Of a stretch of 64,000 nt of DNA, positions 1 through 64,000 are shown piece after piece. Position 1 is the stretch's first letter. Each line of letters begins with the position of its first letter. A program made the position numbers and the translations under genes. This DNA comes from Klebsormidium nitens (lineage: Eukaryota; Plantae; Klebsormidiophyceae): assembly GCA_000708835.1 (NCBI GenBank), contig DF237384.1:14379-78378 (forward strand), written 5' to 3'. The notes under the pieces are model-generated. The model was not told the DNA's origin, did not search any database, and worked only from the letters and a program-made list of their open reading frames with translations.

Positions 1-315
1 CAGGTGGGTCCGTTCGGTACCCGACCGCGCCCGCCTGCATGGAGGGCATCTTCCCAAGCGTTGGGCCCCTCAGCGGGGGAACAAACGTCTCCATCCTAGT
101 TTCGGGGCAGCTCCCGCATGGGCGCTCTAAGCCGCCGGTCTGCGCGTTTGGGTCGCTCAAAATCAACGGCTCCTACTCGCCCGAGACGTCAACAATCAGC
201 TGCACCGCGCCCGCGGCCGCGGCTATCGGCCTGTCACAGCCGGGAACGGTAGCGCTGACGGTCAGCCTCGACGGAAGAACGTTTACGCCCGAGGGGGCGG
301 CTTTTACTTACTACG
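1..315 (+). CDS. Cassette exon 1 (3' part only): IPT/TIG domain
   Basis: ACMEGIFPSVGPLSGGTNV...GQLP-HGRS-KPPVCAFG...ISC...VSLDGRTF...FTYY, ending at the phase-1 donor g|gtgag. Confidence 0.85.
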
Positions 316-3300
316 GTGAGTTCTCCAACGCCGCTCGCCCACGTTTTGCCGCTCAACAAAGAAGCTATATCTTCACGTCTTTGAGCGAACGTACGGACTG
401 ACGACTCACATGACCGTACCCTGCACCCTTGGGAGAATGATTGCGGACGTTTCTCACGAGCTGCCGTGCTATGATCACCGTCCCAAAAATGTGTCCAAAA
501 CCTCCACCCTTGATTCTTTCCGTGTGGTCATGGATTTGCATCAGCTACTTTGGCTTTGTAACCGTCATATGTTTGACCTAACTGAGATCTGAAAAGCCCT
601 GAATCTGAGCGGATCTCTCTTCCCAAGTTGCAAGGAACCCGTCGCTTGTGACGTAGATGAAAAAGAATCCTTCCAAAAGAGAGCGTCTACTTTCACTAAC
701 CGCCGCAAACTTCCGCTCCTGCTCAGCGGACTTCTACCCCCACAACTTCCGAAACGTGCCGCCACCGCCTGACCAGCTGACGACGCCCTTCCAACCGACG
801 ATCCCCTTAGACTCCGCCCCCTTCCCGGGCGCCTTCTCGGACTTCGACCTGGTTGCCACGTCAGCGACCTGCAAGCTGAACGGCCTGGTGACGCCAGCAA
901 TCTACCAGCCTCTGGCGACCGTCTACTATTGGTGGGGTTATGTGCGGGAGCAGCCGACCATAAGCTGCGTCACTAGAGGATCTCCTATGGGCGACCGTAA
1001 CCTGCAAGTCTCGTTGGACGGGCAGCATTACGTCACCGTGACCCCGGCCCTGGACCAGCAAACGGACCTTTACAGTCCTGGCAATTTCGTCACCCGGCCT
1101 GACCCAACTGCCCTTGTGGAGCGCCATTCCGGTCGGGCCAACTTCACCCGGCTGCCAGCGACGTCCCGATACTGCATCGCTTTCCGAACCGGCGCGGCCG
1201 CCGTAGCCGCTCTCGCGGGCCTCACCATCGNNNNNNNNNNNNNNNNNNNNNNNNNNNNNNNNNNNNNNNNNNNNNNNNNNNNNNNNNNNNNNNNNNNNNN
1301 NNNNNNNNNNNNNNNNNNNNNNNNNNNNNNNNNNNNNNNNNNNNNNNNNNNNNNNNNNNNNNNNNNNNNNNNNNGGGCCAACTTCACCCGGCTGCCAGCG
1401 ACGTCCCGATACTGCATCGCTTTCCGAACCGGCGCGGCCGCCGTAGCCGCTCTCGCGGGCCTCACCATCGACACCGGGGATCTGTCCCCGGCATTCGATC
1501 CCAAGGTCTTCAACTACTCGACGACCGCCCCGCCGGGCACTACTGCGGCGAGCCTTGACTTTATTCCGGGCCCAATGTTGTCCTCGGTTAGCATCCAGGG
1601 CGTTCCCGTGGCGCTTGACTGGTCGCGCGGCGCGGCGCGCAACAACGCGCACACTGTGACCCGGTTGACCCCCGGCTGGAACATTATCGCCGTGGAAGTG
1701 ACGGCGCCAAACGGCTTCTCGCTGACGTCATACACGGTGGACGTCTTTGTGGCATCGCCGTGCCCCAAGGGCCACCCAAAAAAGCCGCCCGCGGCCGCGT
1801 GCCTGCTGAGCCTTTCCCCCGACGTGGGCCCGGTGACCGGGGGGACTAGAGTGGCGCTCCAATTCCCGGCCGGTCAACTGCCAGTCTCTGGGAACTGCTG
1901 GTGGTGCTCCCCGAACTACAACCGATTCCAGCCCGCGATCAATGCGAAGAATCCAGTCTGCAACTTCGGCGGGCGCAAGGTGACGGCCGAGTACGAGAAC
2001 TGGAGCAGCACGAGCATTGTTTGCTACGCGCCACCCTGGGATGGGGCGGCCGCAGTGGACGTGACCTTCAGTCTCGACGGCACCACGTTCAGCGCTGCCG
2101 GCGGACGTTTCTTTTACCACGGTGAGTCAATCTCACATCCGCTGATCAGTTTGTCCAAAGATCGAAACCTGTGTTGTCTCCTGTCCGTACATCTGCAAAC
2201 GAACAGGTTTGCCAAGGCAACTGAAGCCACAAAAGGATTTCAATTGTGTGCTGTTCTTGGGAGCTGCGAAGGTAGAATAGTGATGATCTTGCAATCTGAG
2301 CCCGCTGATCAGCAAGCTTCTCTACAAGTGGCTCTTTAAGCTTCATGCATCTGAATCCTTACACCTCTTGGTAACGTAATCTTGCCTTTCAACCGCCGGT
2401 CCTATGCAACGAGTCTAGGTGCTTCAGTTCCCTTTACATCACACTCACTTACGAGGCTCCGCTGTCTGCACTTCGTGTCCCGATGTTTTAGTCCCCAGTC
2501 CTTTAATCTTTCAGCTTCTTCGACTTTCTCACGATCCTTTTCCTTCTGCAGCGCCCTACTCCCCCGGGAACTTGACCACGGCGCCGTCTACATTACGGGT
2601 GGCCACACAGTTCGACGCAATCGTTCCCCTTACTGGACCTTCATTCCCCAGCAGCTACAAGAACTTTGCTGCACTGCCAGCGCAGTGCCGGATCTCCTAT
2701 ATGGGGACCACAGCGGCGCTTTACATTCCGCCCAGCGGAAACTCAACCACGCCGTCCTTGCGGTGCCGGCCGGTTCTCTGGTCGTACATGTCCCCAGGGA
2801 CATATAACCTTGACGTCAGCATTAACGGGTTCGACTTCGTACCCGTCCCCCAGCCCATCACATTTCTCCCCCGGGACTCCTCGGCCAATGAGATGAGCTA
2901 CACGTGGTTTCAAAGCCCCGGCTCCAAGCTGCTGCCGGCAACCGACGCTTACTGCGTCGGTTATGACATCAGCCCGGAAGCGGACAACGCCACGCTCTAC
3001 AACCTAGGCCTCGGACGTTTGGATATGAAACCCGCATACAGCGCCGACGTCCACTTCTACTCCGCGAGCGCGCCCTACGACGCGCGCGTGCTTGAGGTCG
3101 CGGCCGCGCCGGCCGCCGCGGGCGCGACTGTCGTGGTCAACGGGCGCGCCCTGGCTGGCATGTGCGCCAACGGAAAGTTTGGGAACAACGTCATAACGGT
3201 ACCCGTCTTGTATTCGGGGGTGCAGACCTTCACTGTGGAGGTCACAGCCCTCAACGAAATCAACCGAGCCGTTTACACGATCAGCGTCGACGTTGCTCCC

Positions 3301-6300
3301 GAGCCGCCCTCGGTGCCCTGCCCCCGAGGGTATGCTCCCCAGCCGCCAGGCTTCGCTTGTCTGCAGAGCCTCTCCCGGGGCTTTGGACCGACCGCCGGCG
3401 GCACTGGGGTCGTTCTCCGTTTCCCCTGGGGCCAGGCGCCCCCTGCGCTCGGCAACTGGATGTACGGGCAGCAGTCAGCTGGGCCCACCAAGCCCCCGGT
3501 CTGTTCTTTCGGCGACAGCCGGGTGGTTGGGAGCTATTTTGGAGACGGAATCTTCTGTAACGCCCCCGCTTTGGTTGCGGGGTCGGGTTCGCAGACCGTG
3601 CCGGTGACCTTCAGCCTGGACGGGGTCAAATTCAGTACAAGCGGGGCAAACTTTACATACTACTGTAAGTCGAAATCATCCTCTGTCTTGGGAAAGACCT
3701 TTGAAACTTGCTTTTGCCAAAATCCAAGAGTTTGGTTCAAGACAGTTTTGTCATTATGGCTTCCAGCAACAAGGTCCTCTCCTCGCGTTTCATCCCGCTG
3801 ATTTGTCTAGCCTCCAGTCGCTGGTATTTGCTACTTGACATTAAAAGCTACAGAAGCCAGAACTACAGAAGCCTGGCGGGTTCATCATACTTGAGGATAA
3901 GTCTCACCTATTCTGGATGTTTCGACACTTGACTGTGCAGGATCCGACCTTCCAATGGTCTGAAAAAGCTTCTGCAGAAAAAGGCTGGGCTTCAATTAGA
4001 TGATGGAAATTTTTCGACATAGAACGGAACCGACAAGTCTCAAGCATAGAGAAATGATGCGGAGTACGGATGCTCGTCTAGATTTCAACCACGTGCGCAG
4101 CTTGATTACGATGATAACTTACATGTGGCCGAGCTTCCATCGGCTCTTCATGAAAGGAAAATTTGAAGTCACTTCATTTGCGTTCAAAGACAAGATGTGC
4201 AGCAACTCACTCATCTGCCATTGGTAACCTGCAGCTCCTTTCTCGGCGACCTCTTTCGATCCTCCCCTTGGGAGCGTCTCCACAGGTTCCATCTTCGAAG
4301 CGACCATCCTTTTGGACAAGCTCGTATATCTGGACAACGCTGTCGATGCGGCCGCTGTTTCTAGCTCCGCCTCGTGTAATTGCGACGGGGTAACCACGCC
4401 GGCGACCTACCTGCCCCCCGGTGGAAACCGCAGCCAGCCCGCGCTGCGCTGCAATACCATGGCAACCTCGGCCGGAAACCTATACCTCAGGGTCTCTCTA
4501 AACGGGTTCGACTACGTGACGGTGCAAACGCCGATCAACGTGCTGCCTTCCGACGGCGCCTGGCAGTCCCCAAACCGCTACGAGCCGACCGCGGCCGCGC
4601 GCATGCTCGCGCCCGGCCTCTGCGTGGGCTACGCGGCGGGCCCGGGGACCGCCGACGCGTCGCTTCGGGGCCTGGAGCTCTCTCCAGGGGCGACCATGCT
4701 CCCCAGCTTTGCCGGCTCGGTGCTGTTTTACACCGCACAAGTTGGCTGGGACGTCCGTCAGGTGAACTTCACCGTCGTACCAAACGTAGTCGGGGCGACG
4801 GTGTCCATAAACGGCGCGCCGCTCGGCGTTTCCTGCGCGGGCGGCGCGATCGCGGGGAACGTCTTCTCGGCGCCGGTTCTCTTCACCGGCCTCAACCGGT
4901 TCACAATCGTGGTGACGGCACTCAACGGCTTCAGCCAGGCGACGTACCAAGTGGACGTATACGCCGCGGCAGCGCCCGTCGCGGCCGCGTGCCAGCGCCC
5001 GTACGCGGCGCAGCCCGTGACCGCGTGCCTGCGGAGCGTGACCCCGGGGCTGGGCCCCGTTTCGGGGGGCACCCAAGTCCGCCTCCAGTTCCCCCCCAAT
5101 CAACTGCCTCTGGGGCCCGCCACGTGGTACAATCAGTGGACGTTTGGGACGGGTGTCAAGCGGCCTGTATGCCGCTTTGGGGCGCTGACGACCGTCGGAA
5201 CGTACGGCTCAGACGGCGTTTCTATCACGTGCGCCGCGCCCGCATGGCCTGACAAGTTCCGGCCAGAGACGGTGCCGGTGTCATTCAGCCTGGACGGATC
5301 GACATTCGCGGAGCTGGGGGCGACTTACACCTACCACAGTAAGTTTCTTCTTGCACATCAATTTCTTTTTTCGAACATCACTGTCTGGTTGCAAGCTGCG
5401 ATGGTTTCGATCAACATGGCAACTTGAGTACGCACCTCTTTGATGACTGTTCAAATTCAAACGTCAAGCTATGGAAAGCTTTCACATTACTCATTTCGTT
5501 CCCTTGATATCGATTTAGCGACCGTTGAGCAGCTTGCTTGATCCTGGCTTTCAGCCCTTGTAACCCTTCAAATTTGCGCAAAATGATTCATTGCAAAGAC
5601 GAGAAGGAAGGAAGACTTTGGCGCTCCTTTTATGGCTGCGTGTAAACGTTTGTTTGCTATTGAAGTAGGGAGTCGAAACACTCTCAAAATTAAGGAACAA
5701 GAGCTGCATCGCAAGAGGTTCAAAAATTTGCACCTTTCTCTAGACCCAAAACTTCATTCGCTCTCTTGTCGTTGTCCCAGGTGTATTCCAGGCGGGCCCT
5801 GTCCTCGGCCTGCCTTCCCCGGCCTACACTGGGTACCCTCTCCCAGTCGTGGTCCCCCTCACGGGCCTCATCTTCCCGGCCAACTTTTCCACCACCGATC
5901 TCCTCACCACCTCTGCTGAGTGCACTCTCCAAGGAGGCGGAGGACCGGCCGCGACCTACCTCCCCTCACACAACGACTCAACCGGGCCTGCTCTCAGTTG
6001 TACCGTCCTGGTGCCTTGGTATTACCCTGACTTTTACTGGCAAACGTCCTGGACCCTGGCCGTTGCCTCAACGGCCAAGAATTCGTTTCCGTGCAACAAC
6101 CAATCAGCTTCGCGCGTCCCAACGTCACGAAGTACGACGGATGGAACTATCTGAGGTCGTACGTCAACCCGGGTGTGCGGTTACCTGCCTCGCCGGCTGT
6201 GTGCGTCAACTACACCACCGGAGGCGCTTCCATGAGCGCCTCCCTTGCCAACATATCTCTGAACGCCATTCCGCTACTCCCGCCCTTCGATCCTTCCGTC

Positions 6301-9300
6301 CAAGTCTATTCCGCCAACGTCTCGGCGGACGTCTCCCAGGTGAACGTCTCAATCGTCCCCGGCGTTCTGGGCTCGAGTATCAAGGTTAACGGGACGCTTT
6401 TGCAGTACGGCTGTGCAAACGGCACAGACTGCAACAACACCGCAACTCTGCGAATCTCATACGCCGGCCTCAACACTTATGCAATCACCGTTGACTCCCC
6501 GAACGGCCTGAATCAGACGGTCTACCAAATTCTGATCTACTCGGCGCCCGCCACTGACATTTGCCGCCGCCGGCCCTTCCCGCCGCCTGCGCGCACGGCC
6601 GCGTGCATTAACGGCGTCGCAACGTTCGCTGGCCCGACGACCGGGGGAACTAGAGTGGGAGTTCATTACCCCTACGGTCCGCTGCCGTCAGCCAAAGCCG
6701 CTTATTCCTCCGTTGGTATAGCCCGCTTGAAGCCGCCCACGTGCGCCTTTGGTGAGACACTTACTGTCGGATCGTATGCCTGGGAGGGGGATTATATCAC
6801 CTGCTACTCACCCCCTCAAGACGAGCCTAGGACCGTGGAGCTGCGGATCAGCTTCGATGGGAACACCTTTACCGCCTCCGGGCTGACGTTCTCTTACTAC
6901 GGTGAGACAAGCTTCCTTACTCTAGTTGTGCGTAGCTCGCAAATATTGGAGCGTACTCATGTGCTTCCTTCCTTCAACGAATTTACGTTGTTCTAGGAAA
7001 TTTGGACGTCTAAGAAGGAAGCTTCTTACTTGAAACTCGTCTCGTCACTCTGACGATGACTTCAATCAGGGTCACAAAACGCGTCGAGCGGACTGGTCTC
7101 AAATCGTTCCCGTGCTCCGGATCAGCATGCCCATCTGCCTAGAATCAAATATTATGATGGATTTGACCCTACAGGGGTAGGTAGCAAGGTCAAGCTCAGA
7201 TTTACCCTGGGCCGCAGACAGGCCCAAACCAGATTCTGGAGTTCTGCCTAAGTTTTATTTTTCAGCAACTTCGCCCCGAACTCAATTCTGCTTAGCCATA
7301 TTTTGAATTTTGAGTTCTCCGAGGATATTAAATCACCCGGTAGAACCTTGAAAGGACTTAAGCCGTCCACTTGCAAGAAGGAAGTATTGGACGTTTCGGA
7401 ATATTGATTCAGCGTAATATGACCCTTCTTCAATCCAGTCTTAGGAGGACAGAGTGGCGAGCGAATGTTAGCGGCTCCATCTGGACGAGCTGCTGATTCG
7501 GATTCTTGATTCTTTTAATTTCAAAGAATGGCAAAGAAGCATTTGCTTTCTTACCTTGCTGGTACTAGTCTCTGGTTTCAATCGCTCTGCTCCGTCTTCT
7601 TCTCTGTTTTGTAAAATCTCTTACGTTTTGTTGAACGAATCGTAGAAGTTTGCGAGAGATTGTCTTCTTCGAGCCGACCAATCTTGGTTCCTTATGGATC
7701 TATTGCCCACTCTTAGAAACACGCCTTGAAGAGTGCGGCGATTGTTTTGTATGTTGAATCTGTGGCCTCGCACTTTCGACTCGCCGTTCTCATTGCTGTC
7801 ACGCACAGCTTCAACTCTCACTTTATTTCAAATTGGCTGAGCTCTGCGTCACGACAGGTCTTCATAGCCTGCAAAGTCTGAAAAAAAGCAACAACACATC
7901 AGCTTTAGCTTTGCTCTGCTTCACTTCATGCATAGCTCCCCGGCACGATTGCTTCCAACCGTTCAAACTCTGCGCGCAGCGCCCTTCGAGGCCCTGTCGG
8001 TCACCACGGAGCCCGCCGCCCTCTACGTTGGGGCCATCTTCAAGGCGCGCGTCTCTCTGACGGGGCCCGTCTTTGGTCCGGCCTTCACCGACTTCGCCGG
8101 CGCCGACCAAACCGGCCGCTGCCAGATGCCGGGCAGCATCTCCCGGGCTTCTTACGTTCCCGCCAACGGAACCGGCGGACCGCCGTCCCTTTACTGCGAG
8201 GCCCTCGTCCCGTACTACTTCGGCGCCGGGCAGTACTCTCTCCAAGTGTCGCTCAACGAATGGGACTACGTGCCCGTCCCCCAGCCGCTGTCGTTTGCGC
8301 CGTTCAACGCCAGCGGGTCTGGCTATAACCGGCTCCCTAATGCGGGCGTCCGCTGGCAGTCCAATGTTCCGTACAACGAGAGCCTCTGCTTAAGCTACCC
8401 GGTTGGTCCCGACATCGACGACGCGACACTTTCGCAGCTCGCTTGCGATCAAGGGGGCCTTTCCCCGGCCTTCGACCCCAGCGTTTTTGCGTACACTGCA
8501 AGCGTTCCTTCGAACGTCACCCAAGTCTTCCTCACCTTAGCGCCAGCTGTCATCGGGGCGACCATCACCATCAACGGCTCACTGTTGGCGGTCGCCTGCG
8601 CCGACGGATTCCTCGTCAATAGCACGATCACGCTCCCTATCGCTTATGCGGGCGCGAATAACTTCGTGATCGAGGTGACGGCCCTCGACGGGATCCACCG
8701 CGCGCTCTATTCCGTTTCCGTTTTCAGCGCGCCGGAACCGGGGCTTGTAGCGTGCCCCAAAGCGTACGCGTCCCAGCCGCGCTCCGCCTGTATGCAGAGC
8801 ATCGTTCCGGTGGTGGGCCCCATTTCCGGCGGAACAACAGTGACCATCCGCTTCCCCTACAACCAGCTCCCTCTCGGCCCTGTAAACTGGTGGGACTGGT
8901 GGAGCAACTCGAACTACGGCTCCGGTGTGAAAAAGCCCGTGTGTCGCTTTGGGAGGTCACTAGTCACTGGGGCTTATGGAACGGACGGGACTAGCATCAC
9001 GTGCGTGGCACCCCCCTGGGACGAGACTGCTCCGTCGAGGACGGTGGCGCTCTCCTTCAGTCTGGATGGCGTTTCGTTTAGCACTGCTGGAGCCAATTTC
9101 CACTATCACGGTAAGATTGGCTTGTTTCAACCAAAAGCGCTGAATCTACTTGCGTCTGCAAACAATGTACTGTCTTTGATACTCGCTCAATCGCTTCAAA
9201 AGGCTAGGGCAAATGCAGGATCTGCTTCCTTTTCCCTTCAATCTCCGACCTGCTTGCCGCCCCAACTCTTGAGAGGTGGAAGCACTGTAGACCCAAGTCC

Positions 9301-12300
9301 ATAAATACCTTGATCACAGGGTGCGTGCTTTGTTGCTGCCTTCAGGACGATTCAAGCCGCTTCACCTTACCATTTTTAGCCACCTTTCAACTGAGAATTG
9401 TTTAACGTTTGTTCCGGATGCAGAAAGAGATGACGACTCCAGTCGCTTCCCGCTGATTCTTGTGTATCTCTGCCTTCAGTTCCCTTCACAGCCGCGGCTG
9501 TTACGGCTCCCCGCGTGCCAGTCAGCCTCGGCTCCCTCTTCGAGGCCCTTGTTCCGCTGGACAACGCGCCGTTTGCAGCGGACTTCACCGACTACGCCGG
9601 AATTTCCGCCACGGCGACCTGCGACATCCAGGCCTACCCGCGAATGCCCGCCGTCCTCATTCCCCCTGGTCCCAACCAAACCCTCCCAGTCTTCCGCTGC
9701 GTGGGCAACTCTCAGTTGGGGATTGAAGTCGGAACCTACAACCTGCACATCTCCCTGACCGGCCAGGATTCCGTAACCGTTCGCAAACCGATCGTTTTCT
9801 CGGCGCCCGGTGGCCCGCCCGTCGGCGACACCGGCTTCTATGCAAACGCGCAGCCGCGGCCGCTCCCGCCCTCGCCCGGGTTCTGCGTCAGCTACCTGGT
9901 GGGCGCTACGTCAGCCAACGTCAGCCTGTCCGCTCTCGCATTTTCGGAGGGCCTGTTCCCTGCCTTCGACCCGGGGCTCCGCAGCTACTCTTCCCGAGTC
10001 GCCTTTAACGTCACCGAGGTGACCATCATCGTGCTTCCGAGTGTGGTCGGGGGAAGCGTGAGCGTCAACGGACGGCCTCTGGGCGTCACTTGCGTCAACA
10101 AGACGATTGCCCACAACGTGTTTACGGCTGCCGTTCCTTACGCAGGGAACAACAGGTTTACGGTTGAGGTCACGGCCCCCGACGGCATCAACCGGGCGGC
10201 TTATACCATAGACGTATACGCGGATCTTGCCCCCGTGCCGGCGGTCTGCCAAAAGCCGTACGCGCCGCAGTTTACCACCGCGTGTTTGCAGAAGATTTAC
10301 CCAGGGGTTGGGCCCACGACCGGGGGAACCCTGGTCCAGCTTCAGTTTTCCTCGGGCTCTTTCTCCTACCTGTACTCCGTGCCTACCGTTTACTCGCCCG
10401 GGGACTGGCAATGGCGGCAACTGTGGACGGTGAAGCAACCGGTGTGCGCCTTCGGCAATCAAACGGTCCCGGGGACGCTTAATGGCGACTCTGCGGTGAC
10501 TTGCACGAGTCCCCCCGCGGCAAACGGAGCCCCGGAAACGGTAGCGCTGACGTTCAGCCTTGACGGACGGACCTTCTCTTCAACAGGCGCCACGTTCACA
10601 TACCACAGTAAGTGAAAGCCCCGTGTTTTCTTGTGCAATTTGAAAACGATACTCTGCCCATTTTTCGTTCCAGCTTCAAAGTGTTTGTGATAAGCGTTTC
10701 CAGTTCGACAGTAAATCAAAGAATAGACGAGCTAACCTGTCAATATATATTCTTGCTGTCAATTCCGCCAATAATAGCTTCTCAACGTCTAAGTTTTTCT
10801 CTGAAAAGTTGCCGGCTGTTGTTTCGCGAACTGACGTCCCCAAGGTTTTATGTTGCACAAAAAGTGTGAATCAAAATGTCCAACTTTGTTCAACCAGCAC
10901 TCAATTTGAATCATCTCGTGCAGCCCCCTATCAAGCGGTTGGGTTCGACGGGCTACCATCAACCCTCTACCTCGGGAAAGCGTATCAAGTCCACATCCGC
11001 CTCCAAGGACTCTTGCTCCCCGACGCATTCACCAACTTTGACCTCATCTCCCTGACTACCATGTGCCAATTCGAGGGCATGCGGACCGGCGCCGCGTTCC
11101 TCCCAGGCGACGGGAATGGCAGCGACCCCATGGTGTCCTGCGCTTTTTTGGCGCCCGGTTACTTCCAGCCCGGCCCACACAGCCTGAGCCTCTCCCTCAC
11201 CGGGCAGGACTTTGCGACGGTGCTCCAGTCCCTTGTTCTCACCACTCCAAACGACACCTCCTCTTACTACTACTGGTGGTCGTATCTCCCCGGGCCGTAT
11301 TACAACCAAGGCCTCCAGCTTCCTTCCTCCGCGGGCTATTGCGTCTCCTATTCCTCAGCGCCGGACGCCCTAAACGCAAGCCTGACTAGTCTGGATCTAG
11401 GCGGAGTCGCTCTCTCGCCCCCGTTCAGCCCCAGCATACTCCAATACACAGCATCAGTGACGTCAGCCCTGGACGCTGTAAACGTCACCCTACTCCCCGC
11501 CGCGCTTGGCGCGCGCGTGCGTGCGAGCGGCGGGGTCCTGGAGCCCGACTGCGCAAGCGGCGCGCCGGGTGGTAACGCCCTCGTCTTTCCGGTGCAGTAC
11601 GTCGGAAAGAATAACCTGACCATCGAAGTGACGTCAGCCAGCGGCCTCTCACAAGCGGTGTACTACGTCAACGTATACGCGGCGCCCGCCGATCGCACGT
11701 GCCAGGTCAAACCGTATGCCCCGAGCGTCCCGCGAAGCGCGTGCCTGCAGAGCATCTTTCCGTCGTCGGGGCCCGCTTCCGGCAGAACGCGCGTCACTTT
11801 CAACTTCCCCTGCGGTCAGCTCCCGAGTAACATGGGCCGGGACGGCTTTTGGGATGTGAAGCTGCCCATATGCTCCTTCGGCGGTCGGCAGGTTACGGGG
11901 ATGTACGACTGGGGCTGGGGCTGTTCTCTTTGGTGCTCGTCTCCAGCTTGGGATCAAAACGCTTCGGCGGAGAGCGTGGAGGTGACGTTTAGCTTTAATG
12001 GGGGCCGTACGTTTAGCAAAGCCGGGGCCATCTTCTCATATTACAGTGAGTATCTGCAAATGCATCAAGGATCTAGAGCTGCACCTTCGTCGCCAACACA
12101 AAGGTCATGGTTTGCAGCGTTCACTGACGATGGTGACGATGTTGTTGCCCGAATCGGACTTCCCCTGTGACTGGTAAACTGGAGCTTCCAAGACTGCCGC
12201 TGCGTGCAGACTTGCCTGCATCTGAGGCCTTTCTTTTCATATCAGCAACCTTATAGAAGGTTATACTTCTTGGATGTTTATAAGATACTCAAGAGGTCTG

Positions 12301-15300
12301 CTGTTGCAGTTGCCAATGGTACATTCTTCTGATTAACAATCATATCGAGTTGTCTCAAGCTTTCTCCTTCGCTTAAGCCAATGAGATTGCAATTTAATTC
12401 TGGCTTGCAGGTTTTTCTCAGATGCATGAGTTGTGAACTGCTCTTTAATTCGTCTTATGTCCTCCTTTTTGGGGTTGCAGTGCATTGAGGCCTAACAGAC
12501 TTTCTGAACTTCCAGACACTTCCAGACTTCTGAAGATGCTAGCTTGAGCATTCAGGTGTGCCGCCAAACCAACAATCCTTGCTCGTTTCGCTCTTACAAC
12601 GCTTGACTCGTCTTTGCAGTTCCCTTCAACCCCACCTTGAGCAGCGTCCCTGACGCGATCGTACTGGGCACGACTTTCTACATCGAGGTCTCCCTGAGCG
12701 GGCCCGTCTTTGGCGCCAACTTCACTGGTTACGACGCCTTCGCCCCCGCCTGCCGCCTGCCAAACTTGTGGGGCCTGGTCGTGCCCGCCACCTTCATCAC
12801 CAATGGAACCACCCCGGCTCTGGGCTGCACCCTGGCAACCCAGTATTACATGAACCCCGGCTCATTCATACTGGAGGTTTCTCTAAATGGGTACGACTTT
12901 GTGGCCTGCCCAGAGCGGCTAAATATAGTTCCCTCTAACAACACCAACTGGAACTACAATTGGGTGCCCGGCTGGCAGTCCCCGCCCGCGCTGCCGAGTG
13001 CCCCGGGCCGGTGCGTACCGTTCGTGGGCGATCCGGAGAATGTGGACGCGAGTCTGCTAAGCATAGTGGTGGGGAACGAGACGGTCCCAAACCCGGTGCG
13101 CATTTTCCCCATGTTCTTCCAGGCGGATTACATGCAGAGCAGCGCGTACTTCGGAACGGTCCCTGCGGCTGCGGATGAGATCATGCTCACGGCAGTGCCG
13201 GCCATAGCCGGCGTTAATGTGACGCTAGACGGCGTTCCTTTGGCGCTGTCTTGCGAGAATGGAGAGCTCGCGGGCAACTCGATATCGGCGGCCATCCCTC
13301 ATTCCGGCCTCAACTGGTTCCGTTTCTATGTCACCGCCCTGGACGGAATCCACGAGCTCGGCTACCGCCTCGACATCTTTGCTGAGCCGCCGCTGGGACC
13401 GGGGTCGTGCCCGCGGCCCTACAAGCTGACGTCACAAACCAGCTGCCTCCAACGGCTTTCGCCTCTGGTCGGACCTGTGGCGGGGGGCACCCAGGTCTTT
13501 GTGGGCTTGTCTGGCGGTCTGCCCTCGTTCGCAGCCAACTATTACTGGGGCTGGGGCTCCGACTCCGGTTCTCAATTCAAGCCGCCCGTCTGTAGATTTG
13601 GCTCCCAAGCAGTGAACGGAACGTACACTCAGGGGTGTTCCTCTGGCTGGTGCGGGGGGGGCGTTCTGTGCGACACTCCCGCAGTGAAAGCCCCGATGGG
13701 CGGGCAAACTGTGCCGGTCACGATCAGCTTCGACGGAGCAACTTTCACCGCAAGGAATGCTACTTTCACGTATTATGGTAAGGAGTCAATCTTTGTCCGG
13801 TTCTTTTTCTGCTGTGTTCTGCTAAGCTCAAGCTTCGACTTTGTTTTATCAACAAGCTTGGATCGGTATGCGAAAAATTTGCAGAAGAACAAATTTTTCG
13901 TACGAACCCAACATGCTAAGAAGTTCTCTGAAAAACAGGTCATGATGTCACTGCAGCTTTGGTGGACCAGGAACTCTGTTTGTGTCAATTGGATCGTCAA
14001 AATCAGACCTTCTGTTTCAAGTCTCAAGATGAACTCAAAACTAGTTTCTTTCTGCCAAGAGCAAGAGATCCACCCATGTTGTCCTAGCACAAGTCCACGA
14101 ACCTCATATGGGAGATAAGCAGACAAAGAGCAGAGTACCTCCGCCATCTCCACGCCAAAAAGCCTGGCAATACTTGTTATTCAAGTGCTTGTTTCATTTT
14201 CTGTCTTGCAGCCCCGTTCACGGCGCGGGCCGTCACCAATCTTTCAAGCCCGCCCTGTATTGGGGTCCCCTTCGAAGCCGTCGTTCCCTTGGACGGCCTA
14301 CTTTTCCCGCCCGATTTCACCTACTCCGACCTCCTCCGGGGCTCCAGTTCCCCGGCTTCTTGTGACCTGGAAGGCACCCTAAGCGTTGCCGAGTATTGGC
14401 CCCCGACCGCACACCAAATCAAACCCGAGATTCGGTGCACCACCATGGCACAATCGTGGCTGTCCCCCGGTCCGCACACCCTCCGGGTCTCTCTTAACGG
14501 GCGGGACTACGTGGCAGTCCAGACGCCGCTGAGTTTCAGCGCGGCAAACGAAAGCGTTAACGGGTGGGTTCCCGGTCCGTCCTGGTACCAGAACGGGCTG
14601 CAGCTCGACTCCAGTGATCCGGGTTACTGTTTAAGCTACCTCTCGGGACCGGGAAGCGCCAACACCACGCTCGCGAGCGTGTCCCTGGCGCCCGCAAACC
14701 TGACGTCCGATTTCACCCCGGACGTCCGCAACTATGCGGCACGTGTTTCCTGGGACGTGAGCCAGGTGGCGATCCGCGTGGCAGCCAGCGTGGTGGGCGC
14801 GGCCGTTCGCATCAACGGGAGCCCGGTTGACGTCCGCTGTTCAAACCGGACCCTGTCCAACAACACCTTTCCCGCTCCGATCCTGTTCACCGGAACAAAC
14901 GCTTTCACCATAGAAGTCACGGCTCCCAACAGAATCAGCCGGAGCCTCTACACTCTTAACATTGAGTCGGACCCGGCGCCAGTCCCCGGGCCCTGCCAGA
15001 AGCCGTACGCGCCGCAGATCACGACTGCCTGCCTTCAGCAAATCTTCCCGGGCGTCGGCCCCGCGCGCGGCGGCACGCAAGTCCGCCTCCAGTTCCCATA
15101 CGGTCAGCTTCCTCTGGGCTATCCAAACTGGTGGAACTGGGGATCGTACGGAACGGACGCAAAGCTTCCGCTTTGCGCGTTTGGTGACTTGGTTGTCAAT
15201 GGCTCGTACGGGTATGACGGGACCAGTATCGTGTGCCCCTCCCCCGCATGGCCCGCGTCCGAGCCCCCCGAAACGGTGGCCGTGAGCTTCAGCCTGGACG

Positions 15301-18300
15301 GGGCCGTCTTCTCAACTCTGGGCGCTACCTTCACTTACTATGGTGAGCGCTTGGATGATGGATCTCAAAACTTAGATTGCCGTTGAAAGCAAAAAAGATG
15401 GCCGGACAAATGAATCTGCCTTCCTCTACCTTCACTGGATTGGAACGGTTTGACCGTCATTCAGTAGACTTTAATGTGAACTCATACCGTCAGTATTGAC
15501 GGACTCCTCGCTCCAGATTTCGGAGCAGGTCTTAATCGTGTTGGCAATTGGGGCGTCTTTTCAGTGCAGTCGAGATCATTAGTTTGAAATTCTCGGGACT
15601 TGTAGACGTTCTCCCCAGTGATGAGTCCCGCTTCCTTCAACTTTTCTGTTTTAGTCAGATTCTTTTTAGAAGCATGTCATGCGTTGAAGTACCGCAATCT
15701 CTAAGTTCCAATTCCGCTCTTGCAATCCTCTGAATATTCTTCTCTGCAGCCCCCTTTGCGCCAGGCACTGTGACCGGTCTCCCTCCCACTCTCTACACCG
15801 GAGCAGCCTACCAGGCGTCTATTCCCCTCGGCAAAACGGTTTTTCCGACGGACTTCACCGACTATGACTTGGTCGGCCTATCAGCCACTTGCAACCTTGA
15901 CGGCACAACCTCGGCCGCCCAGATCCTCCCGGAAGTTTTCTCCGACGGCAGCCTGGCCCTGAGCTGCACCGTCTTTGCCCCCTGGTACTATCAACCGGGG
16001 CCCCACACCCTGCAAGTGTCGCTCGACGGCATGAACTATTCGCCCTTGCCGGCTCCTATTTTTTTCACCGCCCCCAATGAGACCACTTACGGCTGGCCTT
16101 ACTACCGAACCCCGAATTGGAACCAGGGCAGGCAGCTGTACGGCCCGGGGTATTGTACCGGGTACCGAACCGGGCCCACCGCAGCGGACTCTTCCCTGGG
16201 TACGCTTGCCGTCGACCAGGGGGCCCTTCTCCCGGACTTCAACCCGGCCACCCGGGCATATGCAATCAACGTGACGGCTGACGTCACGGAGATCAATCTT
16301 ACTCTGCTGCCGGGCGCGCCGCGCGGCGCGGTCGTGGAGGTGAACGGAGTTCCGGTCAACATCAGCTGCGCCGGGAACGAGACGGCCGGAAACGTCTTCT
16401 CAGCAGCGGTCCATTATGTTGGACTGAACGCTTTTGTGATCACCGTCACTGCCCCTGACAACATTCATCAAACGGCTTACCGCCTGGACGTATACGCTGC
16501 GCGCGCAGGCAACGTGTGCGCAGAGCGCGCCTACGCCCCCGCCGCGCGTGCGGCCGCGTGCATGCAGGGCGTCGCTCCGAGCCTGGGCCCTGTGACAGGT
16601 GGCACACGCGTGGCCGTTCATTTCCCATACGGGCAGCTTCCGCTGGGCAGCTTCCGCGGTTATTGGGAGCAGTGGGCGAGTTTTGGCGCTAAAGCGCGGC
16701 GGCCGGTCTGCACGTTCGGCGACCAGAGAGTGGAGGGATCATATGGGACAGAGGGCACGACGATCCTTTGCGTGTCGCCGCCTCTGGAGGACCAGTCCCA
16801 GCCGGTCACTGTGGACCTGACGTTCAGCTTAGACGGGAGGGTCTTCACCCGTACCGGAGCAACGTTCACGTATTACGGTGAGCTGCAGCAGCGAGCCCGC
16901 CCTGTGTTGCCAAAGCAACCTCTTTGACCGACAGCTTGTACTTTCTGACGACATCAGAACAATCTGCCCTTTACAAAATTGGTTCTGCCTAGCGTAAAGA
17001 AGCGATTTCAAACTCTAAGCCTCCAAAGCGGGTACCTACTAACAACAATTGCCAGTAGGATTGGGCAAGGAACTGACAAAGCGCTGCTTAGAGCTCATCG
17101 ATCAGTTCCTCAGCTATGTTTGGTGGAGCTGCCTAGTTGCATCTTATTGTCGCCTTAACATGCTTTTTATTCCTCTTTCTTCCTTCTTTTTCCTCCTCCC
17201 TTGCATTACAGAACAAAGTGTCCGCCTTAATGCCTATCGTCATTGCGAGCCTGTCTTTTTGTGCAGCCAACTTCCAGCCTGCCATGGTGGCCGCCCTTCC
17301 CTCCAGCGTCGCCGTGAGTGATCTCGTCACGGCGGTCATCCCCTTGCCTTCGCCACTGTTCGACGCCACCTTCAGTGACTTCGCTCGGGTCAACTCCTCC
17401 GCGGCCTGCCTCCTCCAGCCGGGCTCCACTTCCGCCGCGGCGTACTTTTCGCCGGACTCCGCCCACGACACCCCGACCCTCCGCTGCCTCCTCAAGCTCT
17501 GGATGGGCCCCCAACCGGGACAGTGCGCGCTCCAGGTCGCCCTTAACGGTCAGGACTACACACCGGTGCTACAGCCGCTCATGTTCAGCGTCTGGACCGG
17601 AAACTCGGAGAACTGGTGGCAGAGGCCGCCCGCTCCCGGAAATCAGGTCTGGCCCCTTCCTGCGGCGAGCACCGACCCGTGCATTTCGTACGAAATTGGG
17701 GCCCCGTTCATTGACGCTACTTTAGCTAACCTAACCCTGGTGGCCGGAGTCTGGCTCTCTCCAGACTTCCAAGCGGATGTGCTGAGCTACTCCATAAGCG
17801 TTCCCTCCACGGTTAACGAAGTGACCCTCACGGTTACGCCTAACGTGGTCGGTCAGACCGTCCTCATCAACGGTGCGGAGCTCTTTGCGACCTGCGCAAA
17901 CGGCAGCTTAGTGGGTAACGTCTTCAAGGCGGCGACCCCTTATATTGCAACCAACAACATAACAATCGAAGTGGTCGCCCAGAACGGCATCCATCGGTAT
18001 CTATACACCGTTCTAGTGCAATCTCAGCCGTCCAACTCCCCGGCACTCTGCCAGAAGGATTCTGCGCCGTCCGTTGGCAGCGCCTGTCTGCAAAGCATAT
18101 TCCCCAAAGCAGGCCCAGTGGGCGGAGGGACACGCGTCGTGCTCCGATTCCCCCAGGGGCAGCTGCCATTAGCTGCGGGCAGCTATGGCTATTCCTGGTA
18201 TACCGCGGCTTCCACCGTTAAGAATCCGGTATGCGCTTTCGGGGGGCAGAAAGTGCAGGGATACTACGGGGGAGACGGCAGTACAATCTACTGCAACGCG

Positions 18301-21300
18301 CCGGCGTGGGATCCCACAACAGGGGCAAGGACCGTGCCTGTGTGGTTCAGCTTTGATGGGTCCAGCTTCACGATCTACGGACCAAAGTACACCTACTATG
18401 GTAAGTTTCCGACTTTCTTTCAAAACTTCAAGTCAGCTTGCCTGAGTTTCCTTCCATCTCATCCAAAAAGACGCCTGACCGAGAGGCTTTAAGCATCTCT
18501 TTGTGATCCACGAAGAGTTCTCGAGCTTCTTCAAAAAGTCCTGGGTTCCCTTACAATCTGGTCAAACCGTATACTCCTTCGCTGCCGGTGTGCTTTCGCA
18601 GCGCTCCATCTCCCTATTCTTCACACTGTAGGTTCGGAACCAGAGAGACTCCTACCAGGGCACCAACACGTGATCTTTTCATCCCCCGTTATTGATCTCT
18701 TGACAACAGAAAAGAAGCGCGCACTCAATGTGCTCTGTGACGAGGCGTCAAGTCTGACTGTCTCAGTGCGCTTGATGCTTCATAAGCACTGCCAGTAGTC
18801 GCCCCTACCGACCTGCGGAACACGCCTCTTTTTTCCTTCTGCAGACGCGGTCACAGTAACCGGGGCAGCCACCGTTCCCGCGTCGCCCACCATCGCTTCG
18901 TACTTCACTGCAACAGTGACCTTGTCGGGCGATCTCTCCCCTGAGGATCCCTCAACGTTGTCACCCGCCTGCCGTTTCCTGGGTTATCAGTACCCGGCTA
19001 CAGTCTCCCCCGCCGTATTGAATGGCAGTGCCCCAACTCTCCGCTGCGTTTGCGTTGCCTGGCCCTATTATCCACCGAGTGAATTTGATCTCGAAGTCTC
19101 GTTGAACGGCCAAGACTTCGTCCTAGCGCCAAGTCCGGTCAGCTTGGGGCCCCAACTGCCCGATTCTTCCTGGTCCGGCTTCAACATGCCCACAGTCTTC
19201 CCCCAAGACGTCCCCGGGCACTATCCCCCGGGGGTCTGCCTGACGTACCGCTCGGGGTTGGGGGCGGCCAATGCAACCCTGGCATCCCTCTCCCTAGATT
19301 CTGGTTACCTGAACCCGGCCTTCAATCCGGGCCAGACCTACTACTGGACGAGCCTCCCAACCGACGTCGCGGAGGTAACCCTTGCTTTCGAACCGGGCAC
19401 TAAGGGGGCGACCGTCACGGCTAACGGGACTCCGATTAGCGCAACCTGTGCGGAGGGAGCAGTCGCCAACAACACGTTCCCTGTCTCCATTTCTCATTCC
19501 GCGCCCACGCAAGTGTCTGTTGTGGTTCTTGCGCCAGACGGGATTTCGGAGAGGGTTTACTACGTCACCATATATTCTGAGGTGTGGAGCACCCCGGGGG
19601 GCCAACCCGGGATGGGCCCCTACCCCTCTCCAATGGACCCCTTTGCCCCGCCGGCGATGAGTCCCCCAACCCCGTTTTCTGGCCCGGCGAGGGTGTACGT
19701 GCGCTCTTATGGGCCGGGGCTAAGCTCGTATGGAGGTGAGGCCACAATCGACTTGCAAAGAGGGCCTGAAGCCGGGCAAGGGTTTCCATACAGCACTGTC
19801 TCAAGTCCTGCTTTTATCAGCTTCTGTCGCTTTTGGATTCGGCTGCAGCCGAGCTTGCGCCCGGCCGCTTGCAACTTAATTTGGATCCGAATTGGTCAAG
19901 TACGGACCGAAAAACATTCGTACAGGTTCCCTCTTTGAAGTAGCTAGAAAGTCTCCTCAAGAAATCCATCGGAAGTTGAAGGGAATTTAAGTTCTCTTGT
20001 CCATATTCAATGTGCAAGAATTCTTGTGTCACCAGAACCCTTCTCTCGGCTCCTATTTTGAGAGAACATGAAGAAATCACGTTCTCTTGAGAGACCTTCT
20101 TTGCAATTAGAACCTTTCAGTCCTTACAGTTTGCGCGCCGTGCTTTGCAGGTGGCATCAAGCTTTCCGTTGTGCTGGAACGCCCGGCTGGAGAGATGGCC
20201 CCACACGCCGAGGGCTGGTATTACTGCCAGTTCGATTCGGTCGTGGTCTTTGCGGACAGCTTCCAAGACAACCCGTCGGTGCCTAACGTGTGGACAGTGA
20301 CGTTTGTGGTGCCGCCCTTGCCGCGGGGGAACATGGTGGCGAAGCTGGCCATCAGCGAGGACGGGTTCAACTTCCAGGATTTCGGAGTGTTCCAGTATCA
20401 TGGTGAGGGCGTCCCCTAGAGTCGAGCACTGACCATCTCGTCAAATGATGTTGAAGTGAGTTCCAGAAAGCCAGCGTCGAAGACTCCTCCGGCCTGTGCA
20501 CTGCCCGGTGCCCCCTGTCTGATCTCCTGTTTGCTTTGCCTTCCGAGCCAAGTCGAACGCTTGGTTTGCAAAAGCCGTTTAGAAATTTCAGAGCAACTTG
20601 CGTAACCCTCTAGTAGGACCGACTGGCACTTGCTTACGGCACGACCCACTCTTATCCCTGAGCGGATCATTCCATCGCTCTGCAGAGCCCCTCCACATCG
20701 CCTCTTTTGCGCCGGCTATGGGTTCGACCGCCGGGAGAAGGGAAGTCCAATTCTCGGTCGCCAGCAGCCTCCTCATCTACTCCTCTGCCACGGCCGAGCG
20801 TTTACAACCCGCGTGCAAGTTTGGCAACATCACAGTGCCCGGGACCTTCCATCAACCGTATGCCTCTGAGGATTCGAGTCCTCACATCAGTTGTGTCGGC
20901 CCCGCTTCCCAGCCCGGATTTGCACGGCTTGCGGTGTCGCTCAATGGCCAGGAGTGGGCACCGGTTACCGGCAGGTATCACTTTGTTCAGATGCTTGAAG
21001 ACCCGGACATGCCCGGCCGGTGCTTCTACGGCCACGAGTTTTATGACGACTGCGGTAAGGCTCCTACTGGGGAATCCGTTCTTCCTTCAAAGATTGTCTT
21101 TGCTCCGATCTATCTTTATCGGATTGCAATCGGCCGCAAGGTTTAAGCTTTTGAAGAAGAGCGTTCTTTACCGTTTGGTTATGCAATGCTTTTTTTGGCA
21201 CCAGTCAAAATTCGATCCAACAACTTAGCTTTCAACCTGCTTCCATCTCAGATGTCACCTGCTAGAGAACGGTGCCGGGTTGCTATGATTGCACTGGGCC

Positions 21301-24300
21301 ATATCTTGTCCTTAATCCCCTGAACATCAAGATTGAAGCATCCGTTTGAAAATAGACAGGCCGCTTTGTGACCGATTCGTGTAGCATGATGAGAAAGGAT
21401 AGCTCTCTTGGGGCTCTCAAACAACAGCTAAGCAGTGCTTAGGGATTATGCAGGGTACCCGGAAGAGTTCCCACCCGGTCCACCTACCAGCTTCCCTCCG
21501 GCACAGGGGCCGAGCCAAAGCCCTTCTATCTGTCTGGATGAACGGAGTAAGCGAAGTCAATGAACTCTCTCTCTTTTCAGCATTCATACTGACTTGCGTT
21601 TGTCAAATTTTTCTTTCGAAGAAATAGCACGCCAGAGGCAGTAGAGTTGCCTGAAGATGCTCAGGCATCCAATAAGATTCAAAGTGTGGATCTTGTCTCC
21701 CAACTGCCCAACCTGTTCGGCGTGTCTCCTCTCCACTCCCGGTTCTCAGTCACACCGAAAGGTGTATCAAAGAGCATTCACCGTGTTTTGTGTTCGGTCG
21801 TCATCAGAGGTTTACAGCGATATTATCATAGTATGACTGAGCAATTTTCTCTGTTTTTCCAGACTCTCCCTACCCTTGCTTCGAGGGGGCACCCGCCATG
21901 GCTCCGAGACCCCAGGCTTTTGCCTCCGCGCCAGCCCCCGGGCCACCCTTTACCTTCCTCCCCCCGCCAGGTTTCAATGGAACCCTGAGCGAACCCCTGA
22001 CTGTCGTGGAGGTTTTGCCGGCCGCGGCGGGCGCCTATCTCCAGCTCATCTGTACCGCGCCGGATGGGCAGCCAACGGTCGGCGCGCTCTTCGCGGCCGC
22101 GTTGACCAGCTTCCCCGAGGGCGACGCGCCCGCACAGCCGCTCTTCGTGTCGTACCCGGCGGATCTGCCCGGGGACTACGCCATCGACGTATCGGTGCGC
22201 TCTGGCGGCGTTTACAGCTTCAGCGTCTACCGGTGCTTCGCGCCGGCCTGCGAAGATGTGCAAACCGGGGCGCTTAGCTCACCGGTGGCCGTCTTCCAAG
22301 GCAGCTTTTCCGTCGTTCCGGGTCCGCTCAGCCACAACATGACAACGGCATCTCTGGCGTCGGGTGCTTATGCCGGGGCGGCCGTCAACATCACCATAAG
22401 GGCCCGGGATGCAAACGGCTTATTGCGAACGCAGGGCGGCGACAGCACCCACTTTGCGGCACGCATCGAGCCGGCTGTGGCGTGGCCGCCCAATGTGACG
22501 GACCATGGAGACGGGACGTATCTCGTCAGCTTTGTGCCGGTTCTCGTTGGAGAACACACTGTCACGTTGTTGATTGTGAGTAGCTGCGAACTGGTTTCTC
22601 GCGACACACATTCTGAATTGCTTTGAGAAGCACGTTCCTTAATCTTTGCTGAGCGGATCATTGGGTTGGCTAAGGTCTGCAACTGCCTTTCTTCATTCGA
22701 TACATGAAGAAAAGTGCTGCAAGTGAAGTGGACCCCGAACGGGAGAACCGTTATAGCTTTGACTCTCATGAGAGCCATGTCTCGAGATTTTGCACATCAA
22801 GAGTTTCCAGGCCTCACTCAAGCTCAAGCTTGAAGCCTATTGCAATATTCACTTGTTGGTTTGAGTTCTTAGTTCGTGGGGAGCTAGCGGACACTTATCT
22901 CTACCTCTGACTGTCAGTCCTTCCTTTCATCTGCCAGAGTTCACACTTAAAATCGGAGGCTCGTCTTGAAGAGCCGTCTTAGAGCGGACCGGTCATCGCC
23001 CTGATAAAGATACTACTTATGCGTGTCGGTTTATCCCTGCTTGGAGCGCTTTACTGGACAAGCATCACCTTTTTGCGCTCTCACTTTTCCCCTACCAAAT
23101 CACATCCAGACTGGGTTGTTATACCGTCTTTTACACTCCATCATGCGACTTCTAAGGAGGCAGAAAGCTTGCTGAGGTGCAATTTCATTGTCCGCAGGAC
23201 GAGGAGCCTTTCGCGTTTTTCAAGTTCGACACCCTCCTCGACTCCCGCGACGCTGCCAAGTTCTTCCTGGCGGGCCCCCGCACCGCGGCCGCGGGGCAAA
23301 ACCTGACCTTCTCGGTCCGCCCACTCTTCGACCACTACTTGACCGTCAACTCGTTCTCTATCAACGTCACCAGCACGAATTCACTCAAGGCCGTAGCCTC
23401 GTTGGACGACGCCTCATGCCGCGATGGAACAGCGCGCGCGTCGGTGGACTGCGTCTTCACCTTGAACGCAACGCAGTCGGGGACTTATGCCGTCAGCGTA
23501 TACTTGAGCTCGGAAGAGGTGACCAGCAGCCCGGCTAGCTTCGTGATACTACCGGGGCCCCCCTCGGTTCTGCGCTCGTCAGTGACCGGTTCGGCGCAGG
23601 CGGCTGCGGGCGACGCGGCCGCGTATGCGGTCCGCCTTATGGACTTTTTCGGAAACGCAATCACCGCGGACGTCGTCCTCGAGTTTTCCGGCCCAACTCC
23701 GGCGTCCGTTCCGCAGCTGATTCCGGCGGCATACAACGGAAGCCAAGCGGTGTACACAGCGAAGGCGTTCCTGTCCGCCCGGGGCAGCTACAACATCACT
23801 GCAAAAGCTGTGGTTGCTGCCGACAACGGTGGCGGCAGCCTAGGCGTTTCCTCGCTTCCCTTCGGTCAGCCGCTGATCGTTAAGCCGGGGCCGCTCAACG
23901 CAACGCGCGTCAGGGAGTCGCTCCAGGGGCCCGCCCTGCAGGACGCGGCCGCGGGCGCGCCGCTCTCCATCATAGCGTATCCCCTTGACGCATACAATAA
24001 CCCGCTGGGCCCGACGGAAACTGGCGGCGTGGCAATGCGTGTGATCGTCCGCAACGGAAGTGACGTCACGTTGGTGGATCAGGCACTAAGCTGGGCGGAC
24101 GGCGATACTGTCCTGAAGGGGGGCCGGATTTTTTTGACCGCGGCCGGTGCTTATAACGTCTCCGTTGTTCTAAGCATCGGCGACAGCCCCTCGAGTCTGG
24201 TGTACAACAAGTCCATTACGGTCACGGCGGCGGAGTGGGTCTTGGCCCAGACGCGAGTGTTTGGACTCGCGAGCGTGAGGGCCGGAGACCTTGGCACCTT

Positions 24301-27300
24301 CCAAGTTCAGCTAAGGTGAGTTGTATTGTTGAAGTGGAAAGTGTACTTTCCTTCAGACTTCCACTGAAATTCATGCCAGTCCATGTTCAATTGAAGTGAG
24401 GCAAAAACAAGGTTCATACCCGACTTTCCTTGAATCTCGGTTGGCCATGTGAACTTCCATTGGTCCATGTGAGTAGAATCCTCACGAGTAGCATCTGTGT
24501 CACAAATGGAGAGCAAAGGTGAAAGAACAGATTTGAAATCGAAGCATTCCGTCCATCTCAATCGTGAATTCGCAGCACTTCGAACTGGGGTCTCTCACGT
24601 TGGAACGTGTTGCCTGAGGATCTCGATCCAGGGTGCTTGACCTGGACTCCTCCTTGAGAAATTCTCGTTGCAAACGAGGCTGATGACCAGACTCGACATT
24701 TCAATTTGATTGACAGTCCGAGTCTAGTCATTGTCAAATGATCAACTTCCGAGCAGCTTAATCCGGCCATGCTAATTCCCAAAATCTCTGCGCGTGCTCA
24801 AATCGTCCGCAAAAAGAATCTTGTGCTGGGGTCCTTCCGTAAGTTCCTTGAGTTGCCCGCCAATCAAAGGCGTGAGAAGAAAGCTTGGAAAAATTCAAAT
24901 CAAAGTAGATATCATCACTTAGCATTCCTCAAATACTTCAACGTGGGCAGTACAAAACCTTAAGCATTAAGCAGCACTCAGCTATGTAAGTGGCCAAAAG
25001 TACCTCGTGTTTCCCAGCTTTGCGGAAGGGAAAATGGATGAGATCCACTTTTCAGGGACGCCTACGGCAACGCCGCACCTGGCGACGCCTCTCTCTTCAA
25101 CACAAGCTACTTAGGCCTGCTTCCCGACAACGCCCAGAAACTGGTCCTCGGCTCCGATATGACCGTTAAATCTGGCGCCCAAGCCGGCCTGTTCACATTC
25201 TCATACCGGGGGACCGTTGCGGGTCAATACGGTATCCACCTCGCACTGCGTATGGAAAGCGTGCCAGGGGTGGATGCCCTCGGTAACCTGGTGATAACCC
25301 CCGGGTTTGCGGCGTCGGTGACGTCGACGGTCAGGGGCACCGGGCTCCAAGACGGCATGGCCCTCAACGCGCGGAGCTTGTACCTGACGGTGTATGACAC
25401 GTGAGCATCGGCTGAGAATCCGGTCTTGACTCTGTGTGCACTCGGCTTGATTATGACGCTTGTATCCTTTTTCTTTAACCATGTTCGCTGCAGGGGAAAG
25501 CAGGACTCGCAGGGACGGGAAAGGTGATGTTGCACCGTTTTAAAACGGTGGTCCAATCTGGCTCCTTTGCCGCGACTTAACGTGAAGTTACTTCTATAAT
25601 TGTCGGATTCCCTCACCTATAGTGGTTAGGTAGTATTTTGGAAAGGGCTGGCGACGGTGAGATCTGGACAATGTTGAATTTCTTCTAGTCCGAACGTATC
25701 CTTCGACCAGGCCTCTTGGTTTCAAATCCCGTGAGTGATTTGCGTTTTCTGCGCTACCTTTGCAAAGAAGATGTCTCTGAGCCTACAAGTCAAAAATGCA
25801 CTTTACTCCCTTTTCACTGGACTTGTGGGCTGCCACACATCAGACAGAATACAGTGCATGTTTTCTTGGAATTCACTTTTTGAATCCGCTCGTCAGGTAC
25901 GGAAACCTTCGGTCCAGCGGCCTTCCGTCAGACGACCAGCTGTCGGTAGCTCTCTCTCTCACCACCGCCGACCAGCAGATCGAAACGGTCCCCTTTACGG
26001 GGCCCGCTTTCAACTACACCGCCGGCCAGTACGCGATCACCTACTCCGTCTCCAAAGGAGGCACTCTCAGCACAACCGTCACAATCGCCGGCCATCCAGT
26101 GACGGGAAGCCCGTTCGCGGCGACCATCATGCCCCTTCCTGCCCCATCCCCGTCGCCATCTCCGTCGCCGTCACCGTTACCGTCACCGTCCGTCTCGGCG
26201 GCCCCGTCGCCCTCCCCCTCTAGTTCGCCTGCGCCCTCCGCCTCCCCGTCTCCTTCAAGCTCTGCCGCCCCCTCTAGTTCGCCTGCGCCCTCCGCCTCAC
26301 CATCCCCTTCAAGCTCTGCCGCCCCCTCTAGTTCACCGTCTCCGTCGACTTCCGCCGCACCCTCCGCGTCGCCCTCCCCATCTACTTCTGCAGCCCCCTC
26401 GAAGTCGCCTTCCCCCTCAAGCTCTGCCACCCCGTCTGCTTCTCCTTCCCCCTCTAGTTCTCCTGCCCCTTCTTCATCTCCCTCCCCTTCTAGTTCATCC
26501 TCCGCCTCCCCCTCTGCTTCCGCCTCCCCGTCTCCCTCTCTATCCGCTTTCCCATCTTCATCCCCCTCCCCTTCCGCATCTCCTTCGCCCAAGCCTTCGC
26601 AATCGACGTCTCCTTTCCCGTCGACTTCTCCCTCCCCTTTGCTCTCTGCCAAACCGTCAACCAGTCCTTCTCCCAGTCAATCTGCGTCCCCCTCTACTTC
26701 AAATTCACCATCGCCGTCGACCTCCCTGTCTCCCTCACCTTCGATCTCTCTCTCGCCTTCACCCTCCGCATCGCTTTCTCCAAGTTCAAGCCCCTCACTC
26801 TCCACGCAGCCCTCGTCCTCTCCCTCTCCATCCCCTTCCACGTCAGCACAGCCCTCGCCATCCACGTCAGCATCGCCGTCCACGTCAGCACAGCCCTCGC
26901 CATCCACGTCAGCATCGCCGTCCACGTCAGCAAAGCCCTCCCCCTCGCCTTCTCCATCACAGTCGGCGCAAGCCTCCCTCTCTCCGTCCCCCTCTCTTTC
27001 TCCGTCCCCCTCCACTTCTGCGGTGCCTTCCCCGAGCGCGTCTCCTTCCCCCTCCCCCTCGGCGTCGCCTTCCGCCTCGCCCTCCCCGTCCCCTTCCCCG
27101 GCCAGAATCCCGGCAAATGCCAGCCTGTCTCTCCTGGGCGGGCCAGGCATCACCGGGAGCGTGCAGGGGACGAAGAGCAGCATCAAAATCACCGCCGTGT
27201 AAGTTTCAAACAGAACTAGTTCGTTGGTGCGCTCTTTGAACGTTTTGGGGGTGCAAAGAAGGATTCTTGCTTCCTACTTTCCTGAGATAGAGGTTGGAGA

Positions 27301-30300
27301 TTTTGCATCTCCTTCAGGAAGGTAAAATCTGTCGTTGTTTTAAGTCCCTTCGTATTGCTTGGAGGTAGTCTCGCAGTATACATACCTGTTTTTGAGAAAA
27401 TTGTTGAAAAGATGGCCTCCAATCTGAATCAGTGCGTACCACGCAGCGACTCTCAAGTCTACACTTTCTCCAAGACAAAGGAGCCACGCTCGCACGCTCT
27501 GAATCAAGTAGCAGTTTTCCGAACTTCCGCAGGCAAAGACCATAATTTGATTTTCGCTCATCAATGAATCTCGATCACCGCCTTGAGAGTCTCAACTTTC
27601 CAAAGCTGTTTTTTCCTGAAGTTCACATTGCGATGTACCATCTTGCGGTTCCCATTCTAAACTTATTTTGGCGCTTTTTGCAGCAACTCGTTCGGCGGCG
27701 CAGTCACGAGCGGGGGGGACCCCTTCACAGTGCGCATCGTCAACGGCACGTGCACCGCCGCCACGTGCAGCGCTTACGTCACCGACCACGCCGACGGCAC
27801 ATACACCGTCACCTACTCGTTTTCTTCCCCCGGGGTATACCAGCTGAAGATTTCGCTGAACGGGGTGCCAGTCGGAAGCGGGACCGCCGCCCCCAGCCCC
27901 CTGTTCCTGACCATTCTAAACAAGAACGCCCTTCTAGTTCTCGACCCAGCCGCCACTACCGCTTCCGGCAAGGGCCTCGGAGGAAGCATTGCCGGCGTCC
28001 CAGGGAGCTTCGTCATCTATGCAAAGGACAAGAACGGCCTTTCTCTGGTCGTGGGCGGCGCGCAGTTCTCCCTTTCCCTGACGCCCAATTCGTCCGTAAC
28101 CACCGCGGTCATCGACAACCTCGACGGAACCTACAGTGCCTCGTATACTGCCACAAAGGCTGGGCCCTACACAGCGCGTCTCTTTTACAACAAAACCATC
28201 CCGGTTAGCGCGGTCTCGGGGCATGCGCTGAACGTAACCCCCGCCGCGACCGCGGCCGCCAACACGACACTTGCCGTGCCATTCGTGGCGAAGGCGGCCG
28301 CGGGGTCTGCCCTCGTGGCGAAGATCGCCCCAGCTGACGTGTATGGAAACCCGGTGGCTTACGGCTCAGGTTACGACCCCGCAAATGACGTGTTCGTGCT
28401 CCTGATTGCTGACGTCACGTCAGGCCACCGGACGTTTAACCCCGCGGTCTTAACCGACAATGTCTACCAAATATCCACGAACCTGACGACCGCCGGACCG
28501 TACGAATTGACCGTTCAACTGGGGGGGGTGCCTATCGCCACGCCCAAAGCAACGGTAACGATACTCCCCGGGGCGATGAGTGCAACCAAGAGCAGCGTCC
28601 AAGGAAGCACTTTCCAGTCCACCGCGGGTTCGGAAGCATATCTACAGCTCAGCCTGCTCGACGCCTTCGGGAACGCGGCCGCGGCGGGCGCGTCTTGTAC
28701 TGCTACGTTCACGGGCGCGACTGGCGCCGGCGCGGTTTGGCCGTGCGACGCGGCCTCGCGGGTGAAGTATAACCTGACGGTGGCGGATACTTATACAGTG
28801 CACGTCGTCGCGGCTCAGGGCGCGGCCAGCATTTCTGTCGGGGCGGTCTCCGTTTCCGTTCTGCCCGCCGCGCAAAGCGCGCTTGCAAGCAGCGCGAGCG
28901 GCCCCGGGCTGACCCAAGCGCGCGCGGGCGTGGCCGCAAATTTCACCATTCTGACTTCCGACCTGTATGGCAACCCCGTCGAGGGGCAAGCGAGCGGTTT
29001 CATTGTCCAGCTCATAAGCGATGCGAAGGGCTTCACGACTGTTGGAAACGTGTCGAGCAACGCTGACGGGACGTTGGTGGGCAGCTATACGGTGACCGCC
29101 GCGGGCACGTACAAGTTATGGGTGAAAGTCGGGGGAGTTGCTATTGGAAGCGGCACGCCATTCGTGCTGACTGTGAAGCCCGCTTATACAAGCGCAGCTA
29201 ATACGTATGCGCGGCTGGCCGGCTCTTCCGTCCCGCTGAGCAGCGGAACAGTTGCGAGCGTCACAGCGGGGCAGACAGGGCAGATTGTCATCCGTGCCGT
29301 CGATATGTTCGGGTACTCCCAAGTGGACGGGAGCAGCGGGAAGCAGAAAGTGGTTGATAAGTTTGCGGCCGCGTTTGGACCATCAACGGTGATGGAGAAT
29401 GACGCCCTGGTTCCGACTGGTGCCGCGCTGGGGAGCACCGTTGATAATGGGGACGGTGAGCAGCGGTCCAGCTTGTGGACTCTAATGTATTTCTCGTGAA
29501 ACTAGTACTTGCAGCTAATCCATAAAGTGGCGGCCGAGTAAAATTATAAGGATTCTTTGAAGGATCTCAATTGTTAGTTGCCACAAGGAACTTAATTGCC
29601 TCTGGTGCCAGTTGAGGTCTTAGCAGGCGATGGTTCCTCAGGAGTAGGTCTCACTGTATAACGAAACGTGTAAACTATCAGCCTGGATGACACGTTTGAT
29701 TTTTGCACTTGCTTGTGTGCTTCCAGTCCTAGTCGTTTTTTATCTCGGCAGTTCAGAAGATGCCAATTTATCTTGCTGGCAAAAGAATGGTTAAAGTACT
29801 CGGGGAATAAAAGTTGGCTTCTAAACAGTGCTTTTAAAAAGTGCTTTCAAAGGATATTTTTCTGCCAAACTCGTCCTTCAAAAAGTACCGTCCTGGCTTT
29901 CTTTTCAGTTGCCAAAAGTTTGCAATTGTAGAGATAAAAAACTTTTCCTGATCCAGAGATATGGCAGGCTGGAATCGGTGGATGAGAAAATGGTCTTGCA
30001 CAGAACTGCTGCCCAAGAAGGGCCTGCCCGCTACCAACCGCGAAAAAATTGTTCCTCCAACTCTTGCAGGCACATACAACATCTCGTTCTCGGCGACCAA
30101 GTCCATGAACGGCACCGTTCCTTTGACCTTCTCCCTTTCCGTCACTCTCATGACCGGCGCGGGTGGCGCTGCGCCGATCTCCGGAAGCCCATTCCTCTTC
30201 ACCGTCACTTCGGGGGCGGTCAACCCTTCCTCCTCCGTCTTAACCCAAGTCAGCAACGGCGAGTCCAGCGTGGGGCTGACGTCATCCTTCCTGCTGACCA

Positions 30301-33300
30301 CAAGGGACGCGTACGGAAACAACGGGCAGTACGTACCGGGAACCTTTTACGCGGTTACGGCGGACGCGGTGACGACCATGCCGGCCGCGGCCGGCGTTGG
30401 GCAAACGGCGGCCGCGAGCATCATGGCCATGCTCCGGGACACTTCTACCGGGCAATCGAGGGCCCCTGAGGCAGCGGGGCTGCTTTTCGTTGGCGCCCGG
30501 TTCTCCAACGTGACTAACAACTACGACGGAACCTACACCCTGGTACTGACAACTCTCCAGGCGGGGCCGTATAACATAACCGCCAGGATCAACAACGTGG
30601 TGGTTCAACCGGTCAGCGGGTACACGCTTCTTAACCAGGTTGTGCCACCGGGCCAAGACGCCCCGGGCGCCTTCACGGCGACCGGCCCAGGAATCGGCGC
30701 GCTTAGCGTGGTCGCTGGCACGGATGCGCAGTTAACCGTCCAGGCGCGCGATCAGTTCGGCAACCCGACAAGCACCAACGTGAGCGCGCTCGTGCAAACC
30801 CTAGTGGCAAGCTTCCAGGTCATGTCCGGGACGTCCAGCAGCTTCGTAACGCTGACGGGCGTTTCGGCCGTCACCGTTTCCGCACCCCGGGAGGGAGCGC
30901 CGGGCCAAATCGTGGTCCCCTTCCGGCCGCTCAAATCGGGTAACCTGCTTAGCTCCCTCAAGATTGGTAGCAGCCCGGTTTCAACTCTCAAGGGGAGCCC
31001 ATACTCGGGCGTCGTTCTCCCGGGAGAGCCGGCCGCGGCCGCGTGCGTTGCCACCGGCCCCGGTCTGCGCGGCGCGCTCGTGTGCGCGAGTGGAGGGACG
31101 TCATCCTGCGCCAACGCGAGCATCACGCTCCTGCCCATGGACTCCAACGGCAACCTGGTCATAGATCCGGCACAGGGTACGAGCCCAAAGGCCGCCACGT
31201 GTCAGCGCTTCGGAGTTTCATTCTCGAGCCCGAAGTTGGTCAATATGGGCGACATTCAGGCGGACGTAGGCAGATGCGTGGTCGCCTACAGCGCCACACA
31301 GAGCGGCGCGCAGCGGATCACCGTCACTTTTGACGGCCAGATTGTCGGGGCGTATGACGCGACGATCCGGCAGGGGGTGGGTTCCGCTGACGCCAATGAG
31401 AGCATATTGACCGGGGACGGAATCAACTCCGTTATAAAGGCGGGACAGCCGGCTGGCCTCAACATCACTTTGATTGACCGGAACGGACTTGCTCTACCCA
31501 ACGGAGAGGGAACGACGGTCCTGGCCACAGTAACCCCAAACACCATGACGGGAACAAACCCGGTTATTGCCTTCACCGACAACCGGAACGGACAATATTT
31601 GGCTCGGTTCACGCCGCTGGTAACCGGGGTCTTCACCGTGGTTATCACCATCAACGGCCAGCCGCTCAGCCAGAACGCTGCCGGGTTCAACATAACCGTG
31701 GCGTCCGCGGTAACCGACCCCAGTTCGACCCGGGTTAACATCCTGCCCAACGCTCCGGTGAAGCGCGTACCCGACTTTGTAACCGTCCAGATCTCCCCCC
31801 TGGACACTAACTTCAACCCCCAGGACTACGTCATCCCGTCAACCGACGCCTTTTCCGTTGCCGGGAGCCGCCCGGACGGATCGACGTTTGCCCTGACGGC
31901 GTCCAAAATCGCGTCAGCATCGGCGGCGGGTTACGTCTACATGGCCAGCTTCGCCCCGCTGCAGATGGGCGCTTACAGCCTGCAAGTGCTCTGGTCCAAC
32001 GGGGGTGACGTCAGCAGCTACGTGGGCGGCGTGAGCAACGTGTATTCGATCAACGTGGTGCAAGGACCTGCTTTCCCGGCCCAGACGGTGCTGCGCGGGC
32101 TGGGCGTCACGCAGGCGTCGGCGGGCGTGAAGGCCTCCTTCTCGGTCATCCTGAGCGATGCAGGTGAGCTCTCTTGGAAGATCACATTGGAGGATCTCGT
32201 GTCGTCAACGTTGTAATACTGCTGTACGCTACTGTATACTGTATACGTCAGAAAAACTACACGTCAATTCAGCCGTTCCTAGACTTTCATTTCGCTCCGG
32301 GAACACTGACGCCTGAGCCGCGGTCTTGCAGGCGGGAATCGCATCACTTCCAAGAACGATCTGGTGGCTGCCAACGTCACAGGCCAGGTGACGTCCAGCT
32401 GGACGGCCGCCACCGTTCCCGTCAACATGACGGTCGTCCTCACGGAGGGCCAAGCAGGCTACGTAGGCGGCTACGTGCCTCTGCAGAGCGGCCCCGCGTA
32501 TCTGGACGTCTTTGTGGGAGGGAAGATGCTCAGGTTTCCGAACCTCACAGTCAACGCAGGTAAGATCGCCTCGGTTAGTGCAGTCAGAAAATGGAGGCTT
32601 CACGTTGTATTGTCCGCTCTATTCAGCGGAGGAATGCACGCACGCATGGTTACGAGATTTTACAGCTGTCCTTTGCGCTGGTTGGATGATCAGCAAGGTA
32701 TGGATGGAAGCTTCTTGAACGTGCTCCTTTTATGGGTGAGCGTTTGACTCCTGGTTATACTCTTTCTGCGCTTATTTGAGCTTCTATCTTGACCGAGTTT
32801 CAGCTGGAACTTTCTAGACGCCTGTCCCTCGGTTCTTGCACTGCCGCAGAGCCTTTGTTTCTTGTACACTCGTCCGGCACCCTGTTTCTTCCAGACCCGG
32901 CCCTTTGTGATCTCCAGTCCCCTTCCTCGCAGGCGAGATTGACACCAAGTCTTGCTCTGCCGCTCTCGTGGGCACGGAGCTTCTGGGAGTGTATTCCGTG
33001 CCGGCCGGAGTCTCGTCAAAGATCTTGGTGTATGCCCGGGACTCGTACGGGAATCCCGTCACTTCCGGCACCGCGACTTTCTCCGTCACATTGCAAAACG
33101 CGGCCGCGAACGCGTTCCTCCGCCCGGACTCCGTCAGCTTTGTGAAGGACCATTACGAGGTCGCTTACACGCCCGCAAAGGCCGGGGTCTACCAGGTAAG
33201 CAACACGCGTGCCAGGCTTATCTATATCTCGTTTTCTTGGTAACTACCAAGTCCTCTTGAAGCGATAGTTGTCAGGTCTGTCAAAGGATCGAGGTCCGAG

Positions 33301-36300
33301 TTCGTACAAGAGTAGTTTAGCCGTTTAAGGATTGCTTCATATAGCAGCTTCGTCAAATGGTTCTGGATTTCCTGATTGCCATGAATGCTTTTTACAGATG
33401 TAGATGCTTTCCTTCTGTTTGATTTCCGACCTGCTGCTCAGAAGAGGCAGCAGCGGGCACCATTGAAGCAGAACAGTTGTCTACAGTCTGGCCTGGACAT
33501 AATCACCACATCACTAAATTTGAAACTCAACACAAAGATCCGCGGCTCTGTGCACATGCTACCTCAAACACTCCACCCTTCTTTTTGCAGATTGGAGCTC
33601 ACGACCCGAATCCCCACTGACTCTCGACGCCTTCGGTCCCTTCATTCTCCTGTTAACGCACCTGACTTGTGTCGGACTCCCCCCTCGCAGATCACCATTA
33701 AGCGTGGCCAGGACCCCATTGGCGGCGGCCCTTACTCCGTCACCGTCCGTCCGGGCGCCACTTCGAGCGCGGCCTCCAAGCTCCTCCCCTCCTCCGCGGC
33801 AAACTGTACCGCGGGCGGCTCGCACGCTGTAACGGTGCAAGCCTACGACGATCAGGGGAACCCCCAGACCTCTTCCGGCGACAACTTCTACGTGAGCATC
33901 ACCGGGAGCAACGCCTGCTCGGGGGCGATGAGCCCAATCGGTTCCGGCCTGTATTCCTTCAGCTGCCCCTGTGTTTCCGCCGGGAAAGCCAAGGGCGGGT
34001 TGACCGTGACGCTGAAAACGGCCGCCGGGATGGACACCGTGGCGGCCAACCTGCCCCTGACCACGGTTCCCGGGCCGGTTAACGTGACCAACTTTCAGGT
34101 TAGCGGGGAAGCGCTGGCGGGGTTGGTCGCCGGGACCCCCGCTTCGTTGCTCCTGACCGCCAGAGACTCGGCCCTGAATCAGCTCTGGGCGGGCGGGCTC
34201 AGCGTCTCCGTCACGCTGACGTCAGTCGCGGCGGGCGCAATCAGGGCCAACGTCACCGACAACCGGGACGGTACTTACACTGCCTCGCCCGTGGTGGTCT
34301 CCGCCGGAACGTACCAGCTGAACGCCAACCTGGCCGGAACCTCGTTCTACAGTACCAGCGTGTCCGTCCAGGCGGCCGCGCCCGCGCCCGACTTAACGGT
34401 GGTGACTCTCCCGGTCGCTTTCACCTCCGGCCAACCGGGCACGTTCTCAGTCCAACTCGTCGATCGGTTCCTTAACCCGGTTGGCACTCCCGACCTGGTT
34501 AATGTACAAACCGCCCAGGTTTCCTCCGTCTCCAGCGCATCTGGAGGCGTGATTTCGCTGCCTGTCGCCATAGCCCAGGACCCGGTAAGGTCTGTGTACA
34601 CAGTTACGCTAACCCCAGTTGCGGCGGGGGTGGTCAGACTCTCTCTCGTAGTTGGCAAGAAAGCTGTTGTGAATTCCACAACGGGGTTGGCCTACACGGC
34701 TGCAGTTAACCCGGGGATCATCTCGCCGGCAAACTGCCTGGTTGCCGGGTCCGGTTACCTGGCTGGCGCGGCGTCCAACCGGGAGGCCAGCTTTTTCATC
34801 ACGGCCCGTGACGCAAACAACACCGTCGGAGACCTTCTCTCAGGCAAAACTTTCTCCGTCACCTTTTCGGACCCCACGGTTACGTTAACCGGTCCAATCA
34901 CACGACAGGGCGGGGGAGTCTTCCGGGCGGCCTATACCCCCACAGTCGCTCAAGTATTGGCTAACCCGGGGGGGCTCCAAATCGTGGTCACTTACGACGG
35001 GACTCAGGTTGGCAACAGTACGGTTACGCTCCTGGCCGTTCCGGGGAGCCCTTCCGCCGCGCGCAGCGTTGCCATAGACGAGAACGGGGTGCAGCTGACG
35101 TCACTCGACGCGATCGTTGGGCAAACGGTGACGTTTTACATCCAGCCGCGGGATGCCGCGGGTTTGGACATCAAGAGCGTGGGCCCCCGGGACGCGTTCG
35201 GTGTGAATGTGCCCAACGCCGGGATAATCATCCCCACGCCGCTGGCAGACGGGCGCTACCTGGTGTCTTTCACCACTCAGGTCGCGCAGCCGGTAGCGGT
35301 AACGCTGACGAACTTCACGGACGCGAGCGTTACGCTGCTCAACAGCCCGCTGGCGGTGCGCGTCGCGCCCGGGCCTACCGCGGCCGCGGCTGCGAAGTTG
35401 CTCAAACCGGGCGGGGCGGAGGCGTATTCCGCGCAGACGCCGGTCACAGCAGGGACGGAAATCGTGATCGTTGTGAGGTCTTATGACGCAAGCGGGAATC
35501 CGCAGATGTATAACGCGCTGCGAGGGGGCGACGTATATACGGCCACACTCAAGGGCCCGCTTACAATAACCGCAGCCTCGGTTGATAATCAAGACGGAAC
35601 GTACGAACTGCGCTGGACGACAACAGTGTCCGGAACGTATAACCTGACGGTCTGGTTGCGGGACCCGGTTTCGAGCAACCTGACGGCGACCAGCGCGCGG
35701 GACGTGGCCGTTCTGGTCGCTAATTCATACTTCGCCATCGGGCAGTGCGCGCTGAAGTCAGGCTCGCTGCCGGCCGCGACGGTCATGGCGGGGGTCGAGC
35801 AGTCCTTCGTTGTGGTGGCGAGGTGAGACCTCGCTTTAATGTTCTTGCTTCGGGCGGCTTTCCTCAACCTTGTAGTACTTTCAGGAGCGAGAGACAACAG
35901 TCGTATTGATCGATATGGAGGCTGGCTCTTTGGTCCATTGCTGAATCACAAAGTTCCCGATCCATTTGCTCTGCAAGAATTTCCGAAGTACAATCAGCTT
36001 CTGACGTTGGGCTTGAAAAAGGTTGACCTTTCTTTGACATGAGAATTTTGAATGGAAAAGCAGCTCTGCACACAGTGCAATATCTACCGACCTTAAAGAG
36101 TCGGCGTTGGATGCAACAAGTCAAACTAGTGTTCTAAAGTTTCGCTCGGATCTGCATTGTGCAGAGACGCTTTCGGAAACCCCTACAACACCGGGGACAA
36201 GTCGTTTGCTGTCAACTTTACCGGCCCGTCTTCCATTCAATACACGGTGACCGGAACGAGCGTGGCGAGCGAGTTCCGCGTCACCTACACAGCGACGCTT

Positions 36301-39300
36301 GTGGGCGCTTACCAGGCGACGGTCAGCAGCGCAGATGACGTCACAGCTGTGGTGCCAGGCACTCCAGTCCAGGTGAGGGAGATTCGCGGTTGATAGGGTC
36401 TCCTGACTTCATTATTCTGACTTTCCCTTTCGGTCGGAGGGTTCCATGTGGTTGAGTCACTCGGAGCCTGGAGTTTGCTAAGCGACCCTCACTGATCCAC
36501 TTCTATCTAGAACTGCTGCGTGGCTACTCTTGGCCACCGCCATGAGCCTTCTCGGTGACAAATTGAGGTCTGCCTAATCACTTTTTGATCAGATTACCTT
36601 TTTCTTACAAATAGCAAAATCAGCTCCGGTTTTTCCCCCGCTCCAAATTTTCATTATCTACATTGGACGTGTCTTTTCAAACCTTCTTAGAGACTTGAAT
36701 TCAATCCACCCTCTTTTGCAGATCTCCGTGGTCCCCGGGGCCATTTCTGCTCGCTTCAGCTCCGCCGCGGGCACCGGTCTCGCGGCCGGCACCGCGGGCG
36801 CGGCCGCGTCCTTCACCGTGACCGCGAAGGACGCGGCGGGGAACATCAATAGCACCCTCCCCACTGTTAACTTTTTGCCCGCAAGCGCCGTCCCCAGTGG
36901 TTCCGTCCAGCTTCAGCTGACGTTATGCTCGAGCTTCGGAGTCGGCTGCCAGGCGCTGGTGACGTATACGCCCGCGACCTATGGCACTGTGACGGTCGTC
37001 ATCACATATGGGCCAACAGGTGAGTGCGAACTCCAAATGCAAAGACTCATCACGAAGGTCGGTCATGTGTAAACAAAACCTGGAACGAGTTGCTCTTTTG
37101 ATTTTGAGCTGCGACTTCAACACGCATGAGAGGGCAAAGCCTCCGAAGGAATTTTTTGTCCGGCCCAATTTGAAAGCTTTGAGATTTGTGTGGACCACGT
37201 TTTATGCCAAAAACGTCTCGTGCCTGAACCCGTTCCAGCACCTTGTAGAACCAGGCAGAGACAGGTGTACTCATGCTCTGCCCTCTCGTGTTCCGCTTTG
37301 CAGCCGTCGGTCCCGCTGGCGGCTTCGCGGTCGCCGTCGCGCCCGCGGCCGCGCCCCAACTCGTTGCCGCCAAGATGGCCAACAGCCTCGGCGCCATTTT
37401 GGTCTCTTTTGACCAAGACACCAACCTGGGCTCAACGGCAGGCTCCTCCCTAGCCAACTGCCAGACCCTGCTCGATCCGGCGCTCTTGCCCAAGCTTGGT
37501 TCCGTCCCTGCCTGCGGATTCCGTGACCGGAAGACTCTGGTCCTCACGCTCGGCAGCGGCGCCACGGTTTTACCTACCGGGTCCTCTAACCCGGACAGCG
37601 TAACTTTGCTACTGAACATCATTGGCAACGCCGCCCAGAGCTCGTACAATGCGTCCGGGTCGCTTCCGATCAGCGGCCCGGATTCCGGGCCCGTTCCCGT
37701 TTCTGTGCTGGCCGCCCCGACGTCGGTCGGGGTGTGCGACCCGGTCACTTTGGACGCGTCGGCCTCGAGCGGGAGCGGCGGCCGGGGCCTGCAGTTCAGC
37801 TACTTCGTACAGGTGGGCGAAACCGGCTTTAACATGGACCATTGTTTGTTGACATGATCTCGCTCTCTGCAATGAACACCTGCGAAGGTTTGAAAGCTGT
37901 TCAGCGGTTCCGGCAGCTAATCGGTATGGTGACCTAGTTCGTACTTGGTTAGACTGGTTCAACCTGGCCAAGCTTTGTTAAATCTTGACTTAAACCTCTG
38001 ATGATCTTAACTTAGACCTTGCGCTGAAAAATTGCAACACGGAGAGGCTTCGCTGCCCCTCACCTGACATCCTCGACTTTATTTCCATTTGTGAAGGGCC
38101 CCTCCGACAACGCGACCGCGGCGCTGGCTGCCAAGCTGGCGGCCTTCACCGCGGCGGGCTCGTTCCCGGCCATCACTCTGTCCGCCACCGACCTCCAGCC
38201 CGGCACTGGCTACACCTTCACGTTCGTGGTTCAGAACTTCATGGGGACCGCCAGTGCCCCCGCCCAAGTCACGACCACCAAGCAGACCAAACCCGTTCCG
38301 GTCGTCTCGATCGTCGGCTCCGGAACGGAAAACCGGCGCACCGCCAGCCGGGGCGACACCATCGAAATTCAGGCCAACGCGGCCGTTCCGTCCAAGCTGG
38401 CTTGGGTGAACGGAAACTGCGTTCCGGCGGATTCCGCCGACCTGCCGATGGTGTTCCAGTGGCAGCAGCTGGCGGGCCCGCTGGTGGACCTGTCTAGTTA
38501 CCCGCCCAACTACCAGGCGTCGTTCCAGTCCAAGACGCTGACAGTGCCGGAGAGCGCGCTCGCGCTCGGGAAGGACTACACGTTCCAGGTGCGGCCTGAG
38601 AGGCTGACGCTTGCTTGCCCCCTTTCAACCATCCTCACAGGACGGCAATGGTTTCTGAACTGCCTTGCTTCCGACACCAGTCTGATGATGCTTCGAAGGG
38701 CTTTCTTCTGATTTTGGCGTAAATTGTAGAGGCCAATTTTCACAGAGAGGTGCTGCCATTGTACTGAACTATTGCAGCTCAAGCCTCGACTCCCCGGCCT
38801 GATTGGAACCAAGGTGAAGCCTGAAGCTTCTCATAACCTTCCCTGGTTCCTGCAGTCGGAGCAGGTTTTTCGTCCGTACTTCGTGTCCGGAGGAATTGCT
38901 AATCCCCATTATTAAATCCTTTGATACTGTGCCCCTCTAGGTATCTTGTGCGATGAAGGACGGCGGCGTGCTTGGCCAGGCTTCCACGGCGCAGGTGGTC
39001 CTCAGCCTGGCCCCGTCCCCGCTCTCCGTCAGCATCGCGGGCGGCAGCCGCCTTCTGGGCACCACCCAGAACCTCACCCTTGCCGCTTCCGCCGCCGATC
39101 CGGACGGTTCCGTCGACCAGAACGGGACTCCGTTTCCGTTCGCGTACCAGTGGGCCTGCAACGCGAGCCTGCCCGCGCAGGCGGCCGCGGCGCTGTTTCA
39201 GAGCGACGCGGGGAACAACTTCGGGCAGCAGCTGGTCATCCCGGCGGGGGGGCTGCCCGAGGGGGTGTACGGCTTCACCGTCCAGGTAGGGGGATCGGCA

Positions 39301-42300
39301 GCAGGCTGCGGATAGGATTACTTCGTGGTGACTTGTTTCACGCACAAGAGGAGAGAATCCTGACTCGTTGGACATTGACCTGTACCCCGTCCTATATGAA
39401 AACTCTCAGCAGGTAGGTAGCTGCACTCATTTACTGCTTGAGGAGTTGTTAAGCGGTGGGACCAGAACCAGTTTGACCGTTGGTCACTGCTTCGAGCGGT
39501 GATGGACATCAAGTCTGAGTAGTTATGAGTACGAGCTGTAGATCGCGAGACAAGCTTCTACCTTGGAGTCCCAGCGGCTCACAAGCAAGCACTGTCTCCT
39601 CAATATAGCGGCCTCTTCTACCCTGTTTCAATACCGCAACCTCAGGAAGTCATGTCTGTATCTCCCGTCGCCAAAGTGTAGGGAAACCTTACGCCTAGGA
39701 GCTTTGCCAAACCTGCAGGTTTCTCGCGAGCCGCTAACGGCTGGCCGGTCTTTGGTGCCTGCGAGCGCCACCATAACGGTCCAGGCCGCGGGAGTGATCA
39801 GCCTGGACGTCAAAGTAGTGGGCAGCGCGAAACTGGACGGCCTGCTGCCATCCACGCAACTCCAGCTGCAGTGCTCTGCCAACGACGACACGAGTGTGAA
39901 GAAGAACAGCATCGCGTATTCCTGGGCCATCAAGTCAGACAGCGACCCCCGGGGCATCGACGATCTGGCCCCGGGGTATGACGACGGCAAGCGGAAGCTG
40001 CGTGTCAAGCCCAACAGCTTACTGGGCGGGCACGTGTACCAGCTGACGTGCGCGGGCGTCAGCACCGAGGGCGTAGGCGCGGCCGGCTTCGCGACTGTGT
40101 CGGTGAAGGTCTTGGGGGTGCCATCGGGAGGAAGCGTCAGCCTGCAGCGCTCGCAGGTGGGTGACTTCAGAAGGGTCTCCGGATCCAAGTCTTAATTGCC
40201 TTTTGAACGGCTGATTCCTCCATTTTAACGTGGCAGAGTGCTGTCGCTCGCCTTTGTATTTGGATTTATTTTAGTCCGGAGCTCACTTTTGTTTTGCTTG
40301 ATAATCTATAGTACAAATTATGGAGATGATTCCAACTTGGGAGCACTTAAGGTTTATACAGGTTGAACAGGGCCAACGCGCTGACCTCCTGGTTGTTCTC
40401 CCATGCTTGGCTGTTGATGTCCCTTCTTGTTAGCTGATAGACCGCCAACAGTAAGCAAAACAAGGCAAGGATTAAGGCGCAGGGTCCAGCGCTCCTCTCT
40501 TCAGATTAAGAAGAGACTTGACTTGCTCTGCAGTACCGATCAAAGTGGGGCAGGCACTCGGAGCACATGAGGCCGCAGATATACCTCTGCGGATGTCCAT
40601 CCTGTTGGAACCGAGAACAGATTCCAGCATACTCGAAACGATCACAGCATCATTCGTCAGCTTAGGCCGCGCTTCGCTTGCGAGTCACATTTGTCCTTTC
40701 CTCGCAGGCTGCTGACGTGGCGGCCAGCACGCAGTACACATTGAAGGCCGTTAATTTTGTGCCCAGCGACGACGCCCTTCCGGGCTACCTGCTGTACCAG
40801 TTCCGCTACAGCCTAAATGGCGGAACGGAACAGATCATCGTGGCCATGTCCACCGAGAACAAGGCCAAGTTTGTGCTACCGGCGGGCCAGATTGTTCTCT
40901 TGGCTTACGTCAGCAACCCCGGAACGCTGGCGTCAGTGCCTGGCGATCAGCCGCCAGGGTTCCGGTGAGCGAGGAGCCAACCAGGTTCATTGCTCATTAT
41001 CCAACGGGCAGGGTCGCTTGCTATGACCGGCACTTTGCAAAGCAATACTGACAACAATTTTCGTCGAAATATTGACCTTCACTCGCACCCTCGAACGTTT
41101 CCAATCTCTCAACGACAATTGTTTGACCTGCATCCGGTGATCTACTAGCTTATTGGTGCATCTGAATCCCTCTTTTTCTCGCCAAGCCGGTCGCTTTGAA
41201 ACTTCCTCATTCGTTATTCCGCGACCTTCAGGTACGCTTTCGAGCCGTTCAATGTCTCGAGCCCCTCGACAACAAGCAAACCCAAGCGGCGGAGCCTGCT
41301 CAGCACCGACTCGACATCGAACCTCGTCGCCTTGGGACGCGGGCTGCTCTCCTTCGACAGCGTCAACTACACGGCGGCGCAGGAGAGCTACGAGAGCGTT
41401 TTTCTGCCGGCGGCTTACCAGACCCCGGACTACGCGGCAGTGCTGTCGTGGGCCGCCTCTTGGGGCGCCACTTTCGCGCCCGCGGACGCTCTGACGCTGC
41501 CGTGCGGAGAAGGGGACCAGCAGATGATGCTCAACAAAGCGGACGTCCTCAAGATGATCGGCCACCTGGATCCCCTCAGCCCACCCGCCTTCTCACCGGG
41601 TGAGCACCCCGGTCGGCGGACCTCTGCATCTCGTTCCGGTTTCTCGTTCGAGCAGCGACCCGAGAGTATCGGTGACCAGACGTTTTGCTGCTTCACGCTT
41701 CTCTAACTCCGACAAATTGATGCCGTGGTGCAGCAGGTTCGGTTTTGCATGTTGTCCCAAACTATCTCGGCGCAAGATTCTGCTTTACCATAAGGCAAAG
41801 GCGTCTCCATATTGACCAATTGAGCGGCCCTCGAGATGGGGTAGCCTGTCAAATTAAGTTAACGTGTTTACAACATGACCATCAACTTTCCCCACAAGTC
41901 GGGACAGTCACATATTTCCTTCGCATAAGATAGACATTTAACCATCTTCTGGCCGCTGGTCAAAACCGGTTACGATCTCGCTTTCGTTGTTAGAGACAAG
42001 CAGCCCAGAAATGAGCATGCAAGCAGAAAGAGTCACAAAAGCACGCCGTTTCGATCGTTTACTGGCTGCTCTTCCTCGCCCGGACTTGAAGTCCCTCGCT
42101 GACGCCATGTCCTCTTTCCCTGACGTCAGGCGTGACGAGCAGCACCGGCGCCACCATTGCCAACCTCCACGCATGCGCGCTGACGTCACTCCTCCAGGTA
42201 GCCGACGAGGCCGACCTTTCCCTGGTCGTCTCCCCGAACCCCAATCCGCTCTCGGCGACCGTCGCCGAAACCGCGCCCGCGGTTCAAACCGCGCTCACCA

Positions 42301-45124
42301 CCTTCCTGAGCAAGCTCCAGCTAGTCGCGCTCCACGGGCTCGCCACGTCGCCCTGCGCTGGCGCAGGCGCGGCCGCGTGCGACAGCTATGCCTGCTTCCG
42401 CGGCGCAGCCGACGTGCTCCTGCGCGCGCTCGCGCTGCACTGCGGCCGCCCCATGGTGCCGCTGCGCTGGTGGCTTGATGTCGCAGCATATACCCCGCTC
42501 GCGCTGGCGCGCGTATACGCCCAGGACCCCTCGGTGTCAACAACTGGAAACGCTACAACGTTCTCGGCGACCACCTACGCGGGCGCTGCGGTGACGGCGT
42601 CGCCCAGTTCCACGCCTAGGGTGCAAGCAAGCGCCGGGGCGTTTGCGTTTGTTGCGGACGTGTCTGGTGCGGGTGACGTCAGTGCTTACTGTGTGGCGTA
42701 CGAGGACGGGCTGGACCTCGTCCCCGGGGCTCCGCCGTCGACGCTGAAGACCGCGGCGCTCTTCTTTGAGCAGGATCTAGGTAAGCACCGCGCAAAATGA
42801 GTTCGGCCCTTTTGTTCAACTCGTCCGAGGCGTTGCAGTTCAGGGAGAAGAGCTTTGGTTCTGAAAGGTTCGGGTATGAGCAGAGCTACAGCCTTCAAAC
42901 GACTGTTTTTTTGACAAAGAGCTCAAGAGCATTCACGCAACCTGAATGATCCTTCAAAAGGTTGCAAATTTTGATCCTTACCGAGCACCAACAGAGGGTA
43001 AGTCAAATAGAGTGCTTAACTAAGATATGCTCTTTCCGAGTATTCAAGAACCTCATGCATCTAGGGCGAGGTTTACAAACTGATATACGAGAGCAAATCT
43101 TACCGGATGGCTTAGTCCTTTCCGGTGACGAATCAGGTTTGTCTCGTCGACGCTTGTATATGGATTACTGTAAGAAAGAACTTACCTGAAAGCAAGCAAA
43201 TGTACTCGCTTCTACTGCGAGCTGATGCACAAACTCCAAAACTCGGTCCCATGTTTCAAAGCAGATTGAAGGGTCAAATTCAGACAAGATCTTGAGTGAG
43301 GCACGTGTAAGAAGATATCACAAACGACCTCAGCCTCACCGAAAGTTGCAGTGGATGTCGAACCCTCATCAATGCTCATTGACCCTGGCTCTTTCCGTCG
43401 CAGCTCCGTACGAGCCCTCGTCCGGGAGCCTCATCTTCACCGGCCTCAGCGCCCCGCCCCCCCGGCTCATCTACGCCGTTGACGTGTACCAAGCCAACGG
43501 CTGCGATATCTGGACGATGCCGCCTCTGGTTACGACCAGCTACACCACGTGCGTGTGGACGCCTGTCTCCACCAACCTGTCCGCACCGTACGACGCGGCT
43601 GCGTCCACCGCGACCGCGGCCGCCACCGTCTGGAACGCGGTCTACGTCCTACACACCATTCCGGCTCCGCTCCCCGTGACTTCCGTTTCCGTCACAGTTT
43701 TCAATCCCAGCTGGGACCAGCAGCCCACAATCGCTGCCACCACAGGGAGTCTGAGCGTATCGGCGACCACGGCGGGAACAAATGCTGGCGGCGGGTCGCC
43801 CCACGACCCTATCACGCTCATGGCGGTTTCTTACGCGGGCGGCGCTCAGCCCGTTCCGCCGTCCAGCCTTCCGGTGTCCGGCTCCGCCCCGATGGCCGCC
43901 GCGGCGGCTTTCTTCACCCAGGGTTTGGCTGGGGCATATCAACCGGCCTCTGGGGGGCTCACCTTCAGCGGCGTTCCGCCCCCTTGGAGCGGAACCGTAC
44001 ACGTTGTCGACTTCTACCGGGTGGCGAACTGTACGATCACTTCACCTCCGCTGACGTCAGAAGCTTACGGGGCATGCACATGGGTGGTTGCCGCGAGGGG
44101 GATCCCCGTCGCGCTTGCGGTTGCTCCGCAGACCGCCACTTTCTCACCCGCCCGCGGGTTATGGAACGGTGTTTACGTCCTGTACCTGGCAAACTCCAGT
44201 TCCGTTCCGCTGGTGCCGGATCCGTTACCCCCCGTGACGAGCACGGCGGTCACCGTGCTCCCTGCGATGAACAGCACGCTCGCTGCGCAGAGCGGCGCCG
44301 TCTCATTCTCCTGTGCGGCCTCCGGTTTGTTGGCGATAACCGGGTACGTGGCAAATTACCCAACGGCTGCCCAGGTGCCAATTCCGGACGGCCTGTTACC
44401 TCCCGCCTTGATTTCCGCCGCCGCTCTTTACCTGACCCAGGGACCTTCCAACAACCCCTATTTCCCGGGCTCAGGAGCGCTGCTGTTCAGCGGCGTTCCC
44501 GCACTTCAAGCAAGCTCCCAAACCCGGGTTCTCGACATAGCCGCCGGCTACCAAGCGCAGTACGTGGTGGACATCTTCGAGGTCGGCCCCGACTGCTCCC
44601 CGCAGATGCCCCCCGCCGGCCCGTCCGCCTTTGCGGGCTGCACGTGGTCCCTGGTTGCCGCCAACCGGTCGGTCCAGCACGACCCTGCCGCGCGTACCGC
44701 TATGGTCGCCCTGTCGAGCGCCACCCACCAGAACGGGGTGTATGTACTCCACGTTGCGGACGTTCCGCTGACCGCTGGGCCGACGCCGGACTCCGCCACG
44801 CCCACCCCGGCGCCTGGAGCGACCGGCTCACCCTCCTCGCCGCCCGCGCCAAGGCCACCCAACGGAACGGCCCCGAACGTCACACTGGCCCCGGGCGGTG
44901 CGCTTCCGACGACCGACAACGGAACCGGAAAGGGAACGGTCAGCGCTAGTGGGAGTACCGGCAAGACGACAATCATCATCGTGGGGGCAGTAATCATTGG
45001 GGTTCTCATCTTGGGCTCCGCGGCTGTTGCCGGTGTCCTCATCCAGAAAGCCGAGGGCCAGGTGCGCTATCGCCGCCGCCGGGCGCCAATCGCCGCTGTG
45101 GCAGGACCCTCTCAGCCGCAGTAG
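1..45124 (+). CDS. Giant multi-exon single-pass cell-surface protein (IPT/cadherin-like cassettes, filamin-like repeats, SP stalk, PKD/REJ-like region, TM); 5'-truncated, about 9,860 aa in window
   Basis: Exons: <1-315, 727-2121, 2552-3664, 4235-5338, 5781-6901, 7980-9110, 9480-10607, 10924-12045, 12620-13777, 14212-15342, 15750-16877, 17267-18400, 18845-19735, 20151-20402, 20686-21054, 21454-21546, 21863-22575, 23198-24315, 25056-25400, 25897-27198, 27684-29455, 30070-32163, 32332-32559, 32933-33195, 33691-35822, 36165-36372, 36722-37019, 37304-37812, 38097-38588, 38941-39285, 39719-40156, 40708-40964, 41232-41599, 42130-42780, 43404-45124 (TAG). All introns are GT-AG and phases match at every junction. 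Split motifs rejoin (R|DAYGN, T|YGN, DG|GTY, R|DAFGN). Many N-x-S/T sequons and paired Cys. Only defect is a 1-nt frameshift in exon 5. Confidence 0.88.
727..2121 (+). CDS. Cassette exon 2 (class B), spans the assembly gap
   Basis: ctaac branch point, cag| acceptor, g|gtgag donor; three-domain cassette; loop VSGNCWWCSPNYNRFQPAINA. Confidence 0.85.
1231..1374. other. Assembly gap (144 N) flanked by an exact 96-bp duplication (1135-1230 = 1375-1470)
   Basis: Identical flanks, typical of unmerged overlapping contig ends; collapsing 240 nt keeps the reading frame. Confidence 0.9.
2552..3664 (+). CDS. Cassette exon 3 (class C)
   Basis: tgcag| to t|gtaag, 1113 nt, phase 1-1; loop PALGNWMYGQQSAGPT. 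Confidence 0.88.
4235..5338 (+). CDS. Cassette exon 4 (class A)
   Basis: tgcag| to a|gtaag, 1104 nt, phase 1-1; loop LGPATWYNQWTFGTGV. Confidence 0.88.
5781..6901 (+). CDS. Cassette exon 5 (class B) with 1-nt frameshift at about 6066
   Basis: 1121 nt, not a multiple of 3. ORFs 5849-6154 and 6091-6996 are the two halves of one cassette; loop SAKAAYSSVGIARL. Confidence 0.8.
7980..9110 (+). CDS. Cassette exon 6 (class C)
   Basis: 1131 nt, phase 1-1; loop LGPVNWWDWWSNSNYGSGV. Confidence 0.88.
9480..10607 (+). CDS. Cassette exon 7 (class A)
   Basis: 1128 nt, phase 1-1; loop YLYSVPTVYSPGDWQWRQLWTV. Confidence 0.88.
10924..12045 (+). CDS. Cassette exon 8 (class B)
   Basis: 1122 nt, phase 1-1; loops SNMGRDGFWDV and YDWGWGCSLWC. 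Confidence 0.88.
12620..13777 (+). CDS. Cassette exon 9 (class C)
   Basis: 1158 nt, phase 1-1; loops SFAANYYWGWGSDSGSQF and YTQGCSSGWCGGGVLC. Confidence 0.88.
14212..15342 (+). CDS. Cassette exon 10 (class A)
   Basis: 1131 nt, phase 1-1; loop LGYPNWWNWGSYGTDA. Confidence 0.88.
15750..16877 (+). CDS. Cassette exon 11 (class B)
   Basis: 1128 nt, phase 1-1; loop LGSFRGYWEQWASFGAKA. Confidence 0.88.
17267..18400 (+). CDS. Cassette exon 12 (class C)
   Basis: 1134 nt, phase 1-1; loop LAAGSYGYSWYTAASTV. Confidence 0.88.
18845..21546 (+). CDS. Exons 13-16: divergent last cassette, Pro-rich hinge, two further IPT/TIG-like domains and a 93-nt Pro-rich exon
   Basis: YGPGLSSYG|GGIKLSV...YCQFD...LAISEDG.NF; ASFAPAMGSTAG..EV...PACKFG...ISCVGP...LAVSLNGQEW. 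All four exons are phase 1-1. Exon 16 (21454-21546) is the least certain. Confidence 0.75.
21863..26131 (+). CDS. First block of filamin/ABP280-like Ig repeats (about 7), exons 17-20
   Basis: Recurring AG...I.A.D..GN / D.GDGTY / AG.Y.I / GSPF motifs. Confidence 0.75.
26132..27100 (+). repeat. Ser/Pro-rich extensin-like (SP)n stalk, about 323 aa
   Basis: PSPSPSPS / SPSPSSSAAPSSSPSP low-complexity repeats inside exon 20; includes a 42-bp tandem unit (AQPSPSTSASPSTS), about 2.5 copies, at 26837-26940. Confidence 0.9.
27101..37019 (+). CDS. Second block of filamin-like Ig repeats (about 21), exons 20-27
   Basis: Recurring S.A.G.GL...AG...F.I...D.YGN and DN.DGTY motifs, e.g. SSASGPGLTQARAGVAANFTILTSDLYGN, AAGTGLAAGTAGAAASFTVTAKDAAGN. 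Confidence 0.8.
37304..40964 (+). CDS. PKD/REJ-like region (exons 28-32)
   Basis: VGVCDPVTLDASASSGSGGR, FQWQQLAGP, LTVPESALALGKDYTFQV, SVSIAGGSR..G....LTL.ASAADPD, LRVKPNSLLGGHVYQLTC, PSGGS...YQFRY. Resembles REJ-module motifs as I recall them. Confidence 0.65.
44972..45043 (+). other. Single transmembrane helix of the giant protein
   Basis: IIIVGAVIIGVLILGSAAVAGVLI, preceded by a Pro/Thr/Gly stalk and followed by a basic RYRRRR stop-transfer segment. Confidence 0.88.
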
Positions 45125-46161
45125 ATGTGGCCGCCTGCGAACAATTGTAAGATGGTCTCTTAGCAGACGATTCGATGCAGGCGGCGGCAACGTGACGCTC
45201 ATTTTGCGACTCTGCTCGTATAGTTCAGCATGCTCATTGTATTAGCTAAGCAAGTGTGTAACACTGAAGCCCCGAGCCAAGGCTATGGGCGCTAGAGTCC
45301 AGTTGGCTTGTGCTAAGCCGAGGTTGGACGAACAGCCACCATTTAGGATATCACCACCTCAATCAGGAAAGAAGCTCGACTTCATATCACGCTATCCGGC
45401 AGGCACGATGCAATTGTCGCTTGCAGATCCACGTCTTACACCTGGTTCTTTACCGTCAAACCGCATTTTGGCAATTTGCATATCAGCATTTCACTGATGC
45501 ATCAAGAACAGTGAAGCGCGGCGGCATAACATGCTACTTTGGAAATCTACTGAATGCATGTATGGTTCCGACAGCTCTACGAGCACACCCGTTCATATGC
45601 AGGTCGCAAATTAGACCGTAGTCGTTTCGTGTAAGCAACACTTGATTATGGACGCATTATGTTCTGACCGGCCCTTGATTTGAGTTAAGGATGCATTGTG
45701 CGAGTAAGTGTTCGGGTGCATGTGGCCATGCGTGCACGCTGGTGCCTTAACCGGATTCTGCAGTGTGTCGACTTGTGAGCGGCACCTTGGCCAGGGTCAC
45801 GAATTGGGTTCTGAATGCTCGTGCCCCAGCTACCAAGACAAGTACATGGTGTGCGCCACGCATGCCCTTTTGACGCACATGTCTGGGCGTCCAAGCGAGC
45901 GTTCTTCATCATCTCCTACCTGTACAACGGTTCATCAAGTGAAGCCTTTCTTGGAGTCTTCAAAACGGAAAAACTTGCTCAAACTCTTTGTTGTTGGTTC
46001 TATTCTTCCCGAAGAACCGTGGCTCCTCAAAGGAGCCGCACTAAAAAGCAAGGGCAGATTCCAACAACGCTGACTACAAACAGTGCAGCTTTCTTGCGTG
46101 CCCACCCCCGGGGCTTTCCGTGAGGAGCCTCACTTTGAAAGAGGCGCTGCCGTCCGCGGCC

Positions 46162-49100
46162 CTATATGGAGAACGGCCGGTTGAGGTCGAACATGCGGTC
46201 GCTGGAGAGCTGCGGGATCTGCGTGAGCCCCCCCCCACTGCTCGCCCCGAACACGCTGCCCAGCAGGCTGCCCAGCAGGCCGCCCCCCGTCAAAGCGGGG
46301 ATACCCCCCCCCGCCCCTAGTGACGCATTGGCGTCGCGGATGGCTTGCCGCATCGCCGCCAGAAGGGAGCCGTACGTTTGCGCCTGGTTGCGCTCGATGG
46401 CCTGGATGAACGAGTACGTCATCGCCCCCGTCGACACTGTGCCGCTGAACGCCTGCGCACGCAAGCACGAGGGGCCGCTCAGGGGGCTGCAGACAACGGC
46501 AGGCGACAGCAGGCGTGCGACACCCCAGCGGTAACGGAACAATTTGTCGCACTGGAAGCCACAATTCCTGCCAAAGGTGCCCAGTCACTGAGTAGCGTTG
46601 CGAGGGCGACTTTACCAGCCGAACGGTTCCTGTGGGAACAGAAGCTGCCCAACCTGGTAGCCTGTGACCTTCGTCCGGGGCAGAGGGGCTTGCAATCATA
46701 CTTCCGGATCTCCAACCATATTGAACGATCTCGAACCATATTGAACCGGGGCTGACAATCGGCTTTGAAAGGATGAGGTCAAACAGGATCCAGGGTAGCT
46801 TCGACTCCTGCTACATTCTACGAACTCTTCGAGCAAGGTTGGCTGAATTTCGGAACCCCAGGCAATGGAGGCCAGTCGCATTGGGGTACTCAAGAAAATC
46901 GTGTACGACAGCCTACTGAACGGGTTGTCGCCTGCAGCGGCGCTCACCGCGGTGTCGGCGGAGGTCTGCGCGTCCTCGCAGCCGCTGAAGCTGATGGCCT
47001 CGCCGCCGGCGGTGCCCTTGTACGTGCGCCCCATGCGCTGGTCCTCCCACGCCACCTGGTTGTACTGGTTGATCTGCGCGGCAGGGAGGCTCAGATGTGT
47101 AATCTTGCGGGCCTGCCATTCCTGTCTTACATGCCGTATCAGTCTTGTCCTCGTATGTCACACACTCCACACCGACAGATCGTCAGAGCAAGATACCTCC
47201 ACCACGGTTTGGTTCTGCACGAGCTGAACCCGTACGAACGACACCCACATCATTACTACATGGAAAAGGGCACATACGGAAATTCTCCCCTGTGTCAGCG
47301 GAGAATTCAGCTCTCAGGACTGACCCAGTCACTACCGACCGAGACCGGACCCCGTTCTGGTGCGCACCTGCGCGAGGAAGGGCAGGTCCAGGATGGTCCC
47401 CGAGTGGCACGCGTCCACGACCGCGTGCAGGCGCACCCCCGGCAGCAGCGGGTTCACGAGCGCGCGGTTCAGCTCGTCGTCCACGATCTGGCCGTTGCGC
47501 TCGAAGTCCACGGGGCAGATCGTCTCGTCGAAGCCGTCCACCTGTCAAGCAGGCGCACAGCCACCAGGCGTGAGCGGCAGGCCAGCCAGGCACAGGCGGC
47601 GGGGACAATCAAGGCAAGGCAGTCCGGCAGGCAGGCAGTGAACCTGGAGGTGACTCTGCGCTCGCTTGCACGTCCGGCACAAGGTCTGTGACGCCGTGCT
47701 GGGGCACAGCGGCGGAGCAGAGCGCGGTTGCCTGCGTACCTCCTCCCCCAGGCGGTTCCGTTGTTGACCCCCATGGCCTGCCACAGCAAAGCAGAAGCAT
47801 GATGAGCACGGATGAGCGGATCGTTTCCAAGGTCGTACAAAGCTTCGCAGTATTCCGAACACTCAGATTTGGCAAGACCTGGCTTGCGACTGGGTGAGAA
47901 ATATGCCGGACTTCATTTCCCCTGACAGAAGCTGGCGGAGCCATCCAAAAGTACGTTGCCAGAAGTGGACAGCCAATGCGGTGGTGGGTACATAAGCTTG
48001 CGCTCCTTGCACAACAGATCCCCTGTACTCTGATCAGGTCGAATGGCTACGCCAGCCTTTCGTGGGTTTTCAGGGTCGACCTCGGCGCCTCACCTGAGTA
48101 GTGGAAGACGAGGGAGTCTCCAGCTTGCTGCCCCTGGATGAGCCAGTAGAGCGCGGACATGATGTTGTAGCGGGTGGGGATGCGCAGCGGGTCGCGGTCC
48201 TCCTCTGCACAAGACAGCCGGCCCCCTCAGTGAGGGCTGCCCGGGCTAACAGGGGGTAGAAAGACCCGCCAAGCAATTGGGCTGTACCTGCCACAGTAAT
48301 GGAAAAAGCAGTGCCAGCCCACTGCCGGTTGACTCTGACTTCAGGAGTCAACAGAAGGAAAAAGATAAGCCATGCTATCCAAACTTGTCTTGTTGCCCAG
48401 GGGGAAGACAACTCTGGTGCATTGGCGGCCCACCTGTGAGCATGAGGATCTGCTCCTCCTTGAAGCCCAGCTTGTTGGTCAGCAAGTACTTCATGCACTG
48501 CGCGTCGTTGATGCACCCTGCACTCGCAGCAGCACGCCGTCAGAAGAAGAACCCCGCCTCAACTAAGGACAGCGCAAGGGAGCCAGCACGCGGCAAGGGG
48601 ACCAGGAACGTGGCGCAAGTGAGCAGCATGTCAAGACAGCCTGGCGGCCAGCTCGCCACCTCCTGTGACTGCCGTCCGGCTGGCACCACACCGCCGGCAG
48701 CGCTGGCGCTTCTTTTCTTAACAAAAGGTTGCCCCAGGGCAGCGGGGCGGAGGGGCTCACCTTTGAGATGATAGCGCTGGTTCAAGTACGAGATGCCACA
48801 GACCACGGCGCGCTTCTTGCCATGGAAGGAGGGCATGGACGGGGTGTACTGGCTGGGGTTTGGGGGGGGGAGGCTGGACGCGGGGATCTCAGGGCGCACA
48901 AAGGCACCCCCAGGAGGGCCAGCGCCGTAGCTCCCAGGCGGGGGCTGAAAGCCACCTGAGAAGGGAGGGGGGCCCTGGTAGCCGCCTTGAGGGGGGAATG
49001 GAGGGGGGCCTGGCAAGGAAGAGAAACCGTCATGAGGGATCACTCCAATCCATGACGGATCACTCCAATCAAAATCTACCCCCGTCCACAGGGCAATGTA

Positions 49101-49706
49101 ACAGCAATGATCATCACCGAAGATGGCCTTCACATTTTGAAAGCGCATTCGAAGATGGGGACTGCAGCAGAGATGTTTGTGTAACTCGTGCGAACACCGT
49201 TTAGGAGAGGTGATGTGTACTAGTTGCAAAAGCGGTGTTCTTGGCTGGAAAGGCATGTCTCAAAGTGATTGCGGGCTGCCTCAATTCATCACCAATTATT
49301 TTCAGACAGCTGTGCAACCCATGCTTCAGCAGGGCACTGAACATACCTCCCACATATGGCGCAGGCGGACCAAACCCGCCGCTGGGGCCAAACCCGCCAC
49401 TGGGGCTGGCCCCAGGGTACCCCCCTGCGGCGGGCTGTGCACTTTTGGCCGGTGCAATGCTGATGACGGTGCTGCAAACCACACACCTGCACACAGGTGG
49501 CCAAAACAATGCATAATTCGGGGGGATTGCAATGCACCACAAGCAGCGGAGGGTTCAAGTGAACATCCTGCCACCAGCTAATGACATGAACTGAGTGCAC
49601 ACCATAGCCTGGATGCTGGGGGCATTCCTTACTGTATTTTTTGTGCTCCAGGCGGCAGCTGAAGAGTCGTCCGGCACTTGGGGCAATCAATCAGATAACT
49701 CGCCAT
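46162..49706 (-). CDS. MC1: Type I metacaspase with LSD1-type zinc finger and Pro/Gly-rich prodomain, 428 aa
   Basis: Exons (-): 49706-49633, 49486-49347, 49009-48761, 48517-48434, 48204-48094, 47777-47740, 47541-47368, 47073-46948, 46452-46162. CPKC-x14-CVVC finger; KKRAVVCGISY..LKGCINDAQCM; FHYSGHG (catalytic His); DGFDETICPVD; DACHSGT (catalytic Cys); SGCED.QTSADT; GAMTYSFIQAIE. Confidence 0.95.
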
Positions 49707-50566
49707 CGTGGTGCAGCTTTCAAAAGAAGAGTGTGGGCATACAACTCCCTGCAAACACGACCCGCCTGCTCTCCCAAGCTCCTCAGAGGCCTCAGTATTG
49801 CAGCTCGTCAGCAATTTCTACCATTTGTAGTCTACCTATAGTACTGAGTGTGCGCACATGTCATGACAATTCAGCACCCCATATCTGAAACTATGATTCA
49901 TGAAAGTACGGTATCATGGTGTTCATCCACATGCCAACCAACGGGCTAACGGGGAGTTCCCTAGCTTCACCTTCCTGCCACCTGGCCCAAATTTTGGCAC
50001 TTCACGAAGAACGGCGGCCGCGCGCGGAGGCCGGGCATGTGGGCGAACTAGAGCTGTGCGCACGCACGTCCCAACATCGCAGGGCCCGAGTGCCATCTGA
50101 GCAGCACGGACCGTCCGATGTTCTGTGTCCTGGTGTGACGGTTGATCTTGCAGCTGGTCGCGCACATGCTGCCATGAAGCAGGCTGCTGCAGCCGCCATT
50201 GTCAATTGAACAGCATTGACCTTCCTGGTGGCTGCTGCACCGCCTTTGCCCGGCCCCTGGCCTGTTAAACTTGAAGGTGCCGTTGACAAATCCTCGACGC
50301 ACGCAGCACACTGGGTGACCTCGCGGGGGGACTGCTGTTGCTCAGCTTCAGCAGCATTTGTCCCGAGCAGGAAGTAAAGCAGCAAGGTCATTGCGCACCA
50401 ACACATGCTGAGCACTGTTGGCTGGGGAGGAATTATCCCCAAATTGGTCACGCTAGTCAGGTAACAGCAGCCAGCGTGGCCAGCTGCTATTTTAGCACGG
50501 GTGCCGATCAAAGGGAGCAAGTTCATTGCCTGCAGACAGGTGCATTGGGGATTGAACATCAGCACC
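49707..50566. promoter_or_regulatory. Probable divergent promoter/5'UTR region between the metacaspase and the syntaxin
   Basis: 860 bp between divergent ATGs; a tgcag acceptor-like site at about 50535 suggests a syntaxin 5'UTR intron. Confidence 0.4.
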
Positions 50567-53308
50567 ATGAACGATCTTCTTGGGGTACGTGTCTTGCACT
50601 CAGCCTATAACTTTCCAGAATGACAAGCTAGCTTGCTTGAGTTATTGCTACCCCAATATGCTTGCCTAAGTGAGCTTTCAGTAAAGCTCATCGCGGTTCC
50701 TCATTGTGTCCCGTTATGCTGCAATCCAGTCCTAGATCTTGAGGGCGTTGGAGCTCTGAATGTGTCTGAGGATCTTATCGAATCAATTGAGACACCGCTC
50801 TTTGCAAGTCCATACAACTGTGGAGAGCGGTCAATTTGTGAGTGAATTTTTAGTGAGTCTTGCGTTGGCCTATCAGAGGAGATGTCGCCGTGGGCAAGTC
50901 CTTTCTCTCAATTGTGCGGAATGTGCTGTACCTTGAAACATCTGCTTGTAATTGTGGGGCTGCCCCTTCCGAATAGGCAGCTCTGGAACCCTGGCTGGTT
51001 GCAAGAGGGTCTGGGGGACTGTTTAAGCAGCATTGCCGCACTGCGTGGCCGTGATGCTTGCTGTATAACCCCCGGAGCGCGGCTGACTCAGTGCACCGCG
51101 GGCCCAACCCTAAGGATGTTGCTGGCGGCGTGTGCAGGACATTGGGGGTGCCAATGGCCACAGCAAGGACCTGGAGGCGGGGCCTGCGGGCCCCTCGCAG
51201 GCGGACCGCAACCTGCAGCAGTTCTTTGACGAGGTGGCGGAGATCAAGAGCCAGATGGCGGCCATCCGCAGGAACCTGCACAAGCTGCAGGACGCCAACG
51301 AGGAGAGCAAGCAGGTCACGCGCGCCCCCGACATGAAGGGTGAGGCCACGCCCCCTTCAAGGACGCGCGCCTGACTCCTGCTGCCGACCAGCCCCTCGAT
51401 GGGGATGGGCTCTGGGTGGCCTCGTCAGCAGGGCTGTCAGCTGCTCGCTGGACAATTGTCTGATGGGGGGTTCTCGCTCTTCCGATGGGGGGTGCCCACG
51501 GCGTACTGATCTGTTGCGTGATGGTGCAGCCCTGAAGGAGAAGATGGAGGCTGACATCGACGAGGTCAGCAAGATGGCGCACAACATCAAGAGCAGGCTT
51601 GAGGCACTAGACAAAGCGGTGAGCAGCGAAGTGTTCTGATGTTGCATCACTTGGTCCTCTGCTTATACTGACCGTATGTTGGAGTCAAATGGTGCACAGA
51701 AGTAGGCTTTCATGTTGGTCACTTGGCCCCTGGCGAATTCATCTTTCGCCGGGCTGCCACCAGCTAGAAAGCTCAAATCTTCTTGAGGTAAGCCTTGGCA
51801 GCACAATTAGTGAAGGGGCATCAGAAGCTCAGAAGCTTTCTTCACTCCTTCCATTGTATTTGGAACTTCAGGTTGGGGCGCATGGGCTTTTGACTGTGGA
51901 AGAAAGAGGGGCAGGTCTGTGTACTTGCCCATGCTTGACTCGCACTCAATTCTTGAGAAGCTGCCAGCCCGCCCTGACTCGCGATGCGCGTGCGCTTGCA
52001 GAATGCGGAGAGCCGCAAGCAGGCGGGGTGCGGGGAGAACAGCAGCAGCGACCGCACGCGCATGTCCATCACCAACACGCTCAAGAAGAAGCTCAAGGAG
52101 CTCATGGGCGAGTTCCAGGCGCTGCGCCAAAAGTTCCAGGACGAGTACAAGGAGGTCGTGGAGAGGAGGATCTTCACGGGTCAGGCCCCGCCGCTCCCAC
52201 TTGCAACCATCTGCCCCTGGCAGCGACAGGGTCCTGAAACAAATGTCTCAGTTCTCTGCTCAGTGAAGAGCCTCATCTCAGTTGGCGCCCTCTGCGGGGT
52301 GCTTTGGCCCCATGCGCCTGACTCGTTGCCACTGCCCTGAGGATACATTTATACTGTGCTGGCTCTGACAGCCGGGGAGTTGTGCTGTGCAGTGACGGGG
52401 AAGCGGCCAGACGAGGACCAGGTGGAGCAGATCATTGAGAGCGGGGAGAGCGAGCAGATCTTCCAGAAGGCCATCCAGGAGCAGGGCAGGGGCCAGGTGA
52501 GGGAGCGCCGCGCGCGCAGCCCGGCAGCAATGACCACTGGTTTGTGGGCCAGGAGCAGGTTTAATGCCGTTTCCTTGAGGCAGAGGCACAAAGTCAAGCA
52601 ACAGTTGACCATCATCCGCCAGATTGTACAAAGAGAACCGTGTGCGGATACACAGGTGTTTGCCTCCATCGTGTTTGGTGTCGTCAGGTCACATTTATTG
52701 GCAGCTGCAGTTGGTTGAAGCAATGTGGCTGGGAATACCCAGGCCGCTAGCACAGGGCCTTATCACGTTTGCTCACTCAGGAGTTTGACTCTACTTCGTT
52801 TGATCCCAATTTGGCTTCACTTACGAATTCCGGTTTGGGTCGAAAAAGGGTGGGCAAGCCTCTCAGGACCACAGAAGATGTCCAGAACAGATTACGCTTT
52901 CCGTCTGTGACACGCTCATTATCGGGGTTCAGTGCACGAGGCATGCGCGTGCGCCGAGGCGGTGATGCGTGGGTGCGTGGCTTGGTGCAGATTTTGGACA
53001 CGATTGCGGAGATCCAGGAGCGGCACGACGCGGTGCGCGACATGGAGCGCAAGCTGCTGGAGCTGCACCAGATCTTCATGGACATGGCCGTGCTGGTGGA
53101 GGCGCAGGGCGAGCTGCTGGACAACATCGAGGTGCAGGTCACCAAGGCCGTGAACCACATCGAGCAGGGCACCAAGGCGCTGGTCAAGGCCAAGGCGCTG
53201 CAGCGCAACACGCGCAAGTGGATGTGCTGCGCCATCATCATCCTGCTCATCGTCGTCGTTGTCATTGTGGTCGCCGTGGTACAACCCTGGAAGTCGGGCA
53301 ATGCCTAG
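50567..53308 (+). CDS. SYP132: Plasma-membrane Qa-SNARE syntaxin, SYP13-like, 302 aa
   Basis: Exons: 50567-50584 (MNDLLG), 51138-51339, 51530-51618, 52002-52179, 52393-52496, 52991-53308. Habc domain, [13 protein letters not shown] motif [41 protein letters not shown]-terminal TM. The exact paralogue symbol is tentative. Confidence 0.93.
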
Positions 53309-54582
53309 CGGCGCCACACCCGCTCAATCAGCCACCGTACCGTCGGGTAGCTGAGCTGCCAAGTCTGCAAGGTCGTCTCCGCAGCATGCTCCCCGGATTG
53401 AGGGAGTCCATCACTATCTGCAAAAATACTCAGTTAACTCTCTACTCGAGGTTAGAAACGAACACGTGTTTTCTGCAAGAGGGATTGACCAGCGGCTGTG
53501 TGCTGTCCAAAAATGTGCGCATAGAGTTTTTTATATGACGTTCTGTGAATCTCGAAAGTTTTTAGTACCGGCCCTTGTTCATGAGAAATCTAGAGATTGG
53601 GATCAAGCTGCGCTGGTAACTCTGTCCTTCTAAAGCTCCTGAGCTGGTGCACGAGTGCCGCTGACAAGCAAATCAGTAAAGCTCAGTGCTGTGGGTAGCA
53701 AGTTGCTCAAACTCGCAGGCATGCTCCAAGATATTGGACATGGCGAGAGTACACATGGTGCTTCCTCCGTTTCAGTTTTGAGAGAACAATCCGATGAGTT
53801 TCTAACAAGCCGCTGCTCACGGTTTTCCTCGTAATCCAGGTCGGCTGTCTCTTTCTGATCTGCGTCATGCTTAACGGTGTTTGATCGGGTATCAATTTTC
53901 AAGGGCATGTTGATCTGCATGCATGAATGTTAGGCCTAGCTACATAGAAACCTAGTATTGAACCAAGGCGGCTCGACTGCCTTCAGCACATTGCTTGTGC
54001 GACCCGTATATCATGATCGATATGACCCGACGTGCATGATATATCATGCTGATATGCTTTTAGCTGGAGTCGTGCGGATAACTTTGCAGTGAATGTTGGG
54101 ATTACGTGCACCTGGCGACAAGGTGCTGCCCCTTAGAGGGCCAGCTCATCACATCTGGTGGTACACCTAAGTTCACCCACTTTAGTGTGCAAGAAAATTG
54201 ACTCGATAGCAACGATGCTGACCTCCTCAACCCATGCCCACTAGTAAAACAAGATCCAGCTAACAACATTCAATGGCCTGATTATGCGTTCAGAATCGTT
54301 GGATTAGGCCGCCTCAAGCCGGTGTCAGTCTGTCTGGCTTGCTGCGCATTCTAGCTAGTAAGATAGTGATGGACGGATGACTCTTTTGGCAAGATCAAAT
54401 TGAGTTCAAAGCCGGCCCTTGATAGAAAGCGGGTCGCAAGTAACACGCACGGAGATAAACTATTTCAACTCACGGATCAAAACGTTTGCCACAAGTATGA
54501 CTACTGGAAAAGGATATTTGCAATGAGACTAACAAAGGAAGCACGTAATGTCAAGCCCGCGAGTGCTGCTGCGATTGGTAGC

Positions 54583-56239
54583 CTATTTCCTAAGCTCTCT
54601 CCTTATCGCTTCTTTCACTCTCCTCGACTCAGCCTTCTTGAGCCGTGTGTGAAAGCTTCGCACCGGCCGGACTACCGGCTCCAGGAAGGCCGGTGTGTGG
54701 GGGAAGTTTGAGTGCGCCAAGCGGTCCACCTGCCGCGTTGAGAAGCGGCGGTGGGCCAGCTGCGAGGTTGGCAGCGGGGCCGCAGTGGCAGAAGGCTGCA
54801 AATTTTCGATCAGGTACGAGAATACGCCGAACCCCGTGCAGCTCTGCAGCGCGGACTGCAGGCCACCGTCTGCCCCCACTACCAGCCCAGTGGCGCACCC
54901 CGACACCCCCGCATGCCACCCTGGCAACAGAGCAAGGGAGCACGTCAGGAAGCTGGGCGAGAGCGGAGGGGAGACACCCCACGACAAGAAAGAGGCTGGC
55001 CTGCCAACCTTCGCAGTCCACCTGCAGTGGGGGCTGGTGGGCAATAAGGTCCTAACTGAAAAACGGGCGTTGCTTGATCACAAACGAAGGCTTACTCTCT
55101 CTGCCGCCGCGCAGGCTCTCCAAAGAACACGCCATTGCTGAGTGCACCCCCCCCAGAAGAGCGAAGGTCTGCAGCGATGGAGCAAAGTGTCAGGACATGC
55201 CTGTCACACAGCCAGGCACACAGGCGCTGCAGACGTGCTCCAGCGTTGGCTCAATGTTGGCCCAATGCCTCAACTTGCAGTGTGCCAGGCGGAGAGCGCA
55301 CATTGAATTGCCAGGTGGAGGGACAGTGCGCGCTCACCTTGGCAGACTTGCCACCTTCGCCGAGTGCCACCTTGAAGCCCTCGCGCTTGAACAACCCGCT
55401 CCCTGCGGTGGGCAACCACAAGTGCATCACCAAATGCCACAAGTCCCTGCTGGCGTGGCACAATCACAGGCACGCCGGACAGCTCGATGAACATGCAGCA
55501 GCAAGCCCCGGGCTGTGCGAGCACGCTCACCGACTCCCCAGATGCCGCCCATGACAGCGCCGGACACCGCAGCGCCGAGGCCCTTGCCCATGCAAATGGC
55601 CCCATTCAGAAGGGCGGGGTTCAAGTCGGAACCTGGAGGAAGACAGGGACAGGCAGCGTAAACCAGCAATCGTCAGGCGGTCGCAACTCTTAAAAAGCGA
55701 GATTTCAACAACTCAAGCACTGCAAAACATACTGACCCAGCTGTGAATTGTCATCAGGAACAGCACTGCAAACCTGACGCTCACGGCATTGTCAGCTGGT
55801 GGGCACCGGACCCCTTCTTTTGCCACCAACAGCATCGGCAAACGCGCACGTAATTGGAGCAAACAGGCAAGGCCCATCTGCCCCAATGTATGCACATGCA
55901 AGCGTCTATTTCATCTCAATGCACGATGTGTTAATCCCCCGCCCCGCCCCCACCTCCTTCTTCCTCCTCCTCTTCTTCCTCGTCCTCCTCATCCTCCTCT
56001 TCCTCCTGTGCTGCTACGCTGAACCTGCCCCTGCTGCGCGCTGTCCGCGGGGCCGACCTTGCCGGACTCTCTGCCCCCAACACCGCTGCCACTGATGGGT
56101 CCACAGACTGCAGCGTAGCCTCTAGCGTCTGCGCAGCTTCTGTGCCCTCTGTTGCCACGGCAGGAGCCGCCAAGTCTTCGGCCCCGCCTGAAGCAGGAGC
56201 AGAGGCCGGACTATCCTTGTTGCCGCCTGCTTCAGCCAT
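54583..56239 (-). CDS. Tim17/Tim22/Tim23 (PRAT) family protein resembling plant TIM22-2/HP20-type, about 287 aa
   Basis: Exons (-): 56239-55954, 55632-55531, 55402-55338, 55168-55096, 54920-54583. GAVMGGIWGVGSGLFKREGFK..GKSAKTFALLGGVHS..C...LRG..WHAGVSGCATG..ALQSC.GFGVFSYLIE; gccATGG start context. Confidence 0.85.
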
Positions 56240-56685
56240 GGCCCCTGCCGTCACCGCTCGCGGCTCTACAAATTTGGCAAATGCGCCACTGGCACAAGTG
56301 TACAGAAGCGACACAAAGCAGCCAAAAGGACACACACACGGACAGTACCGTACTAAAACTTAAAGCCTCCATGCTGCTGCACTGTCTGCACAGAATCGTG
56401 CAACTAGGTGCGGCAAACTTTCATTTGGCGACCCGCAACCCCCGGGCCTTGACCGGACGGGGCGGCAGTTCGGACGGCACGGGACGGTTGCCTATTCTGA
56501 GGCTATTCTGGTCCAGAAGAAGCTGTCGGAGCCTGCCGGAGCGGCGGCCCGGGCCCCACTGCCGCGGTAACGGCACAGCTGGTTGTCCGTCTACACAAGT
56601 CGGCCGCCTCCATCGCTTCTCCCTCTTTCAGCCTTCCTCTGCAACGAGAGGGCGTTGGCAGGCGCTGCGAGGGGTGTTGGCAGCC
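56240..56685. promoter_or_regulatory. Probable bidirectional promoter region between the Tim22-like gene and RPS11
   Basis: Only 446 bp between divergent ATGs; GC-rich; inferred from gene layout alone. Confidence 0.5.
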
Positions 56686-59032
56686 ATGGCGGACCAGGTG
56701 AGGAGACGGGGGACGGGCAGCAGGCTGGAAAAGGATGACGCTGGGATCGTCTGCGTAGTTCTGGCGGTTGCTGTGCATGATCAGCAAGAGATGGAGGCCC
56801 CAATTGTCGTGCCGCGCACTCATCCCCGTCTCGCTTCCGGCAACAGTGTCTCTCTTGTGTGTCTCTATGGCTTGGCCTCAGGTTTTTTGCAGCACAATTT
56901 CGAGATAGCACGGACTTTGCGGGGTGCGCTGCTCGCCTGCGACCGGCAGTTTTTTGCAAGTTAGCAATCTGACATTTCCTCTTCGTCCCTGTGGCAGACG
57001 GAGAGAGCTTTCCAGAAGCAGCATGGCGTGTTCCTCAAGTAAGACCGCCCATCCAGCCCTCACCTGCAGTTCTCCATCTGTGCTGTGGTCTGGCCCCATG
57101 TGTGCTGTCCGCTGTGGGCCTTTACCGCTCCTCCAGCAGTGGTCGCTGCTGCTTGGCCTTCATGTCTTGGCTGGACCACAGGCTGGCCTCCCTGAAGGAC
57201 TCTATTCCAGTTCTGAGCGCGGTCTGTGTTGTGCAGCGCCAAGAAGGCTGCCAAGGGCATCACCCCAGGCAAGGCAGGCAGGCGCTACTGGAAGAACGTG
57301 GGCCTGGGCTTCAAGACGCCCCGGGAAGCCATTGAAGGTGAGTTGCTCCTTGCACTTGTTGCACACAAGCATGCTGTGCCCAGGACTGAGCAGGAAACAG
57401 TTTGCGGGTGAGCGGCTGTGCGGGAGAAAGTCCAGGTGCTTTGGTGCCCCTGGTCGCAGCAGGTATGCACCTGCACCTTGGCAGCAGCGTGGCTGGATGA
57501 GGTCGATCTACCATGTGTGCTGGGGAGTAAGCTGTTGCTAAGGCTGCGGCAAGTGTTCGTCAGGAAAGGCTTGGAAGCAGGACATGGCGACAGTTAGAGC
57601 TGCTATGCGCATGCGTGTGCCTATACAGCAGCTGTAGAGGAGGGGGCTTGATGTTGAAGGGGCAAAGACGAAGCAGGGGGCAGGACGGACAGGAAAGACA
57701 AGATCTTTCAGGAGAAAGGAGCATAATCCGGTAATGGTGCACCCCTGGCTGCGGCGCTTAGCCCAGCCCAGTAGCAGAGGCCAAAGCAGGCACTAGTCAC
57801 TCGCCAGCAAAGGGCGCTCGCATAATGGCGATTGGATACCGGAAGAAAGCTCGTCCAATCTACTGTGCCTGAGCTGGGGAGCACAGCTATGCACAAGCAC
57901 TACGGGTTGCTGGCCTACTGCTCGGCAATTTGGCCGTCCGAGGACTCTAGCTTGGTCCATGCGTCATTCCTTTGTCAGTTCCTAAGGGGTCCCTCATCAC
58001 AGAGAGGCACTGCCAGCGGTGGTTTCCTGTCGTCCTGCACTGCGGAGCCTGGGGGTGGTCCTCAAGCGGCGGTTGCTGTGTGTGCGGTGCAGGCACGTAC
58101 ATTGACAAGAAGTGCCCGTTCACGAGCAACGTGTCCATCCGGGGCCGCATCCTGAGCGGCGTGGTGTACAGCACCAAGATGACGCGCACCATCACCATCC
58201 GCCGCGACTACCTCCACTTTGTCAAAAAGTATCAGAGGTGAGCGCCACCGCAGGCGGGCAGGAATTGCGAGGGGAGCAGAGGGCTGCATGTACTGCGGGG
58301 GTCGCTGACGCTGAAACGTGGGCGGTCTGAGTAGCCTGGCAAAGTTGCCCCGGAGCAAGGCAGCAGCGGCCAAAACAAGCCGTGAAAAAAGGTGCTACAC
58401 AAAGGGTACTTATGGAACTCAAAAAGAGTGATGAGGGAGCTCTGTTGCTTTTTGCGTCCATTCGCCATATTACTTGTTTAGAGCTCTGGAGGGAAGCATC
58501 TGTGGGTCTCTGATTTGTGGGTCGCTCATCCGCTTCGCGCAGATACGAGAAGCGGCATTCTATGCTTGCGGCGCACGTCTCCCCGGCCTTCCGTGTCAAA
58601 GCCGGCGATGTGGTCATTGTGGGGCAGTGCAGGTGAGGGAAAGGGGTGCAGGGAGGGGCCGGTGGGCTCTTGACATATGCAACAGCTTGGGTCTTACAAG
58701 GCGCTTGCTGTTTTGTGTTGGCAGGTGGCAAAGGATCAGTTGGATGTACCTCTTGATCCACATCAATCCGAGCAACCACCTGTAGGATTTAAGAGCAAGG
58801 AAGCTGCCTTTCAATCTGACACCTTGTTGCGGCATCAAGGGAATGGCCTTTTGTCCAAGGCTGCTGTTGGAGTTTGATTTTGCTAAGGTGACGTATACAG
58901 ATGTGCTGATTGTTTGTGTGTCTGCATGTGTACAGGCCTTTGTCCAAGACGGTTCGCTTCAACGTTCTCAAGGTGATTCCCATGGGCACTTCGGATGGTG
59001 GTACAGGAAAGAAAGTGTTTCAAGCTCAATAA
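56686..59032 (+). CDS. RPS11: 40S ribosomal protein S11 (uS17), 161 aa
   Basis: Exons: 56686-56697, 56998-57038, 57237-57337, 58093-58237, 58543-58632, 58936-59032. [78 protein letters not shown]. Confidence 0.97.
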
Positions 59033-62000
59033 TCAACGTTAAGGACAAGTGATTCCCATTGTGTGCAACCTGTATCGTCCGTGGTAGAGGGCATCGATGC
59101 AGCACCATAATTGGGCGAGTGTCATGATAGCATGCATTGTGAGCATCATGGATGCGGCCAGATTGTTTGGGGTATCCTTGCAATCAAGTACGCCGATATG
59201 GGCTTGCCAAAGCCTTCAAGCGGCATTGTTTGATGCATATTGCTGCGTACTGCTTGTCATCCAATGGAAGTTAGGCACATCGCCATTTGGCAAAGCACAA
59301 CGAACGAACTTTACCAATGTACCTTCGTGGGTTGTCCACCTATCATAGTTAAAACAAATCTTCCAATGCCCAAATGGTCACTTCTTTTAATACACGCTTA
59401 GGCGCCCGGGCCCATGGCGCAGAAACAAGCAATTTCGGAGTTCGGGCTTCATCAAAAAATGTTCAACTATTCTGGTTACCAAGCACGAATCCTAAAGTGA
59501 GTCAACATAGCTATCAATGGCATGACTATTTGAACTATCGGGTATAAAGTCACTAGCTTCAACTATTCCATTGGTTCGAGCTTTAAAAGAGTATCATTGT
59601 CTAGCTAATTTAAGTTAGGAGGCTTCTACTCCAAGTTAGTTTTCCTTCTTGTCTGGGCCGTTGTTGGCGTTCGGTGTAAACTAGAGCAGCAACTCAGCGC
59701 AGCGCCTCGGTAACTGGAGCAGACACTCCGCCGGCAGACGCTTGAATGATGCGGGTGCCGTGGCTGAGCTAGTGCGCGCCGTCGTCCCCTAGCCGTGGCG
59801 GCACGTAGCTGCGTAGTCAACACGAACCTTGAAAGTCCTCAGAGGCATGTGCATGCAGGCCCGCAGTGCCAAACGTAGGTAAATTAAGTAAATATACGAG
59901 CGCGTGTTCTGTTCAACGTCTGTAAATTGCGGACTACATGCATTCGAGTAGAAGCGGGCAATTGGGATTGGTATCGTGGTACGTAGCCCAATATGGCTGA
60001 TGCGAGATTAAAGGTGACCCAAATCATCATGTGAAGGATCCAACTTGGCAAGGCAAAGGGTTGAGGTCAAATTTGAGAACTAGATTCATGTTATGACGGT
60101 TGTAGCATTAATTCCGTTCCAATCTTATAAGTCCATATGTTGTCCCACTATACCACCAGGCACGATTGAGTAGGGCCGCCCTTTGTGTCCGTTGCATCAA
60201 ACAAGGTACAAAATAACCGAAATATTCGCCCTTAAAAATGCTGTCGTTCGTCAAACAAAAAGTTCTTCTTGAAATCAGAAGCGTCTAAAACGGCGTGTAT
60301 TTCCCTCACCCTTTCGATCATTTCGTCCGTAACCTCGCGGTTTTCTTTGAACCTCGTCATGATGCAGTTTGCCTAGATCCTTGGAACATAATGTAGCATG
60401 CCTACCGACGTAAGTACATCATTTTTATGACTTAAAGCTCTAACCTCGAGAACCGTGACGTAAGGGACGCTGGTTTTATGCAACAAGCCTAAACACTCGT
60501 TAACCTAGGGTTAAATGTATCAACATGTTTGTCATCACTACCCCCTGCCAATGCAAGTACACGCTGGCGTGTCGCTTCTTTTGGGCCTACCAAAAAACGT
60601 GGGACTGCAATCATCATATGTCCAGAACTGAACTTACAATGTTCTCCTTAACCGAACCTACCCGGCGTTACAATCGTAAGGCTAAACTCGGAGAATACTC
60701 AATCGAATTGTTAACCACACTGAGTCCTACCACCTTAATTGGGCTTCATGCATGCATGGCTGACGCGGATGCGACATTGAACCCATCTTCATCTTCCATA
60801 ATTGTTGCGGAATCATAGCTGCATATTCTAGGTCGCCCATCCGGGAATTGTTACTTTGCCTGCGCAACTTCTGCATCGGGCTTGCGGTGCCCTCTGCGTC
60901 GCCTCTCGCTTCTGGTTGGCCGCCCTTAAGACTGACGCAAGATCTCCACTGTTCGCTGGCGCCGATTCTTCCGCGAGTTCTGATTGATCTTGGGCACCCC
61001 CTTGCCAATGCACTCACATGGGTTGCCATGCTAATTGGAAGTCTCGTCACTAATCTCAACCACAGGGGATCCCAGCGGCCAGCAAAGTCACATCAGCAGG
61101 TCTATCAAATGATAAAAGCAACCTACGGTGTCCAGTCCCTTAAGATATTGTTGCTCGTTACTATGGCCTAACAAGCTCCTCAAGTGCCGCCTGCCCCCTT
61201 CCGACAACCGACGAAAGATCCGACTATTTTGTAGAGCGCAGCCTACGACCGAAGGTGGACGTTTTCCTCGGATTAATCTCTCGGATTTCAAAGGGGCCGC
61301 AGCTTGAAAGGCGCCATGATTGCATATAAGCTTTAGACTAAGTTTGGAATTGAAAGCACTTTCATCGAGCTTAGAACTTGACGGCAGCTCCTGAAGCTAG
61401 GAAGCTCAAAGCTCCCAGCTCGGAGCACTACCGGACATGCACAGCCCATGCATGGGTAACTGCATGTATATTGCATGTTACTGCATTTAAGAAATGTAGC
61501 TCAAGAGATCATCTAATATCGACGACTGCTATGTTATCTACCGATTTGATCCTCATCATTCATTGAATCGACTTTGGCAAGTGGCTGGACATCGGCCAAT
61601 GCGACTCTCCATCCATGATATCTCAAAACTTTGAAGCGGCGGTCGGCGAGGCCAGGTAGAGGAACGGTTCGTTTTCAAATCGTGAAACTTCGTACTCCAT
61701 ACATAGTCAACCGTCTTCCAACGAAACCTCTAGTCGATAATCCTCCAAGCTTAAGGGCGCCTTAGCCTATGGACTCCTTTCTTGATGTTTTTGACGGGAA
61801 TCCGATTCAGGCTCGCACCCCAACTGTCAGGATCTGACTGAGACTCGGCGGTAACGAGCGCCAGTGGGCGCTTCCACTGCTCGATCGTTACCATGGCTGC
61901 CTTCCTAACCACCTCCAAGCAACCTACGTCCACTAACTGCGGTCACTGCGGCCCACCCAGCACGCGGCTCCTAGCTGAACTCCTTGCCTCATCCCCTACA

Positions 62001-64000
62001 CGCTTATAAAAACGTTCTCACTCCTTAAGTGTATGGAACACCTACGCAAACGCGTCTGGTGATAAATTTCTTAGAGAGAAGGTGGTGTAAAGGTTTGAAA
62101 CAGGAATTCATGGACCACATGTCTCATTCATGTAACCGACTTGCATGTATACTGTAGATCCCTGTATGATACAATGAGCCACGGACGTTGCACGCTAGAC
62201 CAATGCACATGCGTGAACCCAGTCGGCATGCCCGTTTTTAATCCGACCATCCAACAATAATTATGCTCGGGATTTGTGACGAGTTCGCACAGTACTACAC
62301 TGCGCTAATAATATCATTGGCAATGCGGGGTGCGAGCACCTATATTCAAGATGATCCGCCGAGGGAGGCTCGAAGACTAGAGCGCTTAATGATCCAAGCC
62401 CCCCTTCGAGAGCGAACCTCTGAATTGTCGCGAAATGAACAGATCGATTAGAGGCGGGGGCCCGCGTAGAGGGAGTGGAGTAGCAGTTTGCCGTGCCCAT
62501 CTGCACTGGGCTTACTTCTTATCACACCGTACCATGGGGGGCAAAGTAATATAACCACGTACATTGGTGAGCCATAACTTACTGTGGGCCTTATTGTACG
62601 GTGATCTCATGTGCCATGCAAAAATCGAACTTGACTGTTGATGCAAGGAGCGATGTCACGCTGCATTCAGAATTCCCCTGCAACGTCAGCAAGGTGCTTG
62701 TTGATCCAACGTTTGATGGTAGCGTCAGCTCACACGAAAAGGTTTGATTACCCTCGTTCTGCGTGTGCCCATCTTTCCGCACCACGCCAAAGAGCTTTCA
62801 AATGGGTACTCTGACCGGGTGAATAAATTCACATCGTCTTGCTGTCTTGCTTAGCAAAAGTTGATCTTTCATCTTCCGCTTTCTGGAAAGTAGAATATGG
62901 GCGACCCAAGCGTGATCAATGAGATGAAACCAAGCTTATATATCGAGTTGCTTTGCTAAGCAAGATTGTTTTGAGACCTTGGTGAAGGGCATGAAAGAGT
63001 GCGATTTAGCACCTTCATCGCGTCTCCACCAAGATCATGTTGTATAGCTGATCAAGACAATCTTATATCTAGGCCAACTCGTTTCATAATCTGTAAAACT
63101 GAGGCTACGACAGCCATGCACCCTTGACGAACGCACATGCGTACGGACCATAATTGGGTGTTTCGGGCCTTAAACTCGGTAATCATGGACGTGGTCCCGA
63201 GCATTGTCTTGTATGCCAGTGGTCGCACCGATACGGCGAAGCGTCCGTATCTGACGCTATGCATTCTTACAAGGGAGATCGGCTTACGAACTGGCGGTGG
63301 AGTTGGTGAAACTGGCCGACAATGCGAGCTGGGAGTCTGCTAACGCGCATGGTCATCAATATTGACCAACACCCCGGTTGATCCCCAATGAAACCTTTTG
63401 ATTTCCGATATTTGAAGACGGACCAGGTTAACTTAGATTGTTTGTGGGTCTACTTTTATCCACATGAGTCAAATCTCATCAAACGGTTCCGTCTGTATCT
63501 TGTTAGTGCTTCGTCCAAAAGGATCTTTAGAAAACGTTCTAGCGGGACGCTCTGCACCCACAAAGTTTGTCATTCGGCTTTCTCTTTGCGGCCCCCGAAC
63601 AAACTCAAGATTGAAAGACCGGTCTATAGTAAAGACAAGTTTAAGACTGAGCTGTGACACTGAGGATTTGATTCATTGTTGGACAATCCACCCGATTGTG
63701 ACACGTGGCAGATCATTGTGGTGGATAGGCCGTTCTTTCGAAATCAGTGAAACTACGGACACGGCCGCGCTAATCTTCATAGTCACAGAGCCTGCAAACA
63801 TTGAACAATATTTTCGTCAAAGATGAATGAAAGCTGGGTTACAAAAACTCTTTTGTAGGTATTTATAGAGTCTTCAACTCCGCACTTTGACTCGGACCGG
63901 CCGTATTCACGCGGCACTCCGGCTAGGCCTCGGAATCCACCGAGTACTTCGCCCAGCCTGGGGTATAGTACCGCATGTAACGCTTGAGCTAGGCCCAATC

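Follow-up and report, generated by a model that had tools for sequence, protein, structure and literature searches.

A tandem array of three-domain Ig-like modules with tryptophan-rich insertions in a giant membrane glycoprotein gene of Klebsormidium nitens

Organization of the cassette array

A 64,000-nucleotide stretch of the Klebsormidium nitens genome (contig DF237384.1, positions 14,379 to 78,378; referred to here as the window, in whose coordinates all positions are given) begins with a series of similar exon cassettes that share a common framework and each carry a different aromatic segment. This raises the question of whether they encode a repertoire of diversifying binding sites, as a preliminary description proposed, or the fixed parts of a single surface protein. 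That description counted at least 12 cassettes, and the array is real, but only 11 of them are full cassettes (727–18400; 367–385 aa each); the item with the segment HGRS is shown by comparison with the orthologous gene of a related alga to be a TIG-only exon. This exon (c00; 4–315, plus strand, as are all features described here) is in phase 1-1 and has HGRS as a short, unelaborated B-C loop at nucleotides 117–128, and TIG-only exons also lie upstream of the c00 equivalent in the ortholog (L002).

Each full cassette corresponds to one exon with AG/GTRAG borders, in phase 1-1 and with a length divisible by three, such that subsets of the cassettes could be skipped or exchanged in frame; only cassette 4, with its 1-nt deletion, departs from this. 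Cassette 1 occupies 727–2121, an interval that includes a spurious gap and duplication (see below), and has a true length of 1155 nt, with its variable loop at 1884–1946. It is followed by cassette 2 at 2552–3664 (1113 nt; loop at 3442–3489), cassette 3 at 4235–5338 (1104 nt; loop at 5110–5157), and the frameshifted cassette 4 at 5781–6901 (1121 nt), whose loop at 6688–6729 is poor in aromatic residues. Cassette 5, which was modelled with AlphaFold2, lies at 7980–9110 (1131 nt; loop at 8873–8929), cassette 6 at 9480–10607 (1128 nt; loop at 10367–10432), cassette 7 at 10924–12045 (1122 nt; loop at 11826–11858), and cassette 8 at 12620–13777 (1158 nt; loop at 13525–13578). The last three are cassette 9 at 14212–15342 (1131 nt; loop at 15114–15161), cassette 10 at 15750–16877 (1128 nt; loop at 16643–16696), and cassette 11 at 17267–18400 (1134 nt; loop at 18169–18219). 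A thirteenth exon region (18845–19935, the end being approximate) encodes a D1 and a Cadherin-like domain but lacks a TIG of its own, and a separate TIG exon is located downstream of it, near 20680–21105.

The cassettes are composed of three domains in the order Ig-like D1, Cadherin-like D2 (PF12733), and IPT/TIG D3 (PF01833), in keeping with their earlier designation as Ig-fold units. D2 matches PF12733 with 37.8–51.7 bits in all eight frames tested (gathering score 24.2), and D3 of cassette 5 matches PF01833 with 34.2 bits (gathering score 20.9). PF01833 scores are weaker elsewhere (13–20 bits in four other cassettes, and three frames without a TIG match), where the B-C insertion splits the TIG domain. 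The AlphaFold2 model of cassette 5 contains three beta domains, with seven strands within residues 273–375 (D3). Foldseek searches with the whole cassette return plexin IPT strings as the best matches in the PDB, and IPT/TIG and Cadherin-like proteins as the best matches among AFDB clusters; the TM-scores are low, since the query combined three domains with flexible joints.

D1 has no match in Pfam. When modelled alone (pLDDT 85.9) its Foldseek matches are to filamin, ICAM, and TIG domains, all with E-values of 2e-3 or weaker, and the match to the CAMTA1 TIG domain has a TM-score of 0.69 by target with a weak E-value. A profile comparison of D1 with D3 gives an E-value of 0.005 at 7% probability, in an alignment that pairs the Cys and S-L-N-G motifs of the two domains. 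All of the framework motifs noted previously are present in the consensus, and the eight conserved Cys positions per cassette are confirmed, seven of them being invariant and one present in at least 90% of the rows.

Remainder of the gene and its membrane anchor

The gene runs to approximately coordinate 45124, such that more than 45 kb is inside the window, and it continues upstream of the window. Filamin/ABP280-type Ig repeats (PF00630, with Ig_GEX2_N cross-matches) are found at 21841–37069 with approximate exon borders, interrupted by a 324-aa Ser/Pro-rich stretch at 26132–27103, and there are weak matches to the REJ domain at 38028–40192 (16.7 and 22.1 bits in two frames; gathering score 25). 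The last open frame (43226–45124) contains three internal repeats that belong to no Pfam family, a transmembrane helix (44966–45043), and a 26-aa basic cytoplasmic tail ending at the stop codon. This green algal gene encodes a single, very large type-I membrane glycoprotein of which the array forms the middle part, and the "very long stalk" of the preliminary description corresponds to a long extracellular protein that terminates in a single transmembrane helix with a short tail.

The frames scanned contain no GPS, PLAT, or PKD-channel domains, with the exons at 40–43 kb only partly modelled. A Polycystin-1-type end, with GPS/GAIN and an 11-TM region with PLAT, was considered and is not supported, the final frame having a single transmembrane helix and the 26-aa tail. 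Protein searches with the last exon identify an ortholog (85% identity) and one paralog (43% identity), and nothing else.

Two aromatic segments in each module

The variable segment of the 11 full cassettes is inserted into the B-C loop of the TIG domain and is 11–22 aa long, and all twelve of the GPxxGGT...K.P.C segments carry exactly the strings listed for them previously. Trp accounts for 11.2% of loop residues compared with 0.9% of the framework, a 12-fold enrichment (Fisher p = 9e-15), and the view that each cassette has its own W/Y-rich loop is supported. The loop does not change completely from one cassette to the next as had been stated, however, as nine of the 11 retain a central aromatic pair and several have in common an LG-P-x-N-W-W type core. 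The loop lies among the two most diverged 23-column windows of the paralogous cassettes, with a mean pairwise identity of 16.6% compared with 35.6% overall, but this divergence is not peculiar to it. The linker between D1 and D2, which was overlooked previously, is equally diverged (16.3% identity) and has the highest indel rate. It is 23–37 aa long with a Trp/Tyr content of 13.7% versus 5.2%, and an N-x-S/T sequon is present at its start in six of the 11 cassettes.

Both segments are lineage-specific, rich in Trp, Tyr, Gly, Ser, and Asn, and present in every module, and in the AlphaFold2 model of cassette 5 the pLDDT is below 50 in both (residues 110–145 and 301–310). In other TIG giants the loop site is occupied by a uniform spacer of ~15 aa with 0–0.7% Trp, and the B-C loop insertion is specific to this lineage.

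Comparison with a related alga

All 11 cassettes are kept in the related alga as one-to-one orthologs (dS ~0.36), and in this comparison of two species there is no sign of cassette turnover, gain, loss, or gene conversion. The paralogous cassettes are only 29–45% identical to each other and are old tandem duplicates. The framework has a dN of 0.076 and an omega of 0.215 (0.12–0.35 for individual cassettes), and the loops, comprising 186 codons, have a dN of 0.150 and an omega of 0.30. Loop dN is twice that of the framework, a value reached by none of 2000 framework resamples. The loop omega of 0.30 nonetheless shows that the loops are under purifying selection, and orthologous loops are 75% identical, with aromatic residues still aromatic in the ortholog at 26 of 30 positions in the eight cassettes compared. 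These values run counter to the diversifying loops that were envisaged in the preliminary description. Both aromatic segments evolve at about twice the framework rate, with purifying selection and retention of their aromatic residues between the two species.

Cassette 4 is unusual in that 1 nt present in the intact ortholog is deleted between positions 6063 and 6064, and if the exon is included a stop codon follows about 29 codons after the deletion, near 6151. With cassette 4 frameshifted in this strain, a full-length protein would require either that the exon is skipped, or the gene is broken here. The deletion is present in three contig sets, although these all derive from the source sample with low word depth (~11–19) and are not independent, such that a systematic error is possible. 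Relaxed selection is not seen in cassette 4, which has a framework omega of 0.22.

Relationships to known proteins

The cassettes share features with several known groups of proteins. Plexin, Met, and fibrocystin have strings of IPT/TIG domains, to which D3 belongs, and plexin strings are the best structural match to the cassette; fibrocystin also has a very long TIG-containing ectodomain with one transmembrane helix and a short tail. In contrast to these proteins, there are no Sema, PSI, G8, or PbH1 domains in the frames scanned, and the TIG domains alternate with Cadherin-like domains and contain the Trp-rich B-C insertion. The PF12733 repeat proteins, which are mostly bacterial surface proteins, resemble the array in that D2 matches PF12733 in every cassette tested, but they repeat PF12733 alone rather than as part of a D1–PF12733–TIG triple module. 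The one top match to the cassette profile that was looked up is named as a gliding-motility-associated-like protein.

FMG1B of Chlamydomonas, a giant protein anchored in the membrane, consists of a string of Ig-like repeats and forms the ciliary coat; across its dozens of repeats sequence identity is low, the core is conserved, and the peripheral loops vary (PMC12021028). The protein described here is likewise a giant membrane-anchored algal surface protein of Ig-like repeats, and FMG1B (PDB 9gos) is ranked 33 in the Foldseek search. The present protein differs in having three-domain modules and a single transmembrane helix, whereas FMG1B has single 'beta chunk' repeat units and an anchor described as a multi-helix TM domain (PMC12021028). 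Homology to FMG1B at the sequence level was also considered, but a search of all PDB sequences with the cassette profile does not return 9gos at E-values up to 1, and the resemblance is a generic match of Ig-like folds. FUS1, an algal gamete adhesin, contains seven Ig-like domains, and B-C 'N-loops' at its Ig-domain junctions form a ligand groove together with an aromatic pocket (PMC13601591). FUS1/GEX2 proteins share filamin-like Ig domains and a single transmembrane helix with this gene, and Ig_GEX2_N (PF23616) is matched with 48.9 bits (cut-off 27) in the frame at 29952–32213, beneath a stronger Filamin match. This gene, however, is many times larger with a different architecture, and GEX2 is not matched within the cassette array.

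There is also a likeness to Dscam, in that tandem exons (here symmetric and in phase 1-1) encode Ig-like units with differing loops. An exon of this array spans a whole three-domain module rather than an alternative half-domain, and there are neither selector or docking elements nor diversifying selection. In a search for Dscam-type elements, shared k-mers and complementary 11–13-mers in 12 introns were at the level of shuffled controls.

A protein search with cassette 5 finds a single close relative, and the other matches share PF12733 alone; no relatives are found in prokaryotic genome contigs or in metagenome contigs. When 1.84 billion proteins are searched with the cassette profile, the best matches are long PF12733 repeat proteins, and full-length matches to the D1–PF12733–TIG module are confined to proteins encoded on contigs of the related alga. 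The ESM Atlas contains just generic TIG, DUF5018, and Cadherin-like clusters, all with scores below 0.85, and a literature search on algal TIG, Cadherin-like, filamin, and REJ proteins gave no specific result.

Possible roles of the array

Giant repeat proteins dominate algal cell surfaces, and to our knowledge few of them have a known function. On balance we lean toward this gene encoding a giant constitutive protein, an adhesin or glycocalyx component, whose aromatic patches provide multivalent binding, and not a diversifying receptor repertoire. Assuming transcription and constitutive splicing, all modules would be constitutive parts of one polypeptide forming a long rod. The B-C loop is expected at the N-terminal pole of the TIG domain and would face the D2 junction, and the linker would be at the D1–D2 junction, such that the aromatic segments may form a row of ~22 similar but non-identical sticky patches. 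In general, Trp shows the strongest enrichment of any residue in carbohydrate-binding sites, and the patches could bind glycans or polymers of the wall or matrix by CH-pi stacking, or alternatively mediate lateral self-association of a coat. A role of this kind may be likened to the ligand groove of FUS1 and to the ciliary coat of FMG1B.

The aromatic segments could instead be structural, packing across domain junctions, possibly against an N-glycan on the linker sequon, and stiffening the rod, with differences between modules arising only since junction packing tolerates many sequences. This is a possible though less probable account. The predicted location of both segments at inter-domain junctions (from the B-C topology, with nomenclature as in PMC13601591, and from the position of the linker), the sequon at the linker start in six of the 11 cassettes, the central aromatic pair in nine of 11 loops, and the purifying selection on the loops all fit with it. 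AlphaFold2, however, gives no confident packed conformation for either segment (pLDDT <50 at 110–145 and 301–310), the length ranges (11–22 aa for the loop and 23–37 aa for the linker) are unusual for a fixed interface, and other TIG giants form rods without such insertions. It is unlikely that the 11 modules differ in specificity as lectin-like or partner-recognition units and together display, on one molecule, a fixed 'barcode' of ~22 aromatic patches. Such a barcode would read complex glycan or wall surfaces on mates, symbionts, substrates, or microbes, and could be varied by skipping exons in frame, the broken cassette 4 among them; if true, the protein would be a recognition rod with multiple, germline-encoded specificities, for which no algal counterpart is described.

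The hypervariable, CDR-like germline repertoire of the preliminary description, acting in recognition of self/non-self, pathogens, mates, or symbionts and possibly with combinatorial exon choice, is quite unlikely. The loops are mutually distinct and sit on Ig-like domains of a surface protein, their dN is double that of the framework, and with phase 1-1 exons any subset could be skipped in frame, so that a frameshifted cassette 4 is harmless if skipped. These points are countered by the strict one-to-one orthology of the 11 cassettes without gain, loss, or conversion, the loop omega of 0.30, the age of the paralogs (29–45% identity), and intron elements, shared or complementary, that do not exceed shuffled controls. 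We consider it very unlikely that the gene is a decaying pseudogene in this strain and the array without current function. The premature stop caused by the cassette 4 deletion in the three contig sets could be taken in this way, as could the run search, in which no listed RNA run contains the gene. But each of the ten remaining cassettes has an open frame, the framework omega lies at 0.12–0.35 throughout the array, with cassette 4 at 0.22, and cassette 4 of the ortholog is intact; moreover, the contig sets are from one sample at a depth of ~11–19 with systematic error possible, and in-frame skipping of the exon is also possible.

Whichever ligand a multivalent adhesin of this type might engage, eleven copies of one scaffold, each with its own conserved Trp-rich insertion, constitute a clean natural experiment. 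If the modules differ in ligand they would provide multi-specific surface recognition in an alga without somatic diversification, and if they share a ligand they would represent a well-defined new module architecture for adhesins.

Correction of the assembly

The gap at 1231–1374 in cassette 1 is flanked by an exact 96-nt duplicate, the duplicate copy being at 1375–1470. Independent contigs from two runs of the source sample and from a relative join position 1134 directly to 1375, and the ortholog has one copy of the 96-nt segment. The gap is spurious and results from an unmerged 96-nt overlap. Gap and duplicate together are 240 nt, so the reading frame is kept either way. Analysis of the array thus corrects the assembly, and the gene model provided here has the spurious gap removed and the frameshift in cassette 4 flagged.

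A giant surface protein with a rod of triple modules

The gene that occupies the left part of the window encodes a giant membrane-anchored surface protein, the middle rod of which is composed of 11 ancient TIG-like/Cadherin-like/TIG modules, each encoded by a single exon (cassette) and each carrying, at its domain junctions, two Trp/Tyr-rich segments that are conserved yet specific to the module. Between positions 1 and 18400 the + strand has twelve occurrences of the pattern GPxxGGT...(loop)...K-x-P-x-C, and their loops match exactly those listed in a preliminary description of this DNA. Cassettes end with Y-[YH] plus one base followed by a GTRAG donor, and begin after a pyrimidine-rich AG acceptor, two bases ahead of a conserved (A/V)-P-F. 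These border motifs place the + strand exons at 727–2121 (cassette 1), 2552–3664 (cassette 2), 4235–5338 (cassette 3), 5781–6901 (cassette 4; 1121 nt), 7980–9110 (cassette 5), 9480–10607 (cassette 6), 10924–12045 (cassette 7), 12620–13777 (cassette 8), 14212–15342 (cassette 9), 15750–16877 (cassette 10), and 17267–18400 (cassette 11). All 11 exons are phase 1-1; with the exception of cassette 4 they are stop-free with a length divisible by three. The 12 introns range from 316 to 1078 nt.

When 17 cassettes of the window and of its ortholog in a related alga are aligned, the framework motifs noted earlier reappear, as do the eight conserved Cys positions, seven of which are invariant, with the eighth found in ≥90% of rows. 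The earlier count of at least 12 cassettes is reduced, as the exon of the first item (4–315, loop HGRS) encodes a TIG domain alone; upstream of it the ortholog has more TIG-only exons and long exons of PF12733 repeats rather than the first two domains (D1 and D2) of a cassette, leaving 11 full cassettes. A thirteenth exon, starting at 18845, contains D1 and D2 only. There is also a weakly supported period-3 grouping among the cassettes at 727–18400 in the tree and identity matrix, with cassettes 1, 4, 7, and 10 forming one group (support 79/89) and cassettes 3, 6, and 9 being mutually closest paralogs (43–45% identity).

Domains of the module

The order within a module is Ig-like (D1), Cadherin-like (D2), and TIG (D3). 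Pfam family PF12733 (Cadherin-like beta-sandwich) is found in all eight frames tested (38–52 bits, cut-off 24.2), and PF01833 (IPT/TIG) matches the C-terminal end of cassette 5 with 34.2 bits; the match weakens or is lost in the remaining cassettes, where an insertion splits the domain. An AlphaFold2 model of cassette 5 has three beta domains (mean pLDDT 69.6), with pLDDT below 50 at residues 110–145 (the D1–D2 linker) and 301–310 (inside the variable loop). Its best PDB matches are plexin IPT strings and its best AFDB cluster matches are IPT/TIG and Cadherin-like proteins, so that the Ig-fold cassettes of the preliminary description are borne out. D1 matches no Pfam family, and modelled alone it is an Ig-like sandwich (pLDDT 85.9) with weak PDB matches (all E ≥2e-3) to filamin, ICAM, and the CAMTA1 TIG domain (TM 0.69 by target). 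A profile comparison aligns D1 with D3 in register, though weakly (E = 0.005), and D1 is probably a degenerate TIG. The component domains are already known, as are giant Ig-repeat surface proteins in algae (FMG1B) and elsewhere. The one-exon triple module appears to be undescribed, as does the combination of a Trp-rich B–C loop insertion with an aromatic linker, and a profile search gave full-length matches to the triple module only in proteins from the related alga's contigs.

Two aromatic segments

The variable segment of D3 lies between TIG strands B (residues 286–290) and C (320–323) and is thus a B–C loop insertion. B–C loops of Ig-like domains are located at the N-terminal pole, where, in tandem strings, they face the domain that comes before. 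Across the 11 paralogs the loop (23 columns) has a mean pairwise identity of 16.6%, compared to 35.6% overall, and the only other region as low is the D1–D2 linker (16.3%), which has the highest indel rate. Like the loop, the linker is variable and Trp/Tyr-rich; it measures 23–37 aa (e.g. 8300–8400 in cassette 5), and six of 11 cassettes have an N-x-S/T sequon at its start. Trp accounts for 11.2% of loop residues (p = 9e-15), 5.4% of the linker, and 0.9% of the framework, and Trp plus Tyr for 19.7%, 13.7%, and 5.2%, respectively. The loops had been singled out as hypervariable; they are indeed W/Y-rich and among the least conserved regions, but the linker is equally diverged and the loops are alignable, sharing an aromatic core with a central pair kept in 9/11. 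In other TIG-repeat giants recovered by profile search the GPxxGGT-to-Cys spacer is uniform (~15 aa, 0–0.7% Trp) and about half as long as in the cassettes, indicating that the loop elaboration is lineage-specific.

Divergence between species

Among 5.8 billion clustered proteins the only close relatives are from two contigs of one public run, which are collinear with window positions 1–28853 at 79–89% nucleotide identity. In a maximum-likelihood tree all eight cassettes with an ortholog included pair with it (support 100/100), whereas paralogous cassettes are 29–45% identical. The duplications are therefore old, and neither turnover nor gene conversion has followed the species split. Framework codons (3812) have dS 0.356, dN 0.076, and omega 0.215, and the B–C loops (186 codons) have dS 0.50, dN 0.150, and omega 0.30, a loop dN not reached in any of 2000 equally sized samples drawn from the framework. 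Loops are 75% identical between orthologs, and in the eight cassettes used for this comparison an aromatic residue is retained at 26 of 30 aromatic positions. The loops thus evolve faster than the scaffold yet are clearly constrained; an arms-race repertoire would lead one to expect the opposite.

The remainder of the gene

Downstream of the array, on the same + strand, are filamin/ABP280 repeats (Pfam, up to 149 bits) with cross-hits to Ig_GEX2_N, interrupted by a 324-aa Ser/Pro stretch (26132–27103; 75% Ser + Pro). Its (SP)n-type repeats resemble the shafts of green-algal hydroxyproline-rich glycoproteins. Two sub-threshold REJ matches (16.7 and 22.1 bits) at 38028–40192 hint at a polycystin-1-like juxtamembrane region. 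The last open frame (43226–45124, 632 aa) has three internal repeats, no Pfam family, and one paralog in the database (P0158, 43% identity). It includes a transmembrane helix (44966–45043) followed by a basic tail of 26 aa and a stop codon (45122–45124), so that the product is a type-I membrane protein whose ectodomain is very large. The gene also reaches well upstream of the window, as ortholog contig L002 (2558–6930) has 858-aa and 448-aa open frames that contain several Cadherin-like repeats and additional Trp-rich stretches, followed by TIG-only exons with short loops. Past the stop, 46000–64000 contains mixed-strand open frames, two of which were tested and have no Pfam match.

Possible roles of the array

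Composition, purifying selection, and analogy with FUS1 and FMG1B suggest that the array protein may well be a multivalent adhesin or glycocalyx protein acting through its aromatic patches. These would either bind to glycans or to polymers of the wall, or promote lateral association of the coat. The junction grooves of FUS1 offer a parallel for aromatic segments at cassette domain junctions, and the FMG1B surface coat one for a glycocalyx component; the B–C loops of FUS1 have been termed 'N-loops' (PMC13601591). With both loop and linker at domain junctions, where model confidence is low, the two segments might instead serve purely for structural packing, although we regard this as rather unlikely. 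A diversifying or combinatorial recognition repertoire, as proposed initially, could draw on the symmetric exons and on a loop dN double that of the framework, but it is improbable given the omega values, the strict orthology, and introns without selector elements (no shared k-mers or complementary 11–13-mers among the 12 beyond shuffled controls).

Least probable of all, to the point of being very doubtful, is that the gene is a pseudogene in this strain. Public-run searches list no RNA run that contains it, and cassette 4 is one base short between 6063 and 6064 when set against the ortholog, which is intact. The frameshift leads to a stop ~29 codons on, near 6151, unless the exon, which is symmetric, is skipped with the frame kept. 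Across 6063/6064 the window is matched without differences by three sets of source-sample contigs, which are not, however, independent of the assembly. Against decay of long standing, the cassette 4 framework has an omega of 0.22.

In cassette 1, 1135–1230 and 1375–1470 are identical over 96 nt and flank an assembly gap (1231–1374). Independent Logan contigs of two source-sample runs pass straight from 1134 to 1375 and so omit 240 nt; a related organism's contig has the same junction, and the orthologous contig has a single copy of the 96-nt duplicate. The gap is therefore spurious and 240 nt should come out of the assembly. Cassette 1 is then 1155 nt and open, and with gap and duplicate together amounting to 240 nt the frame is kept either way.
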